Below are positions 1 to 64,000 of a stretch of 64,000 nt of DNA, in pieces. Positions within the stretch are counted from its first letter, which is position 1. Each line of letters starts with the position of its first letter. Both the position numbers and the translations under genes were made by a program. Origin of the DNA: Paludibacteraceae bacterium. Its GTDB lineage: Bacteria; Bacteroidota; Bacteroidia; Bacteroidales; Paludibacteraceae. The notes below the pieces were generated by a model. The model saw nothing but the letters and a program-made list of their open reading frames with translations. It was not told where the DNA came from and made no database searches. Where the stretch lies: NCBI GenBank assembly GCA_017450605.1, contig JAFSTG010000044.1, positions 3,130 through 67,129 of the forward strand. The letters run 5' to 3'.

Positions 1-1
1 G

Positions 2-508
2 ATGATAGTGATGGGACTCAATCAGGGTATGCAACCTATTGCGGGATACAATTACGGAGCGCGGCACTACGACCGCATGCTTGCCGTATTCCGTCTAACA
101 GCCATTTGTGCAACTATGGTAACCACTTTGGTGTTCTTACTGAGCGAAATATGTCCGTCGCTGATGGTGGCTATGTTCACCCACGACGAACAACTGACCG
201 CAATGTCGGTGCCGGCAATGCAAATAGTGCTTTGTATGTTCTTCTGCACAGGCTTTCAAATGGTAACAGGCAATTTCTTTACAAGTATAGGCATGGCCGG
301 CAAGGCTATTTTCCTGAGTCTTACAAGACAAGTATTATATCTTATACCATTGGTGTGTGTGTTACCTATATTTATGGGACTCAATGGTGTGTGGGCCGCA
401 TTACCTGCTTCAGATGCTATCTCTGCGTTGACGGCAGCAGTGATGCTTGTCGTGCAAATTAGAAATTTTAAACGAATGCACAAAGAACATATAAATAATC
501 AATACTAA
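2..508 (+). CDS. MATE family efflux transporter, C-terminal part (gene begins upstream of window)
   Basis: The frame is open from the window edge. The sequence is strongly hydrophobic and multi-TM, with a MATE-like GLNQGMQPIAGYNYGA segment. Confidence 0.7.
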   Translation: MIVMGLNQGMQPIAGYNYGARHYDRMLAVFRLTAICATMVTTLVFLLSEICPSLMVAMFTHDEQLTAMSVPAMQIVLCMFFCTGFQMVTGNFFTSIGMAGKAIFLSLTRQVLYLIPLVCVLPIFMGLNGVWAALPASDAISALTAAVMLVVQIRNFKRMHKEHINNQY

Positions 509-557
509 AAAATCAAATTTTTAGTGCACAAGTATTTGTTTTATATAATTTTTTATA

Positions 558-565
558 TATCTTTG
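558..565 (+). promoter_or_regulatory. Bacteroidota sigma-A -7 box (TATCTTTG) upstream of ansA
   Basis: Matches the TAnnTTTG consensus, 90 nt upstream of the ATG at 655, in an AT-rich intergenic region. Confidence 0.45.
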
Positions 566-654
566 CAGCACTCATCGGCAAATGAGTTTTTGTAATAGTA
601 AAACAAATTCGAAGTTTCAGCTTTTGTTAAAAGAACCACAAAAAAGGAGGAATT

Positions 655-1701
655 ATGACACAGGCTAAACCTTTAATTCTTCTCATTGCCACCGGTGGTA
701 CAATATCTATGGTGCGCAATCCCAAAACCGGTGCATTGCAACCTGCGGATATAGACACATTTAAGGACTACATATCCGAGTTAGACAATGAAGATATAGG
801 CTATAATATTATAGCTTTCAATCCTATGGTTGACTCGTCGGATGTGAATCCTTCGATGTGGTCGAAACTTGCCACTATCATATACAATGAGTACAATAAC
901 TACGATGGTTTTGTAGTGCTTCATGGTACCGACACTATGGCTTATACAGCTTCGGCTCTGAGTTTTATGCTCGAGAATCTTAATAAGCCGATTGTTCTTA
1001 CAGGTTCGCAGCTTCCGATGGGAGTGCTGCGTTCGGATGCGCGAGAAAATCTACTGACAGCAATAGAGATAGCATCTGCCCGCGATGAAGAAGGAGATGC
1101 GATAGTTCCAGAAGTAACGGTGTTTTTTGAAGACAAGTTATTCCGCGGAAACCGTACAACAAAAATGAGTGCCGAGCATTTCTCGGCTTTTGCGTCGTTC
1201 AACTACGAGCCTCTTGCTGTCGCCGGAGTGCATATTAAATATTATCCGCACCTTGTGCATTATTCCGACCCCGATAAGCCTCTTCGGCTGCACACAACTA
1301 TTTGTAACGATGTGGTGGTGCTTCAGTTGTTTCCGGGCATATCGGAAACAACGGTAAGAAACATACTCTCTATTCCCAATCTTAAAGCAGTAGTGCTCGA
1401 AACATTTGGTGCAGGGAATGCTCCATCCGACCAGTGGCTTGGCGATGCCTTGTCTGAGGCTACAGAGAGAGGGGTTATAGTCGTCAATAAAACTCAATGT
1501 CTTGCCGGTGCAGTGGAGATGGGGCGGTATGCTACTTCACTCAATCTTGTCTCTGCAGGAGTGATAAGCGGTTTGGATATAACGATGGAAGCACTTCTCA
1601 CAAAACTGATGTACCTGCTTGGCGAAAAAGAAGGGAATACTCAAATAGTTAAGCAACTGCTCCAGAAATCGCTTTGTGGCGAAATGACGGTTGACGAGTA
1701 A
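655..1701 (+). CDS. ansA: L-asparaginase, type I
   Basis: 348 aa. Has the N-terminal LLIATGGTISM catalytic-threonine motif and the HGTDTM motif of the asparaginase/glutaminase family. Confidence 0.85.
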   Translation: MTQAKPLILLIATGGTISMVRNPKTGALQPADIDTFKDYISELDNEDIGYNIIAFNPMVDSSDVNPSMWSKLATIIYNEYNNYDGFVVLHGTDTMAYTASALSFMLENLNKPIVLTGSQLPMGVLRSDARENLLTAIEIASARDEEGDAIVPEVTVFFEDKLFRGNRTTKMSAEHFSAFASFNYEPLAVAGVHIKYYPHLVHYSDPDKPLRLHTTICNDVVVLQLFPGISETTVRNILSIPNLKAVVLETFGAGNAPSDQWLGDALSEATERGVIVVNKTQCLAGAVEMGRYATSLNLVSAGVISGLDITMEALLTKLMYLLGEKEGNTQIVKQLLQKSLCGEMTVDE

Positions 1702-1749
1702 ACCTTGGCTTGGGTATATATAGCGTATAAAAAAACACCATAGAATAAA

Positions 1750-3222
1750 ATGAATAATAACAAAAAACCGAATATTATGACTCTACAAAATTTAAATCCT
1801 CAAGGTTTGTGGAAAAATTTCTACAGCCTTACGCAGATTCCTCGTCCCTCTGGGCAGAAACAAGCGATATCCGATTTTATTTATAACTACGGAAAATCTC
1901 TTGGTCTTGAAACATTGCGCGACGAGATAGGCAATGTACTTATCCGCAAACCTGCATCCAAAGGTCTTGAAGATCATCCCGGCGTTATCCTTCAAGGACA
2001 CATGGATATGGTGCCTCAGAAAAACTCTGATGTGGTGTTCAACTTCGAAACCGATCCTATACGCGCTTACGTTGATGGTGAATGGGTAACAGCCGAAGGC
2101 ACTACTCTCGGAGCAGACAATGGCATCGGTTGTGCTACGGCAATGGCTGTATTAGCCGATAAAGAACTTGTGCATCCGCCTTTGGAAGCATTCTTTACCG
2201 TAGATGAAGAAACCGGCATGTATGGCGCTTTTGCGCTGCAAGGTGGATGGTTGCAGGGTAAAACACTCATCAACCTCGATTCTGAGGAAGAGGGTGAACT
2301 GTATGTCGGTTGTGCTGGAGGTGTTGATGCTAATATAAGTTTTGGTTTTGTGCCTGTTGAACCGCAGAATGACGATGTAGCTTTCAAGGTGGTTGTTAAA
2401 GGTTGTAAGGGCGGGCATTCCGGTTGCGATATCAATCTGCAACGTGCCAACGCCTGCAAACTGCTTGTCCGTTTTCTCAAAGACGCTATTGCCAATCAAG
2501 AGGCTTGCCTGAGTTCTATCAACGGTGGTTCGCTCCGCAACTCTATCCCTCGTGAGGCAGAGGCTGTGGTTACTGTTCCTGCTGATGGAGCCGACGACTT
2601 CCTCCAACTCGTTGATGAGTACGAAGACCTGTTCTTGCAGGAGTACAAGGGGGTTGACGATGGAATTTCGTTCACTGCACAAGAGGTGGATTTGCCAAAA
2701 CACATTATCCCCGAAGAGATACAGGATTCGCTTGTTCATTCGCTCACGGCGTGCCCGCATGGAGTATATCGCATGATACCTGAGATGCCGGATGTAGTGG
2801 AGACAAGTAATAACCTTGCAATGATTACCACTACTGAGGGTCGTGTTGAAATATGCTGCCTTACACGTTCGTCGGTAGAAAGCCGCAAACAAGAATTGTC
2901 GGAGATTATCGAAAGTTGTTTCGCTCTTGCCGGTGCAAAGGTTGAATTTTCAGGCTCCTATCCGGGTTGGAAACCTAATGTCAACTCTCCTATTTTGCAC
3001 ACTATGCTTGATGTTTATGAGCACGAGTTCCAACAGAAACCTCGCATCATAACCATACATGCCGGATTAGAGTGCGGTATCATAGGACGCAACTATCCCG
3101 GTATGGATATGATATCGTTCGGACCTACAATCAAACATCCGCATTCACCCGACGAGAAAGTGAATATTGCCACGGTAGAGAAATTCTATCATTTTCTTCT
3201 GGCAACGCTTAAACGACTATAA
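1750..3222 (+). CDS. pepD: aminoacyl-histidine dipeptidase (M20 family, PepD-like)
   Basis: 490 aa with M20 metallopeptidase-type motifs (GHMDMVPQ, VDEETGM, LDSEEEG). The ATG at 1777 (MTLQNLNPQGLW...) is an equally plausible start. Confidence 0.8.
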   Translation: MNNNKKPNIMTLQNLNPQGLWKNFYSLTQIPRPSGQKQAISDFIYNYGKSLGLETLRDEIGNVLIRKPASKGLEDHPGVILQGHMDMVPQKNSDVVFNFETDPIRAYVDGEWVTAEGTTLGADNGIGCATAMAVLADKELVHPPLEAFFTVDEETGMYGAFALQGGWLQGKTLINLDSEEEGELYVGCAGGVDANISFGFVPVEPQNDDVAFKVVVKGCKGGHSGCDINLQRANACKLLVRFLKDAIANQEACLSSINGGSLRNSIPREAEAVVTVPADGADDFLQLVDEYEDLFLQEYKGVDDGISFTAQEVDLPKHIIPEEIQDSLVHSLTACPHGVYRMIPEMPDVVETSNNLAMITTTEGRVEICCLTRSSVESRKQELSEIIESCFALAGAKVEFSGSYPGWKPNVNSPILHTMLDVYEHEFQQKPRIITIHAGLECGIIGRNYPGMDMISFGPTIKHPHSPDEKVNIATVEKFYHFLLATLKRL

Positions 3223-3228
3223 AATAAA

Positions 3229-3939
3229 TTGAATGCTTTAGAAACATATACCAGCTTAAAGCCTAATATACTGCTTGCTACCACCGATGCGAGTTATGCT
3301 CTTCTGCTTTCCGAAAATCTTGAACAAAGAGGTTTTGAGGTAGAGCATACTTCGAATATGCGTTTGGCTATTGAGCGAATACGTCTGCATGCTTTTGACC
3401 TCTGCATGCTTCAGACCGGTACGATGTCAGCCACTGCTTTGCAGACACTTCGTGAGATACGCCAATATGATGAGAAAATACCGGTACTTCTGCTTTCGGA
3501 AAAATATGAGAAGGAAGCCATACTCGACGGATATGCTGCCGGTTGTGACGAGTATGTGGTAACACCGGTAAGTGTTGATATACTTGAATGTAAATTATAT
3601 AGCTGGCTTCGTCGGGCAGTTGTGGATGTCCGTTTGTCTCTTGCAAAAATCAGTATAGGTGAATTTGTGCTCGACCCCTCACGGCAGACATTCAGTAATG
3701 CAAGTATGTCACGGCATTTGTCTGCCAAACAAACCTTGCTGCTGCAACTCTTAGCGCAAAACAAAAATAAGGTGGTGGAGCGTGAGATTATATTGAGGAA
3801 GGTTTGGCGCGACGATAGCGTATTTGCTGCCCGTTCGCTAAGAGTGTATATCAACAAATTGAAACAGATGTTTGCCGATATCGACGGAATAGAAGTGCTT
3901 AGTGTGGCAAGACGCGGATATATGCTGGCTGAAGAATAA
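3229..3939 (+). CDS. OmpR/winged-helix response-regulator-like protein with degenerate receiver domain
   Basis: 236 aa; TTG start in the ORF track. The N-terminal CheY-like layout lacks the acceptor Asp (CMLQ) and the conserved Lys (VTPV). A C-terminal winged-helix trans_reg_C-like region is present (RSLRVYINKLKQ ... RRGYML). Confidence 0.65.
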   Translation: MNALETYTSLKPNILLATTDASYALLLSENLEQRGFEVEHTSNMRLAIERIRLHAFDLCMLQTGTMSATALQTLREIRQYDEKIPVLLLSEKYEKEAILDGYAAGCDEYVVTPVSVDILECKLYSWLRRAVVDVRLSLAKISIGEFVLDPSRQTFSNASMSRHLSAKQTLLLQLLAQNKNKVVEREIILRKVWRDDSVFAARSLRVYINKLKQMFADIDGIEVLSVARRGYMLAEE

Positions 3940-4015
3940 CAGGAAATCACGTTGTTATGAGTAACCTCAATTTTGATACTTTTATGGTCTGATTAAATAT
4001 TTTATTTTTTTGTAC

Positions 4016-4023
4016 TAATTTTG
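4016..4023 (+). promoter_or_regulatory. -7 box TAATTTTG upstream of ddl
   Basis: Matches TAnnTTTG, 23 nt upstream of the ATG at 4046. Confidence 0.5.
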
Positions 4024-4045
4024 TGGCCGATTTGAATTTAAAATT

Positions 4046-5020
4046 ATGAAACGAACAATAGCAATTGTGGCGGGCGGCGATTCGAGTGAGCACGAAGTAT
4101 CGCTTCGTAGTGCCGCCGGCTTATACGAATTTATGGATAAAGAGCGTTACAACTTATACATTGTTGTATTGCGAGGTGCCGATTGGCATGTTGATATGCC
4201 TAACGGTCAGAAGATATATATTGATAAAAACGATTTCACATTACCGCTGCCTTCCGGTAAGATAACATTCGATTATGCTTATATAACGATACATGGTGTG
4301 CCTGGCGAAAGCGGACAGTTACAAGGGTATTTTGATATGTTGGGCATTCCGTATTCATGTTGTTCGGTATTTGCGGCTGCGCTTACATGCCATAAGTTTG
4401 CCTGCAACCATTTCCTCAACCAATTCGGAATAGATATAGCACCTTCTATGCTCCTGCGTTCAATAAAACAAAAGAGAGAAGAACAGATAGTCGAGCGCGT
4501 CGGATTGCCATGCTTTATAAAGGCAAATACAGGTGGCAGTAGTTATGGTTGTACCAAAGTTAAAACCAAAGAAGAGATATTACCTGCTCTTGAAAAGGCA
4601 TTTGCCGAGGATACAGAAGTGATAGCAGAGGCTTTCATGCAGGGCACAGAGGTTACATGCGGATTATATAAGACAAAGAAACGCTCTGTTGTATTCCCGC
4701 TTACCGAGGTAGTAACACACAATGAGTATTTCGACTATAAAGCCAAATACAACGGAGAGTCCGACGAGATAACACCTGCAAGGATAAGCGATGAACTAAC
4801 CCGTAGGGTGCAGGAAACAACGCTGAAGATTTATAATCTGATAGGTTGCCATGGCATTATTCGGGTTGACTACATCATAGAAGATGGAAAAATTAAAGTT
4901 ATGGATGTTAATACCACTCCGGGTATGACCGCCACAAGTTTCATCCCTCAGCAGGTGCGTGCTGCCGGAATGAATATAACCGAGGTGTTAACCGAGATAA
5001 TAGAAGACTCTTTTCAGTAA
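4046..5020 (+). CDS. ddl: D-alanine--D-alanine ligase
   Basis: 324 aa with an ATP-grasp Ddl pattern: IAIVAGGDSSEHEVSLRSA at the N-terminus, HG.PGE.G.LQG, and C-terminal NTTPGMT..S. Confidence 0.85.
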   Translation: MKRTIAIVAGGDSSEHEVSLRSAAGLYEFMDKERYNLYIVVLRGADWHVDMPNGQKIYIDKNDFTLPLPSGKITFDYAYITIHGVPGESGQLQGYFDMLGIPYSCCSVFAAALTCHKFACNHFLNQFGIDIAPSMLLRSIKQKREEQIVERVGLPCFIKANTGGSSYGCTKVKTKEEILPALEKAFAEDTEVIAEAFMQGTEVTCGLYKTKKRSVVFPLTEVVTHNEYFDYKAKYNGESDEITPARISDELTRRVQETTLKIYNLIGCHGIIRVDYIIEDGKIKVMDVNTTPGMTATSFIPQQVRAAGMNITEVLTEIIEDSFQ

Positions 5021-5045
5021 GTGCCCGTTAAAAGTCAAGAATAAG

Positions 5046-6023
5046 ATGGATTATATTAGCCACATACAGCAAGCTCTCGACTCGCTTGACTGGAAACGTC
5101 AACCGCTGAATCTTTACGGGCCTATTGCTTACGCTTTGCAATCGGGCGGAAAACGCCTGCGTCCGCAGTTGGTTCTAATGGCTGCCGATTTGTTTGGACA
5201 AGTAAATACAGACACCACTGCTGCTGCTCTTGCAATTGAAATATTTCATAATTTCACCCTCTTGCACGATGATGTGATGGATAATGCTCCTACACGTCGA
5301 GGCAGGCCTACAGTACATTATCGTTGGGATGATAACACAGCCATTCTTTCTGGCGACCAAATGCTTATAGAGGCTTACAAACAGATATCGTATATATCGT
5401 CGCAATGTCAGTCTGAGGCGTTGTCATTACTTAATAAAGTTGCTACAGAGGTTTGCGAAGGTCAGCAGATGGATATGGACCTTGAGCGACTATCATACGA
5501 CAAGGTGGATGGTGAAACACTTGGCACCTATATTGAGATGATACGTCTTAAAACCTCGGTGCTGCTTGCTACAGCTTTACAACTTGGTGCACTTACAGTC
5601 GGCGCCCCCTCTGACGATTGCTCGAATCTTTATGATTTTGGTATCAATCTTGGCATTTCGTTTCAGATAGAGGATGATATGCTTGATGTATATGGCGAAG
5701 AGCAAGTCTTTGGCAAAACTCTTGGCGGGGATATCTGCGCCGGAAAGAAAACATATCTTTTGCTAACAGCTCTTGCGCGCGCCGATTGGAAGACGCGCAA
5801 ACAACTGCTCGACTTGTTGCACGATGATGAACTTGCTAAAGAGAAAAAAGTAAAAGAAGTAAAAGCAATATATGACTCATTGTCAGTGCGTAATGTAACG
5901 GGCGATGCCATCAAAACTTACACACAAAAAGCACTTAGTGCACTACAAAAAGTAAATGGCAAACCGCAAGAGAAACAACAACTTATTTCGCTTGCTCTAC
6001 AACTCGAACAGCGTCAACATTAA
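5046..6023 (+). CDS. polyprenyl diphosphate synthase (trans-isoprenyl diphosphate synthase family)
   Basis: 325 aa with two Asp-rich motifs, LLHDDVMD and FQIEDDMLD, plus GKRLRP near the N-terminus. Confidence 0.85.
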   Translation: MDYISHIQQALDSLDWKRQPLNLYGPIAYALQSGGKRLRPQLVLMAADLFGQVNTDTTAAALAIEIFHNFTLLHDDVMDNAPTRRGRPTVHYRWDDNTAILSGDQMLIEAYKQISYISSQCQSEALSLLNKVATEVCEGQQMDMDLERLSYDKVDGETLGTYIEMIRLKTSVLLATALQLGALTVGAPSDDCSNLYDFGINLGISFQIEDDMLDVYGEEQVFGKTLGGDICAGKKTYLLLTALARADWKTRKQLLDLLHDDELAKEKKVKEVKAIYDSLSVRNVTGDAIKTYTQKALSALQKVNGKPQEKQQLISLALQLEQRQH

Positions 6024-6078
6024 CATTAACTTACTGACAATACCACCCACAGCATTCACAGACTAACATTATTTTAAA

Positions 6079-6840
6079 ATGCCATACCGTCGTTTACCTA
6101 ATACAGATCAAGCACGTTTGTATGCTTTGCAAACAGCTGTGCAAAAAGCCTCCGAAGCCGATTTCACGGAGCAGGTTCTAAATTATAAGACCCTTAATGA
6201 AGCTCGTCGTTTTTTGATAAACTACGAGGGGAAGGTTTCACAGTATCACCAGAACTTCCAATCGAAGGTGTCTGCTAATAAGCGTTATAGGCACATAGTG
6301 CAAAATGCAAGAATGTATATTTCGCATTTCATTCAGGTGCTTAACCTTGCCGTTATTCGTGGTGATATAAAGAAAGAGCAGAAAGCGCTTTACAAACTTG
6401 ATATCAACAATCATATTCTTCCTGATTTAAGTTCAGAAGAAGATTTGTTGGTGTGGGGACAAAACATCATCGATGGCGAGCTGGAGAGAACAAAAATGGG
6501 TGGTTTTGCTATCTATAACCCTACAATATCAAAAGTGAAGGTTCACTATGATATTTTCAAAGAGTATCAGGTAACACAGCAGTTGCACAACAAAACGGCC
6601 AATCGCTCGTACGAGGATATGGCTACTTTGCGAGAGCAGGCGGATGCACTGATTTTGGATATATGGAATCAGGTGGAATACTATTTCCGCGATGACTTGC
6701 CTTACGCGCGTTATTGCCACTGCAAAGCGTATGGAGTAATCTATTACTATCGTACAGGCGAAAAACACCTGAGTGTGGAAACCGATAAGGAGTTGGAAAG
6801 ACTCAGAGAGCAGTCTCCTACTATACAGTTTGATAATTAG
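6079..6840 (+). CDS. hypothetical cytoplasmic protein
   Basis: A 253-aa ORF with normal composition, no signal peptide and no recognised motif. It is coding-like and fits between flanking genes. Confidence 0.5.
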   Translation: MPYRRLPNTDQARLYALQTAVQKASEADFTEQVLNYKTLNEARRFLINYEGKVSQYHQNFQSKVSANKRYRHIVQNARMYISHFIQVLNLAVIRGDIKKEQKALYKLDINNHILPDLSSEEDLLVWGQNIIDGELERTKMGGFAIYNPTISKVKVHYDIFKEYQVTQQLHNKTANRSYEDMATLREQADALILDIWNQVEYYFRDDLPYARYCHCKAYGVIYYYRTGEKHLSVETDKELERLREQSPTIQFDN

Positions 6841-7445
6841 TCGATTTTTATTGTTCTTTTGTCGGTAACAACGATATTAACTTTTCTGTCAAAGAATCCG
6901 GTTGGGAGGGTCTTATTTACCAATTGAAAATCGTATCCTACGCCTACTTGTGTGGTATGCTTGAAATGTCGCAGGAAACGGTCGTAGTAGCCTCCCCCTC
7001 TTCCCAAACGGTTACCATAAATATCGAATACCAATCCTGGAACAATAATCAAATCCAACTCACCTCTAAAACGTTTGCCGGTAGGTTCGGGAATACCAAG
7101 CGATCCTCGATGCAACCGATCGCCATGAGTGTAGCGGCGAACCTCAATACTGCTGCGGTGTGTAACCGGCAAGAAGAATTCTTTTTCGTCTTTGTACCTA
7201 CTGCATAGTTCTATAAGGTCAGCCTCGTTGTGGATGGGGAAATAGAGCATCACTCTTTTGGCTTGACGAAACTCCTCGAGTGCCTCAATATGGGTTACAA
7301 TCTCCGTTGATAGTTGCTTGCAGGTCTCTTTTTGCATGATGCGGCGACGCTGAGCTATAATCTCACGCGCTTTGGCTTTCTTTCGTTTGAGTTTTCGCCA
7401 AGGAAGAAGATTGAGCAGGTCGGTGAACGTATATTTTAGCAGCAT
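6837..7445 (-). CDS. 5-formyltetrahydrofolate cyclo-ligase
   Basis: Has the GNRLGRGGGYYDRFL motif near the C-terminus. The start was moved from 7514 to the ATG at 7445 (MLLKYT...) because the longer N-terminal extension looks non-coding. Confidence 0.75.
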   Translation of the reverse strand: MLLKYTFTDLLNLLPWRKLKRKKAKAREIIAQRRRIMQKETCKQLSTEIVTHIEALEEFRQAKRVMLYFPIHNEADLIELCSRYKDEKEFFLPVTHRSSIEVRRYTHGDRLHRGSLGIPEPTGKRFRGELDLIIVPGLVFDIYGNRLGRGGGYYDRFLRHFKHTTQVGVGYDFQLVNKTLPTGFFDRKVNIVVTDKRTIKID

Positions 7446-7552
7446 AGTGTTTAGATGTTGGTTTTGGTTTGCAAAGTTACATTTTTTATAACAAATATAA
7501 AAATGAAAAGCCAAAGTTTGATGTTTTTCTTGCGTATTTTAAGAAATGGCAT

Positions 7553-7560
7553 TACCTTTG
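7553..7560 (+). promoter_or_regulatory. -7 box TACCTTTG upstream of lipoprotein gene
   Basis: Matches TAnnTTTG, 57 nt upstream of the ATG at 7617. Confidence 0.5.
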
Positions 7561-7616
7561 CCAAAGGTTTTTAAAGAGTACTGACAGACTATACACTTAT
7601 TTCTACCGACAAGCAC

Positions 7617-8960
7617 ATGAAGAAACTTTTATATATACTTTTTGTTTTGTTGAGCGTGATTTTGGCATCGTGCTCATCGTCAACTACAACTGACAACACC
7701 CCCTCTTCCGACCCCAAGTTGGCTTCGCTCACTTTTCGTGCAAACGACTCTATTCCGGGTTTGGCAGCAGCTTCGTTTACCATCGAAGAGCCTGCCGATA
7801 CTGGAAAGATTTATAATATAGATTCGCTTGCATACGGTACGCGGATAGATAGCGTGGTGCCTTTATTCCGGTTTAATGCCACTCCGGCTGTCGCACGTTT
7901 GATTACTTCTCATGATACAATCGACCTTACAGGTCTGGATACCATAGATTTTAGTGAAAGGCCGGTAAGACTGTTTGTTTTGGCTGCCGATTTGGTTCAT
8001 ACGCGTTGGTATAATATCTATGTTAATGTTCATAATGTTGACCCCGACCTATATACATGGGAACGACTCAGTGGGCAGATTACTCCAAACGCGTATTCAT
8101 CGCAGAAAGCATTTCGTTGTAATAATCAGATAGTCTTTCTTACCTCTGACGGACTTGACATATCTGCTTTTGTTTCTTCCGATGGGGTAACATGGCAATC
8201 GCGTCCGACAAATCTGCCACGGTATGTGTCGGTTAAGAAGTCTCTGCTGTTTGGCGATGGTGTACTACTTGCCGATAAAAACATGCTTTACCATTCTGCT
8301 GATGGCTTGCAATGGACAGAGCAGGATTGTTCGGCACTTGATTTCGAATTCGAGAATCTGCTGTTTTGTCTTGCCGATTCGGCATGGGCAATAGTAAGGG
8401 AAAAGTCGAACGACGACTATCATTTTGCCACTTCTGCAGATGGTAAACAATGGCATTACCATACAGAAACACTGCCTGCCCATTTCCCTGTTTCAGAGTT
8501 CGGCACAACGGTGTTTGTCTCTCCCGGATTGCGCGAGCGTGCAATCATCTTAGGTGGATATGATGCTGTCGGCAACATGCTTAATACTTCGTGGAATATC
8601 GAACGTTACGATGCGGGTGGCTTCCGGTGGACCGAATATTCCGATTCTCAACCCGGCGTATTGCCTGTTGCCGGAGCACAAGTGGTCTATTATAACGGAA
8701 GGCTCTTCGTTTTTGGAGGTATAGGGGCTGACGGGCGCTTAAAGCAGTATAAGATAAAGGAGTCGCTCGACGAGGGACTTACATGGCACGATACCGACTC
8801 TGTAAAAAACGTATTGCCGCCTTCATATACATATCGTTATGGGCAGTCGGTATTCACAGTTGATGGCGACATCTACCTCATTGGCGGTCAATCGCTCACC
8901 GAGGTCTATTCCGATGTATATAAGGGGCGTCTTGGAAGTATAGATTTTCTTAAGAAATAA
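7617..8960 (+). CDS. lipoprotein with C-terminal Kelch/beta-propeller-like repeats
   Basis: 447 aa. Lipoprotein signal MKKLLYILFVLLSVILASC. The C-terminal half has repeated GG.D/G...L motifs (IILGGYDAVGN, LFVFGGIGADGRL, IYLIGGQS). Confidence 0.6.
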   Translation: MKKLLYILFVLLSVILASCSSSTTTDNTPSSDPKLASLTFRANDSIPGLAAASFTIEEPADTGKIYNIDSLAYGTRIDSVVPLFRFNATPAVARLITSHDTIDLTGLDTIDFSERPVRLFVLAADLVHTRWYNIYVNVHNVDPDLYTWERLSGQITPNAYSSQKAFRCNNQIVFLTSDGLDISAFVSSDGVTWQSRPTNLPRYVSVKKSLLFGDGVLLADKNMLYHSADGLQWTEQDCSALDFEFENLLFCLADSAWAIVREKSNDDYHFATSADGKQWHYHTETLPAHFPVSEFGTTVFVSPGLRERAIILGGYDAVGNMLNTSWNIERYDAGGFRWTEYSDSQPGVLPVAGAQVVYYNGRLFVFGGIGADGRLKQYKIKESLDEGLTWHDTDSVKNVLPPSYTYRYGQSVFTVDGDIYLIGGQSLTEVYSDVYKGRLGSIDFLKK

Positions 8961-9012
8961 AAAAATGTGCCGGTAACAAATACCGACACATTCCTTTTAT
9001 TCAAAAACCTGA

Positions 9013-9276
9013 TTAAAGTTCAATAGCTTTGCTGGCTTTGAATTTAACAACTTTCTTTGCAGGGATTTGAATCTTTGCACCATTAGCAGGGTTAACACCG
9101 GTACGAGCTGCACGCTCAGTTACACCGAAAGTACCAAAACCGATGAGTTGTACGTTCTCACCTTTTTTCAATGCACCTGCTACAGCCTCAACGGTAGCGT
9201 CCAATGCCTTTTGTGCAGCAGCCTTTGATAGACCTGCTTGAGCTGCAATAGCAGCAACGAGTTCAGCTTTGTTCAT
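9013..9276 (-). CDS. hup: DNA-binding protein HU
   Basis: 87 aa starting at the internal ATG: MNKAELVAAIA...GFGTFGVTERAARTGVNPANG. This is the typical HU/IHF fold sequence. The 111-aa extended ORF was rejected. Confidence 0.9.
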   Translation of the reverse strand: MNKAELVAAIAAQAGLSKAAAQKALDATVEAVAGALKKGENVQLIGFGTFGVTERAARTGVNPANGAKIQIPAKKVVKFKASKAIEL

Positions 9277-9362
9277 ACTTAAATGATTATAAATTAAACG
9301 TTTAATTAACGATTGTTGTCGAAGGTAACAGTCTCGCCTTGTCCGCAATCTTATTTCAATCG

Positions 9363-9370
9363 CAAAGATA
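9363..9370 (-). promoter_or_regulatory. -7 box TATCTTTG (minus strand) upstream of HU gene
   Basis: The reverse complement of caaagata matches TAnnTTTG, 87 nt upstream of the HU ATG at 9276. Confidence 0.5.
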
Positions 9371-9464
9371 TAGTTTTATTTTGAATTTACAAACAATTAG
9401 CTGAAAAAACTTATATTTTCTTACAATTTTATGTTGATTGCAGAGATTTGTACGATTTTTGTAT

Positions 9465-9472
9465 TACCTTTG
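9465..9472 (+). promoter_or_regulatory. -7 box TACCTTTG upstream of rhomboid gene
   Basis: Matches TAnnTTTG, 52 nt upstream of the ATG at 9524. Confidence 0.5.
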
Positions 9473-9523
9473 CAATAATGTCATCTTTCAAATATAATCA
9501 ACAATTAACTATTAACTATCTAA

Positions 9524-10429
9524 ATGTCTCGTAATTCGTATTTTTCATCTCTTCCTCCGGCAACTAAGTATCTTTTGCTTGTAAATGTTGTAGTTCTGCT
9601 TATCGACTATGTATTTCGTTCGATGCATATACAGTTGTCGATGATATTTGGAATGTTTAATTTTGGTAGTCCGTATCTGCATTTCTGGCAACCATTCACT
9701 TACATGTTCATGCATGCCGATTTTTGGCATTTGTTCTGCAACATGTTTGCTGTTTTCATGTTTGCCCCTGCACTTGAGCACCGATGGGGAACAAAGCGTT
9801 TTTTAATATACTATTTGGTATGTGGAGTAGGTGCCGGTTTGGTTCAGCAATTGGTTTGGTATCTTATGGGCACAACAGGTCTGACAGTGGGCGCAAGTGG
9901 AGCGGTATTTGGTGTGTTGTTCGCCTTTGGTTGGCTGTTCCCGGAAGTTGAGTTGTTCCTTATGTTTATTCCAATACCAATCAGAGCACGTATATTTGTT
10001 ATTCTTTATGCCTTGCTCGAATTATGGCAAGGAGTAGCGCATACAGCGGGCGACAATGTGGCACATTTTGCACATCTTGGCGGTATGTTGTTCGGCTGGT
10101 TGCTTATCCTTTATTGGAACAGACGGGGTTATACAGGGGCTGCCAAAGCAGAATTCAAGACAGACTTCACAGAGCGCATAAAAGACTGGTGGAATAACCT
10201 TAAATTGCATTTTAGCAGTAAAAAGCAGAAAGGACGCTTCGATGGTTATCATTATAAAGATCCGATCAGTAACACTGCAAGCGAAAACTCTGATAATGCA
10301 CAGGGTTATATGGGAAATAATGAAAAGACTGATAACGACGAACTTAACCGTATACTTGATAAGGTAAAATTGCATGGCTATTCGTCGCTTACCGACGAAG
10401 AAAAGGCAAAGCTATTCCGTAGAAACTGA
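9524..10429 (+). CDS. rhomboid family intramembrane serine protease
   Basis: 301 aa. Multi-TM core with GASGAVFG (catalytic Ser) and FAHLGGMLFG (catalytic His). The hydrophilic C-terminal tail ends in a SHOCT-like LTDEEKAKLF segment. Confidence 0.8.
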   Translation: MSRNSYFSSLPPATKYLLLVNVVVLLIDYVFRSMHIQLSMIFGMFNFGSPYLHFWQPFTYMFMHADFWHLFCNMFAVFMFAPALEHRWGTKRFLIYYLVCGVGAGLVQQLVWYLMGTTGLTVGASGAVFGVLFAFGWLFPEVELFLMFIPIPIRARIFVILYALLELWQGVAHTAGDNVAHFAHLGGMLFGWLLILYWNRRGYTGAAKAEFKTDFTERIKDWWNNLKLHFSSKKQKGRFDGYHYKDPISNTASENSDNAQGYMGNNEKTDNDELNRILDKVKLHGYSSLTDEEKAKLFRRN

Positions 10430-10460
10430 TAATTAACCTTATTTAGAGCATACACTAAAT

Positions 10461-11543
10461 ATGATTTTGCGATTTTTGATACGAACTATGATGTTGCTAA
10501 TCACGATAGTGACTTTTGTGGCATTGTGCTTGGCAGCATTGTCGCCATATATCGACCCGGTCAGTTTCTCGTGGTTCGCTTTTTTAGGTTTGGGTTTTGA
10601 GTGGTTGCTTCTGCTAAATCTTATTTCGTGTGTGTTATGGCTATTTACTCATCATCGTGCTCGTGCCTTTTTCCCGTTGACAGCGATACTTCTTTCTTTG
10701 CCATCTATATTTAATACTATTAGTTTTGGCAAATCGCATATTCCTGCCGATGTAGGTCATCATTTATCGCTTCTCACTTATAACACACACCAGCTTGGCG
10801 AAGTGCGCTCGCCGGAATCAAAAGATAATGCTCTGTTGCAATATATAAAGCAGACCGATGCCGATATAGTATGTTTGCAGGAATTTGAGACTTATAAGAA
10901 TGGTGCTAAAGCTCCTACGCTTCAGAATGTAAAAGATTATCTTGATTACCCTTACCATTATATCGACTATAAAGTTTATAAGGGTAATCGTCAGTATGGT
11001 ACTGCAGTGTTCTCCAAGTATCCGTTGCTTGAGAAGCGTACTCTGCGTTACGAATCGGCAACTAATCAGTCAGACTTATGCCTTGTGGTTGTTTCTGGTG
11101 ACACACTGTGTCTTATCAATAACCATCTGCAATCGATTCGTTTCAACAAAGACAATCTCACTGTTTCGCAGAATGTTGGAACAGAGGAACTGAAAGAAAA
11201 GACAAAAGGTATTATAGGAAAGATGCGAATAGCTTATAAGTATCGTGCTCCTCAGGCAAGATTCATAAGCGATGAGATTAAGAGTTCAAAGTATAAGACT
11301 ATCGTATGCGGCGATTTTAACGATACCCCAGTGTCATATACATACCGAAAAGTGAGTAGCAATATGCGCGATTGTTATCTTGAGGCAGCACCGTTCTCTC
11401 TCGGGCACACTTTCATGCATAGGCACTTAGGAATCAGAATCGACTATGTTCTCTGCACAAAAGAGATATATGCGACATCTGCCATTGTCCCCCATGTTAA
11501 TTATTCCGACCATTATCCATTGCTCGTAGAGCTTGCTTGGTAA
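10461..11543 (+). CDS. endonuclease/exonuclease/phosphatase (EEP) family membrane protein
   Basis: 360 aa. N-terminal TM helices are followed by EEP-type motifs (LLTYNTH, DIVCLQE, CGDFND, SDHYPL). Confidence 0.7.
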   Translation: MILRFLIRTMMLLITIVTFVALCLAALSPYIDPVSFSWFAFLGLGFEWLLLLNLISCVLWLFTHHRARAFFPLTAILLSLPSIFNTISFGKSHIPADVGHHLSLLTYNTHQLGEVRSPESKDNALLQYIKQTDADIVCLQEFETYKNGAKAPTLQNVKDYLDYPYHYIDYKVYKGNRQYGTAVFSKYPLLEKRTLRYESATNQSDLCLVVVSGDTLCLINNHLQSIRFNKDNLTVSQNVGTEELKEKTKGIIGKMRIAYKYRAPQARFISDEIKSSKYKTIVCGDFNDTPVSYTYRKVSSNMRDCYLEAAPFSLGHTFMHRHLGIRIDYVLCTKEIYATSAIVPHVNYSDHYPLLVELAW

Positions 11544-11590
11544 CTGGTGCTCTGAACGTTCTCACTTTAACCGACAAAGAGAGATATTTA

Positions 11591-13375
11591 TCAGAATGTC
11601 CAACTTATGCCTGCAATATAATTGATACCTTGTGATTGGTAGCCGTAGTAGAGGTCGTGTTTGCGGTGGAGGTAATTGTTGAGTTGGAAATAAGCTGAGA
11701 GCCAACGGTTGAAGTTATATTGTACACCCAAGTTAAGGTCGATAATGGGTTTGAAATGAACGACATTGAAGTTGCTCAGTTTGTCGTGTGCAAGAGCAGT
11801 GGCAATAGGTGCCAAGGCATAGTTGCCTCCGCGGAAGTAGTTGGCTGAGTAGAGCGAAATCTTACGATTTATCTTGGCGTCAATACGTAGGTTAATAGCC
11901 CAAGGTTCGCGGTCGATGATACTGCCCTTTTTCAATCCCAGCGAATAGATATCGGCATCGAAGAAAGGCAGGTCGCTTTTCATTTTCCTAACGTTATAGT
12001 ATCCGTTAAGGTCGATACTTACTATATCTTGATAGTGGTAGTAGAGCCGTGCTCCAATTTTCCAACAGTCGTGGTCGGCACCGGTGAGGTTGAAGAATCC
12101 GTTTTTGTCGGGCAGGAGGAATACATCGTATTTAGTGAGTATATAGTGCGCGTAAATATCGATACGTAAATCGGGATGTGGTCTCATTTTAAGTCCGAGG
12201 AATCCGTCAACGGGTAGATAAGTGCGGTTTCGGTGAGTTGCTATTTCGTTTTCGGCATGCACATATCGCATTATGCGGAAATGGTCTCTTACGGAACTCG
12301 TCTGCCAATCGCCAACAGCTCCACCATATAGAGCCATCCAGTCTTCGGTGAGTTTAGCTTCGAACGTAACATTTGGTGAAGGTAAGAATAATTTATCTTT
12401 GCCGGTGCAGAAATCGAGGTTAACGCCGGCATGTATGCTAAATCTTTTACCGTCGTATTGATAGTATGGCTCGGCTTTGATGGCATGGTAGTCGCTTTTA
12501 ACGGTATCGCCGATGGCTATATTATTGTTGCTCCATTGGAATCCTCTCATATCGGCTTGATAGAGATGGTTCTGCACGAGAGCATCTAAGCCGATGTGAT
12601 GTCCGTTACGCTGCCATTCGAAGAATGCCTCTGAGTTGACAATATGCTCTACATATCCTTGTTTCATTATAAAGGCTTCGTAGCCTGTTTGTACTTTATA
12701 CTTGATATCTTTGCCGGGTAGCGAACGCACTCCTATGCGAGTGAATATCTCCCATTGGCTATCCTTGTCGTCGGTAGCAAGCTCGCTATAGCCTTTAATA
12801 GAGAATGAGCCTTTCATATTGGCAAGATTGTCGTAGTTGAAATAGCGGCCGTAGCGTGTGAAATAGATATTATTGGCATTGACGGCGAAATAAAGGTTTG
12901 TGTTGGTGAAAAGTTTCGAAAAATCGAATCCCACACGTGTGTCGCTGACCGTTTTCAGTCCCCATTGTGCAAGGTGGTTGGCGCTTATATCGAGAATTAT
13001 ATCCTTGCGTTCGGTCAGGCGGTAAGCAAAATCGGCTTGCGTGTTGACATGTCCGAAGGCGCCACGAAGAAATCCACGCAATGGCTTGGCATGCGTGAAG
13101 TTGGTTTGTGCATAACCTAATTGATTAAAATTGAAGTCGGTGCTAAATACGGTATTACTATAGTCAGAATATTGTATGTCGGCTGATTCGTGTTTTATTT
13201 CAATCGATTCCGGTCGCACGTCAATCTTACCCGCACTTTGTATGGTAGGGGTGTATTCGCGTTCGATTGTAATACCTCGCTCGATATATGTCGAATCTTT
13301 TTGAGCTTGTGCTTGCAGCGAGCAAACGAGCACTAATGCCAAAACTATTATATTATTCTTCTTCATCGTTTTCAT
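11591..13375 (-). CDS. outer-membrane beta-barrel protein (putative porin-like), co-transcribed with TPR protein
   Basis: 594 aa with a signal peptide (...LVCSLQAQAQ), an aromatic-rich alternating pattern and a C-terminal ...AGISWTF. Its start overlaps the 3' end of the upstream TPR gene. Confidence 0.55.
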   Translation of the reverse strand: MKTMKKNNIIVLALVLVCSLQAQAQKDSTYIERGITIEREYTPTIQSAGKIDVRPESIEIKHESADIQYSDYSNTVFSTDFNFNQLGYAQTNFTHAKPLRGFLRGAFGHVNTQADFAYRLTERKDIILDISANHLAQWGLKTVSDTRVGFDFSKLFTNTNLYFAVNANNIYFTRYGRYFNYDNLANMKGSFSIKGYSELATDDKDSQWEIFTRIGVRSLPGKDIKYKVQTGYEAFIMKQGYVEHIVNSEAFFEWQRNGHHIGLDALVQNHLYQADMRGFQWSNNNIAIGDTVKSDYHAIKAEPYYQYDGKRFSIHAGVNLDFCTGKDKLFLPSPNVTFEAKLTEDWMALYGGAVGDWQTSSVRDHFRIMRYVHAENEIATHRNRTYLPVDGFLGLKMRPHPDLRIDIYAHYILTKYDVFLLPDKNGFFNLTGADHDCWKIGARLYYHYQDIVSIDLNGYYNVRKMKSDLPFFDADIYSLGLKKGSIIDREPWAINLRIDAKINRKISLYSANYFRGGNYALAPIATALAHDKLSNFNVVHFKPIIDLNLGVQYNFNRWLSAYFQLNNYLHRKHDLYYGYQSQGINYIAGISWTF

Positions 13376-16300
13376 TGTCTTCTTCGTTTGATTGTTTTTC
13401 TTTTTGTTCTATCAGGCTGAGTCGTTGCTTGATGATATCTTGTATTTCATCTTGCGGCTTATAATTGTTTTGCAGACTTAGCAAGTACTGTTTAGCTTGG
13501 AAGAGGTCATCTTTTTCGACGTAGATGTCAGATAGGAGAATAAAACTTTTAGCGAGCCAGAATTGGTGTGAAGTGTTGAGTTTGGCAAAATTCATTATTT
13601 CTTCTTCGGCTTTATCGGTTTGTTTGATGTCGAAGTAAATTTGCGCACACATATACTTGGCTTCAGCTCCTTCTGCCCGTCTTACATCGCTTGCCAAAAG
13701 TTGCAGGTCGGCGAGTGCAAGGTCGTTTTGGTGAAGGTTATAAAATGCTTTTCCTCTATTGTAGTGAGCTTCACGTATCACATCGTCGGAAGCGGTGTTG
13801 TCGTCGATTATCTCGGTGGAGATGTTGATAGTTGATTCATTATCGCCTGTGAGGTAACTGCAACGCAGCACACCGAGTCTTGCAACGTTGAGTTTATCTG
13901 ACGAAGAAGCGTTTTTCTGTAGCATTCGGAAATACTCGAGCGATGTTTTATAGTCTTTGTCATCGTATGTTATCTCTGCTGCTCTCAGACATGCTTCTTC
14001 CATGAACGGGTTGCCAGTCATTTGGCATAACTTCTTGTATTCCACTAATGCTTCATGGCGTTTGCCTAATCTATAGTAACTATCTGCGAGGTAGTATTGC
14101 GAATGTGTGCAGTAGCGTCCTCCTGTGCAGAATTTGCTTATATATGTATTGAATCCTTCTGCGGCCTCCTTGTAGTTGGCAAGCATGTATTGTCGTTCTG
14201 CTGTTATGTAGAGTAACGAATCTTCTTTGTTGGTTACCACCATTTTCGATTTGCCGAGAGTTTTAGTGTAAGCGACATAATCGGCAATGTTATTAGTCTC
14301 GACATACGCAGCTTGCAATCCATCGAGTGCAAGATATGCCTCTTCGCTTTGAGGATATTGTTTGATAACCTGTTTGTAGGCAACGATGGCTTCTTCTAAT
14401 TTTGACATATTGTAATATGTCATTGCTTTTTCAAGTGCAGCCTTTCGTGCCATATTGCTGTTGGGATAATCGGTGAGCAGACGGTCGTATGTTTTTACTG
14501 CCTCATCGTTTTTATCCTGCATAAGGAATGCTCGTGCTGTCTCGTAGAGTGCATCGTCGGCGTAATCGGAGCGGGGGTAGGTATTTACTAATCTCTCGAG
14601 TACATTTATCTTGTCGTTATAGCGTTTCAGCAGTCCAAGGGCATAGCCTCGCTGGAAGATAGCATAGTCGGCACCGGTGCTTCCTATGGCGATAACCTGC
14701 GAGTAACATTTCTCGGCCTTTGAGAAATCGCGTTCGTGGAAATGGCAGTCGCCAATCCTGTTGAGTGCATCTGCATAAGTGGCAGATGCTGGGTCGGCTT
14801 TGAGGATATATTCTGAAAATTCTTTTTGAGCTTCTTGATACGACTTCTCCGAGAAATAGATGTATCCCATCAGGTACTTAGAAGGCTCATAGTTGTTGCT
14901 CTTATCGGCATTTTTCTGCTTGCGATAGGTACTTACGTCGTTTTTTGCCTTGTCATAATCGCGCAACCGGTAGTAAGCTTCAGCACGCCAATAGTAACTC
15001 TCTGTTTTATAGTTCGACGAACCTTTGGTGTCGTTGATGACGGCAGTAAACAGGTCGATGGCTTTGGCGGTATTGCCTTGCTCGAATGCTTCAACGGCGA
15101 GCTGATATTGCAAGTAGTGTTTGGTTTCGACGATTTTTGGCGACGGGTTTTCTATTTGGCATATAGCATCGTATCCTGCTTGATAGTTTTTCGAGGAAAG
15201 GAAAACATCAGTCATTAGTGTCCAAACCTGCTCTTTGTGTTTCGACTCTGGGTATGCTTTCAGAAAGTCGGTGAAAGCTGTAATACTCTCTCCTAATGCC
15301 GACGACGATTGGTAGGTGGTTAAGGCATAATTGTACATTGCTTCTTCTTTAATGACAGGGTCGAAATCGTAGCGCATAGCGGCGGAGTATGCTACTTTTG
15401 CCAACTCGGTGTGGCCGAGTTTGACGTAAGCATTACCGGTGTTCATGCAGGTGTTCTGACTAAGTTCGTCGTTTGTTTTTTTTACTTTATTGAGCCAAAG
15501 AACCGCTTTCTCGTAGTCATGCATTTGAAAATACGACATGCCGAGCAAGTAGAGATCTTCGCGCAGCAATTGTTTGTTCTGTTTGGTAAACGACTCTTCG
15601 TAAGCAAGCAGATGTTGTTGAGCTTGTTCGTATTTGCCTTGTTGATAATAAATCTCGCCTAACATGCGGTGCAGTTCGCCGCTGTTTTCTGAGTCTTTTT
15701 CAATGGCGAGCAAGCGCTCGGCTCGAGCATAAACCTCGTCGTACTGCTTTTGCTGATAATAGATTTGCACTATATAATAAGGTACAATATCCTTATATAA
15801 TTCGCTATTCTCTATTCTTAAAAAGCCTGGTAATGCCTTGCCGTAGTTGCCAAGCAGGTATTGGCAAACCGAGTAGTAGTATTGTGCTTGAAGCTGATAG
15901 AGCGATTCTTGCTCTTTTAGACGGTAGAATAGTTGTGCTGCTTGTTGCAGTTCTTGCATTTCCAAGTGTGCGTATCCTTTGTAAAATAACAAAGTAGGTT
16001 GATGATCGCGCGACAATTCACTGATTTCTACCTTGTCGAAGTGCTTGTTGGCTTGTTTGAACTTACGCTTTTCGATGAGCAGAGTACCGAGCATAAAATG
16101 CACCTCCGACGAGTAGGTAGTGTATGGATAGGCAAGCAGATATCTGTCGAGAAGCTGTTGAGCATCGTTTTGCCTGAGTTCGAACGAGTTTGATGCAAGA
16201 AAAAACTGTGCTTTTTCAATATCTTGTGCCCCTCGCGATGCAATATACTGCATAAGCATATTTTGCGATGCAGCATAATGCTGCTGGTAGTAGAGGGTTA

Positions 16301-16424
16301 TACCTTCTTCCAATTTGCGCTCGCTATTGGTGTAAATACCTGTCTGTTGGGCAACAATCTGTCCTACGCATATAAGGGCAACTACAAAACTTAGTAGCCG
16401 CTTAAAACTCTTCTTTCGGTTCAT
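13353..16424 (-). CDS. large tetratricopeptide-repeat envelope protein (PorW/SprE-like possibility)
   Basis: About 1023 aa from the ATG at 16424 (MNRKKSFKRLLSFVVALICVGQ, a signal-like sequence). Repeated A..YY..G/Y..A TPR-type motifs run along its whole length, and the C-terminal tail is acidic. A -7 box at 16485-16492 supports this start over 16514. Confidence 0.65.
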   Translation of the reverse strand: MNRKKSFKRLLSFVVALICVGQIVAQQTGIYTNSERKLEEGITLYYQQHYAASQNMLMQYIASRGAQDIEKAQFFLASNSFELRQNDAQQLLDRYLLAYPYTTYSSEVHFMLGTLLIEKRKFKQANKHFDKVEISELSRDHQPTLLFYKGYAHLEMQELQQAAQLFYRLKEQESLYQLQAQYYYSVCQYLLGNYGKALPGFLRIENSELYKDIVPYYIVQIYYQQKQYDEVYARAERLLAIEKDSENSGELHRMLGEIYYQQGKYEQAQQHLLAYEESFTKQNKQLLREDLYLLGMSYFQMHDYEKAVLWLNKVKKTNDELSQNTCMNTGNAYVKLGHTELAKVAYSAAMRYDFDPVIKEEAMYNYALTTYQSSSALGESITAFTDFLKAYPESKHKEQVWTLMTDVFLSSKNYQAGYDAICQIENPSPKIVETKHYLQYQLAVEAFEQGNTAKAIDLFTAVINDTKGSSNYKTESYYWRAEAYYRLRDYDKAKNDVSTYRKQKNADKSNNYEPSKYLMGYIYFSEKSYQEAQKEFSEYILKADPASATYADALNRIGDCHFHERDFSKAEKCYSQVIAIGSTGADYAIFQRGYALGLLKRYNDKINVLERLVNTYPRSDYADDALYETARAFLMQDKNDEAVKTYDRLLTDYPNSNMARKAALEKAMTYYNMSKLEEAIVAYKQVIKQYPQSEEAYLALDGLQAAYVETNNIADYVAYTKTLGKSKMVVTNKEDSLLYITAERQYMLANYKEAAEGFNTYISKFCTGGRYCTHSQYYLADSYYRLGKRHEALVEYKKLCQMTGNPFMEEACLRAAEITYDDKDYKTSLEYFRMLQKNASSSDKLNVARLGVLRCSYLTGDNESTINISTEIIDDNTASDDVIREAHYNRGKAFYNLHQNDLALADLQLLASDVRRAEGAEAKYMCAQIYFDIKQTDKAEEEIMNFAKLNTSHQFWLAKSFILLSDIYVEKDDLFQAKQYLLSLQNNYKPQDEIQDIIKQRLSLIEQKEKQSNEEDNENDEEE

Positions 16425-16484
16425 TGCAATGTATGTCTGAATGTAAATACGATACATGTCTACTATCGGCACCATATCAGCCGA

Positions 16485-16492
16485 CAAAGTTA
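16485..16492 (-). promoter_or_regulatory. -7 box TAACTTTG (minus strand) upstream of TPR gene
   Basis: The reverse complement of caaagtta matches TAnnTTTG, 61 nt upstream of the ATG at 16424. Confidence 0.45.
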
Positions 16493-16562
16493 CTAAATTA
16501 TTTTGAAATAGCAAATAATTAAAACACTTCTAAAAAATCCTCACTGCGGGATTGTATTGTTA

Positions 16563-16598
16563 ACAAAGAAGCAGACCTACAGGGGTCTGCTTCTTTGT
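16563..16598. terminator. intrinsic terminator hairpin after the GldJ-like gene
   Basis: A perfect 15-bp inverted repeat, acaaagaagcagacc / ggtctgcttctttgt, with a 6-nt loop. T-rich sequence follows on both strands. Confidence 0.65.
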
Positions 16599-16637
16599 AT
16601 CTCATGAAGGCCTCGAGCCGATTTCAAGTTGATAGGG

Positions 16638-18227
16638 TTATTGAACGGCAGTTGGAATCTGGTCTCCGAGGGTTGACATTGCGCAGCGGAAGCCGATTGT
16701 GCAACTCGACTTGTCCTGATCAAGATAGCGGCGGGTAGAAGGATTCAGCCAATAGATTCTGTCGTTCCACGAACCGCCTTTATACACGCGCGTGTTCTTT
16801 GTTATCTTTGGTGCAAGAATATCTGTCGGGTCGAGTTTGGCTACCGACAACTCTCCCAAGCCAATAGTGTCGATAGGATATTCGGTAGGAATACGCGAAG
16901 CCTTATCGCCATCTTTATAGTCGCGTACGTCATCACTGCTTGTCCACTCAATAGCTAAACGACCCAGAGAGTCAACTTCATAGCTGCCGTTGACAAGTTT
17001 TGCACGCGAGAATATATTACCACGGAAAGAGTTGTATTCGGAAATTTCCTGGAAACTTGTTTCCCTGTAAACATCCAAAACCCATTCGTTTACGTTACCT
17101 GCCATATTATAGAGTCCGAAATCGTTAGGCATGAATGCATCAACAGGTGCGGTGATAACATATTTATCGTTCAGTGCACCGCTTACACCCATCATATCAC
17201 CTCGGCCTCTAATGAAGTTGGCTTGCAACTGTCCTCTTTGTTTCTCGGTGAGGTTACGCGGGTGATAACCTGACCATGGATAAACTTTGCCTTCGATGGT
17301 GAGTCCGTCGTCGCCGGCTACAGGAGCAAATGCTGCAAACTCCCATTCAGCCTCGGTTGGAAGGCGGTAACCTACAACTAACAATCCGTCGGAACGGTCA
17401 ATCTTGCGTTCTCCTCCATAAGAGTTCAATTTCGGGTGCTTGCCAGCTTCGGGTAGATAGTCGCTAACAAGCAAGTACTTATCGGTATTGAAGACGAACT
17501 TGTCGCGAATGTATTCATAACTCGGGCGATACATTGAGATGGTGTTCGACGGGTCTTCGGGGTCGGGTACTTCCCACTCGTCCATAGTGTAACCAGTCAT
17601 TGCTTCCCATTCTTCTTTATATGCTTCATCATCGGTCGGCGTAAGCTCTGAGAAAACAGGGAAATTAATAATACCAGCTCTAACCAAAGCCAATTCGTTA
17701 ACACGGTCGGTACGCCATTGGCAATAGTTCATTGCTTGTTCCCATGATATACCTACTACAGGATAGAAAGAGAAAGCAGGATGACGGAAATAATTTTCAA
17801 GGTAAGGCTCGTTGTATGCCAACTCAGAGCGCCAAACGGTGGTATCGGGTAAAACAGCGTCAACAAGTTCGGGAACACTCGGACCAAACACTAATTTCAT
17901 CCAATGCAGATACTCACGCCAGTTAAGGTTCGTTACTTCATACTTATCCATGTAGAATGAACTAACGGTTACTGCACGCTGAGGATTATTGCGCGGAGCA
18001 GTGATAAATTCGTCTTTCTCACCCATGGTGAAAGTACCACCCTGTATGGCAATCATTCCGACCGGATTGACATTGCCGACACCCTCAAGTGCCTCAAAAT
18101 TAGTGGTACGCTCATCAAAATAGTTCCAACCGGTGGTGTTGGAAACACGAGTGTTAAGTTCTCTCTTCGCGCATGCCGAAAATACAACAATCAGCGAAAA
18201 TAATGCTACGATTCTTGATGTTTTCAT
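16638..18227 (-). CDS. SUMF1/FGE-domain lipoprotein, GldJ/GldK(PorK)-like (gliding/T9SS family)
   Basis: 529 aa. Lipoprotein signal MKTSRIVALFSLIVVFSAC. FGE-sulfatase-type motifs are present (VTNLNWREY, YRLPTEAEWEFAA, NMAGNVNEW, YKGGSW, GFRC). No porLMN genes lie downstream, so it is closer to GldJ than to PorK. Confidence 0.6.
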   Translation of the reverse strand: MKTSRIVALFSLIVVFSACAKRELNTRVSNTTGWNYFDERTTNFEALEGVGNVNPVGMIAIQGGTFTMGEKDEFITAPRNNPQRAVTVSSFYMDKYEVTNLNWREYLHWMKLVFGPSVPELVDAVLPDTTVWRSELAYNEPYLENYFRHPAFSFYPVVGISWEQAMNYCQWRTDRVNELALVRAGIINFPVFSELTPTDDEAYKEEWEAMTGYTMDEWEVPDPEDPSNTISMYRPSYEYIRDKFVFNTDKYLLVSDYLPEAGKHPKLNSYGGERKIDRSDGLLVVGYRLPTEAEWEFAAFAPVAGDDGLTIEGKVYPWSGYHPRNLTEKQRGQLQANFIRGRGDMMGVSGALNDKYVITAPVDAFMPNDFGLYNMAGNVNEWVLDVYRETSFQEISEYNSFRGNIFSRAKLVNGSYEVDSLGRLAIEWTSSDDVRDYKDGDKASRIPTEYPIDTIGLGELSVAKLDPTDILAPKITKNTRVYKGGSWNDRIYWLNPSTRRYLDQDKSSCTIGFRCAMSTLGDQIPTAVQ

Positions 18228-18284
18228 AATATGGTTTTCGTTTTTTTACTAACTGATATTTGATAGTACACTACAATCAGCTCG

Positions 18285-18292
18285 CAAAAATA
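18285..18292 (-). promoter_or_regulatory. -7 box TATTTTTG (minus strand) upstream of GldJ-like gene
   Basis: The reverse complement of caaaaata matches TAnnTTTG, 58 nt upstream of the ATG at 18227. Confidence 0.45.
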
Positions 18293-18460
18293 CAATTTTT
18301 TTTGTAATTAATCTAATGTTTACTGCAAAAAGTGAAAAAAAAGTTGATTTTTCTCATTAATAGTCCCTTTTTTGACTCCGTAAAATAAGTTATAGGGGTG
18401 CTAAAATGTAATTTTTTTCATTTTTTTTGCATTTTGCTGAAAAATCAGTACTTTTGCAAA

Positions 18461-19267
18461 ATGTTTTTAAAATTGGGTAATAAGCTATGTGAATTTCGTC
18501 GTCCGGTTGTGATGGGGATACTTAACGCGACCGACGATAGTTTCTATGGTGCTTCGCGAGCTTCAACTGCTGAAGATTTACTAAGGTCGTTGAGAGTGGC
18601 GATAGCGCAAGGAGCTGATATTATTGATGTGGGGGCGTGTTCTACGCGCCCGGGCAGCGAGCCTGTGAGCGTTGAGAAAGAGACTGAGAGACTTGGTTTT
18701 GCATTAAATATTATCCGTAACGAGAACACAACGGTACCGCTCTCTGTGGATACCTTTCGCGCCGAGATGGTGGTGATATGTGCACAATACGGAGTGGATA
18801 TAATAAATGACATATCGGGTGGCAACGAAGAGATGTTCACTAAGGTGGCGCAATACGATATGGGTTATGTGCTGACTCACAATGATGTGTATGCGGACGA
18901 TGCTAAAGTGATTGATTATTTTCAAAGACGCATAGACAAACTGAATAAAGCAGGGGTGAAAGATGTGATAATCGATCCCGGATTCGGATTTAATAAAGAT
19001 GTGGCAGACAATTATCGTATGCTTGGACTCTTGCCTCTGCTAAAAGAGATGTCTGGCTTGCCTGTGTTGGTGGGGATGTCTCGCAAATCGATGATTTATA
19101 AAGTGCTTGGTGGTTCTCCTGATGAAGCCTTGGCCGGTACGATTACTGCTCAAACTCTTGCCCTCGACCGTGGAGCTGATATAATTCGTGTTCACGACGT
19201 GAAAGAAGCGGTGGATACCGTTAAGATATTTATGGCGATGCATAACTCAAAAGATATAAGGAAATAA
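18461..19267 (+). CDS. folP: dihydropteroate synthase
   Basis: Pterin-binding motifs MGILNATDDSFY, DIIDVGACSTRPG, DPGFGF and MSRKS. The ATG at 18461 is preferred over 18398, but the start remains uncertain because a TACTTTTG box sits only 5 nt upstream. Confidence 0.85.
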   Translation: MFLKLGNKLCEFRRPVVMGILNATDDSFYGASRASTAEDLLRSLRVAIAQGADIIDVGACSTRPGSEPVSVEKETERLGFALNIIRNENTTVPLSVDTFRAEMVVICAQYGVDIINDISGGNEEMFTKVAQYDMGYVLTHNDVYADDAKVIDYFQRRIDKLNKAGVKDVIIDPGFGFNKDVADNYRMLGLLPLLKEMSGLPVLVGMSRKSMIYKVLGGSPDEALAGTITAQTLALDRGADIIRVHDVKEAVDTVKIFMAMHNSKDIRK

Positions 19268-20028
19268 TGGGTTTTTATATAGGATTTAAAGACATAATAG
19301 ATATTTTTCTCGTAGCTTTGATTCTCTACGAGACATTCCGTTTGTTGCATCGCTCGGGTATGACGAATCTGTTTTGGGGACTCTTCTTGTTTGTGTTCGC
19401 ATGGTTCATGGTCTCGTATGTTTTTCAACTGGAACTGACCGGAGCTTTGTTCGACCGAATAATAAGTGTGGGTGCTATTGCAATACTTATTATTTTTCAG
19501 GACCCTATCCGAATGTTCTTTAGTCGCTTAGGTTCGCGTTTCAACGTACAGGTCTTCCAGCGGTATTTCAAAAACTCGCAGAATCACTCAGCTGGCGAGA
19601 ATGAAGTTATTCAGGTAGTCATGGCGTGCAAGAAAATGTCTAAGACTCATACAGGAGCTCTTATTGTTATAACACGCGAGCAAGACCTTAACGATTATCA
19701 AAAAACCGGAGAGCGCCTTGATGCTGTTATCTCTGAACGTCTGATACAGCAGATATTCTTCAAGAACACGCCCTTGCATGACGGGGCAATGTTCATCTGT
19801 GCAGGTAAGATAAGTACAGCTGCATGTATTCTGCCGGTATCTCAGCGTCAGGATATTCCTCAAAATTATGGTTTGCGTCATCGTGCAGCCTTGGGAATAA
19901 CGGAGCGCACAGATGCTCTTGCCATAGTGGTGTCGGAAGAAACAGGACTCATCTCTGTTGCCGACAACGATAAAATACAAACGGTTAAGATTGACGAATT
20001 GAGCCGAATCCTATCGTCGGTGATGTGA
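19267..20028 (+). CDS. cdaA: diadenylate cyclase (c-di-AMP synthase, CdaA type)
   Basis: 253 aa with three N-terminal TM helices and a DAC domain (TGALIVI, PLHDGAM, GLRHRAALG, VSEETG). Its ATG overlaps the folP stop (TAATG). Confidence 0.85.
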   Translation: MGFYIGFKDIIDIFLVALILYETFRLLHRSGMTNLFWGLFLFVFAWFMVSYVFQLELTGALFDRIISVGAIAILIIFQDPIRMFFSRLGSRFNVQVFQRYFKNSQNHSAGENEVIQVVMACKKMSKTHTGALIVITREQDLNDYQKTGERLDAVISERLIQQIFFKNTPLHDGAMFICAGKISTAACILPVSQRQDIPQNYGLRHRAALGITERTDALAIVVSEETGLISVADNDKIQTVKIDELSRILSSVM

Positions 20029-20063
20029 CAGAAAATCCGAATTAACAAAAAATATGATAATAT

Positions 20064-22121
20064 ATGACATTTAAGAGAACTCTTGTAACAACTGCATTGC
20101 CATACGCAAACGGTCCGGTGCATATCGGACATTTGGCAGGTGTGTATATCCCCGCCGACATCTATGTGAGATATTTGCGTTTGAAAAAGCGTCCCGTTTT
20201 ATTTGTGGGTGGTAGCGACGAGCATGGAGTGCCCGTTACTATTCGAGCAAGAAAAGAAGGAATAACAGTACAGCAGGTGGTTGACCGTTACCATTATTTG
20301 ATAAAAGACTCGTTTGAACGTTTCGGAATATCATTCGATGTATATAGTCGTACTACTTCTAAAACACACTATCGTCTGGCTTCCGAGTTCTTTCGCAAGT
20401 TATACGACGAAGGCAAATTCATTCAGCAAACAACCGAGCAGTTCTACGACGAACAGTCGCATGAGTTTCTCACCGACCGTAATATCCGTGGCGAATGTCC
20501 TCATTGCCATTCAGAGGGTGCATATGGCGACCAGTGTGAGAAATGTGGTCGTACATTGTCGCCCGACGAACTGATTAATCCTTACAATGCCGTCAACGGT
20601 AATCCGTTGACCAAACGTCCTACCACTCATTGGTATCTGCCATTGGACCAGTATCAGTCGTGGCTTGAAGACTGGATACTTAATCAGCATAAAGAGTGGC
20701 GACCCAATGTATATGGTCAGTGCAAATCGTGGTTAGACGGCGGTTTGCGTCCACGTGCAGTAACTCGTGATTTGAATTGGGGCATCCCTGTGCCGGTGGA
20801 AGGAGCAGAAGGAAAAGTGTTGTATGTGTGGTTTGATGCGCCAATAGGATATATCAGTAATACGAAGGAACTATGTGATGCTCAGCCGGAGAAGTTCGGT
20901 AAGTGGGAAACATGGTGGAAAGATTCGTCAACACGTCTTATACACTTTATCGGTAAGGATAATATTGTTTTCCATTGCATAGTATTCCCTTCAATGCTAA
21001 AAGCTGAAGGCTCGTATATATTGCCGGATAATGTGCCGAGCAACGAGTTTTTAAATCTTGAGGGTGATAAGATAAGTACCTCACGCAATTGGGCAGTATG
21101 GCTCAATGAGTATCTTGATGACTTTCCCGGCAAGCAGGATGTGCTCCGTTATGTGCTCACTGCTAATGCTCCGGAAACGAAAGATAACGATTTTACATGG
21201 GCAGATTTCCAAGCCCGTAATAACAACGAACTTGTTGCTATCTATGGCAACTTTATCAATCGTGCGATGGTTCTCACCCATAAATACTTTGGCGGTAAGG
21301 TGCCTCTAAGAGGTGAACTGACCGACTACGACCGCACAACGATAGAGGAATTTATTAACTTAAAACAGACTCTTGAAGAGTTGCTTGAGAATTTCCGTTT
21401 CCGTGATGCACAAAAAGCTGCAATGAATTTAGCAAGAATAGGTAATAAGTATCTTGCTGATACCGAGCCATGGAAGTTGGCAAAGACCGATATGAGCAGA
21501 ACTGCTACCATTCTTAATGTTGCGTTACAGATAGCCGCTAATCTGAGTATAGCTTTCGAGCCGTTTCTGCCTTTCTCATCGGCCAAACTGCGTGGTATGC
21601 TCAATTTGGCGGAAGATGCCGATTGGGGACAGCTTGGTTCGATAGATATTCTTCAAGCTAACAGTGAGTTGCAACAGCCGGAGTTGCTCTTCCTCAAGAT
21701 AGATGATGATGCTATTCAGATTCAACTCGACCGTTTGCAGAGAATAAAGAAAGAGAACGAAATTCAGTCGTGGCAACCTGCAAAAGTGAAAGAACCTACA
21801 AATATCGATGAGTTCGCTAAGGCTGATATTCGTGTGGGAACTGTTCTCGAATGCGAGAAGGTAAAGAAGTCAGATAAGCTCTTATGCTTCAAAATCGACG
21901 ATGGTATGGGTGGTCGCACTATTCTTTCTGGCATAGCTCAGAGTTATCCTGAGCCGGAGAAGTTGGTAGGGCAACAGGTACTATTCATAGCTAATTTCCC
22001 TGTTCGTAAGATGATGGGTATGGAGTCGCAAGGCATGATACTCTCAGCTGTGGATGCCGATGGCAAGTTAGTGCTGGCATCGGTTAGCCGTCAGGTTAAA
22101 AACGGAGCACAGGTGGGATAG
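20064..22121 (+). CDS. metG: methionine--tRNA ligase
   Basis: 685 aa. [14 protein letters not shown] (HIGH motif), a Cys-rich knuckle (CPHC...CEKC), KISTSRN (KMSKS variant), and a C-terminal EMAP/Trbp111-type tRNA-binding domain. Confidence 0.95.
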
Positions 22122-22193
22122 CAGGTGGCAGGTAGCAAGTGGTAGGAAAAAACTTTTTTTTAGCAAAAATTTGCGTATTTGAGAAACTTATTG

Positions 22194-22201
22194 TATTTTT
22201 G
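22194..22201 (+). promoter_or_regulatory. -7 box TATTTTTG upstream of tRNA-Met
   Basis: Matches TAnnTTTG, 49 nt upstream of the tRNA 5' end. Confidence 0.4.
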
Positions 22202-22249
22202 CACCCGCTTTTGAGAAATGCACGTATTTTCTCACAAGTAAGTTCTTTT

Positions 22250-22323
22250 GGCGAGGTAGCTCAGCTGGTTAGAGCGCATGATTCATAATCATGAGGTCCC
22301 CGGTTCAATCCCGGGCCTCGCTA
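22250..22323 (+). tRNA. tRNA with CAT anticodon (Met; Ile2/lysidine type not excluded)
   Basis: A cloverleaf was read by eye: acceptor GGCGAGG/CCTCGCT, D arm AGCTCAGCTGGTTAGAGC, anticodon stem-loop CATGA-TTCATAA-TCATG, and T arm CCCGG-TTCAATC-CCGGG. No CCA is encoded. Confidence 0.85.
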
Positions 22324-22347
22324 CAAGAATTATAAAATATAACGGTT

Positions 22348-22380
22348 ATAAGGTGTGTCGAGGAGGCATACCTTATTTTG
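22348..22380 (+). terminator. intrinsic terminator after tRNA-Met
   Basis: ATAAGGT ... ACCTTAT stem followed by TTTG. Confidence 0.5.
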
Positions 22381-22450
22381 TACTCTAAGTTATTTTAATT
22401 TTTAAAAGCATTCCGACAGGTACAATTTTTGTAGTTTATGCAAAAATATG

Positions 22451-22458
22451 TAATTTTG
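22451..22458 (+). promoter_or_regulatory. -7 box TAATTTTG upstream of antiporter gene
   Basis: Matches TAnnTTTG, 29 nt upstream of the ATG at 22487. Confidence 0.5.
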
Positions 22459-22486
22459 TAAATTGTAATACAGGCTTTGTTTGAAT

Positions 22487-24118
22487 ATGGTAGAAGTTGA
22501 ATTTATTCTTCTTGTATTTTCTATACTTTTTATAGTTAGCATTCTAACTGATAAGATAGGTAGCAAATTGGGGGTTCCTGCCTTGTTGCTGTTCCTGCTT
22601 GTAGGAATGTTGTTTGGAGACGATGGCTTAGGTCTTCATTTCGCTAACATAGGCCTTGCTCAGGCTGTAGGTACGTGTGCATTGTGTGTCATACTTTTCT
22701 CGGGTGGTATGGATACCAATCTTGCAACTGTGCGACCTGTACTATGGCAGGGTGTTACACTTGCTACTATAGGTGTGGTTCTGATGGCGGGCTTTACTGG
22801 CGGGATTCTATGGTTGCTTGGTAAAACCTCTCTAATGGCTCCGGTAGCATTAGGCTCTTGTTTGCTTATTGGCTCTACGATGTCTTCTACCGACTCCGCT
22901 TCGGTCTTTAGCGTCCTTCGTTCTAAAGGTATTCGGTTGAAGTACAACTTGCAGCCGATGCTCGAACTCGAAAGCGGCAGTAACGACCCTGTAGCCTATA
23001 TACTGACAACAACAATGATAGGTATTGTAAAAATGGAGGTTCATCAGTCGGTATGGGGCATAATAGGAACAGTGATATTGCAGATTGTGGTGGGAGCATT
23101 GCTCGGCTATCTGCTGGGCATTATGCTGGTTTGGTTTGTAAATAAGGTATCGATATCTAATCGCTCGTTATACCCTATATTGGTGCTTGCAAGTTGCATC
23201 TTTATATTCTCTGTAACATATTATCTTAAGGGCAATCCTTATCTTGCTGTATATATAGGTGGACTGATGTTCGGTAACTCGAAGTTTGTTCATAAGACTT
23301 CAACATTAGGATTCTTTGATGGTATAAGTTGGCTTTGTCAGTTGGTTATGTTCCTCACTTTGGGTTTGCTTGTTAATCCGAGCGAGATGATAAGTAACGG
23401 TGTGTGGTTGCCTGCAATAATCTTAAGCGTGATAATGATATTCCTTGCCCGACCTCTCAGCACATATATATGTCTTCTGCCGTGGCGCAAGTCATTGCCA
23501 TTCAATGCCAGACTTTTTGTCTCGTGGGTTGGGCTGCGCGGTGCTTCGCCTATTATCTTTGCTATATTATGTGTTGCAGCCAGTGTGCCTCGCGGCGAGA
23601 TAATATTTAACATAGTATTCTTCTGCACTCTTATATCTTTACTCGTGCAGGGAACATCGCTTTCAGCAATGGCGCGTCTGTTGAAAGTAGATTTGCCGCC
23701 GCTGAAAAAGCATAACATAAAAATTAATGGCGAGGTCGATTTGATGGAAGAGGTGAAATCGGTATCGGTAGAAATACTTATTATAGATGAGATGCTACGT
23801 GCAGGTAATCAGTTGATGGATCTTGGTCTTCCTCACGAGACGTTAGCTATTCTTGTCAGGCGGCCAAGAGTGAATACGGCGGGTGAGGTGCTATTTGTTC
23901 CGACAGGTAGAACAGAACTGCAAGTGGGCGACCACCTGCTCGTCATCGGTAATGACAAGACTGTTCTCAACAATCTGAAAGAGACTTTGATAGAACATGC
24001 CGATGTGCACAAACTACCGGCTCGGTCGTTGTTAGAAAATATTCCACAGTGGCCGGTGAAATATTTAAGAATGATAAAAGAGAAGTTGTTGTCGCTTAAA
24101 AGAAAAAAAGAGCAATAA
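22487..24118 (+). CDS. potassium/proton antiporter (CPA1/NhaP2-type) with C-terminal RCK_C/TrkA-C domain
   Basis: About 543 aa with roughly 12 TM segments and a soluble C-terminal domain (ILIIDEML...LQVGDHLLVIG). The ORF track starts at TTG 22481; the ATG at 22487 is used here. Confidence 0.8.
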   Translation: MVEVEFILLVFSILFIVSILTDKIGSKLGVPALLLFLLVGMLFGDDGLGLHFANIGLAQAVGTCALCVILFSGGMDTNLATVRPVLWQGVTLATIGVVLMAGFTGGILWLLGKTSLMAPVALGSCLLIGSTMSSTDSASVFSVLRSKGIRLKYNLQPMLELESGSNDPVAYILTTTMIGIVKMEVHQSVWGIIGTVILQIVVGALLGYLLGIMLVWFVNKVSISNRSLYPILVLASCIFIFSVTYYLKGNPYLAVYIGGLMFGNSKFVHKTSTLGFFDGISWLCQLVMFLTLGLLVNPSEMISNGVWLPAIILSVIMIFLARPLSTYICLLPWRKSLPFNARLFVSWVGLRGASPIIFAILCVAASVPRGEIIFNIVFFCTLISLLVQGTSLSAMARLLKVDLPPLKKHNIKINGEVDLMEEVKSVSVEILIIDEMLRAGNQLMDLGLPHETLAILVRRPRVNTAGEVLFVPTGRTELQVGDHLLVIGNDKTVLNNLKETLIEHADVHKLPARSLLENIPQWPVKYLRMIKEKLLSLKRKKEQ

Positions 24119-24131
24119 TCATAAGTTCATC

Positions 24132-24809
24132 ATGAGAGAACGTTGGGCAGTCATAGTAGCCGGTGGTAGCGGTTTGCGTATGGGATCCGACACGCCAAAG
24201 CAGTTTATGCTTTTAGCAGGTCGGCCCGTGGTTATTCATACGTTAGAAAAGTTTGCCGACTGTCATATTGTGCTGGTGTTGCCGGAATTGCAAATACCAT
24301 TTTGGAAGTCTTTATGGCATCAGTATCAGTCCACTTTATCGGTTGAGGATATACAAATAGCCGTAGGTGGTGCAACACGTACAGAATCGGTGCTCAATGG
24401 TTTACATTATGTACCCGATGGTGTACTTGTAGCCATACACGATGCTGTGCGTCCATTGGTGTCGAAACATCTGATAGAAGAATGTTTTGTTAGTGCCGAC
24501 AAAACCGGTTCGGGTGTGGCAGCAGTGGAGTGTACCGATAGTTTGAGGCAAAAGAACCCTGACAGCGGTACAACAACAGCGGTTGACAGGTCTCTCTATT
24601 TGTTGATGCAGACGCCGCAGACCTTTCGTTCTGAAGACATAAAACGGGCTTATCAAGTAGTATGTAACAGAAATGACAGCCGTCTGTTAACCGACGATGC
24701 CACGGTGTACGAGGCAACAGGAAACGCTCTCCATTTCTTAAAAGGCGAGCGTTCGAATATCAAAATAACTCTGCCCGTTGACCTCCGTGTGGCTGAGGCA
24801 TTGTTATAA
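24132..24809 (+). CDS. ispD: 2-C-methyl-D-erythritol 4-phosphate cytidylyltransferase
   Basis: 225 aa. N-terminal VIVAGGSGLRMGSDTPKQF, plus VAIHDAVRP and QTPQTF motifs. Confidence 0.85.
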   Translation: MRERWAVIVAGGSGLRMGSDTPKQFMLLAGRPVVIHTLEKFADCHIVLVLPELQIPFWKSLWHQYQSTLSVEDIQIAVGGATRTESVLNGLHYVPDGVLVAIHDAVRPLVSKHLIEECFVSADKTGSGVAAVECTDSLRQKNPDSGTTTAVDRSLYLLMQTPQTFRSEDIKRAYQVVCNRNDSRLLTDDATVYEATGNALHFLKGERSNIKITLPVDLRVAEALL

Positions 24810-24921
24810 GAAACAGTAACTGACATTTTGTCAGTTGCAAATAATTGGCATTTTGTTTGTATAATTTTTATTGAGTTTGAATAATAGGCGGTGTATATTG
24901 TCTGTGTTAGGACGGTGTCGT

Positions 24922-26937
24922 ATGATGCTGTTAATGGTATGCTTGCTATTTGCTTTTTCTGTTTCTGCAGCCGATACAAAAGGTTCGTCGAAGAAAGAAA
25001 AGCGGGTGGCAACTAAAATCAAGACATGGCATTTGGCAGACGATTATAGTGTAGCAGATACATTGCAAGCAGACACATCGTATATAAACCTGCCTATGCG
25101 TGAGTTGCCTCGTACATATTCGATTGCAAACAGTTATAATGGCAACTTTGTGTCGCCCATAGAATCGAAGATTTATTTTGATAGAAAGCCAAAACTTAAT
25201 TTTTTGTTTGCGCAGTCGTATATCCCGTATCTGATTACCTCGCGCGATGTGCAATTTTATAATACTACTACACCTTACAGCCGGGTAGAGTATAAACGAG
25301 GTTTCACTACTTATAGGGAAGAACATGATATCGACTTCTTCTTCACCGGCAATATAGGACGACGTTTGAACTTAGGAGTTGGCCTTAACTATCTTACCGG
25401 GGTGGGACATTACGAATCGCAAGCAGGTAAACGGTTTAACGGACAAATATTTGGTTCGTATAACGGCAATCATTATTCCATTCAGGCAGGAGTGGTCTTT
25501 AACACACTTACAAATCAGGAAAACGGTGGTTTGGATACGTTGGCGGAGCTTGGCGGTGCACTTAGCTCATACGATTTGCCATATCGGATGAGCGGTCAGT
25601 CGGCACTTAAGCATATAAGCGGTTTTTTCAATCATTACTATAGTCTGACAGTTGAACGTGAGCGGCGAGTGCCGCTTCCCGAACCTCGCGGCGGCTGGAT
25701 TGGCGATGAGCCACGCGATACGGTGATAATTGATTATATACCTGTTACCACCTTCAAGCATACGTTCGAGTGCGGACAGACAGCAAAGCAGTATCTTGAG
25801 AAGTCGGTGCCCACTTCTTTCTTCGAAAATACCTATTTCAGCACAGGCTCAACGCGCGACACTGCGAGTGTGATTAACTTGCGCAACACCCTTTCTGTTA
25901 CTTTCGAAGAGGAATTTAACAAATGGTTGCGCTTCGGTGCTACAGTGTTCGCTACAAATGAATTTGAGAGATATGCTTATACTGTTGGTGATACCGCAAG
26001 TATGTTTACGTTAGGCTATCCGTCGAATGTTAGTAGTAATGCCCTTGCTCAGCTGTTTCTGCCAACCGACACGGTAAAAGCTCATCATTGGACAAACAAC
26101 ACATGGATAGGAGCTTCGCTCTATAAAAACAATGGCAAGTATATACATTACGGTTTCAGTGGCGAGGTGTGTCTGGCTGGATATAAGATAGGTGAGTTTG
26201 CCGTAAGAGGACATTTGGACGGAGATTTCCGTGTCGGACGCGATACGATGTATATAAAAGCATCGGCATACGTTAAGAACCAGCAGCCCGATTGGTTTAT
26301 GTCGCATTATCGCTCGAACCATTATATTTGGGAAAACGACTTTCAGAAAATTTATCGTTTTTATGTGGGTGGGGAGATAAGTTATCCGACCAAATACGTC
26401 AAACCGTCAGCCCGTGTACGTTTCGAGAATATTACCCGTCATATCTATTTCGATAGTCATGGTCTGCCACGGCAGCACGATGCTAACATACAAGTGCTTG
26501 CCGTTGATGCCAAAGTGGATATCCGCACAAAGCGTTTTGGTATGGAGAATACGGTAGTCTATCAACTTTCGTCGTCTAACTTGATGCCGCTGCCAACGTT
26601 GGCACTTTATCATAATGTGTATTACCACGATTGTTGGTTCAAAGCACTAATGGTACAAATGGGAGTGGATATGAATTATAATACAGCCTATTATGCACCG
26701 TTGCTTAATCCTGCTACCGGACAGTTTATGGTTCAGAATTGGCAGAAGGTAGGCAACTATCCGGTACTGAACGTGTATGCTAACTTTTACGTAAAACTCC
26801 TCAGACTTAAGTTCTTTGCACAGTTTACGCATTTTAACTATTACTTTATGAAAAATAAAACATACTATTCGATGCCTAACTATCCGCTCAATCCTCCGGT
26901 GTTCAGAGCTGGATTGGCATGGCATTTCTATAACTAA
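24922..26937 (+). CDS. large outer-membrane beta-barrel protein (Bacteroidota putative-porin-like)
   Basis: About 671 aa from the ATG at 24922 (MMLLMVCLLFAFSVSAAD signal). Aromatic/Gly-rich alternating strands with a C-terminal ...AGLAWHFYN. Confidence 0.5.
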   Translation: MMLLMVCLLFAFSVSAADTKGSSKKEKRVATKIKTWHLADDYSVADTLQADTSYINLPMRELPRTYSIANSYNGNFVSPIESKIYFDRKPKLNFLFAQSYIPYLITSRDVQFYNTTTPYSRVEYKRGFTTYREEHDIDFFFTGNIGRRLNLGVGLNYLTGVGHYESQAGKRFNGQIFGSYNGNHYSIQAGVVFNTLTNQENGGLDTLAELGGALSSYDLPYRMSGQSALKHISGFFNHYYSLTVERERRVPLPEPRGGWIGDEPRDTVIIDYIPVTTFKHTFECGQTAKQYLEKSVPTSFFENTYFSTGSTRDTASVINLRNTLSVTFEEEFNKWLRFGATVFATNEFERYAYTVGDTASMFTLGYPSNVSSNALAQLFLPTDTVKAHHWTNNTWIGASLYKNNGKYIHYGFSGEVCLAGYKIGEFAVRGHLDGDFRVGRDTMYIKASAYVKNQQPDWFMSHYRSNHYIWENDFQKIYRFYVGGEISYPTKYVKPSARVRFENITRHIYFDSHGLPRQHDANIQVLAVDAKVDIRTKRFGMENTVVYQLSSSNLMPLPTLALYHNVYYHDCWFKALMVQMGVDMNYNTAYYAPLLNPATGQFMVQNWQKVGNYPVLNVYANFYVKLLRLKFFAQFTHFNYYFMKNKTYYSMPNYPLNPPVFRAGLAWHFYN

Positions 26938-26958
26938 CAAAACCTTAGCTAAACTATT

Positions 26959-29553
26959 ATGAATCAGTCGTTACATTTAAATAAAACATTGCGTTTTGCT
27001 CATCAGGAGGCACAGCGTTTAGGAAATGAGTATGTATCGCCCGAACATTTGGTATTGGGCATGCTGCGTTTAGGAAAAGACACGCAAGATACATTGTTCG
27101 ATGCTAAGTCGGCAGGTTCTAATATGTCGACCGGCAACATATCGTCGGATGCAGCGTTGAGTGTACTTAACTCGTTAGGTGTTAATCTCGATGACTTAAA
27201 ATTCGAATGTGAAAGATTGGCAAAGACCAAGTCGCAAGAAATGCTCAAGGATGGAGATAATTCAGCTATTAGGATTTTGAAAATTGCAGAGTTGGAGACC
27301 TTGTCGCTTAAAGAATCAACCTCCGACACTAAACATTTATTATTGGCTATTATGAAAGATCAAACAAATTCAGTGGCTCAACTGCTTACCGATAAATATG
27401 GTATAACCTACGACAATATCAAATTGAAAGTGCGCACAACAAAGAGTAGCACTCCTTATATGGAAGGGTTTCTTGATGCGGAAGATGACGCTGAGCAATC
27501 AGTTTCTGACGAAAATAAGGAAAAGCAGCAGTCGAAAATGCATAAGTCGGAGACTCCGGCCCTCGATAGTTATGGAATAGACATCACAAAGAAGGCTCGT
27601 CAAGGTCTGCTCGATCCGGTGATAGGCAGGCAGGCGGAGATAACACGTGTTGTGCAGATTCTCTCTCGTCGCAGAAAGAATAACCCCATATTGATAGGCG
27701 ACCCTGGTGTGGGTAAATCGGCTATAGTAGAGGGCTTGGCAATGCGTATCAACAACAGGGAAGTGTCGCCTGCCTTGTTCGGCAAGCGTATTGTAACCCT
27801 CGATTTGGCTTCAATGGTGGCAGGAACAAAGTATCGTGGTCAGTTTGAAGAAAGAATGAAAAATGTTCTCACCGAACTGCAGGCTAATCCTGATATAATT
27901 TTGTTTATCGATGAGATTCATAATATTATAGGTGCCGGGAACGCATCCGGTTCGCTTGATGCAGCCAATATTCTAAAACCAGCTCTTTCTCGCGGCGATA
28001 TTCAGTGTATAGGTGCAACAACCATTAACGAATACCGTCAGAGTATCGAAAAAGACGGAGCATTAGAGCGCCGTTTCCAGAAAGTGATGGTTAAGCCTAC
28101 TACTGCCGAAGAAACGATAGAGATACTTGGGCAGTTGGCTCCACATTATGCTGAGCATCATAATGTAACCTATTCGAAAGAGGCTATTAAGGCATGCGTT
28201 ACTCTTACCGACAGATATATATCCGAGCGTGCTTTTCCGGATAAAGCCATTGATGCTCTTGATGAGGCAGGTGCAAACAAACGTATCAGTCTGCCTATTG
28301 CTCCTAATTCAATCGACGAGATACAAGAGCAACTTAACTCTGTTATCAATGAGAAAAAGGCTGCTATCAGCCGCAAAGATTTCGAGAATGCCGTAGCCTT
28401 GCGCGATAAGGAACGTGATTTGGAGTTGGCACTTAAAGGCGAAATGAGCCGTTGGCGTAGAGCAACAGATACCGAGGTTCCCGTTGTTGACGAGGAAGAT
28501 GTGGCACGAGTGGTGGCAATGATGTCGGGTGTGCCGGTGCAGCGTCTCAGCACCGACGAGAACATACGTCTGCGTGAGTTGTCAGCTCGCCTTTCAAAAC
28601 GAGTTGTGGGTCAACAGCAAGCAATAGCGAAAATTTCGCGTGCTATTCAGCGAGGTCGTGTAGGGCTGAAAGCTCCTAATCGTCCGATAGGCACATTCCT
28701 CTTCTTAGGACCGACAGGTGTAGGTAAAACATATCTTGCCGAGTGTTTGGCAGAAGACCTGTTTGGTAAAAGCGATGCACTTATAAGAATTGATATGTCG
28801 GAGTATATGGAGAAACATGCTGTGTCACTTCTTGTCGGAGCGCCTCCGGGGTATGTGGCTCACGAGGATGGCGGTAAACTAACAGAAGCAGTACGCCGTA
28901 AACCCTACTCGATAGTACTCTTCGATGAGATTGAAAAAGCTCATCCAGATGTGTTCAATATATTACTTCAGGTAATGGATGAAGGACGCCTGACCGACCG
29001 CCAAGGCAAAGAGGTTGATTTTAAAAATACAATAGTGATATTAACCTCAAACACCGGTACGCGTCAACTTAAAGATTTCGGACAAGGCATCGGTTTCCAT
29101 GATACTCCCGTTCTTACACAGCAGAAAGCTGAAGACATACTGCGTAAGGCACTTAACAGAACGTTCGCGCCGGAGTTCCTTAACCGTATAGATAATATAG
29201 TTGTATTCGAGCAACTTAATGAGGAATCGATGCGGCAGATTGTTGATATTGAACTTGGGCAGACTATCAAACAATTGGCAACGATGGGTTACAGTCTCGA
29301 GTTGACCGACGAGGCAATGAAACTGATATGCAGGAAAGGTTACGATGTGCAGTATGGCGCCCGACCTGTAAAAAGGGCAATACAGACCTATGTGCTTGAT
29401 GCGCTTACCGACCTCATGCTCGACGGAAATCCGTCGGCTGCCTCTACGATAGTTGTAGATGTCGCAAAAGATTCGGAATCGACAACGGCATCATGGAAAT
29501 CGGCAGAACAGCTGATTCTGCTTCCGCAGAGAGAAGACAAACAGCTTGATTAG
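26959..29553 (+). CDS. clpC: ATP-dependent Clp protease ATP-binding subunit (ClpC-type double AAA+)
   Basis: 864 aa. Clp_N repeats, two Walker A sites (GDPGVGKS, GPTGVGKT), a UVR-like linker (DFENAVALRDKERDL), and a ClpP-docking GIGF loop. Confidence 0.8.
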   Translation: MNQSLHLNKTLRFAHQEAQRLGNEYVSPEHLVLGMLRLGKDTQDTLFDAKSAGSNMSTGNISSDAALSVLNSLGVNLDDLKFECERLAKTKSQEMLKDGDNSAIRILKIAELETLSLKESTSDTKHLLLAIMKDQTNSVAQLLTDKYGITYDNIKLKVRTTKSSTPYMEGFLDAEDDAEQSVSDENKEKQQSKMHKSETPALDSYGIDITKKARQGLLDPVIGRQAEITRVVQILSRRRKNNPILIGDPGVGKSAIVEGLAMRINNREVSPALFGKRIVTLDLASMVAGTKYRGQFEERMKNVLTELQANPDIILFIDEIHNIIGAGNASGSLDAANILKPALSRGDIQCIGATTINEYRQSIEKDGALERRFQKVMVKPTTAEETIEILGQLAPHYAEHHNVTYSKEAIKACVTLTDRYISERAFPDKAIDALDEAGANKRISLPIAPNSIDEIQEQLNSVINEKKAAISRKDFENAVALRDKERDLELALKGEMSRWRRATDTEVPVVDEEDVARVVAMMSGVPVQRLSTDENIRLRELSARLSKRVVGQQQAIAKISRAIQRGRVGLKAPNRPIGTFLFLGPTGVGKTYLAECLAEDLFGKSDALIRIDMSEYMEKHAVSLLVGAPPGYVAHEDGGKLTEAVRRKPYSIVLFDEIEKAHPDVFNILLQVMDEGRLTDRQGKEVDFKNTIVILTSNTGTRQLKDFGQGIGFHDTPVLTQQKAEDILRKALNRTFAPEFLNRIDNIVVFEQLNEESMRQIVDIELGQTIKQLATMGYSLELTDEAMKLICRKGYDVQYGARPVKRAIQTYVLDALTDLMLDGNPSAASTIVVDVAKDSESTTASWKSAEQLILLPQREDKQLD

Positions 29554-29577
29554 TTTTTCATTAAATAATATAAGATT

Positions 29578-29892
29578 ATGGTAGTAGAAATGAATGATGC
29601 CAACTTCAAGAGTCTGTTGGCAGAGGGTAATGCCCTCGTAGTTGATTTTTGGGCACCATGGTGCGGACCATGCAAAATGCTCGGACCCGTCATTGAACAA
29701 TTGGCAGACGAATTTGACGGAAAGTTAGTTGTAGGAAAGGTTAATGTTGACGAGAACGATGAGGTGTGTCAGGAATATGGCATTATGAACATCCCTACTG
29801 TTTTGTTCTTTAAGGATGGTAAACTCGTTGACCGCCACGTTGGCTTTGCACGAAAACCGGAAATGGAGCAGAAATTTTCAGCACTGCTTTAG
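29578..29892 (+). CDS. trxA: thioredoxin
   Basis: 104 aa with the WAPWCGPCK active site. Confidence 0.92.
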   Translation: MVVEMNDANFKSLLAEGNALVVDFWAPWCGPCKMLGPVIEQLADEFDGKLVVGKVNVDENDEVCQEYGIMNIPTVLFFKDGKLVDRHVGFARKPEMEQKFSALL

Positions 29893-29904
29893 TCCTGTAA
29901 ATTA

Positions 29905-30049
29905 GCCACGGGCAATCGGTCAGGATTACTCGTTATCCATCCTCCTGCCACGGGCTATCGGTCTGGATTACTGCGTTATCCCTCCCCCCTTGCCACGGGC
30001 AATCGGTCAGGATTACTGCGTTATCCCTCCCCCCTTGCCACGGGCAATC
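29905..30049. repeat. intergenic tandem direct repeat, about 45-bp unit x 3.3
   Basis: Units start at 29905 (42 bp, diverged), 29947 (45 bp), 29992 (45 bp, differing from the second unit at 2 positions) and 30037 (13-bp partial). The consensus is GCCACGGGCAATCGGTCAGGATTACTGCGTTATCCCTCCCCCCTT. Confidence 0.9.
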
Positions 30050-30053
30050 TTAT

Positions 30054-30113
30054 AATAACAAAACATCTCTATAAACCTCGAGTAAACTCGATTTATAGAG
30101 ATGTTTTGTTATT
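30054..30113. terminator. long perfect hairpin, probable bidirectional terminator between trxA and tRNA-Arg
   Basis: aacaaaacatctctataaa (30057-30075) pairs perfectly with tttatagagatgttttgtt (30092-30110). An inner tcgag/ctcga stem is also present. The hairpin abuts the tRNA-Arg 3' end. Confidence 0.65.
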
Positions 30114-30114
30114 G

Positions 30115-30188
30115 TGATCCGGTCGGGATTCGAACCCGAGACCCACAGCTTAGAAGGCTGTTGCTCTATCCAGCTGAGCTACCAGACC
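30115..30188 (-). tRNA. tRNA-Arg (anticodon TCT)
   Basis: The reverse complement folds as acceptor GGTCTGG/CCGGATC, D arm GCTCAGCTGGATAGAGC, anticodon arm ACAGC-CTTCTAA-GCTGT, and T arm TCGGG-TTCGAAT-CCCGA. Confidence 0.88.
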
Positions 30189-30558
30189 AGCAAAAGGGCT
30201 TTCTTGGAAAAGCGCTGCAAAAATACAATAATTTTCTTAAATATGCAAATTGAGGTGATAATAGGGCAAACTATAAATGTATATTCTTTAGAAGAACCTC
30301 CCTAACCGCTCGAATTATTTTGAAGCAGTTGTCATTATTTACGTCAAAATAATTATATTTACGGTTTTGGCACGGAGTTTGCCTATATCAAGTAAATGAT
30401 AAAAGTTTCCCACATAAATAATCATAAATGATAATTGATGACAAATTTATGGCTAATTCATTACAATTTACGTACAAAAACAAACAAGAATTATAATTAA
30501 TTATTCATCGATTTTTCATAAATTATTATCTGATGTGGAAAGACGAGTAAAAAAACAA

Positions 30559-32055
30559 ATGATTTATAGTATTATGAAAAACTTTCTAAAAATAATCGGA
30601 ATTGTGTTGCTCACGGCATGTGTTAGTGCGGCAACCACTTTTTTTGTAGTTCGCAGTGTTAAACCATCTGTTCTAATAGGTCAATCAACCATTGAAGGGG
30701 ACTCGACTTCGCTTCCTCTTGCATACGCCCGTTTTGCATCGTTGCCTGAGGCGGGTGAGACGGATTTCACTCAAGCCGCTGAGTTGTCGGTTAATGCGGT
30801 GGTTCACGTTAAAACAACTTACAAGTCGCAGTACCAGTCGTTTTCTACCGACCCATTCCTTGAATTTTTCTTTGGTCGCCCTCAACAACGCGAGATGCCG
30901 GCTCAGATGGCAAGCGGTTCGGGTGTGATACTTACTAAGGATGGTTACATCGTAACTAATAACCATGTGATAGACAAGGCTGAAAAGATTGAGGTTGTAC
31001 TCAACGATAAGCGAGAGTTTACTGCTACTTTGGTCGGAACTGACCCTAACACCGATATCGCTTTGCTAAAAATTGAAGCAACAGACCTTCCTATCATTGC
31101 TATAGGTAACTCTGATGATTTACGTGTCGGAGAATGGGTTTTAGCAGTAGGTAATCCGTTTAACCTCACATCAACAGTAACAGCAGGAATAGTTTCTGCA
31201 AAGGCAAGAAATATCAATATTATATCTTCGGAAATGAAGATAGAGTCGTTTATTCAAACCGATGCAGCAGTTAACCCCGGTAACTCCGGAGGAGCCCTTG
31301 TCAATACACGTGGCGAATTGGTTGGTATTAACACCGCTATCGCATCACAAACAGGCTCGTATGCCGGTTATTCGTTTGCCGTTCCGACCTCGATAATGAC
31401 AAAGGTGGTATCTGATATTAAGCAATACGGTGTTGTACAACGTGCTATTCTTGGAGTACAGATACAAGAGATTACCGACCAGTTACAGAAGGAGAAGAGT
31501 TTGCCTACATTGCAAGGTGCTTATATTGCCGGTGTTGTTGATGGCAGTGCAGCGAAAGAAGCAGGTGTGCAGGTAGGCGATGTGGTAACGCATATCAACA
31601 ATCAGCATATCAACACTGCGTCTGAGTTGCAAGAGCAGATTGGTAGATATCGCCCCGGAGATAAAGTGGAACTTACAGTTCTTCGGGCCGGCAAGACGCT
31701 TACTCTTACCGCCGAACTGAAAAATAAGAACGGTGATACTTCGTTAGTGGAAAAAGATAAGGATGTTTCCGTTCTCGGAGCAGAGTTCCAGACTGTTGAC
31801 AATGCTGTTGCCCGTCAGTTAGGGTTGCGTAGCGGTGTCCAGATTAAATCGTTGGGGAAAGGTGCATTGGCGCAAGCTGGGATAAAGCAGGGTTTTATTA
31901 TAGTTAAGGCAAATGGCGAACGCGTAGGTTCTTCGTCTGAACTCAGAGCTATACTTAACAAGGCACTTCAAGGCGGCGACGACGAGCACGTTCTTTTCCT
32001 CTCGGGAATATATACTAACGGTCGTGTAGCACACTATGCCGTTCCGCTTGATTAA
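30559..32055 (+). CDS. Do/HtrA family serine endopeptidase with two PDZ domains
   Basis: Trypsin-like catalytic motifs (TNNHV, DIALLK, GNSGGAL) are followed by two PDZ-like segments. The start is ambiguous: GTG 30535, ATG 30559 or ATG 30574. Confidence 0.85.
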   Translation: MIYSIMKNFLKIIGIVLLTACVSAATTFFVVRSVKPSVLIGQSTIEGDSTSLPLAYARFASLPEAGETDFTQAAELSVNAVVHVKTTYKSQYQSFSTDPFLEFFFGRPQQREMPAQMASGSGVILTKDGYIVTNNHVIDKAEKIEVVLNDKREFTATLVGTDPNTDIALLKIEATDLPIIAIGNSDDLRVGEWVLAVGNPFNLTSTVTAGIVSAKARNINIISSEMKIESFIQTDAAVNPGNSGGALVNTRGELVGINTAIASQTGSYAGYSFAVPTSIMTKVVSDIKQYGVVQRAILGVQIQEITDQLQKEKSLPTLQGAYIAGVVDGSAAKEAGVQVGDVVTHINNQHINTASELQEQIGRYRPGDKVELTVLRAGKTLTLTAELKNKNGDTSLVEKDKDVSVLGAEFQTVDNAVARQLGLRSGVQIKSLGKGALAQAGIKQGFIIVKANGERVGSSSELRAILNKALQGGDDEHVLFLSGIYTNGRVAHYAVPLD

Positions 32056-32210
32056 TCGTGAATTAAAGCGAAAACGGGTTGAAAAATAGTGCTTGTATTT
32101 TGCAAGCACTATTTTCTATTTTTGCAATCCTTAGATATCAAAATAACCATATATGTATAATATTAAAAAATAAAATTCAGCAAAAATATTGTTGTATTGA
32201 AAAATATTGC

Positions 32211-32218
32211 TACCTTTG
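32211..32218 (+). promoter_or_regulatory. -7 box TACCTTTG upstream of rpoD
   Basis: Matches TAnnTTTG, 67 nt upstream of the ATG at 32285. Confidence 0.5.
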
Positions 32219-32284
32219 TTGGCTATTTTCGGTTAATAGCATTTTGCTGCAATGTTGCAGCATTAAAAAATCAAATGTTTAACT

Positions 32285-33145
32285 ATGAGACAGCTTAAAA
32301 TCACCAAGTCGATTACCAATCGTGAGAGTGCCTCTTTGGACAAGTATCTACAGGAGATTGGTCGCGAAGAACTTATTTCGGTTGACGAAGAGGTGGAACT
32401 TGCGCAGCGTATTCGTAATGGTGATCGTAAGGCTCTCGAGAAACTAACTCGTGCGAACCTTCGCTTCGTCGTTTCTGTCGCAAAACAGTATCAGAATCAG
32501 GGCTTATCACTTCCCGATTTGATAAATGAAGGTAATCTTGGCTTAATCAAGGCGGCTGAGAAATTCGACGAGACGAGAGGTTTCAAGTTTATTTCTTACG
32601 CAGTTTGGTGGATTCGTCAGTCTATTCTCCAAGCATTGGCTGAGCAGGCTCGTATTGTTAGGCTCCCGCTAAATCAAGTGGGTTCGCTTAACAAGATTAA
32701 CAAGGCTTTTTCTCGTTTTGAGCAAGAGCACGAGCGTAAGCCTTCGGCCGAGGAATTGGCAGAAGAGTTGGAGATACCCGTCGATAAGATTGCTGACACG
32801 CTAAAGATGTCGGGAAGGCATGTGAGTGTGGATGCGCCTTTCGTAGAAGGAGAGGATAATAGTCTGATTGACGTGATGGTAAACGAGGATTCGCCAAATG
32901 CCGATAGGGGTCTTATTAACGAGTCGCTCTCAACAGAGATTGACCGTGCACTTGAGACTCTCACCCCTCGTGAGGCTGATATTATTCGCAAGTTTTTCGG
33001 TATAGGTATGCCGGAAATGACTCTTGAGGAGATAGGCGATGAGCTGAACTTGACACGTGAGCGAGTAAGGCAGATAAAGGAAAAAGCAATTCGTCGTCTG
33101 CGTAATAACTCGAGAAGCAAAATGCTTAAAACTTATTTGGGTTGA
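32285..33145 (+). CDS. rpoD: RNA polymerase primary sigma factor (short Bacteroidota sigma-A type)
   Basis: 286 aa with sigma-70 regions 2-4 ([51 protein letters not shown]). Confidence 0.9.
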
Positions 33146-33329
33146 AGTATTGGCGGCAAAGATGGAATATCCGCTATGCCAACCGAAGCAAAGAGATGCC
33201 GCGAGGTGTCTCTTTCTTTTAGGTCGTAAGTTGTAGGTAATACATGACAAGATTGTTAGCGAATGATAGATTTTTTCAAGTTTTTAGTAAAAAAATGACT
33301 ACATGTTTGCGTGGTAAAAAAAAAATGTG

Positions 33330-33337
33330 TAATTTTG
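33330..33337 (+). promoter_or_regulatory. -7 box TAATTTTG
   Basis: Matches TAnnTTTG, 24 nt upstream of the ATG at 33361. This supports the shorter start. Confidence 0.5.
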
Positions 33338-33360
33338 CCGCGTATTATTTTGCGCGAATA

Positions 33361-34281
33361 ATGAAAACAAGAAGAAATATCGTATTGTTATTGGCATTAT
33401 GCATGCTTGTTCCGAATGCAGGTGCAGTGTTGCGTCGTAGTGGTGGCAAGACATGGTCGTCGTTTATGGATAATAGAGGTTTGTATGGTCGTGGTTTAGG
33501 TCAGTCTCCTCATACTCTGTCAATAGTGTTTGCCCCAAACTTTTATTCAGGTGATGTGGAATTGCCCGGTAATCTGCTTACGGGGCATAAGGATCACGCT
33601 GCTTCGAATCTATATACTCCTTTTGGCACCAACAACGGTTTTATGAATAGCGTTGGTTTTGCCGGAGCGCTTCAATATACTTATCGTCATACTAAGTATA
33701 TAGCCTATCGCGTTCAAGTGATGGGTGGTACATTGAAGGGGCATACCGAGTTTACTCGTCCGCATGAGAACTCGGCTAAGATGCACTATCATAATATGTT
33801 CATTCGCGATTTCCGTTCGGTGTTCTTCGAGTATGGTGCCGGTGTGGAAATCTATCCTGCTCCCAATGCCGGTTTCTTCCTCTATATTGGTGCTGCAGCT
33901 ACCACAAGTATGATAACTCGTAACTATGAGTCGTGGAGTAGCGAGAAACGAACAGAGGCTTACGATGCCCCCACATCGAAGAGTGCTTACACCAAAAGTT
34001 TCAGTCTGCCGGCCGACGAACAGAAGATAGTATGTACCGTACCCACTATACCTGTTGGCTTGGGCTATAAGTGGAATATCAAAAGTTTGCAAGTTGGCGT
34101 TGAGCTGATGTGGCATCCTGCAGTTGTTGATATGCACAAGATGAATCTTGATGGTTGGATTTCCGGTCATGTGGATGAAAAAGGTTACGACCGTTATCCT
34201 AACGAAAAATCAACCAACCGTTGGGCTGATAGTTTCTTTGAATTGGGTATTAGTGTAGGATATCGTATTCCTACGAGATAA
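33361..34281 (+). CDS. secreted/outer-membrane hypothetical protein
   Basis: About 306 aa from the internal ATG. Signal peptide MKTRRNIVLLLALCMLVPNAGA and Gly/aromatic-rich beta-type composition. Confidence 0.5.
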   Translation: MKTRRNIVLLLALCMLVPNAGAVLRRSGGKTWSSFMDNRGLYGRGLGQSPHTLSIVFAPNFYSGDVELPGNLLTGHKDHAASNLYTPFGTNNGFMNSVGFAGALQYTYRHTKYIAYRVQVMGGTLKGHTEFTRPHENSAKMHYHNMFIRDFRSVFFEYGAGVEIYPAPNAGFFLYIGAAATTSMITRNYESWSSEKRTEAYDAPTSKSAYTKSFSLPADEQKIVCTVPTIPVGLGYKWNIKSLQVGVELMWHPAVVDMHKMNLDGWISGHVDEKGYDRYPNEKSTNRWADSFFELGISVGYRIPTR

Positions 34282-34287
34282 TAGCAC

Positions 34288-35529
34288 TTGTTAGTGTCGT
34301 CGGTAGTGGCAAACAAGCGTAAAATAATCAACGACCCTGTATTCGGGTTTATTTCAATACCTAACGATTTAGTGTTCGATGTGTTGCAGCACCCCTATGT
34401 GCAGCGTCTTAGTCGTATCCGGCAGTTAGGTCTCAGCAATTTTGTTTATCCGGGTGCCGTTCACACTCGTTTTCTTCATTCGATAGGGGCAATGTCGCTC
34501 ATGCAGGATGCTATAGCCGTTCTGCGTCAGAAGGGGATAGAAATATCTCATGCAGAGAGTATTGCGGCGCAAGTGGCTATATTGCTTCACGATGTAGGGC
34601 ATGGACCGTTCTCGCATGTACTTGAGAATACATTGGTACGCGGACTGAGTCATGAGCAGGTGTCGCTGCGTATGATGCAGAAAATAAACGAACAGATGCA
34701 GGATAAGTTGAGCCTTGCAATACAGATTTTTACCGATGAGTATAGTCGTCATTTCCTGCATCAGCTGATATCCTCTCAACTCGACGTTGACCGCTTGGAT
34801 TATCTTTGTCGCGATTCGTTTTTTTGCGGAGTTAGCGAGGGGACAGTGGCTTCCGCCCGTATTCTTAAGATGCTCAATGTGCTCGACGACAGGTTGGTAG
34901 TCGAATCGAAAGGTATATATTCGATTGAGAAATTTTTAGTGGCTCGCCGACTGATGTATTGGCAGGTGTATTTGCATAAGACATCGGTGGCAGCCGAGCA
35001 ACAACTTATATATATATTGCGTCGTGCTAAAGACTTGGCACATAAGGGGCAAGACTTGTTCGCTTCCGATGCTTTGCGATTTTTCCTGTATGAGGATGTT
35101 TCAGCTACTGATTTCTTGACCGACGATTCGGTCCTTGATAAGTATGCTTTGCTCGACGACTCAGATGTACTCTCGGCAGTTAAGCAATGGCAGAACACAG
35201 GCGATGTGGTATTATCAACCCTCTCTCGCGGTTTTACAAACCGTTGTCTGTTTAAGGCTCGTATGTCGGAGTCGCCTCTGACGGAGCAGGAACGCAAAGA
35301 GTTGCGAGAGCAATATGCTCGTCATTTCGGAATCGATGAGCAGCAAGCGTGCTACTTTTTCGATGAGTATTCGGTGTCGAAAGATACATATTCGCCGCGC
35401 GACGATTCGATAGATATTCTTTTTGCGGATGGAACGACGAAAGATATATCTCAGGCAAGCGACATGCTCAATCTGCGTATGTTGACCCGTCGTGCAGTGA
35501 AACATTACTTGTTTTATTATAAGATATGA
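34288..35529 (+). CDS. HD-domain phosphohydrolase (dNTP triphosphohydrolase-like)
   Basis: 413 aa; TTG start in the track. Has RFLHSIGA and LLHDVGHGPFSH metal-binding motifs plus DVDRLDYL. Confidence 0.75.
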   Translation: MLVSSVVANKRKIINDPVFGFISIPNDLVFDVLQHPYVQRLSRIRQLGLSNFVYPGAVHTRFLHSIGAMSLMQDAIAVLRQKGIEISHAESIAAQVAILLHDVGHGPFSHVLENTLVRGLSHEQVSLRMMQKINEQMQDKLSLAIQIFTDEYSRHFLHQLISSQLDVDRLDYLCRDSFFCGVSEGTVASARILKMLNVLDDRLVVESKGIYSIEKFLVARRLMYWQVYLHKTSVAAEQQLIYILRRAKDLAHKGQDLFASDALRFFLYEDVSATDFLTDDSVLDKYALLDDSDVLSAVKQWQNTGDVVLSTLSRGFTNRCLFKARMSESPLTEQERKELREQYARHFGIDEQQACYFFDEYSVSKDTYSPRDDSIDILFADGTTKDISQASDMLNLRMLTRRAVKHYLFYYKI

Positions 35530-35585
35530 TTGCTCGTCCATAGTATATGAGATTTGTATATGATTGGCAATAAAATTTTTATGTT

Positions 35586-36622
35586 ATGGGACTCAGTTTT
35601 TCGGCTCAAGAGATAGCAAGTGTAATAAGAGGTGAAATTATCGGCAATGCCACCATTCAGGTAGGTGATGTTAGTCGGATAGAGCAATTAAAAGAAGGTA
35701 CACTCTCTTTTATAACAGATGCAAAATATATGCATTATCTTGGTGTGGCACCTTCTTGTGTTGTACTTTTGTCTCGAAGTTTATATACGTCTGATATTAC
35801 TACTGCTGCCACTCTTATTTTAGTGGATAATGCTCGTGGAGCGATGGCTCAGTTGCTTACCGTTGTAGAGTCGCAACTCACACCGCATCGTAGCGGGGTT
35901 GAGCAGCCTGTGTTTGTGGCAGTTGGTGTTGAGGTGCCCGACGACGCTTACATAGGTGCCTTTACTTACATCGGGAAAATGTGAAAATAGGTTGCGGCGT
36001 ACAGATATATCCGCAGGTTTATATTGGCGACAATGTGGTGATAGGCGACGGGTGCATCATATATGCCGGTGTTAAGATATATCACGATTGCACGGTAGGT
36101 AGGAATTGTATATTGCATAGCGGTGTCGTTATAGGTGCGGATGGTTTCGGTTTCGAACCGGATGCCGAGGGCATAAACCGCAAGATTCCTCAGTTGGGTA
36201 ATGTGATTATAGAAGATGATGTGGAGGTGGGTGCCAATACTACTATCGACCGCGCTATGATGGGTTCAACCATTGTGCGTTATAATACGAAGATAGATAA
36301 TCTTGTTCAGGTAGCGCATAATGTTACAGTTGGCGAATCTACCTTCCTTTGCTCGCAAGTGGGCATTGCCGGATCTTCCTCTATAGGTTCACATTGTGTG
36401 TTGGCTGGTCAGGTAGGTGTGGCAGGGCATTTGCAGATTACCGATAATTGTATATTCGGTGCAAAGACCGGAGTGCCTTCTTCGATTCGCAAACCCGGTA
36501 TGTATCAGGGTTATCCCGCTATAGATGCCGCTATATGGCGTCGTGCTGTGGTGGGGTTTAAGAACTTGCCTCAGATGTTGCGCCTGATGAACAGGTTGGA
36601 GGCAGCCGAGAAAAACAAATGA
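35586..36622 (+). pseudogene. lpxD: UDP-3-O-acylglucosamine N-acyltransferase (LpxD) interrupted by a 1-nt frameshift
   Basis: The 132-aa N-terminal ORF (35586-35984) and the 213-aa left-handed beta-helix ORF (35981-36622) sum to a normal LpxD length. The reading ...AFTYIG|[12 protein letters not shown]... is restored by adding one nt in the gggaaaa run at 35973-35979. Confidence 0.8.
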
Positions 36623-36625
36623 TTT

Positions 36626-37537
36626 ATGAGAAACCAAAATACAATAAAAAAAGAATTTACTTTATCAGGAAAGGGACTGCATACCGGATTGTTTATTCAT
36701 GCTAATTTCCGCCCCTTGCCTGCCGATAGCGGCATTCGTATTGCTCGTGTTGATTTGCCCCAATGTCCTACGTTTTCGGCTATTGCTGAATATGTGTCGG
36801 CAACCGAAAGAGGAACAGTGTTGTCATCAGGAGAGTGGCGGGTCTCAACCGTTGAACATGTGTTGTCTGCTCTTTATGCTCTTGATATAGATAACTGTCT
36901 GATTGAAGTAGATGCTCCAGAAATGCCTATTCTTGATGGATCAGCGGCATATATAGTGGATGCAATAAATGCCGTTGGACTGCAAGAACAGGAAGCCCTA
37001 TGCAGAGAAGTCGTTATAGATAAGAGTATTGAATTCTCTAATCCTGCTACGGGTAGTGTTTTCACTCTCGAGCCGTCAGATAAGTTGAGTTTCGAAGTGG
37101 AGATAGATTTTCAATCGCCGGTGCTATCGAGGCAGAAGGCAGTAATTGGGGATATGAGTTTCTACAAAGAACAAGTGGCCTCTGCCCGAACATTCTGCTT
37201 TTTGCGCGAGATAGGTCCGTTGCTACAGATGGGCTATATAAAAGGTGGAGACCTGCAAAATGCCGTAGTTATTTATGATGAACCGATGGAGCAGGAGCAG
37301 TTTGATGCTTTCGCCCGTTCGCTTGGCGCATATACCCAGCATGATGCTTCGCGTTTGGGGTATCTCACTCCGCTCCATTATAGCAACGAGCCGGCTTTGC
37401 ATAAACTGCTTGATTTGATAGGTGACCTATCGCTTGTTGGCACACGTTTTGTCGGAAAAGTGAAGGCATACCGCCCAGGGCACACATCCAACACTAAGTT
37501 CGCCCAGAAGATAAGAGAACAGATAATAATGCAATAA
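36626..37537 (+). CDS. lpxC: UDP-3-O-acyl-N-acetylglucosamine deacetylase (stand-alone LpxC, no FabZ domain)
   Basis: 303 aa with GKGLHTG, STVEHVLSAL and HKLLDLIGDL motifs. The stop is at 37535-37537, 22 nt before lpxA. Confidence 0.85.
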   Translation: MRNQNTIKKEFTLSGKGLHTGLFIHANFRPLPADSGIRIARVDLPQCPTFSAIAEYVSATERGTVLSSGEWRVSTVEHVLSALYALDIDNCLIEVDAPEMPILDGSAAYIVDAINAVGLQEQEALCREVVIDKSIEFSNPATGSVFTLEPSDKLSFEVEIDFQSPVLSRQKAVIGDMSFYKEQVASARTFCFLREIGPLLQMGYIKGGDLQNAVVIYDEPMEQEQFDAFARSLGAYTQHDASRLGYLTPLHYSNEPALHKLLDLIGDLSLVGTRFVGKVKAYRPGHTSNTKFAQKIREQIIMQ

Positions 37538-37559
37538 CTCTAAAAGAAAATAACTATTT

Positions 37560-38342
37560 ATGAAACAACCTTTAGCATATATTCATCCCAATGCAAAGAT
37601 TCATCCGTCGGTTATTATCGATCCTTTTGTGTGCATAGAGGGGAATGTAGAGATAGGAGCCGGTACTCGTATCGGTTCTAATGTAACAATATGTGAAGGC
37701 ACGCGTATAGGCAAAAACTGTACTATCTTTCCCGGAGCGGTGGTTGGTGCCATACCTCAAGACCTAAAGTTCCAAGGAGAAGATAGTCTCGTCATTATCG
37801 GCGATAACACAGTGCTTCGCGAGTTTGTTACCGTGCATCGTGGCACAGCCTCTCGCGGGAAAACAGTGGTAGGTAGCAATTGCCTTATAATGGCGTATTG
37901 CCATGTGGCTCACGATTGTATTCTTGGCAATAATATCATTATGTCGAATGCTACTCAGTTAGCAGGTGAAGTGGTGATAGGCGATTATGCCGTGATAGGC
38001 GGAGGTACACTTGTTCATCAGTTTACCCGTATTGGTGCACACGTAATGATACAGGGCGGCTCGAAGGTTAACAAAGATATACCGCCTTATATCACCGCCG
38101 CACGCGAGCCTATCCAATATTGCGGCATCAATTCCATCGGTCTGCGCCGCCGCGGATTTACTAACGAGCAGATTCATTCTATTCAGAGTACTTACCGTGT
38201 GATATATCAGTCGGCACTTAATGTATCACAAGCGATGGAGCGGATAGAGGAGGAAATCGACAGCACTGTCGAACGCGACGAGATTATACTTTTCATTCGC
38301 AATTCGCCAAGAGGTATATGCCGAGGCGGAAAAGAATTGTAA
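37560..38342 (+). CDS. lpxA: acyl-ACP--UDP-N-acetylglucosamine O-acyltransferase
   Basis: 260 aa with hexapeptide repeats throughout the N-terminal two thirds and an LpxA-type C-terminal helical domain. Confidence 0.88.
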   Translation: MKQPLAYIHPNAKIHPSVIIDPFVCIEGNVEIGAGTRIGSNVTICEGTRIGKNCTIFPGAVVGAIPQDLKFQGEDSLVIIGDNTVLREFVTVHRGTASRGKTVVGSNCLIMAYCHVAHDCILGNNIIMSNATQLAGEVVIGDYAVIGGGTLVHQFTRIGAHVMIQGGSKVNKDIPPYITAAREPIQYCGINSIGLRRRGFTNEQIHSIQSTYRVIYQSALNVSQAMERIEEEIDSTVERDEIILFIRNSPRGICRGGKEL

Positions 38343-38371
38343 TAGTTTTTTGTTGTTTCAAAAAAATATTG

Positions 38372-38379
38372 TACCTTTG
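38372..38379 (+). promoter_or_regulatory. -7 box TACCTTTG upstream of tRNA-Leu
   Basis: Matches TAnnTTTG, 24 nt upstream of the tRNA 5' end. Confidence 0.5.
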
Positions 38380-38402
38380 CGCCCGAAAATTAAAAGTTTT
38401 CT

Positions 38403-38488
38403 GCCGCGATGGTGGAATCGGTAGACACGAAGGACTTAAAATCCTTTGGCCCGAAACGGCTGTGTGGGTTCAAGTCCCACTCGCGGTA
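38403..38488 (+). tRNA. tRNA-Leu (anticodon TAA), class II with long variable arm
   Basis: GCCGCGATGGTGGAATCGGTAGACAC..AAGGA-CTTAAAA-TCCTT..long variable arm..GGGTTCAAGTCCCAC-TCGCGGTA. The layout resembles canonical bacterial tRNA-Leu(UAA). Confidence 0.9.
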
Positions 38489-38501
38489 CTAAGAAACGGA
38501 A

Positions 38502-38544
38502 AAACAAAGTATGCAAGTTTTCTTGATATGCTTTGTTTTTTTTT
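38502..38544 (+). terminator. intrinsic terminator after tRNA-Leu
   Basis: Imperfect hairpin aaacaaagtatgcaag / cttgatatgctttgttt followed by a run of 9 T. Confidence 0.6.
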
Positions 38545-38577
38545 GTATTTTGTAAGTGTGTGTCATGACTTTGGCAG

Positions 38578-38598
38578 AAGTCCCACTCGCGGTACTAA
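38578..38598 (+). repeat. 21-bp perfect direct copy of the tRNA-Leu 3' end (att-like scar)
   Basis: aagtcccactcgcggtactaa occurs at 38472-38492, inside and just past the tRNA, and again at 38578-38598. Confidence 0.9.
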
Positions 38599-38600
38599 AA

Positions 38601-38640
38601 AGCCCACTAAGCAAACAAAATGCTCAGTGGGCTTTCTTTT
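38601..38640 (+). terminator. second intrinsic terminator, following the tRNA 3'-end copy
   Basis: agcccact ... agtgggct stem followed by TTCTTTT. Confidence 0.55.
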
Positions 38641-38700
38641 GTGTTCTGATAATGACGCTTTATAACATCTGCCTATGGTGAATTGATAACTATAAGCAGT

Positions 38701-40563
38701 TTATTCTTGGTCTATATGTATTTTTTCTCTCATTCCCTTTGCAGATACTGCAACAGATACACTTCTTGGTTCGTCTTCTTCGTTTTTATCAACTCTAAGT
38801 GTGAATGATTTTTCAGTTAACTCTATAATATGGCACCATGACGGAAGATTCACAACTTTCCATTCTATACTGCTGTCTACATTGATTGTGATAATGCCTC
38901 CTTGCTTTTTTGAGTGTACGAGGTTCGGTTGTACGTTTATATACTCTTTTCTTTCAGCCTGCGAGATTTTGATATCTTTATATATATCACCTGCATAGAC
39001 TTGGCAGTAGGCTTCTCTACTGTTTCCACCATTGTTGTCATTTATTTTAAGTGTAAATGATGAAGGTGTCTGTTCTGTTATACTGCACCAATCAGGGAGA
39101 TGTTCAATATTCCATTCAGGATAATCAGTTTCCACAGTTACAGTAATATTACCTCCTTTGCCCGTAGGGTCATTGATGGTATTGTTAGACAATACAAGAT
39201 ATTGTTTTGCTGCGGGTTGCTTAATGGCGATTTCTTGTTTTGATTTTTCACTCCGGATAACAATTACACCATTTCTTGGTATTCCTGTTAGATTCCTTTG
39301 TAAAATTAACTTAAGTTTGTTACCGTTCTGCTGAGTAGAGCACCATGTTGGTAAACTTTCTATTTTCCATGGCAAATGTGATATAACGTCAACAACTATT
39401 TCTCCACCAAGTCCGTTGTTATCATTAACTAAATCCGGATAGACATGTAAAAAATTTTTATTTTCTTCTTGTGATATGACAATAGTAAGTTTTTGCCCGT
39501 CTGTGCTTGTAATGATCATATCGTCCTCTCTTGGTGAATTCCCGGTATTGTTAGAACAGGTAATTTTCAGGATATTCTCTTCGTGTGAATAGTTAATCCA
39601 GTTTGGACAATAAGCAACCTCCCATGTCTGTCGATAGTAAATATTTATAATATCATTACCTCCATCTGCTGTGAACTCAAGACCCTCTTTGTCTGCCTTT
39701 AACTTCTCTGCTTTTCTTTTGTTCTCTGCTGCTGTTTGTGTCAGTTGTTTTTCTCGTTCCGGCGAATCCTCCACTGTGTAACTTATATGATGAATTTCAT
39801 TGTCTATAGAGGTAATATTATCATCACTACTATAATATTCGCCGTTTGATTTAGATGAACCATGGACATCGTTATTGGTGTAATCCGTGTATGATGAGTC
39901 AGAAAATTGCTGTCCTTCTATTTCGAAATTGTTATTATCTTTTATCCTGTCGTTGGAATTGTCCCAATTAGAATCTTCTGAAAAATCATATTCTGAATAT
40001 GCCAATTCAATATATTTCTTCGCAAAAGCTTTCGCCGCTTTTTGTCCTGATGAACCATTCGCTTTTTCTTGTTCATAAACTGCAAGTGCTTCAACAGCAA
40101 TTTCTGCTAACCGTCCCTCTGCTTGAGCCTTCTTTGCCGCTGCTTTGTATTCTCGCATTAACTTAGGTTGTGCATAGGTTAGTACACCCAAATCCCACAT
40201 AAGGGAAATAGATGAACCATTTTTAATTTTAGCAGTTTTAGAATATGTTGAAATGTCATCAGATTGTTCGTTATCAAAATCTTGTCCACCGTAATCATGT
40301 TTATACGCATATCCATCGCCTTCTTCAGGTGCTATTGCCGAATGACTTATCTCTACATATCTACCATCTTCATATATTATAGCAAACACTTCGTTTGCTG
40401 ATATTGATTTGGTTTCACCATTGATTTTATATTTTATTTCGAATTCGGAAACATTTTCTACTATTGTGTTTTCTATCCGTTTGTTATTGCTCAGAATGAT
40501 TACATCCTGAGCAATAACGGCGGTAGGCAATAATAGAAGAAATAATAAAATGTAAGTCTTCAT
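38701..40563 (-). CDS. secreted protein with four tandem BACON-like repeats
   Basis: 620 aa. Signal peptide MKTYILLFLLLLPTAVIAQD, an acidic/Ser-Asn-rich low-complexity middle region, then four ~80-aa repeats sharing W...LP.WC...(S/K)..L.(V/I)..N....R....(V/I). The ATG overlaps the upstream stop (TAATG). Confidence 0.65.
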   Translation of the reverse strand: MKTYILLFLLLLPTAVIAQDVIILSNNKRIENTIVENVSEFEIKYKINGETKSISANEVFAIIYEDGRYVEISHSAIAPEEGDGYAYKHDYGGQDFDNEQSDDISTYSKTAKIKNGSSISLMWDLGVLTYAQPKLMREYKAAAKKAQAEGRLAEIAVEALAVYEQEKANGSSGQKAAKAFAKKYIELAYSEYDFSEDSNWDNSNDRIKDNNNFEIEGQQFSDSSYTDYTNNDVHGSSKSNGEYYSSDDNITSIDNEIHHISYTVEDSPEREKQLTQTAAENKRKAEKLKADKEGLEFTADGGNDIINIYYRQTWEVAYCPNWINYSHEENILKITCSNNTGNSPREDDMIITSTDGQKLTIVISQEENKNFLHVYPDLVNDNNGLGGEIVVDVISHLPWKIESLPTWCSTQQNGNKLKLILQRNLTGIPRNGVIVIRSEKSKQEIAIKQPAAKQYLVLSNNTINDPTGKGGNITVTVETDYPEWNIEHLPDWCSITEQTPSSFTLKINDNNGGNSREAYCQVYAGDIYKDIKISQAERKEYINVQPNLVHSKKQGGIITINVDSSIEWKVVNLPSWCHIIELTEKSFTLRVDKNEEDEPRSVSVAVSAKGMREKIHIDQE

Positions 40564-41540
40564 TATTCGTCCTCCTTAACCAATGGTATCATTGCGCTAA
40601 CTTCCTTTTCATCAATTATAGACCGCAAGTTATATTGTCTAACTTGTGGATAGTAGCCTTCTTTCTCTACTTTGATTTCAATCTGAACATCTCCGGAATT
40701 GTTATATGTCAGACCCGGAATATTCAATGCCTTTGTTCCTTCAAAAGGTGTAGTAGCAAGCCATTTGTAATTTTGGTTTTTTACTTTATCAGTTTGTGAT
40801 ACCACACGCCAATATACATCTCCACCTCTCGGACGAGACTCTACATTCCAGTGAACTATTAAGTGTTCTAATGCCGTATTTCCTTCTCCGGAAACATTCT
40901 TGTTTGCCTCATTTTTGGGGTTATCTGCCCGTTTGAGGAAAAATGCTATTCTATCCCAATCAATGTCATCTAAGGCATTTGCATAGGCTTTGTTAATGGC
41001 AAAATTAGCAGCATTTAAAGACGACGCACTGCCTGATATGGTAGAACGTCCTGAAACTTCTACAGTGGGGTAAACAGTAGCACGATTATGGTCAAATACC
41101 TTTAGATCCATTACAACTGTTCCATTCCAGCCAATGCCCGACAAATAATCAACATGAAATTCCTTAACAACTATTTGCATCATATAATCTGTCGCAACAT
41201 CGGCATCCAGATTAAATCCCATAGTTCTCATATATCGACGAGTACTTTCAGGAATAAATGCACCAATTGAAGGATTTGTTTGAACATGGGGGAGGTATGT
41301 CGCACTTGCATCATAAATTTGGATGATACGTTTGTCTGCGCGACCATCCTGAACATTAACCCTAATCCCATACTCAAGATTCACGTACTTATCTGCAGGA
41401 ATATTCGAAACCAAAGCAAGATTTAGTGTATATATGGATGGAGTGCTTGTGGTAGTCTTCCTTGAAGAACTACACGAAAAAAAAGCGAGGACAATTACCA
41501 TGGCAATTGCCGGAATAAAAATGTACTTTTTCATGTTCAT
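40563..41540 (-). CDS. lipoprotein, YajG-like N-terminal region plus PEGA-like C-terminal domain (tentative)
   Basis: 325 aa with lipoprotein signal ...VLAFFSC. The domain assignments rest only on pattern resemblance. Confidence 0.45.
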   Translation of the reverse strand: MNMKKYIFIPAIAMVIVLAFFSCSSSRKTTTSTPSIYTLNLALVSNIPADKYVNLEYGIRVNVQDGRADKRIIQIYDASATYLPHVQTNPSIGAFIPESTRRYMRTMGFNLDADVATDYMMQIVVKEFHVDYLSGIGWNGTVVMDLKVFDHNRATVYPTVEVSGRSTISGSASSLNAANFAINKAYANALDDIDWDRIAFFLKRADNPKNEANKNVSGEGNTALEHLIVHWNVESRPRGGDVYWRVVSQTDKVKNQNYKWLATTPFEGTKALNIPGLTYNNSGDVQIEIKVEKEGYYPQVRQYNLRSIIDEKEVSAMIPLVKEDE

Positions 41541-41562
41541 GAATATTTAATAGGTGATTTAA

Positions 41563-42096
41563 TTATTTGCCATCCGGCTTCAGTTTGAGCAGTTTGGCAG
41601 AAGCTGTTGTTTTGAATACAATACCTCTTCTACTTTGTTCAACATTAGTAGATATAACGGGTTCTATAACTCCGTCTGCTCCATTGGCCTTGCAAGCGTT
41701 GATAAGTCGATAGATTGCTAAATTACGAGCAATGTATTCAGGAGCCCTTGCAATAAGAGTTTCCCCATAATCATTTTTTAAAAAACCAAATTTAGCAATT
41801 CCGCGGAAAGCTGTAAGATAGAATTTACCGTCTTTGGCTAATGTAAAAGTTAAAGAAAACTCATCATTTGCCTCTGTAATTGTAACATTTTTAAAGGATT
41901 CATGGTAAATGATTGTAGATTCCACAGTTGTTGTGTTTAGAATAGTGTAATCTTTGCGTTGAAGATTAAGTTCTTCTAAAGAAACAGAATTGACGGTGTT
42001 GATTGCTTGAGGGACAATAGTTGCTTGCATCGAACAAGACGCAAGGGCGACAATCAATAACGTGGTTAATGAAAAAAAAGTAATTTGTTTTATCAT
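41563..42096 (-). CDS. small lipoprotein, first gene of three-gene operon
   Basis: 177 aa. Lipoprotein signal MIKQITFFSLTTLLIVALASC. No recognised motif. Confidence 0.55.
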   Translation of the reverse strand: MIKQITFFSLTTLLIVALASCSMQATIVPQAINTVNSVSLEELNLQRKDYTILNTTTVESTIIYHESFKNVTITEANDEFSLTFTLAKDGKFYLTAFRGIAKFGFLKNDYGETLIARAPEYIARNLAIYRLINACKANGADGVIEPVISTNVEQSRRGIVFKTTASAKLLKLKPDGK

Positions 42097-42178
42097 ATCA
42101 AATGTTTTTTATGCCTACTCTTCGTCGGATTTTCGGCTTTACTCCGTTATGCAGTTTTGTTTGTTCAAATACGGGTAT

Positions 42179-42227
42179 AAAAAAAGCGCAGACCTCGTCG
42201 TTGCTTACTCCAACTTGAGGTCTTCGC
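42179..42227 (-). terminator. intrinsic terminator on minus strand inside an ORF-free gap
   Basis: On the minus strand: gcgaagacctc ... gaggtctgcgc (10 of 11 bp, with an inner GTTG/CAAC stem) followed by TTTTTTT (plus-strand A7 at 42179-42185). Confidence 0.6.
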
Positions 42228-42526
42228 ATTACCTTTATGAACAAATAAACAACAATGAAACCTACGCCGATATGACTAACTGACATTTGAAATGCATAGT
42301 ATTATCATACCCGTAGGCGTCAATTGCAACCTTGTCTCTTGTTCAAAAATTTAACTGAAATTTGCGAAGTTTCAAGTTGTAGAAACAAAGCGTCAATAAA
42401 CGCTAACAAATACAAATAAGTCCAAAATACGTAATATAAGAAAAAATGGACATCTTGTTATCCCACCCACCATTCATTATTCCACTTGTCCGCTGACAAA
42501 AATGAATTCGGCGCAGATAACGCTTG

Positions 42527-42557
42527 CAAAGTTAGTGTTTTTTTTATAATAATCAAA
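42527..42557 (-). promoter_or_regulatory. strong orphan Bacteroidota promoter on minus strand (-33 TTTG / -7 TAACTTTG)
   Basis: The reverse complement gives TTTG (42557-42554), a 19-nt spacer and TAACTTTG (42534-42527). The nearest minus-strand CDS start is about 430 nt away, at 42096. Confidence 0.5.
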
Positions 42558-42695
42558 TTATTTTCAAAAAAAATGGAATCACATAAAAAAGTACTCACGC
42601 TAATAGGCAAGTAAAAACATGCATGATTAAAGTATATAGAGATATACATATTTTTGAAAAGTATGTAATGCTTTTGCTGTCTCAATAATTTTTAT

Positions 42696-42703
42696 TACCT
42701 TTG
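42696..42703 (+). promoter_or_regulatory. -7 box TACCTTTG upstream of helicase gene
   Basis: Matches TAnnTTTG, 11 nt upstream of the ATG at 42714 (a near-leaderless arrangement). Confidence 0.45.
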
Positions 42704-42713
42704 CTCACTGATT

Positions 42714-45035
42714 ATGCAAATGGAGAATAACGATACGCGAAATATTGCTTTTCTTAGCGAACTGAATGAGGCTCAGCGTGCGGCGGTAACTTGTATTGAC
42801 CACCCTTCGTTGGTGGTAGCTGGTGCCGGTTCGGGTAAGACACGTGTACTTACCTATAAAATAGCTTATCTGCTGAGTTGTGGCTTACCGGCTTGGAATA
42901 TTCTTGCTCTTACGTTTACCAACAAGGCGTCTCGCGAGATGCGCGAGCGCGTGTATTCGCTTGTGGGCGACAAGATTGCACGTCGGCTTAATATGGGCAC
43001 TTTCCATTCGGTGTTCTCTCGACTTCTACGTCATGAGAGCGAATGTTTAGGTTACACTCATGATTATACTATTTACGATTCGCAGGATAGCAAAAACCTC
43101 ATTAAGCGTATAGTAAAAGAGCTGGCGTTAGACGATAAGGTGTATAAAGCCTCGGTAGTGGCATCTCGCATATCGTTGGCAAAGAATCATATAATAAGTC
43201 CGGCTGAGTATGCCGTTAACACTACCCTACAACAAACCGACCGTATAGCAAGGATGCCACGGGTGGCTGATGTGTATGCTGTGTATCAACAGCAACTTAA
43301 GGCTGCAAATGCTATGGATTTCGACGATTTGCTTGTCAATACCTTTCTGCTACTGAAGCAGCAGCCGTCAATTCTTGAGAAGTATCAAAATGCCTTTCAG
43401 TATATCCTTGTTGACGAGTATCAGGACACTAACCGCGTACAGTATCAGATAATAAGACTTCTTGCCGCCAAGCATCATAATATAACGGTTGTGGGCGACG
43501 ATGCTCAGTCGATTTACGCATTCCGTGGGGCTGATATCGACAATATACTTGGCTTTGATATGGATTTTGCGGATACAAAAGTTTTCAAACTCGAGCAGAA
43601 CTATCGCTCGACGCAGAATATAGTGGATGCTGCCAACTCTCTTATACATAAGAACGGTGCGCAGATACATAAGGATGTATTTTCCAGGGGCGACAAAGGA
43701 GACTTGCTGCACGTGTGCCACTATCCTTCAGATAAGGCAGAAGCATCAGGCATAGCTGCTCGTATCGCTGATTTGAAGCGAAGTATCAGTCTCGATGATG
43801 TGGCTGTTCTGTATCGCACAAATGCTCAGTCGCGTAGCATAGAGGATGCCCTGCGCAAGTTAGGGCTGCCATATCGCATATATGGTGGTGTGGCATTCTA
43901 TCAGCGTCGAGAGGTGAAAGATGCGCTTGCTTATATGCGTCTTGCCTCTAACCTTAGGGATGAAGAGTCGTTGCTCAGAATAATCAATGTGCCCGCTCGC
44001 GGCATAGGCGATACCACACTTCGTAAAGTGGTGGAGCATGCACATCAGAATCAGTTATCGGCATTCGAAGTGGTAACCAATCCCGTGGCAGCAGGTCTTG
44101 CTGTTTCGTCGGCTACGGTAAAGCGACTAACTGCATTTGCAGCAATGGTGCTTGGATGGCGCGAACAGATAAGCACGCTTAACGCTTTCGATTTTGCAAA
44201 TCTCGTACTCCGCGAATCGCAACTTTTTGCCGATGCTCAGGCGGATACGACACAAGATGGTATCGACCGATTGGATAATATAAAAGAATTGGTGAGCAGC
44301 ATACGCGAATTTGTGGAGAAAGAGACGCAAGAGGGGGTGGAAAATCCTTCGATATTAGATTTCTTATCAGAGGTGAGTCTGCTTACCGACCAAGACGAGC
44401 ACCTCAACGACAAAGAACATCGTGTAACGCTGATGACAGTACATGCAGCTAAAGGTTTGGAATTCTCGTATGTCTTCATTGCCGGAATGGAGGAGAAACT
44501 ATTTCCTTCGCCTTATATACAGACGATACGGGAGTTGGAGGAAGAGCGCCGACTGTTTTACGTGGCTATCACACGGGCAAAAAAGCAATGTGTCATTTCG
44601 TTTGCCGATTGCCGATTTGTTAACGGTAGTCCGCAGTTTCAGGCTGAGAGTTCTTTTCTGCGAGATATAGATGCTCGCTATGTGGTGCGTGAAGAACAGA
44701 AGCAGAAGCCTTCCACTTTCTGGTCGGGCTGGAACGACTTCGACGACGACTGGCAACAGCCGACTATAACTCGCCGTCCTTCAGCTCAGTATAGTGCGCC
44801 GCAACCTAAGAACATGAAGAACATGAGGAGTATGGGGCAGACCTCTGCTGCCGAACGTCATGATATATTAACCGATTTTCCGGTGGGCAGCTACGTTAAT
44901 CATGGTGTGTTCGGACGAGGACAAGTGATGGCGGCTTACGAAGAAAACGGTAATAGAAAGATAGAAATAGATTTCGAGCGAACAGGCAAAAAGACATTAT
45001 TGCTTCAGTTTGCCAAACTCACTCGTGCTGATTAA
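42714..45035 (+). CDS. ATP-dependent DNA helicase, UvrD/PcrA/Rep family
   Basis: 773 aa with SF1 motifs (AGAGSGKT, TFHS, LVDEYQDTN, VGDDAQSIYAFRGA, QNYRST, VHAAKGLEF, YVAITRA). Confidence 0.9.
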   Translation: MQMENNDTRNIAFLSELNEAQRAAVTCIDHPSLVVAGAGSGKTRVLTYKIAYLLSCGLPAWNILALTFTNKASREMRERVYSLVGDKIARRLNMGTFHSVFSRLLRHESECLGYTHDYTIYDSQDSKNLIKRIVKELALDDKVYKASVVASRISLAKNHIISPAEYAVNTTLQQTDRIARMPRVADVYAVYQQQLKAANAMDFDDLLVNTFLLLKQQPSILEKYQNAFQYILVDEYQDTNRVQYQIIRLLAAKHHNITVVGDDAQSIYAFRGADIDNILGFDMDFADTKVFKLEQNYRSTQNIVDAANSLIHKNGAQIHKDVFSRGDKGDLLHVCHYPSDKAEASGIAARIADLKRSISLDDVAVLYRTNAQSRSIEDALRKLGLPYRIYGGVAFYQRREVKDALAYMRLASNLRDEESLLRIINVPARGIGDTTLRKVVEHAHQNQLSAFEVVTNPVAAGLAVSSATVKRLTAFAAMVLGWREQISTLNAFDFANLVLRESQLFADAQADTTQDGIDRLDNIKELVSSIREFVEKETQEGVENPSILDFLSEVSLLTDQDEHLNDKEHRVTLMTVHAAKGLEFSYVFIAGMEEKLFPSPYIQTIRELEEERRLFYVAITRAKKQCVISFADCRFVNGSPQFQAESSFLRDIDARYVVREEQKQKPSTFWSGWNDFDDDWQQPTITRRPSAQYSAPQPKNMKNMRSMGQTSAAERHDILTDFPVGSYVNHGVFGRGQVMAAYEENGNRKIEIDFERTGKKTLLLQFAKLTRAD

Positions 45036-45101
45036 TAATGACCTTTTATTTTTTTAACTTAAATCGATGGCGACGATGTAATAACAGTCGAGACTGAATT
45101 T

Positions 45102-45710
45102 ATGAAAAAACTAAAACTCATGGCAGTATGTCTGCTTGGCGTGATGTTGGCATCATGCTCGTCGAATGGTATCTATCGTGTTACCTCAACCAACCGCGTA
45201 AAGAATCCGAAGGTGGCAGATATATATGCCGAACTCGAAGTCCGTCCTGCAAAGATGACCTATGTCTATGAGGCTTCGTTCAATAGAGCAGAAGTAGTGA
45301 AAGAGGATGTTGTGAAGGAAAACGCAATTTACGAGGCACTGCTTAAAGCCAATGCCGATGTTATGGTATCTCCTATTTTCAAAATTGAGTATGAAGAAGA
45401 CAACCGTGGCAAGTACTATACCATTACAGTAACCGGTTATCCTGCTGACTTCAAAAAGTTTGTACAAGACAAGGCTCCTCTTACACGCACCGGCTACGAG
45501 GTTAAAGAACTAAAGAAAGATGCTTCGTATCTTGTAGTTGACAAAGATCAGAATGGTTCAACTACCGGTTACACTGTAGTTACTTCGACAGGTGAAGTAG
45601 GTCATTCTGCTCCTGCTCCTAAGCATTGCGATGCTCCGGTGCTTGAACCTAAAGACGAAGGTAAGGATGTGGAAGGCGGTATGCTCCCATTCCTTAAGAA
45701 AAAGAAATAA
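45102..45710 (+). CDS. small lipoprotein
   Basis: 202 aa with lipoprotein signal MKKLKLMAVCLLGVMLASC. Weakly resembles the 41563-42096 product (AIY..L.KANAD...P....E). Confidence 0.55.
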   Translation: MKKLKLMAVCLLGVMLASCSSNGIYRVTSTNRVKNPKVADIYAELEVRPAKMTYVYEASFNRAEVVKEDVVKENAIYEALLKANADVMVSPIFKIEYEEDNRGKYYTITVTGYPADFKKFVQDKAPLTRTGYEVKELKKDASYLVVDKDQNGSTTGYTVVTSTGEVGHSAPAPKHCDAPVLEPKDEGKDVEGGMLPFLKKKK

Positions 45711-45729
45711 CGAAGAATACATCCTGTTT

Positions 45730-45770
45730 GAGAGCGGCGAGCGTAAAAAAACGTCTCTCCGCTCTTTTTT
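45730..45770 (+). terminator. intrinsic terminator after lipoprotein gene
   Basis: gagagcgg ... ccgctct stem followed by TTTTTT. Confidence 0.55.
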
Positions 45771-45847
45771 GTGATGCAATAAGAAGAAAAGTTGCTCTGT
45801 TTGCGTAAGTTTTTTCGTAAATATTTGTGTGTTTGAAAAAAATGTTG

Positions 45848-45855
45848 TACTTTTG
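45848..45855 (+). promoter_or_regulatory. -7 box TACTTTTG upstream of rpsF operon
   Basis: Matches TAnnTTTG, 66 nt upstream of the ATG at 45921. Confidence 0.5.
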
Positions 45856-45920
45856 CACGCTTTTTCGCCGAATGCGTGAAAGTGATAATTAATAATAACC
45901 AATATAAACAGTTAAAGTAA

Positions 45921-46271
45921 ATGTTAAACCATTACGAAGCCGCTTTCATCTTGACTCCCGTTTTATCTGAACCACAGATGAAGGAAGCGGTTGACAAATT
46001 CGAGAATCTTCTCAAGGAGAATGGTGCTACTATTCTCAATCGTGAGGAGTGGGGTTTGAAGAAATTAGCTTACCCTATCCAAGGCAAGACAACGGGATTC
46101 TATGCCTTACTTCAATTTGATGTAGAACCGGCCGTTATCGCTACCCTCGAAACAGCTTTCCGTCGCGACGAAAAAGTACTGCGCTTCCTTTCGTTCCGCC
46201 TCGACAAGTATGCATTTGAGTATGCAGAAAAACGACGCAATGTTAATCTTAAAAAAACACAGGAGGCTTAA
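45921..46271 (+). CDS. rpsF: 30S ribosomal protein S6
   Basis: 116 aa with an [13 protein letters not shown]... start typical of S6. It sits in the conserved rpsF-rpsR-rplI order. Confidence 0.92.
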
Positions 46272-46273
46272 TT

Positions 46274-46537
46274 ATGGCAGAGCAAGAGATTCGTTATCTG
46301 ACCCCGCAACAAAGCGATCAGAAGAAAAAGAAGTATTGCCGTTTCAAGAAGAGCGGTATTAAATACATCGACTACAAAGATCCAGAGTTCTTGAAGAAAT
46401 TCCTCAACGAGCAAGGCAAGATTCTTCCTCGCCGTATTACAGGTACTTCGCTCAAGTTCCAGCGTAAAGTAGCACAGGCAGTTAAAAGAGCACGCCACTT
46501 GGCTTTGCTCCCATACGTAACCGATATGATGAAATAA
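46274..46537 (+). CDS. rpsR: 30S ribosomal protein S18
   Basis: 87 aa with the typical S18 sequence [15 protein letters not shown]...LPRRITG....QR.VA.AVKRAR.LALLPY. Confidence 0.92.
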
Positions 46538-46551
46538 TAAGGAGGGCAATT

Positions 46552-47004
46552 ATGGAAGTTATACTTATTCAAGATGTTGCCAATCTGGGCTACAAGAATG
46601 ATATCGTTAAGGTAAGAGACGGTTATGGTCGTAACTACCTCATTCCTCAGAAACTTGCTGTTATAGCAAGCGAGAGTGCAAAAAAACAACTCGCAGAAAA
46701 TCTCAAACAACAGGCTCATAAGTTGGCCAAACTGCGCGATGATGCTCAGGTATTGGCTCAGAAACTTGAGGCTGTAGTTCTCACCATTGCTGTTAAGGCA
46801 AGCGAGAATGGCAAGATTTTCGGTTCGGTTACTAACGCTCAGATTGCTGAGGCTCTCGAGGCTCTCGGTATCAGTGTTGACCGCAAACTTATCTCGGTAG
46901 AGCCTGTTAAGGAACTCGGCGAAGGTAAGGCAGTTGCCAAACTCTATAAAGATATTAAGGCTGTTATCGGTTTCAAGGTTGTTGCCGAGGCTGCTGAAGA
47001 GTAA
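46552..47004 (+). CDS. rplI: 50S ribosomal protein L9
   Basis: 150 aa with the typical L9 start MEVILIQDVANLGYKNDIVKVRDGYGRNYLIPQKLAV. Confidence 0.92.
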   Translation: MEVILIQDVANLGYKNDIVKVRDGYGRNYLIPQKLAVIASESAKKQLAENLKQQAHKLAKLRDDAQVLAQKLEAVVLTIAVKASENGKIFGSVTNAQIAEALEALGISVDRKLISVEPVKELGEGKAVAKLYKDIKAVIGFKVVAEAAEE

Positions 47005-47027
47005 TAATTTTGTAAAAACAAAAAACT

Positions 47028-47282
47028 ATGAAACAAGGAATTCATCCTGATAATTACAGAGTGGTTGTTTTTAAGGATATGTCCGACGGAACTCAATTCT
47101 TCAGCCGTTCAACAGCCGCTACCAAAGATACTATAGAGATTGACGGCGAGACTTATCCGCTCATCAAACTCGAGATTTCTAACACTTCGCACCCGTTCTA
47201 TACTGGTAAGTCGAAGTTGGTTGACACTGCCGGTCGCGTTGACAAATTTATGTCGCGCTATGGCAATCGTCATAAGAAATAA
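47028..47282 (+). CDS. rpmE: 50S ribosomal protein L31, type B (no zinc-binding Cys motif)
   Basis: 84 aa: [10 protein letters not shown]...[18 protein letters not shown]. The CxxC pairs are absent. Confidence 0.9.
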
Positions 47283-47313
47283 ACTATCGGCTCGCAGCCG
47301 ACGGTCGATTAGC

Positions 47314-47363
47314 AACTATCAGTTATCATACGCCGACCGGCGAATGACAACTGATAGTTTTTT
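47314..47363 (+). terminator. intrinsic terminator of ribosomal protein operon
   Basis: aactatcagtt / aactgatagtt perfect 11-bp stem with an inner cgccg/cggcg stem, followed by TTTTT. Confidence 0.7.
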
Positions 47364-47385
47364 CAATACTTAATTCTCAACTATT

Positions 47386-48285
47386 ATGTCCAATACTAAA
47401 TTGAATGTTAAAGACTCCTCAACTCTACTTGTTTTTTTGCAAGAGAAAATGGGAGGAATGAGCCGAACTTCGCTCAAACAGATGCTCTCGCAGCGCCGTG
47501 TGATGGTAGATGGTCATGTGGAGACCAACTTCGCATGCCCTCTTGATGCCGGTTCGGTGGTGGAAATAGTGCATGGTCGTCCGTCTTACGAACTTAAGCA
47601 CCCAAAACTGAGGGTTGTGTATGAAGATGAGCACCTTATAGTAGTTGAGAAACGTGAGGGGTTGCTTACCGTTGCAACCTATCCCGGTTCTACCGAGACT
47701 ACTGTTTTCTCTATTTTGAAGAACTATGTAAGGCAGTCGAACCCTCGCGGCGGTGTGTTTACCGTGCATCGTCTCGACCGCGAAACATCGGGTTTGCTCG
47801 TTTTTGCCAAATCGAAAGAATTGCAGGAATATATGCGCGAGTGGTGGCGTGATATCGTTAAATGTCGCACCTATATTGCTGTGGCAGAAGGTCTGTTCGA
47901 CAAGAAAGAGGGCAGAATAGTTACGTGGCTGACCGAAGATAAGCGTAATGCAGTGGTCTATTCGTCGCCCACCGACGACGGAGGAAAGAAGTCAATCACC
48001 AATTATAAGGTTGTGAAAGAAAAAGCTGGAGAGCGGGATACCGACATCGGTCTGTCGCTCGTTGAACTTAATTTGGAAACCGGCCGTACTAACCAGATTC
48101 GTGTTCACCTTGCCTCTATCGGTCATCCCATAGCAGGCGACCGCAAGTATGGTTCCGGCACGCAACTGCCAATCGACCGACTTGCACTACATGCACGCGT
48201 GTTAGAGTTTATACATCCGGTAACGGAGAAGGTTATGCACTTTGAGACTCCAATACCGAAAGAATTCATCCGTCTGATGAAGTGA
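47386..48285 (+). CDS. RluA-family rRNA pseudouridine synthase with N-terminal S4 domain
   Basis: 299 aa with the HRLDRETSGLLVFAK catalytic-Asp motif and GRTNQIRVHLA. Confidence 0.85.
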   Translation: MSNTKLNVKDSSTLLVFLQEKMGGMSRTSLKQMLSQRRVMVDGHVETNFACPLDAGSVVEIVHGRPSYELKHPKLRVVYEDEHLIVVEKREGLLTVATYPGSTETTVFSILKNYVRQSNPRGGVFTVHRLDRETSGLLVFAKSKELQEYMREWWRDIVKCRTYIAVAEGLFDKKEGRIVTWLTEDKRNAVVYSSPTDDGGKKSITNYKVVKEKAGERDTDIGLSLVELNLETGRTNQIRVHLASIGHPIAGDRKYGSGTQLPIDRLALHARVLEFIHPVTEKVMHFETPIPKEFIRLMK

Positions 48286-48477
48286 TGCATTGGTCCCCAT
48301 TTTTCAAGGCGTCCACATCACAAAGTTTTCCATAGATTTACTGTCTCAACTTCTGCCTATGTGCGGATTTAATACTCTTTAGTTTTCCTCATTTACATTT
48401 TTTCACTAATAAATTCATCAAATTGAATCGAAAACAAGTTAGGGGAATGTTTTTTTGCATATCTGCATTGAAAATAT

Positions 48478-48485
48478 TATCTTTG
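48478..48485 (+). promoter_or_regulatory. -7 box TATCTTTG upstream of TPR/LuxR-like regulator
   Basis: Matches TAnnTTTG, 27 nt upstream of the ATG at 48512. Confidence 0.5.
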
Positions 48486-48511
48486 CCATGTGTAATCTTA
48501 AGGTATAGCTA

Positions 48512-49936
48512 ATGCCTCGGTTTAGTTTCATAATGTTTTCTTGGCTTCTGTTGCTCACCTCATGCATCGGTCCGCATGAGGCTCAGAAGGTTCTTGCCGA
48601 GGCTGATAGTCTCTATTATCAAGGTAAGTTATATCGCGATACAGTGCTTTTGAATATTTCAATTAAGGAATACAATAGATTTTTCAATTGCAGCGAAGAA
48701 AAAGCGAGATTGCTTTATTATCTTGGAAGAAACTATTCCTACGAAAAACTTGAAAATAAAGCCGTTGATTATTATATTGCAGCAGCCAAACTTAATACAA
48801 GCGATAATAAGTTACGCGGGCGTTTGTATTCAAATATGGCATATATATGTGCTCAGCAGTATAAAGACAGTTTAGCCTTGATATTTTATAACAAAGGCTC
48901 TGATATTTGGGATGAACTTGTTGATAAAGAATACTATATAGCCAATTTACTTGATATAAGTATGTCTTTGTGTAAAATGAATAAGATAATTGAATCAGAT
49001 AGTGTATGGCAAATTGCTTATAGGTATGCTAACAATGAGTATTTGCGATCCAGAGCCTTCGGAATACGTGCTTATTATTATAATGTTATATGTAAATACG
49101 ATTCTGCTATTTATTGTTTAAATAATATTACAATACCTGAAGTGTTTAATATTGCTTTTTGTGATGCTCAGCATGCCATAGCAATGTTTTACACCGACCG
49201 AGTTGATTCGGCTGTTTATTATGCAAATAAAGTTATTGCTAACCGGTCATCAACTCGTAATCAGCTTATAGCATATACCGTGTTGCGCGAGAAAGCCTAC
49301 AGAGACAATGATATATCCGCTGCTATGAAAAGGGACGACATGGTAGAAGAACTTCAGAAAACCATTGATTCAGAGAATGAGCAACGGACACTTGCGATTA
49401 GTAAATTAGAACAATATCTTCATGAAAAAGAGGATTATAATTGGTTGTGGATATTGCTGTCAGTTTTCTTCGTTGTTGTCAGCTTAATATTATTGTTTTT
49501 ATATTTTTTAAAGAATAAAAAACGCGTCAAGGCTTTGTCAGAAAAAACCGAGATACTTAGAACAAAGGAGGCGGCAATAATGTCGTTCATCAGTCATCAA
49601 CAAAAAACGACTAAAGACAATATACAGAATTTGCGTGGTTGTAATGAGTGGAAAGAGTTGCTCTGTTGGAGTCATGACTCTCAGTCTGCAACAAAGATAG
49701 ATATCTTCTTTAACAACTTTGCCACAAGGCTGCAGACCAACTATAATTTAAATATTGTCGAGATTAAATATTGCACTTTGCTATTGCTGGATTTTGATAG
49801 CAGATATATATCTGAACAACTTCCATATTCCTATTCAGGAATAAAAACATTAAAGAAACGTATAGCAAACAAACTGTTTATTCTTCCTCAGGACATGTCC
49901 GTTTTTCTTGCCAATTTTGCACTTCAATCAGAATGA
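48512..49936 (+). CDS. membrane-anchored regulator: lipoprotein-type signal, TPR-like extracytoplasmic region, one TM helix, C-terminal LuxR-like HTH
   Basis: 474 aa. MPRFSFIMFSWLLLLTSC (lipobox LTSC), then repeated Y/A-rich TPR-like helices, then a TM helix WLWILLSVFFVVVSLILLFLYFL. The C-terminus IVEIKYCTLLLLDFDSRYISEQLPYSYSGIKTLKKRIANKL resembles a GerE/LuxR HTH. Confidence 0.55.
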   Translation: MPRFSFIMFSWLLLLTSCIGPHEAQKVLAEADSLYYQGKLYRDTVLLNISIKEYNRFFNCSEEKARLLYYLGRNYSYEKLENKAVDYYIAAAKLNTSDNKLRGRLYSNMAYICAQQYKDSLALIFYNKGSDIWDELVDKEYYIANLLDISMSLCKMNKIIESDSVWQIAYRYANNEYLRSRAFGIRAYYYNVICKYDSAIYCLNNITIPEVFNIAFCDAQHAIAMFYTDRVDSAVYYANKVIANRSSTRNQLIAYTVLREKAYRDNDISAAMKRDDMVEELQKTIDSENEQRTLAISKLEQYLHEKEDYNWLWILLSVFFVVVSLILLFLYFLKNKKRVKALSEKTEILRTKEAAIMSFISHQQKTTKDNIQNLRGCNEWKELLCWSHDSQSATKIDIFFNNFATRLQTNYNLNIVEIKYCTLLLLDFDSRYISEQLPYSYSGIKTLKKRIANKLFILPQDMSVFLANFALQSE

Positions 49937-50002
49937 CCCGTCTCCATTGGTAAAATGTAGACTCGCCATTGCAGATAATCAGTAGATTACAATTACATTT
50001 GT

Positions 50003-50035
50003 AGACCTCCGATTTTTGGAGGTCTTTTCTATTTT
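50003..50035 (+). terminator. intrinsic terminator after regulator gene
   Basis: agacctcc-gattttt-ggaggtct perfect 8-bp stem followed by a T-rich tract. Confidence 0.65.
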
Positions 50036-50244
50036 ACCTAATTTTGCAGTCGAAAATTAAAGCGAATAAATAGAAGCATTAGCATCTGACATATATTATC
50101 CACCTTAGATATTAAAGGGCACGTCTAAAAAATTCACCGTTTATTAGTTTGCCCTCCGAGAAAGAATAGATTTAACCTTTTATTTGCTTTTGGTTTTTTC
50201 TTGGCATCTTGCAGATAAATCAATTTTTAAAAGTAGCATAAAAA

Positions 50245-50634
50245 ATGAAAAAGTATTTATTATTGTTGGTTTCCCTTATTGGTACTAACCTTATTGTTAA
50301 CGCCGGTTTGCCGCAAGTTATCGAACTTACTGAAGTCATTTCATTCACTCCTCAAGGCGGTCCTTTCCAAGGCTCAGGAGATGACCCCGGCTGCTATACG
50401 TGTTTTACGGCAATTATTACAGATGATATACTCAGTATAAGTAATAATTCTCAAGAATCTGTTAATATTGTCGTTACTAACATAATGACTAATAGCGTCA
50501 TTTTGTCAACTCAGATTTTATCTGAGTTTGACATCGAAGAACAAATTCCAGCAGGTAATTATCATCTGCAAATAATACCTCAAACATCTGCTACGATGGA
50601 AGGTTACTTTGTTTCAGCACAATCAATTCAATAA
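50245..50634 (+). CDS. small secreted protein (DUF3244-like beta-sandwich, tentative)
   Basis: 129 aa with signal peptide MKKYLLLLVSLIGTNLIVNAG. The C-terminal L.I......V.I.V.N......L......IPAGNY.L.I....T..EGYF pattern resembles small Bacteroides beta-sandwich proteins. Confidence 0.5.
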   Translation: MKKYLLLLVSLIGTNLIVNAGLPQVIELTEVISFTPQGGPFQGSGDDPGCYTCFTAIITDDILSISNNSQESVNIVVTNIMTNSVILSTQILSEFDIEEQIPAGNYHLQIIPQTSATMEGYFVSAQSIQ

Positions 50635-50708
50635 TCCGTATCAGTTTTCATCACTATAATTATTATGGTGTGGGAAGAACAATTATCAGCACAAACTAAT
50701 TATTTGAT

Positions 50709-51731
50709 ATGAAAAGATTCGCTTTTGTCATAATAAGTTTGTTTTTTTGTCTTTGTTCTTCGGCACAGACTTTTGAAGTTCCGTTTCTGTTTCAACCTGA
50801 CACTTTGGTAAAAAACTTGCTACCTTTTCAGGATGCAGGTGCGGCAGGCAGAGATATGACATGGAATTTCAGAAGCCTGAGCGCCGGTGAGGATTATCCT
50901 GTTTATATTCTTCAGCCAAACACAAGTGATTCCGCAAAGTTTCACACGGTAGAGCACCGTACCCGCTATTATTGGCGTATATCGGGCGATAGTTTGTATT
51001 CCGGAGGTTTCGAGAATGTCAACGCCTATATGCCGTATAAGCGACCTGAACTTAGTGTAAAACGCCTTATGACCTACGGGGATACCGTTCATAGCGTTTT
51101 TTCCGGCACGGGCGAATACGGTCATCGTCTGCCTCTGTTTGTAGAGGGCGTTGCAGATGTTACCGTTGATGCCTACGGCACACTGATACTGCCGGATGAT
51201 ACTATAAGGAATGTTTTCCGAGTGCATACCATACGCCGTTATTGGGAGATATTCTCCGACACCACCAATCTCGAAACGCACTTGTGGCAATGGTACTCCA
51301 CTGATTATAGATATCCTGTCTTCGAGTCGATGCGAACAGTGCGTGTAAATCCGTTAAATTCGTTGTCTGATACCATTGTTTACTCAGCATCTTTTATGCT
51401 ATCGCCTTCAGAACAAGAAAAAGATGTTATAAATGTTAGGAGAAGAGTTAATATATCATTCTCTGAAGATGAATCAATTTTCAGAGAAGTGAAATCTGCT
51501 CCTAATCCGGTCGTAGATAATTTGCATGTTGAGTGTGTCTTGTTGCGTGATGCAAGTGTGTCTGTTCAGATATTCAGTGCCACTGGTATTAAAATTTATC
51601 ATAATGTTTTCGACCTGTCTGCCGGACATAATTCTTTGTCAATACCTATGTCAACTCAGATTTCCGGTGCTTACACTCTACTTGTAAGTGCAGATGGTGT
51701 CATATTCGAAAAATTGTTTATCAAACAATGA
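50709..51731 (+). CDS. secreted protein with type IX secretion C-terminal sorting domain
   Basis: 340 aa with signal MKRFAFVIISLFFCLCSSAQT. The last ~75 aa (APNPVVDNLHVEC...VSVQIFSATGIKIY...LSAGHNSLSIPM...SGAYTLLV...) fit the T9SS type-A CTD pattern. The stop lies 3 nt before the next ATG. Confidence 0.7.
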   Translation: MKRFAFVIISLFFCLCSSAQTFEVPFLFQPDTLVKNLLPFQDAGAAGRDMTWNFRSLSAGEDYPVYILQPNTSDSAKFHTVEHRTRYYWRISGDSLYSGGFENVNAYMPYKRPELSVKRLMTYGDTVHSVFSGTGEYGHRLPLFVEGVADVTVDAYGTLILPDDTIRNVFRVHTIRRYWEIFSDTTNLETHLWQWYSTDYRYPVFESMRTVRVNPLNSLSDTIVYSASFMLSPSEQEKDVINVRRRVNISFSEDESIFREVKSAPNPVVDNLHVECVLLRDASVSVQIFSATGIKIYHNVFDLSAGHNSLSIPMSTQISGAYTLLVSADGVIFEKLFIKQ

Positions 51732-51734
51732 GTT

Positions 51735-54665
51735 ATGAGGAGATTTTATGTGATATTCATAGTAGCGGCGTTAAGTCGCTTGTTATATTCCCAGCCGTCA
51801 TCGCCTGAGTTGAACGTTCCTCATTCCGTATCAGTTCAACCTCATACAGGTCAGATGCAATATGATATAGAACTCTGCAGTTTGAAAGATCCTGATTTTG
51901 ATATTGCTATTCACCTTACATATACAAGCGACGGCTTTCGACCATTAGTTTATTCCGGCATTGTCGGTAAGGATTGGGCAATATCATTAGGTGGTAGCAT
52001 AACAAGAGATACAAGAGGTTTGCCAGACGACATAAATGAGAGTTTCGAAATGCCCGACCATTCGATAATAGTCAATCGTGGCTATTTAGAGTATCTTAAG
52101 CATATAGATACTTTAGAATACTATTCTCAATATAAAACAGAAGCCGAGATATTCGAACATTTCGATATCTTTGAATCAGCCAAAGATGCGAGTAGCGACT
52201 TATATAGTTTCTCAGTTTGTGGTCATAGCGGTAGTTTTGTTATTGGCTGGGATGGTAATGTGCGTTGTCTAAGTGGTGATATAGTAAGTGCTGATTTTAG
52301 CGGTATGACGACACAATCACGAAATGAGATGTCTAACAACCCATATCTTACAGGTTTTAAGATGCCCGTTCCGTCTCAAATAATATTGACAACATTAGAC
52401 GGCTATCAATACGTATTTGGAGGCAGTTTGGATGCCCTTGAGTTCTCTTATGATTTTCATAACCGGACAGAGAATACTATTTTCCGGCCATCTCCTGTAA
52501 TTACTGCTTGGCATCTGACAAAGATAATATCTCCAAACGGTAGGGAAATAGACTTGCATTACCAACCTCACGACCAGAGCCAATATAGTTATTGCGAATA
52601 TGGCAGAGGCGGGCATTATGTGAATGATGAGTTGCGTTTCACGTCTCTTTCATCTCAGTCTCTTACTCCGGTGGATTATGAGACATACACAGGTGATATA
52701 AACGAGCAGGGAATATGGGGAATTATAAACGGACAGAGTATAGTAAAGACTCATCTTCTTGATTCGTTAACAACAAGTGATAATAGTTTTCGCATAGTCA
52801 TGACATATCAAAGCGACAGCGATTATGTATTTACTCATTTTCCTGACATGCATAGTCCCTTGCTCCCTTCTACCTTCCCTCTCAAATATGTTAAACCCTT
52901 TTTACGCGCAATCAATATTACTACACCTACCGACACTATTTCATCATGGTCATTTATGTACTCTGAGGTTCGTTATGGTTCTGCTCAGACCCCTCGCCGG
53001 TATCTCACGTCCTGCAAAACATTTGGTAATATAGGTTATAGTTTCGTATATGATTTCGACAACATATCATCGCTTACTGAGGTTGATACAATGAGTAATG
53101 TTGATTTATATGGTTATCGGAATACACCGTATCATTACAAATTAGGAACTCTTAAACAGGCAAATGACATCTTAGGTGGTCGGACATTATTTGAATATGA
53201 ACCGTCGGGCTATGATAGTATCCGTATATTTTACAACTCAATAAATGGTTTACAATCAATTTTAAGAAAGGCATCGGGTAATCTTTTCCACAATGCGCGT
53301 ATAAGAGCGATAGAAATCCGCGACGCATCAGATAAATTATATCTCAAGAAACTATATACTTATGGATACAATCCCAATTGGGGACAAAACATGCGTGAAT
53401 TACCTGATTTTTTGCCGACTAATGATGGAGTCCTAAATATCGATTATGCTATACTCACTGACTCTACAAATGATACCTATCTACTTCATGGATATTTACA
53501 TCCGCAGCCTGCAAAATATAGTGTTTTAGAGTACAATAAGGTTACGGAAACGGTGTTTAAAAACGGTTCAAGTTCCGTTACATACAAAAACATTTATTAT
53601 TATGATACAACTAACGACAGCCTCGAATATAAGTCGTTTAGCGAGAATCATTTCTTTGAGATGTATTTATGTGCCTCTCAATGGAAACGACGCCAGAAAT
53701 TGGCTTACATAGAACATTTCGACAATACCGGAGCATTGCGCAACAGGACACAATATACCTATACACCTATTAAGACCGATAACTTTGCTGTAAATATCAC
53801 AAATCTTGTTTGCAAGACATACTATCCCCAGGCACTAACTCAGAGTGTGCAAGAAATTCGCTATGAAACCAATGGAAGTATTTCCGAGCGGAGTGAATAT
53901 GTGTATGATAAGTTTAACAGGCTGAAGACCGAAGATATATATACCGGTACAGAGCATCGTTTCCGCAACTACGTCTATGTTGACGATTTATTTGCGACCG
54001 ATACTATCCGCGTCGGTCAGTTTGCTTGGGGCTGCTGGCTGATGAATAAAAATAAACGTATCCTATTGCCTGTCGAGACAACCATAGGATATGTCAGAAA
54101 TGGTATAAAATACGTTACCTCAAGCTCGTTGACACTTTACAAACTTTATGAGAGTGGAGGACATGTGCAGGATGATATTCTTCCTGTAGATAGCGGGGGG
54201 AACAATTTCGGTTTGCGAAGCGGTATTATCCCGCCCGAAAATTATGTTGCTTATTCCGCTCCTTATGCGGCAATGGAACTACGTCTTTCAGAGCCGATCT
54301 CAGACTTCAGCCCGGTAGCAAAAGTCAGTGGAAGAGTGGTTGCCGACAGCAGATATGACACCGTAGCAACATATTTCTATAATGCCTCTCTCAGACCTGT
54401 TAAGATAGAGCCATACGGAGGATTTGCCAAACATATAGCGTGGGATAGCAAAGGTTTGAATATATTGTCAGAACGCATAGGAGCAAGAACGACAACATAC
54501 ACTTGGAAACCTTATATCGGCATAACATCAAGTACCGATGCCGGAGGCAACACCATATATTATCGTTATAATCTGCTCGGACAATTGATAGAAATATATA
54601 GGATGAGAGGTAACGTTAAAGAAGTTCTGAATTATTACGAATATCATTATCCGGTTTTGGAATAA
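51735..54665 (+). CDS. 976-aa secreted protein with SpvB/TcB-N-like start and sparse YD repeats (Rhs-shell-related accessory protein)
   Basis: Signal MRRFYVIFIVAALSRLLYSQ. The N-terminus HTGQMQYDIEL...IHLTYTSDG...GKDWAISLGGSITRDTRGLPDD resembles the SpvB-domain start of TcB/Rhs shells. There are YD-like repeats (YVYDKFNRLKTE, YYRYNLLGQLIEIY). The stop lies 1 nt before the rhs ATG. Confidence 0.5.
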   Translation: MRRFYVIFIVAALSRLLYSQPSSPELNVPHSVSVQPHTGQMQYDIELCSLKDPDFDIAIHLTYTSDGFRPLVYSGIVGKDWAISLGGSITRDTRGLPDDINESFEMPDHSIIVNRGYLEYLKHIDTLEYYSQYKTEAEIFEHFDIFESAKDASSDLYSFSVCGHSGSFVIGWDGNVRCLSGDIVSADFSGMTTQSRNEMSNNPYLTGFKMPVPSQIILTTLDGYQYVFGGSLDALEFSYDFHNRTENTIFRPSPVITAWHLTKIISPNGREIDLHYQPHDQSQYSYCEYGRGGHYVNDELRFTSLSSQSLTPVDYETYTGDINEQGIWGIINGQSIVKTHLLDSLTTSDNSFRIVMTYQSDSDYVFTHFPDMHSPLLPSTFPLKYVKPFLRAINITTPTDTISSWSFMYSEVRYGSAQTPRRYLTSCKTFGNIGYSFVYDFDNISSLTEVDTMSNVDLYGYRNTPYHYKLGTLKQANDILGGRTLFEYEPSGYDSIRIFYNSINGLQSILRKASGNLFHNARIRAIEIRDASDKLYLKKLYTYGYNPNWGQNMRELPDFLPTNDGVLNIDYAILTDSTNDTYLLHGYLHPQPAKYSVLEYNKVTETVFKNGSSSVTYKNIYYYDTTNDSLEYKSFSENHFFEMYLCASQWKRRQKLAYIEHFDNTGALRNRTQYTYTPIKTDNFAVNITNLVCKTYYPQALTQSVQEIRYETNGSISERSEYVYDKFNRLKTEDIYTGTEHRFRNYVYVDDLFATDTIRVGQFAWGCWLMNKNKRILLPVETTIGYVRNGIKYVTSSSLTLYKLYESGGHVQDDILPVDSGGNNFGLRSGIIPPENYVAYSAPYAAMELRLSEPISDFSPVAKVSGRVVADSRYDTVATYFYNASLRPVKIEPYGGFAKHIAWDSKGLNILSERIGARTTTYTWKPYIGITSSTDAGGNTIYYRYNLLGQLIEIYRMRGNVKEVLNYYEYHYPVLE

Positions 54666-54666
54666 T

Positions 54667-57600
54667 ATGAGGTTGGGTCGCTTATATATTGTCATATTGT
54701 TTTGTTGCTTGTCAGCTGATGTTTGGTCTCAGGTGATTATCAATCAGGTGTTTTACGATAGTCCGCTAAACGAAGAGATTACTCATCCGCCTTATTCTAA
54801 TGGTGAGTTCATAGAGCTGTACAATACTCAAGATAGTGCTGTATCTCTTTCCGGCTGGCATCTTCATGGGGGAGGCAAGACAGAAAGATATGATTTTCCG
54901 TCGAATATAACACTCTCTGCACATGGTTACCTTTCTGTTGCTTATCGTCATTTGCAAACATCATCGTTCGTCTTGGATTCTCTTATAGAGTTACCCGATT
55001 CGTATTTGGTCCTCTATCAGCGCAAGGTGATATTGAGCAACTCCGGCGAAGGTCTCGCTTTGTATAATGCCGACAATATGCGTGTTGATACGATGCGTTA
55101 TACAGCACGCCCTGCAAAGAATGCAGACAGCATCCCTTTGGCAGATTGTCTGAGTATGCAGCGCATAGGGATATCCTATAACCAGAATCAGCATGGGGTG
55201 TATCAATCGCAAGACTGGGTGGCGGGATTTGTGAACTTCGCTCAGACCGCCCCAACTCAGCAGTCATGGTTGCCGGATGCCGATTATTACGGAGGCAGTC
55301 TTATGGTCTCTAACGACAAGGCTTATATAGTCAGAGTGTCGTCGCGAAGCAGCACAAGTGGCATCACTTCTACCGAAGGCGATGTGCTTGTCAGTGGAGG
55401 TGGCATGGCTGATGTTACAATAACGTGGTATGACCCTCTTGGACGCAATATTCAGTCAACCCAACGCCGCAAAACTTCATCAGGGAAGAATATAGTCACA
55501 AGCACCTTATACACAGCGTCCAATTCAACCCGGCAATGGCTGCCGCTGCCTACAGAAAGCAACGACTTCTTCGAAGAAAGTGTTTTTGCCTCGTCTGCTA
55601 CGAGTTATTACGACGATAATGCACCATATCGTGAAACTGTATATGAGAAACTATACAAAGGCAGACCAACCACTACCACTCAGGCGGGAGTAGAATATCA
55701 GTCGCACCCTGCAACAGAATCGTATGGAGTGAATGTGTCAGATGAAGTCGTTCGCTGGAGCGTCGGTCAGCAGCAAGTACTTAAAGAAGGTTGCTATTCT
55801 GAAGGCACATTGCAAAAACTTACGCATGCCGATGAAGACGGACACGCAGCAACTATATTTACCGATGCCGCCGGCAAGAAGATAATGCTTCGAATGGGCG
55901 ATGATGTGGAAACATATTATGTGTACGACGATTTAGGTCGGCTGCGTTATGTCTTACCCCCTGCTGCAGTTAAGGCGCTTTCAAGTTGTAGTTCTTTCAC
56001 TGATTCGGCAGAACCTGTCAGGCATTATGCATATATCTACCGTTATGACAATCGCGGCAACTGCATATACAAGAAGCTGCCCGGCATAGAACCTATCTAT
56101 ATGGTTTACGACAGGCTTGGTCAGCTTGCACTGACGCAAGACGGCAATCAGCGTCAACGTGGCGACTATTGGACAGCCATAAGATATAATCAGTATGGCG
56201 ACATGGTAATTCGTTGCGAGATATTATCAGCAAGTAGCAGTCACGCAGATATGCTTTCTTATTGGAGTGACAAAACAGCTTTGGCATCATTCTCGTTGGA
56301 ACCGAGTAATAGGGCAATTGCCGGTACCGGTTATATCGACGCCAACGAGTCATTACAAGTTTCTCAAATGCTTGAAGTCAACTACTACGATGACTATGCA
56401 AGCCTTTCCTGTCTGCCGGATAGTATCTCCAACCGTCTAACATATCAACAGCTGAGCGGTTATGATACTCGCTCTAATAACGCTATCGGTATGCTGACGA
56501 GCAAACGCATCTATACACTCGGCGATACAACCTATACATATACAGTATATTATTACGACAAATACGGACAACTTATTCAGCAGCGTGCGAGTGAGTGGGA
56601 CGGCAGTTACGAATATTCGTATATGGCATATAACTTTGACGGAAGTGTTGCCAACACCTTAAAACAACGTTCTCAAATCACAGAGACATATACTTATGAG
56701 TATGATATCACAGGCATGCCAACACGGACGTTGTATAGTATAAACAACAGTGAGCCGACAGTGCTGTCAGCCGACTCTTACGATGACCTAAGTCGATTGA
56801 CCAACCGCCAACGGCACAATGCAGCAGACTCAGAGAGCTATGAGTATGACTTGCGAGGCAACCTCACGCAAACACAAAGCGGAGATTTTACCGAATTGCT
56901 TGTCTATGTGAGTGGTAATATCGGTTATTGCGGAACTATCTCAGAAATGACGGTGGTGCAGGATACCATACAGCAAAATTGGCATTATCAGTATGACAAC
57001 CTAAAGCGTCTTACTTCGTCATCGCTTACAAATGGCAATAGTGCCCAAAGACTTTCCGAGCAACTTACATACGACGATATGGGTAATATCCTTACCTTAG
57101 AGCGCTATGTAGGCGGAGTGCTGACCGATGACCTCGAATATTCCTATCGCGGTAATCAGCTTGTCGGACTGACCAATTACGCTGAGCCGTCTGACACATA
57201 CGATATTACGCAGTATCCCGACCGTTCCGATGCCGATACGACCATGCGTTACGATGCTAACGGAAATTTAATTGCAGATTTCGACCGACAAATTTCTGCA
57301 ATTCAATATAATTTACTAAATTTGCCGACGCAAGTACAATTTTCAAACGGCAATGCTATTGTCAACACATATAATGCCGGCGGCGTGAAACTATCAACCA
57401 CGTATTATACCTTACCTGAGAATGTAGTAGTACCGATAGGTACGATACTGCCAATAGAATACACGTCGTCGGATGTCTCTGTTTATCAAAAGAGATATTT
57501 CGGAAACGTAGAGTACGAAAGTTTTGCGAACGACACCACCGTGCAGGTAAGAATACACAATGCCGAAGGGTATGTGGCGGCAACACTTAGTAACGACCAC

Positions 57601-58620
57601 TTGATAACCACAACCTATAACTATTACCGTCGCGACCACTTAGGTAATATCGTTTCTGTGTGGGATGCGACCAACGATACAACCGTTCAGCGCACCTTCT
57701 ATTATGCTACAGGCATGCCGATGCCTGAGAGCCGCGGGCGCAGCAAGCAGCCGAACCTCTATAACGGTAAGGAATACGAGCAGGTTCATGGCTATAATGT
57801 ATATGACTTTGGCGCCCGGGGTTACTATGCAGCCGTTGCCCGTTTTACAAGTATTGACCCGCTCGCAGAAAACACCCCATGGCAATCGCCCTACAACTAT
57901 GCGTCGAATAACTTTATCGCCGAAATAGACTGGATGGGGTTAGGAGATGTATATACAACAAATAATCAGGATGCTATTGCATCTCTGCTCGGATATCTAT
58001 CAAATGGAGGCTCGCTAAATGATTATGATTTTGATGAAAGCGAGGGGTGGATAGATGTAACTGATGAGGTAAGAGGCTATTTGGGTTTAAAAGAAGTTTA
58101 TTTCAATATTAACTCATGGATTGATACCGATAATAGCTATGGAACAGGACCTTTTATAGGGAAAGAACTAATGATTAAGGGTTTTTATGTCAATCCAACT
58201 ACTGATATACTAAAAATTATTGACTTGATTGATGGAAAAAGTGATGAAAATGCTTTAGATTCTAATCATTGGCTTCTTAATCCTTTGTTTGGCGATAATG
58301 TATCAGCAATAAGTTTATTATTAGAACGATACAAAAGTGCTTCGAGAATCGGTCAACTAATGACTTCTTTGTCTTATTCTATAAACTTTATTCAGTATCT
58401 TAGCCTATTGCAAACCGCCCAAAAACAAGGTATATCAGTTGGTTGGTGGTATAATTTTACAAAAACCACAATAGGTTTAATCCCAATCAAAGAGATTCAA
58501 ATGATAATACTTGTTGTTGACACGTATGATTATATATGGAGTGTATACAATAAGCAGTATAAGCAATTGGATAATCATTTAAATAGTATAGATTTCTGGG
58601 CATATTACTATGGCTACTAA
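54667..58620 (+). CDS. Rhs-family polymorphic toxin: Sec signal, lamin-tail domain, DUF6443-like region, YD repeats, Rhs core, variable C-terminal toxin
   Basis: 1317 aa. MRLGRLYIVILFCCLSADVWSQ signal. LTD pattern VIINQVFYD...NGEFIELYNTQDSAVSLSGWHL. Many YD repeats (YVYDDLGRLRYV, YRYDNRGNCIYK, YDRLGQLAL, YYYDKYGQLIQQ, YQYDNLKRLTSS, YDDMGNILTLER, RYDANGNLI). Core: RRDHLGNIV...YNGKEYE...YDFGARGYYAAVARFTSIDPLAE...NNFIAEIDWMGLG. An AT-rich unique tail follows. Confidence 0.88.
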   Translation: MRLGRLYIVILFCCLSADVWSQVIINQVFYDSPLNEEITHPPYSNGEFIELYNTQDSAVSLSGWHLHGGGKTERYDFPSNITLSAHGYLSVAYRHLQTSSFVLDSLIELPDSYLVLYQRKVILSNSGEGLALYNADNMRVDTMRYTARPAKNADSIPLADCLSMQRIGISYNQNQHGVYQSQDWVAGFVNFAQTAPTQQSWLPDADYYGGSLMVSNDKAYIVRVSSRSSTSGITSTEGDVLVSGGGMADVTITWYDPLGRNIQSTQRRKTSSGKNIVTSTLYTASNSTRQWLPLPTESNDFFEESVFASSATSYYDDNAPYRETVYEKLYKGRPTTTTQAGVEYQSHPATESYGVNVSDEVVRWSVGQQQVLKEGCYSEGTLQKLTHADEDGHAATIFTDAAGKKIMLRMGDDVETYYVYDDLGRLRYVLPPAAVKALSSCSSFTDSAEPVRHYAYIYRYDNRGNCIYKKLPGIEPIYMVYDRLGQLALTQDGNQRQRGDYWTAIRYNQYGDMVIRCEILSASSSHADMLSYWSDKTALASFSLEPSNRAIAGTGYIDANESLQVSQMLEVNYYDDYASLSCLPDSISNRLTYQQLSGYDTRSNNAIGMLTSKRIYTLGDTTYTYTVYYYDKYGQLIQQRASEWDGSYEYSYMAYNFDGSVANTLKQRSQITETYTYEYDITGMPTRTLYSINNSEPTVLSADSYDDLSRLTNRQRHNAADSESYEYDLRGNLTQTQSGDFTELLVYVSGNIGYCGTISEMTVVQDTIQQNWHYQYDNLKRLTSSSLTNGNSAQRLSEQLTYDDMGNILTLERYVGGVLTDDLEYSYRGNQLVGLTNYAEPSDTYDITQYPDRSDADTTMRYDANGNLIADFDRQISAIQYNLLNLPTQVQFSNGNAIVNTYNAGGVKLSTTYYTLPENVVVPIGTILPIEYTSSDVSVYQKRYFGNVEYESFANDTTVQVRIHNAEGYVAATLSNDHLITTTYNYYRRDHLGNIVSVWDATNDTTVQRTFYYATGMPMPESRGRSKQPNLYNGKEYEQVHGYNVYDFGARGYYAAVARFTSIDPLAENTPWQSPYNYASNNFIAEIDWMGLGDVYTTNNQDAIASLLGYLSNGGSLNDYDFDESEGWIDVTDEVRGYLGLKEVYFNINSWIDTDNSYGTGPFIGKELMIKGFYVNPTTDILKIIDLIDGKSDENALDSNHWLLNPLFGDNVSAISLLLERYKSASRIGQLMTSLSYSINFIQYLSLLQTAQKQGISVGWWYNFTKTTIGLIPIKEIQMIILVVDTYDYIWSVYNKQYKQLDNHLNSIDFWAYYYGY
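57388..57946 (+). repeat. rhs 3' core-encoding segment that recurs in downstream orphan cassettes
   Basis: 57388-57610 matches 63780-64000 with about 8 mismatches in 221 nt by eye. 57677-57946 matches 61602-61871 with roughly 10% mismatch. 57118-57140 plus about 57818-57940 match 60112-60270. Confidence 0.9.
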
Positions 58621-59176
58621 TAAAAAAGAATATCAATATAGTGTAAACAAGGGGCGAACTATACTTCTGGTGTTAAAGCATTTGATGTATTCTATGCTTA
58701 TATTATTCCCGTTTGTATATGGCTTATTAGGATGTAAAGAAGAGGATAAGTTAACTTTTGCATTAATTCTATCTTTTTTCATCCTATTAGACCTTTCATG
58801 GATAACGCTAGGCATTTTCCACTATTTATATGACAAAGATTCAAAATTATACTATAACGAGCAAGATAATTCTTTCATCTTCATACATAAAGATGTAGAA
58901 TATAATTTTAAAGTCAGTGATATTAAATATCATAAAAGTTATTGGCATAAGGCAAATGCATTGAAAATTAACATACTAATACTTAAAGATGGAACACAAA
59001 TATGTATGTTCGAATGGTTAAATGTAGATCACTTTATTAAAAAAATTATTAGTAAATCGAAGTTGCAATTAGAAGATTATGATGAAATTAGTACTCCTTT
59101 TCTTAGGTTTCACTATGAGACTATATGCGCAATAATAGAACATAGAGACCCACATTACAATTGCAGCGAGCAATGA
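58610..59176 (+). CDS. putative cognate immunity protein (two TM helices plus cytoplasmic domain)
   Basis: 188 aa. The ATG overlaps the last 11 nt of the rhs gene. Two hydrophobic helices are present (LMYSMLILFPFVYGLLG, FALILSFFILLDLSWITLGIF). The call rests on position and on sharing AT-rich composition with the toxin tip. Confidence 0.55.
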   Translation: MATNKKEYQYSVNKGRTILLVLKHLMYSMLILFPFVYGLLGCKEEDKLTFALILSFFILLDLSWITLGIFHYLYDKDSKLYYNEQDNSFIFIHKDVEYNFKVSDIKYHKSYWHKANALKINILILKDGTQICMFEWLNVDHFIKKIISKSKLQLEDYDEISTPFLRFHYETICAIIEHRDPHYNCSEQ

Positions 59177-59316
59177 CAATGGTACGTAATTATATACATA
59201 GACTATGTAAGTAAAAAGATTTGTTTCAGAACAGAATATCATTATATGTTGTCGCCAGATAAAATTTATTTTACAATAACTGACGTTCAAATAGTTCTTT
59301 TTTCTGTTATGATATT

Positions 59317-59928
59317 ATGAAGACAATTTTTAAATTTAAGACTTATTCTGAAGGTATTAGGGATTACTATATTGTAAGTGGAAAAGAGAAAGAAATATGG
59401 ATGCGACTCAGCATCATAAAGTTGGTTTTTGTTTCGCTTATATGGTATCTTTGGGAATACATAGCCGTTATTAGTATACTTATTATTGTGCTACCTCGTG
59501 AAATATTAGATTCTATTTATTCATCAGGTTGGATATTATATGCGTGTTATGCCATAATATTTTTAATATGTGAGATTGTCCCTACTGTTGTAAGAGTTAG
59601 ATCATATTATAAAAAAAATTCACAAATTGCATTCGAAGAAGTTGTTGATGGTAAACTAATTAAGTACAAACGTGCTTTTTTTCTTCCATACAAGTCATTC
59701 TTTCCTAACTTTTTATCTTTTATTCCTACAGGCAACCCAGTCACTTTTCCTTTGACTATTGCTGATAGACAATGGTACTATACCATTGGAATAAATGAAA
59801 ATAATGAAATGAAGTGTAAATGTGATGCTTGTGGTGAAATATTTTCTATTACGAATAATACATTATACACATTGTGCCCACATTGTTATACGCAGAATCA
59901 GATACTATTTCTTACTGATTCTTACTGA
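59317..59928 (+). CDS. membrane protein with C-terminal CxC-x2-C...CxxC zinc ribbon (cassette family member 1)
   Basis: 203 aa with two TM helices and the C-terminus EMKCKCDACGEIFSITNNTLYTLCPHCYTQN. It is a paralogue of the 60890-61492 product. Confidence 0.6.
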   Translation: MKTIFKFKTYSEGIRDYYIVSGKEKEIWMRLSIIKLVFVSLIWYLWEYIAVISILIIVLPREILDSIYSSGWILYACYAIIFLICEIVPTVVRVRSYYKKNSQIAFEEVVDGKLIKYKRAFFLPYKSFFPNFLSFIPTGNPVTFPLTIADRQWYYTIGINENNEMKCKCDACGEIFSITNNTLYTLCPHCYTQNQILFLTDSY

Positions 59929-60111
59929 TCCGCACTTAAGCCTCATTTGAAATAAATTAGCCATAAATTAGTCATCCATTATTATTTACGTTAATGTGTG
60001 CGGATAACTAGAGTATAATACGTTTATTATCTGTCGTGTGAAAATTATATTAAACTAAATTATAATATTATGAAGGTCAAATTTTTATCAGTGCTGCTCG
60101 TTGCAGCTGTT

Positions 60112-60649
60112 GTGTTGACCGATGACCTCGAATCTTGGAGCAAGAGGCTATTATGCCACGATAGTCCGCTTTACAAGTATTGACCCGCTCGCAGAAAACA
60201 CCCCGTGGCAATCGCCCTACAGCTATGCATCAAATAACTTTATCGCCGAAATCGACTGGATGGGGATGGGAGATGTATAAAGAATTGCCAAATGGCTGAA
60301 AGCACAAGGTGTCGGTGAGTCCGAGAAACAGAATCTTGATGCCATGCGACCATTTTTTCAGGGAATTATTTTATTAAATCCATTGGTTGATTTAACAAAC
60401 AATATAAAAATTGTTACAACAGGTTCTAATATCTATGGAACAGAATCAACGAATGTTGATAAGTTTTTGGCAGTTACCGGCTTTATTTTATTTGGTGTAA
60501 ATAATATCAAATATATAGCTAAACCTATTATAAAAATTATAAAAAGTCCTATTTGCGAACGTATATTTTCGTATATCGAAAAATTATTAACACTTTATTC
60601 AGCTGCTGATACTATAAAAAATGAAAAAAATAAAGCAAACAATAATTAG
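60112..60649 (+). pseudogene. degenerate orphan rhs cassette: internally deleted core remnant, in-frame TAA, then alternative toxin tip
   Basis: A 22-nt match to rhs 57118-57140 is joined out of frame to a core remnant (LGARGYYATIVRFTSIDPLAENTPWQSPYSYASNNFIAEIDWMGMGDV). A TAA at 60278-60280 follows. The same frame then continues RIAKWLKAQGVGE...MRPFFQG... to 60649 (track ORF 60344-60649). Confidence 0.7.
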
Positions 60650-60833
60650 AATGCTTAAAGCATTATTAAGGAATATCGTATGTTTTTTTTGCTATGCTAT
60701 TATACGTTCTTATTATCCGGCTCTTGGTATGCCGCCGGCACCAATAGCTGATACACTATCTGATTCTACATTCTGGATTCTTTTTGCTATATTCTACCCA
60801 ATAATGTATGTTGATGTTATCCTCCATGAATAA
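60621..60833 (+). CDS. small membrane protein, putative immunity for the degenerate orphan tip
   Basis: 70 aa with two hydrophobic segments. It overlaps the end of the orphan tip ORF by 29 nt, mirroring the rhs/immunity overlap at 58610. Confidence 0.4.
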   Translation: MKKIKQTIIRMLKALLRNIVCFFCYAIIRSYYPALGMPPAPIADTLSDSTFWILFAIFYPIMYVDVILHE

Positions 60834-60889
60834 TAGTTCATTATTGAAGACAACGTTATTTATCGTTATTTGTTAAAATATTATATTTT

Positions 60890-61492
60890 ATGAATGAAAT
60901 ATTTAAATTAATCACACCAAATGGAGTAGAGGATTTCCGCATTCTTAATGAAAATGAAAGAAAAAGATGGGTTATATGGAATCATATAAAAATTAGCTTT
61001 TTCTGTATCATTTCAGATGCAGCAGGATTATGTTTGTTATATTTTCTTGTGGTTAGTTTTTTACACTTATTTTTTAACTTTTCAGATATGTTTTTTACAT
61101 ATATTTATATCTCTGTTACCTTGATAGTCATTTTTATTCATTTAGTTGTAGTGAACATCATGGAATATAAAGAACATGAACTTGAATGGGCATTCGATGA
61201 TATTGAAGAAGGTGTAACTATTCACTATAAACGAATTTTATTTATAAAAGACTCTTATTGGATAATACATATACTAAATTTTATATTTGGATTTATGTTG
61301 GGGCGAATAACTTATGTAGCATTCGCTAATACCAATAAGACTTATTGCTATTGCATTATAGGAGTAAATAACAAAAAAGAAATGAAATGCAAATGTGGTA
61401 ATTGTAAAGCCCTGATACCTATTTATAGAAATACTTTAAATAGTAAGTGTCCGCATTGTAATTATCAAAATATTCTTTATATATTGCAATAG
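60890..61492 (+). CDS. membrane protein with C-terminal zinc ribbon (cassette family member 2)
   Basis: 200 aa with TM helices and the C-terminus EMKCKCGNCKALIPIYRNTLNSKCPHCNYQN. It shares IFK, E.E..W, I.YKR and IG.N...EMKCKC motifs with the 59317-59928 product. Confidence 0.6.
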   Translation: MNEIFKLITPNGVEDFRILNENERKRWVIWNHIKISFFCIISDAAGLCLLYFLVVSFLHLFFNFSDMFFTYIYISVTLIVIFIHLVVVNIMEYKEHELEWAFDDIEEGVTIHYKRILFIKDSYWIIHILNFIFGFMLGRITYVAFANTNKTYCYCIIGVNNKKEMKCKCGNCKALIPIYRNTLNSKCPHCNYQNILYILQ

Positions 61493-61495
61493 CCG

Positions 61496-62257
61496 TTGGT
61501 CTTTTGTGCAAGTTTGTTATTTTATGCGGCTTTATCGTTCATTCTGGAGAATAATACTTTTTTGAAATGCTGTTTTTATCATCATCTAATGTCGTTTTAT
61601 TATACAATCGTTCAGCGCACATTCTATTATGCTACAGGCATGCCGATGCCTGAGAGCCGCGGGCGCAGCAAGCAGCCGAACCTATATAACGGAAAGGAAT
61701 ACGAGCAGGTTCATGGCTATGATGTATATGACTTTGGTGCAAGAGGCTATTATGCCACGATAGCACGCTTTACGAGTATTGACCCGCTTGCAGAAAACAC
61801 CCCGTGGCAATCGCCCTACAGCTATGCATCAAATAACTTTATCGCCGAAATCGACTGGATGGGGTTAGGAGGATATAATGCGTATAACAATGATTTATTT
61901 ATTACTCCTCACTTAACTATCGTGGATGAGTCTGGGAATATTATCGTTCAAGTTGTTAATGAGGATTATACTGTTTACATGAAGAAAGAAGATTCGGATG
62001 CCCTCATTATTGTAGGTTATGAAATAAGAGTTGAAAATACAATAATTGGATATGCTGGTGTAGATATTAATAATTTTACCATATATAGTTCAAAAAATTA
62101 TGATCAATTATATGGTGAAACAATGATTGGGGGACTATATAGTGGAACGGAATCAAGAGCGAGAAAATGGGGAGGCTTTAATGATTTGGGAGTATTTATG
62201 AAATATGGTTTTGGTAAAAGTAACTTTTTAATTTATGACATCATAGTAGATTTTTAG
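61496..62257 (+). CDS. orphan Rhs C-terminal cassette (core remnant plus a third, different toxin tip)
   Basis: From 61602 the DNA matches rhs 57677-57946 (TIVQRTFYYATGMPMPESRGRSKQPNLYNGKEYE...IDWMGLG). A unique 128-aa tail follows. The upstream 35 codons and the TTG start are not rhs-like, so independent expression is doubtful. Confidence 0.7.
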   Translation: MVFCASLLFYAALSFILENNTFLKCCFYHHLMSFYYTIVQRTFYYATGMPMPESRGRSKQPNLYNGKEYEQVHGYDVYDFGARGYYATIARFTSIDPLAENTPWQSPYSYASNNFIAEIDWMGLGGYNAYNNDLFITPHLTIVDESGNIIVQVVNEDYTVYMKKEDSDALIIVGYEIRVENTIIGYAGVDINNFTIYSSKNYDQLYGETMIGGLYSGTESRARKWGGFNDLGVFMKYGFGKSNFLIYDIIVDF

Positions 62258-63026
62258 CACTATATGGTATAATATCATATACAAAATCTAATAATTGTAA
62301 TAACGTTTTAAATGAAGATAGTAGTCCATATTCATGCAATCCCTCAAGTACTGAACAATATTCAATTTTAACTAAAAAGTATAAGAAATCTAATTTTTTT
62401 GTTCAGATGAATGGTAAAATTATTGAAGTTTGGTTAGATCAGTTTAATGAGCCTTATTATGGTACTCCACCAGATTCTGTTGTATTTGTAATTTCAAAGA
62501 AAAATTAATAAAAGAAACCAATCTGTCGAACAATAGTAAATAGTTGTAAATAAATGCATTACTCAAGTGTTTTGTGCTTTAAATTGTCAATGTGAATATA
62601 TTGTTTATTATTGCTTGTTAGACAAAGATTAAAAGGTATTCGGACAACGCGTACAAATCGTCAAAATCAGCATATAAATACTTGCGAAATGTCGACATAA
62701 AGATGTCAAAACCTTTATCACAAAGCATTAAACCCGCTTATTTACTCACCTAAATGAATGAACAAAATAGGCAATCATTTTGAATAAGAACCTATTGAAC
62801 ATTTTTAGACACGATTGCGGCTTGATGCAAACTCGATAGTTTATGCATCTTTTGAAAGTGTCCATAACACATATTTGCTGATTCAACAATGCAAAGATTT
62901 TAGACTTTGAAGAATACTAATATATGTTTTTAATCAACACTTTATAAGACGATTTTATCACATTCGGAGTTTCTCAATCGAAAAATAAAACTAATATAAA
63001 CAAAGGATTCATTAATTTCATAGCTT

Positions 63027-63758
63027 ATGCTACTTAAAATATACTTTAATTTGCTAATTACCTATTGCGATAGATTATTCAATCTGAATAGGTTATTTTT
63101 TTATTCAATTATTATTTGTACTTTTTGTGTTAATTGCTCTAATAAACAAAATCACATTGTTTACGATAAAATTTTATCAAATAATAATTGCATTAAAATA
63201 GAAGGTTATAATTGTAAAGATACTATATGCATACAATATTATAATAAAGATAAACTCTCTACCGAATACATTTTTAATGGTTTAAATAATCCCACAAAGA
63301 TTGAGTATTATGAAGACGGATGTATAAAATACAAAGGTAAATTAACTTTTGATTCAAATTTAGAACCACAACATAATTTTATTTCTCAACAATCAAAAAT
63401 AATACTAAAACATGAAATTGCCTCACAAAATATAAAAGATGTATATATTTTATCGGATGAGAAAAAAAATGTAACTATAACTGCAAACACTTTCTTCTTT
63501 GTAGAAACATATATAGAAAACTATCATCCCACTCAATATAAAGTGTATATTCAAGAATTTGGTACAAAAAACAAAAATATTGTAGAATTAAAAAGTATGT
63601 GGGATATAAATCCCCTCGATATATATAGTGGTGTTTATTATTTCCAAACAAAAAATCAGAACTACAAGATAAATATTTTTTTAAAAGACACAAGCAACAA
63701 TAATCCAATTGATAACACAAATTCAATATGTTACACGTTAGACGTGAAAATGATATAG
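63027..63758 (+). CDS. AT-rich hypothetical lipoprotein within the cassette array
   Basis: 243 aa with a hydrophobic N-terminus ending in the lipobox-like FCVNCS. Asn/Lys/Ile-rich composition; no recognised motif. Confidence 0.4.
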   Translation: MLLKIYFNLLITYCDRLFNLNRLFFYSIIICTFCVNCSNKQNHIVYDKILSNNNCIKIEGYNCKDTICIQYYNKDKLSTEYIFNGLNNPTKIEYYEDGCIKYKGKLTFDSNLEPQHNFISQQSKIILKHEIASQNIKDVYILSDEKKNVTITANTFFFVETYIENYHPTQYKVYIQEFGTKNKNIVELKSMWDINPLDIYSGVYYFQTKNQNYKINIFLKDTSNNNPIDNTNSICYTLDVKMI

Positions 63759-63779
63759 AAATTTCGAATTAGTATATTA

Positions 63780-64000
63780 AAACTATCAACCACGTATTAC
63801 ACCTTACCTGAGAATGTAGTAGTACCGATAGGTACGATAATGCCAATAGAATACACGTCGTCGGATGTCTCTGTTTATCAAAAGAGATACAGCGGAAACG
63901 TAGAGTACGAGAGTTTTGCCAACGACACCACCGTGCAAGTAAGAATACACAATGCCGAAGGGTATGTGGCGGCAACACTTAGTAACGACCACTTGATAAC
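63780..64000 (+). pseudogene. start-less orphan rhs 3' fragment, continues beyond window end
   Basis: In frame and about 96% identical to rhs 57388-57610 (KLSTTYYTLPENVVVPIGT...). The frame opens only at 63759, after a TAG, with no start codon before the homology. Confidence 0.8.

Follow-up and report, generated by a model that had tools for sequence, protein, structure and literature searches.

Membrane proteins with a zinc-ribbon-like C-terminus in a Bacteroidales Rhs array are probably lineage-restricted immunity proteins, two of them orphaned

Two genes for membrane proteins with a cysteine-rich C-terminus, znA and znB, interrupt an Rhs toxin locus in the 64,000-nt stretch of DNA analyzed here (the window), each lying behind a toxin tip and a small membrane-protein ORF. 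This arrangement raises the question of whether the zn proteins are a conserved third component outside the standard Rhs toxin/immunity model, as the headline of an earlier note on this DNA had proposed, or the immunity gene for a lost tip, which the same note had listed as an alternative. The main gene of the locus, a full-length Rhs/YD-repeat toxin gene (54667..58620, + strand), codes for a 1317-aa product with a signal peptide, N-terminal LTD and DUF6443 domains (8e-16 and 7.5e-13, respectively, in Pfam) and an Rhs-associated core (Rhs_assc_core, 4e-9 in NCBIfam). Its current C-terminal tip, tip1, starts at ~57928, past the DWMGLG motif. The likely cognate immunity gene of tip1, imm1 (58610..59176, + strand), codes for 188 aa with two TM helices and shares its first 11 nt with the end of the Rhs ORF. 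The precomputed Pfam assignment of imm1 was PF26566 (PH_40), and its homologues were found in one cluster only, at 95% identity. Both zn ORFs, znA (59317..59928, 203 aa) and znB (60890..61492, 200 aa), were found on the + strand at the positions and lengths reported before.

znA and znB are genuine paralogues that have diverged within a very small gene family, in agreement with the relationship first noticed from their common motifs. BLASTP aligned the two proteins with an E value of 1e-20 and 28% identity over ~200 aa, and the Smith-Waterman score (z = 28) was reached by 0 of 200 shuffles. A third paralogue, znC, was 30% identical to znB, and identity across the paralogues ranged from 28 to 58%. 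Alignment of six family members revealed invariant E24 and W28 at the N-terminus and invariant I115, Y117 and R119 of the I.YKR motif (6/6 each). All six also shared the C-terminal motif E-M/I-K-C-x-C-x2-C...C-P-H-C..Q-N, in which five Cys residues, rather than the four counted originally, were invariant (C167, C169, C172, C187 and C190, with the spacing C-x-C-x2-C-x14-C-x2-C). C169-x2-C172 and C187-x2-C190 thus provide, in 6/6 members, the two conserved CxxC knuckles ~10–20 residues apart that define a zinc ribbon, and this motif would be expected to bind metal. The ribbon region was the best conserved part of the protein, with znA/znB identity of 49% there compared to 22% outside.

Hydropathy analysis identified robust TM helices at ~33–58 and ~70–98 in znA, znB and znC. 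Two of the "two or three" helices suggested earlier were thereby confirmed, whereas the third was poorly supported: the corresponding hydrophobic stretch crossed the threshold in znB only and was of low confidence in the AF2 model. The znA model, built on a 4-sequence alignment and of moderate confidence (pLDDT 64.7), consisted of an N-terminal beta-hairpin, two long helices (22–58 and 61–101), the strands of a beta-rich domain and the C-terminal Cys5 ribbon. The charge distribution fits the predicted N-in/C-in two-TM topology. Foldseek returned no structural neighbor of the znA model in PDB at E <= 0.001, and a sequence search of PDB gave chance-level matches only. Scans of Pfam, NCBIfam and PADLOC returned nothing above threshold for znA, znB, znC, imm1 or imm2, and no described Rhs accessory/chaperone or defence family in these collections matched the zn proteins; their sub-threshold profile matches were generic zinc ribbons only (E 0.004–0.03, all under curated cut-offs). 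The PH_40 (PF26566) type, comprising imm1 and a 177-aa two-TM protein behind orphan 6 of the array, had no detectable homology to zn, and both were rejected as relatives (hhalign probability 0.1–0.2%, Smith-Waterman z < 0.2). The TAnnTTTG motif was absent upstream of znA and znB, and the σ70 consensus scan was uninformative in this AT-rich Bacteroidales DNA.

The genomic context of zn genes beyond the window pointed to a specific toxin partner. The metagenome contig L003 is 100% identical to positions 58000–64000 of the window and continues the locus past the window, and znC therefore belongs to the same array. In this contig, a tip5 Rhs ORF (7542–8468) is followed by znC (8502–9131); likewise, a tip5-type ORF of contig L001 (36–740) is followed by the zn gene P0002 (774–1421). 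znC, P0002 and P0003 (contig L002) all start 33 nt past the tip5-type ORF with nothing intervening, which makes each of them the sole candidate directly behind the toxin C-terminal domain, the position of an immunity gene. The earlier note had reasoned that a paralogue serving as the sole immunity gene of its adjacent tip would be ordinary immunity, and this is the arrangement that genomic context gives for these three genes; the headline reading of a conserved third component is not supported. The tip5–zn adjacency was seen on three independent, short contigs of one lineage. Toxin and zn gene also diverged together, and rapidly, in the two pairs compared: the tip5 sequences of L003 and L001 are 85% identical (dN/dS 0.91), and znC and P0002 are 83% identical (dN/dS 0.72). 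The L001 and L008 versions of the neighboring lipoprotein share 99.4% identity; znB and znC do not adjoin the lipoprotein gene. Past the Rhs core junction, tips 1, 2 and 5 show no relationship to one another. A single-sequence structure model of tip5 had a pLDDT of 31.7, too low for use.

The sequence around znA preserved traces of the same gene order. A single continuous blastn HSP connected window positions 59263–60117 to positions 720–1572 of L001, beginning in the terminal part of the tip5-type ORF and ending 48 nt into the lipoprotein gene. Upstream of znA, the interval 59263..59316 (+ strand) combines the relic 3′ end of a tip5-type toxin ORF that was displaced with the 33-nt toxin-to-zn spacer; its first part, 59263–59283, comprises the six terminal codons of this ORF with its stop and reads N-L-F-Y-N-N-stop. 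Identity to the tip5-type-then-zn loci was 65–69% across 59263–59316 compared to 20–22% across the preceding 54 nt, and the 21-mer at 59263–59283 occurred once in the window. At 21 nt of ORF, this toxin remnant is short, and its sequence is AT-rich. Downstream, 59929..60117 (+ strand) contains a spacer and the stub of a DUF5016 lipoprotein gene, consisting of its first 16 codons at 60070–60117 (MKVKFLSVLLVAAVVL); the gene is full length behind zn in L001 and L008, and its remainder is missing in the window. Since 59263–60117 forms one homology block with L001, znA is a relic of a tip5-type–zn–lipoprotein locus and does not belong to the tip1/imm1 cassette, and the fossil locus in turn indicates that tip1 and imm1 displaced the former toxin of znA. 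With six toxin codons and a stop left beside an intact ORF, znA looks like an immunity gene orphaned by the loss of its tip5-type toxin, and the two flanking stubs favor the lost-tip alternative of the earlier note. In the metagenome contig L010, znA is frameshifted; because the contig has only 3x coverage, the frameshift may be an assembly error.

Toxin sequence next to znB has decayed. Orphan 2 (60122..60649, + strand) is a decayed toxin module in which a 46-codon Rhs core remnant ending in DWMGMGDV is parted from the tip2 remnant (ORF at 60344–60649) by an in-frame TAA at 60278–60280. Thus, the second of the two toxin/immunity pairs described previously does not contain an intact toxin gene. 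The imm2 ORF (60621..60833, + strand; 70 aa), a small hydrophobic membrane protein gene, overlaps the tip2 end by 29 nt; two hydrophobic stretches were visible by eye, of which only one reached the hydropathy threshold. In the MAG locus L009, tip2 is further truncated at the 5′ and 3′ ends, so that neither of the two genomes with tip2 retains an undamaged copy, although both have imm2 and znB intact. imm2 is 91% identical in amino acids to its L009 counterpart (dN/dS 0.51 on 12 substitutions), and znB and its L009 orthologue share 96% identity (dN/dS 0.22). imm2 is likely the orphan immunity gene of tip2. Sequence comparison detected no tip5-like sequence or tip remnant 5′ of znB, and because no upstream remnant is visible, its status follows by analogy with znA: znB may be an orphan immunity gene whose own tip can no longer be recognized. 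Homology between tip2 and tip5, which would make znB cognate to tip2, was rejected (z <= 0.1). A "NIIFYE-stop" just 5′ of znB resembles the tip5 end and was discounted as AT-rich sequence overlapping the znB ATG. The 3′ part of tip2, imm2 and znB move as a unit between the window and L009, and a genuine three-gene module made of tip2, imm2 and znB is conceivable. tip1 and tip2 are mutually unrelated, as are imm1 and imm2. Hence, the statement that each zn copy follows a tip and a small TM ORF is true of znA and znB within the window, and it does not extend to orphan 3 (61496..62257, + strand; an Rhs core remnant with tip3), which has no zn-family gene behind it, or to orphans 4 and 6 further along the array, which lack zn as well.

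The zn family was extremely narrow in its distribution. An exhaustive HMM search recovered three clusters among 1.84 billion representatives, and genome contigs yielded one Bacteroidales MAG among 185,579 species genomes; the family was absent from JGI metagenome contigs, viral contigs and plasmids. A word-indexed search for homologues returned 4 matches, and identical zn proteins recurred in several samples. Labels such as XIEF21 and SHIW14 suggest that samples with this lineage come from the ruminant gut. The TM protein P0006, which carries an N-terminal zinc ribbon (E 1e-4), was judged a spurious relative with a different domain order. tip5 matched only itself in a set of 5.8e9 proteins and nothing in JGI metagenomes, and the zn family and the tip5 toxin are therefore equally rare. 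All eleven recovered loci were Rhs cassette contexts, and a spread outside toxin loci, which the earlier note had named as evidence against its proposal, was not observed in these profile searches.

Taken together, these observations indicate that the zn family probably represents lineage-restricted, membrane-anchored immunity proteins for tip5-type Rhs tips, and that znA and znB are likely orphans. The ancestral unit would have paired an Rhs gene that ends in a tip5-type C-terminal domain with a zn gene 33 nt downstream. In the strain of the window, a tip1+imm1 cassette would have recombined into the main Rhs gene and deleted the tip5-type toxin except for its last six codons, retaining znA. 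A cassette swap that spares the old immunity gene is the usual origin of orphan immunity genes. znB may be a second, older orphan, in a stretch where the toxin parts have all decayed and the small immunity-like ORFs are intact. At the protein level, the two TM helices would anchor zn in the inner membrane and leave its N- and C-termini on the cytoplasmic side, and the hairpin at the N-terminus and the beta strands after the TM helices may form one small domain braced by a predicted Zn-binding CxxC...CxxC knuckle. This domain, the TM hairpin, or both could bind the toxin domain as it reaches the membrane and neutralize it, each paralogue recognizing its own toxin allele. Paralogy, gene order, the fossil junctions, the rarity of the family and the decay of adjacent toxins are directly observed, whereas immunity function, specificity, topology and metal binding are predicted. 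A new tip and a small TM gene ahead of zn on two occasions would be a mild coincidence under chance displacement.

Several other explanations assign zn a role beside toxins to which it is not cognate. Partial cross-protection against several membrane-directed Rhs toxins by a second, broader immunity layer would be a reason for zn to be kept beside unrelated tips, and is compatible with the proposal that two-TM immunity proteins prevent toxin uptake at the membrane instead of binding the toxin specifically (PMC3482391), with the repeated retention of zn beside different cassettes and with the higher conservation of the ribbon (49% versus 22% for znA/znB). We consider it unlikely, as the TM and beta regions are strongly diverged between paralogues and dN/dS is elevated (0.56–0.72), both of which point to allele-specific recognition; three paralogues per array would be redundant as a generic barrier, and the fossil junction shows the position of znA to be historical, not functional. 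A true third component or accessory factor for toxin release, maturation or delivery, located at cassette 3′ ends whatever the toxin type, could account for the two occurrences of zn behind unrelated pairs of tip and small TM gene and for the tip2–imm2–znB block kept as a unit in the second genome. This is very unlikely given that zn is missing behind orphans 3, 4 and 6 of the array, that zn lies directly behind the tip in L001, L002 and L003 with no other immunity candidate, and that znA is flanked by fossils from another locus; moreover, none of the other Rhs-bearing organisms searched has a member of the family, and no known Rhs accessory family was matched in Pfam, NCBIfam or PADLOC. The copies have also diverged like immunity genes (28–58% identity), and divergence of this order (22–49%) is not expected of an accessory factor for unrelated toxins. 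It is likewise quite unlikely that zn is selectively kept at cassette boundaries for generic or second-layer protection or for toxin handling, with tip2–imm2–znB and, functionally, tip1–imm1–znA as three-gene modules. zn genes are not a constant third part of every cassette, and the pattern is most likely an ordinary one for toxin loci.

A function outside immunity, as a regulator, a holin-like protein or a partner of the DUF5016 lipoprotein that is copied along with cassettes, appears highly improbable: zn does have the Rhs tip on one side and the lipoprotein gene on the other in L001 and L008, no search gave a family assignment and a weak match to the unrelated P0006 was found (E 1e-4), but znB and znC are located away from the lipoprotein gene, 11/11 recovered loci are Rhs cassette contexts, and three diverged paralogues in one toxin array, co-restricted with tip5, would be odd for a housekeeping partner. 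The remaining alternative, that one or both zn ORFs are decaying relics with no current function, draws on the decayed toxin fragments around them, the frameshifted znA of L010 and fairly high dN/dS values. It is also highly improbable in view of two full-length ORFs that retain all invariant residues and five Cys at 28% identity, the low dN/dS of znB relative to its 96% identical L009 orthologue (0.22), the recovery of the exact proteins in several samples and the 3x coverage behind the frameshift.

The orphan immunity reading has a close counterpart in Serratia marcescens Db10, where the orphan immunity gene SMDB11_2280 is located behind rhs1-rhsI1 (PMC10539506). In both cases, an intact immunity-type gene lies just past a toxin/immunity pair in use and has a homologue that is the cognate immunity gene of another Rhs tip, one present in other strains or at a different place in the array; both are attributable to CT-I exchange by recombination in the conserved Rhs core. 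In contrast to the Serratia gene, zn is unrelated in sequence, membrane-anchored and equipped with a zinc-ribbon-like C-terminus, and its immunity role is the one proposed here; in addition, instead of a PAAR/T6SS context, the Rhs protein of the window has a signal peptide together with LTD and DUF6443, and T6SS genes were not found near the locus. Small immunity proteins with two TM helices are known from the Imm17 and Imm-CdiI families (Zhang et al. 2012, PMC3482391), Imm17 occurring in Bacteroidetes polyimmunity loci (PMC3482391). All three zn paralogues share this two-TM architecture, to which they add a ~100-aa beta-rich domain and the Cys5 ribbon; they matched no Pfam Imm family, only sub-threshold zinc-ribbon families at E <= 0.1–1, and none of the immunity families in the 2012 survey is described as having a zinc ribbon (PMC3482391). 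Generic zinc ribbons and rubredoxin-like knuckles (the HypA C-terminus, RpoP, DUF7130) resemble zn in the CxxC-x14-CxxC spacing and short beta strands, whereas zn has an extra invariant Cys two residues before the first CxxC and a membrane anchor. Bacteroidales also carry acquired interbacterial defence arrays (Ross et al. 2019, cited in PMC10539506; cf. PMC12247911, PMC10470768). These arrays accumulate fast-evolving, recombining immunity genes with no cognate toxin, like zn, and are mobile and directed at T6SS effectors, whereas the zn orphans belong to a chromosomal array of Rhs orphan cassettes flanked by housekeeping genes.

Because the zn family is confined to one uncultured Bacteroidales lineage, the practical value of the finding is limited, and the Rhs toxin/immunity model is left unchanged. 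If the proposed role is true, zn would add one more immunity protein family to the polymorphic toxin systems, of an unusual build that combines two TM helices with a cytoplasmic domain braced by a zinc ribbon. The znA locus would then hold an unusually clear record of a tip swap that stranded an immunity gene, with a six-codon toxin stub on its 5′ side and a 16-codon stub of the neighboring gene on its 3′ side.

The two zn genes of the window, znA (59317-59928, 203 aa) and znB (60890-61492, 200 aa), lie in an Rhs locus at its end. The first gene of this locus (51735-54665) encodes a secreted protein of 976 aa that matches YD repeats weakly. Next come the 1317-aa Rhs gene (54667-58620), which combines an Rhs-associated core with LTD and DUF6443 domains at the N-terminus, and behind it an AT-rich cassette array (28-34% GC vs 42-48% in the Rhs body). 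The C-terminal toxin domain of the Rhs gene, tip1, starts at about 57928, and the start of imm1 (58610-59176), which encodes two TM helices and carries PF26566 in the precomputed annotation, overlaps the Rhs stop; znA follows after a 140-nt gap. Orphan 2 (60122-60649), an Rhs core remnant with its own tip cassette, consists of 46 core codons ending in DWMGMGDV, an in-frame TAA (60278-60280) and the tip2 ORF (60344-60649), whose end is overlapped by the 70-aa imm2 gene (60621-60833), with znB 57 nt further on. Tips 1, 2 and 3 are not related to one another past the core junction, and imm1 and imm2 are unrelated. The succession that the earlier note describes for each pair (a tip and a small TM gene, both unrelated between pairs, then a homologous third gene) was thus found in two of the three window cassettes and failed at orphan 3 (61496-62257), which has no zn gene downstream.

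Several features of the array were recorded alongside. It is chromosomal, with uvrD-like, rplI and pseudouridine synthase genes upstream and trmD and rnpA downstream, and no T6SS genes were seen near it (window 42714-54665; 11392-13589 of L003, a 15-kb metagenome contig); a DUF3244 protein and a protein with a sub-threshold T9SS C-terminal sorting domain are encoded upstream of the Rhs gene. Both imm1 and a 95%-identical relative are assigned to PF26566 (PH_40) in precomputed annotations and our own Pfam scan of imm1 was blank even at E ≤ 1, a discrepancy probably due to library version. Past orphan 3, window 62258-63758 consists of about 770 nt with no plus-strand ORF of at least 40 aa and then a Cys-rich 243-aa ORF (63027-63758) that matches no family; the tip3 immunity gene may have decayed. 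Tip1 and tip4 are 61% identical over the first 97 residues past DWMGLG and unrelated beyond (window 57928-58220; L003 5937-7157), suggesting that different toxin ends have been exchanged behind a shared sub-domain of pre-toxin or linker type. Since both these tips begin with GDV, the TAA junction directly past DWMGMGDV in orphan 2 resembles a scar of recombination at which the 3′ part of a different toxin was attached to a core remnant.

Comparison of znA and znB bore out their paralogy (28% identity over ~200 aligned residues, E 1e-20; Smith-Waterman z = 28 against shuffles), and the motifs listed in the earlier note were invariant in all six family members, with five invariant Cys (C167-x-C169-x2-C172-x14-C187-x2-C190) rather than the four counted there and only two robust TM helices. 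The first 31 residues contain 5-7 Lys/Arg, the loop of 8-11 residues 0-1 and the part past TM2 10-14, a distribution that predicts cytoplasmic location of both termini. An AF2 model of znA built from a 4-sequence alignment (pLDDT 64.7) showed a hairpin (4-19), helices (22-58 and 61-101), strands (106-124) and ribbon strands (155-184), with low confidence at residues 128-152. Neither fold nor sequence searches of the PDB returned any neighbours, and Pfam, NCBIfam and PADLOC gave no family assignment, generic zinc-ribbon matches all being sub-threshold. On comparison, no relation was found to imm1 or to the 177-aa two-TM protein after orphan 6, and both were ruled out as kin.

The surroundings of znA retain traces of another locus. 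Window 59263-60117 forms a single alignment block with positions 720-1572 of metagenome contig L001. Its 5′ edge lies 54 nt ahead of the znA ATG, within the final codons of a tip5-type toxin ORF (59263-59283, AAT TTA TTT TAC AAT AAC TGA vs L001 ...AAT TTC TTT TAC AAT AAC TAA); nucleotide identity between the znA locus and tip5-type loci was 65-69% in these 54 nt and 20-22% in the preceding 54 nt. The 3′ edge, at 60117, lies past the 16 initial codons of a DUF5016 lipoprotein gene, MKVKFLSVLLVAAVVL (60070-60117), 100% identical at the protein level and left isolated between znA and orphan 2. The complete gene of 487 aa lies behind the zn gene in L001 and in contig L008; its remainder was absent from the window and L003. 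Because the edges fall inside the toxin ORF end and the lipoprotein start, znA is a fragment of a tip5-type toxin-zn-lipoprotein locus truncated on both sides, with tip1 and imm1 now occupying the former place of its toxin. These junctions are direct sequence-level evidence for an alternative raised in the earlier note, that of an immunity gene whose tip has been lost. On one metagenome contig of 3x coverage (positions 298-820), an imm1-znA locus of 94% identity has a 12-nt insertion within TM1 of znA and a frameshift past residue about 108, reflecting either decay of this copy or misassembly.

A tip5-type tip directly followed by a zn gene was found beyond the window. L003, 100% identical to window 58000-64000, carries the array further, through orphan 4 (L003 5937-7157, beginning at about window 63770-63840) with a 127-aa TM protein, orphan 5 with tip5 (7542-8468), znC (8502-9131), orphan 6 with the 177-aa protein, and then trmD and rnpA. 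znC, which shares 52% identity with znA and 30% with znB, starts 33 nt past orphan 5 with no small TM gene between. L001 has a tip of 83% identity to tip5, then the zn relative P0002 and the full-length lipoprotein gene, and in contig L002 the end of a tip5-type tip is followed by another relative, P0003. The zn gene is the sole occupant of the immunity slot in L001, L002 and L003, which, together with the fossils flanking znA, does not support its framing as a new third component.

A generic or accessory role of the zn protein, which we consider unlikely, draws mainly on the tip2-imm2-znB block. Tip2 is unrelated to tip5, and no remnant of a tip could be made out in the 57-nt stretch ahead of znB. 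The block comprising the 3′ part of tip2, imm2, znB and the next orphan core recurs at 92% identity in an uncultured Bacteroidales MAG (L009), where tip2 is truncated at both ends, with an unrelated N-terminus joined on at the 5′ side, and imm2 (70 aa) and znB (198 aa, 96% identical, dN/dS 0.22) are intact. Such decay of the toxin next to intact ORFs of immunity type is consistent with an orphan-immunity stretch; it is no proof of znB's independence from tip2 and imm2. The fused N-terminus is a signal peptide, and the fusion (L009 1872-2213) adjoins a SusD-like gene.

Only three true zn clusters (znC type, znB and truncated znA type) and one weak, differently organised match came out of an exhaustive profile search that covered 1.84 billion representative proteins. 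The MAG was the sole carrier among 185,579 species genomes, and none was found in JGI metagenomes, IMG/VR or PLSDB plasmids; tip5 is equally rare. All 11 recovered loci had an Rhs cassette context, so confinement to toxin loci formally holds, with little weight because the family is too small. In the two tip5/zn pairs compared, the partners diverge jointly and fast (85% and 83% identity with dN/dS of 0.91 and 0.72, respectively); the adjacent lipoprotein was 99.4% identical between L001 and L008. P0002 (L001 774-1421) is a recombinant allele with a znC-like body (first roughly 160 columns 89-90% identical to znC, 47-49% to znA) and a znA-like ribbon (last 45 columns, 95% identical to znA). In nucleotide sequence, window 59778-60117 shares 91% identity with L008, and the remaining znA about 70-75%. 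Even in the comparison of znA with znB, conservation is highest in the ribbon (49% vs 22% elsewhere), which points to a structural role for it, the hairpin, TM and beta region conferring specificity.

Taken together, the gene context is best read as the zn family supplying the cognate immunity proteins for Rhs toxins of tip5 type, with znA, by its junctions, clearly an orphan immunity gene and znB probably one. In the proposed mechanism, a beta domain on the cytoplasmic side, anchored to the membrane and stiffened by a zinc knuckle, would bind the toxin domain at the inner membrane. Orphan immunity genes immediately behind Rhs-RhsI pairs are described as common and are protective in Serratia (PMC10539506), and two-TM immunity families such as Imm17 and Imm-CdiI are already known (PMC3482391). 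That survey contains no zinc-ribbon immunity family, and the zn family itself therefore appears new. The zn genes thus belong to a known category, that of polymorphic-toxin immunity and orphan immunity genes, in which they form a very narrow family.
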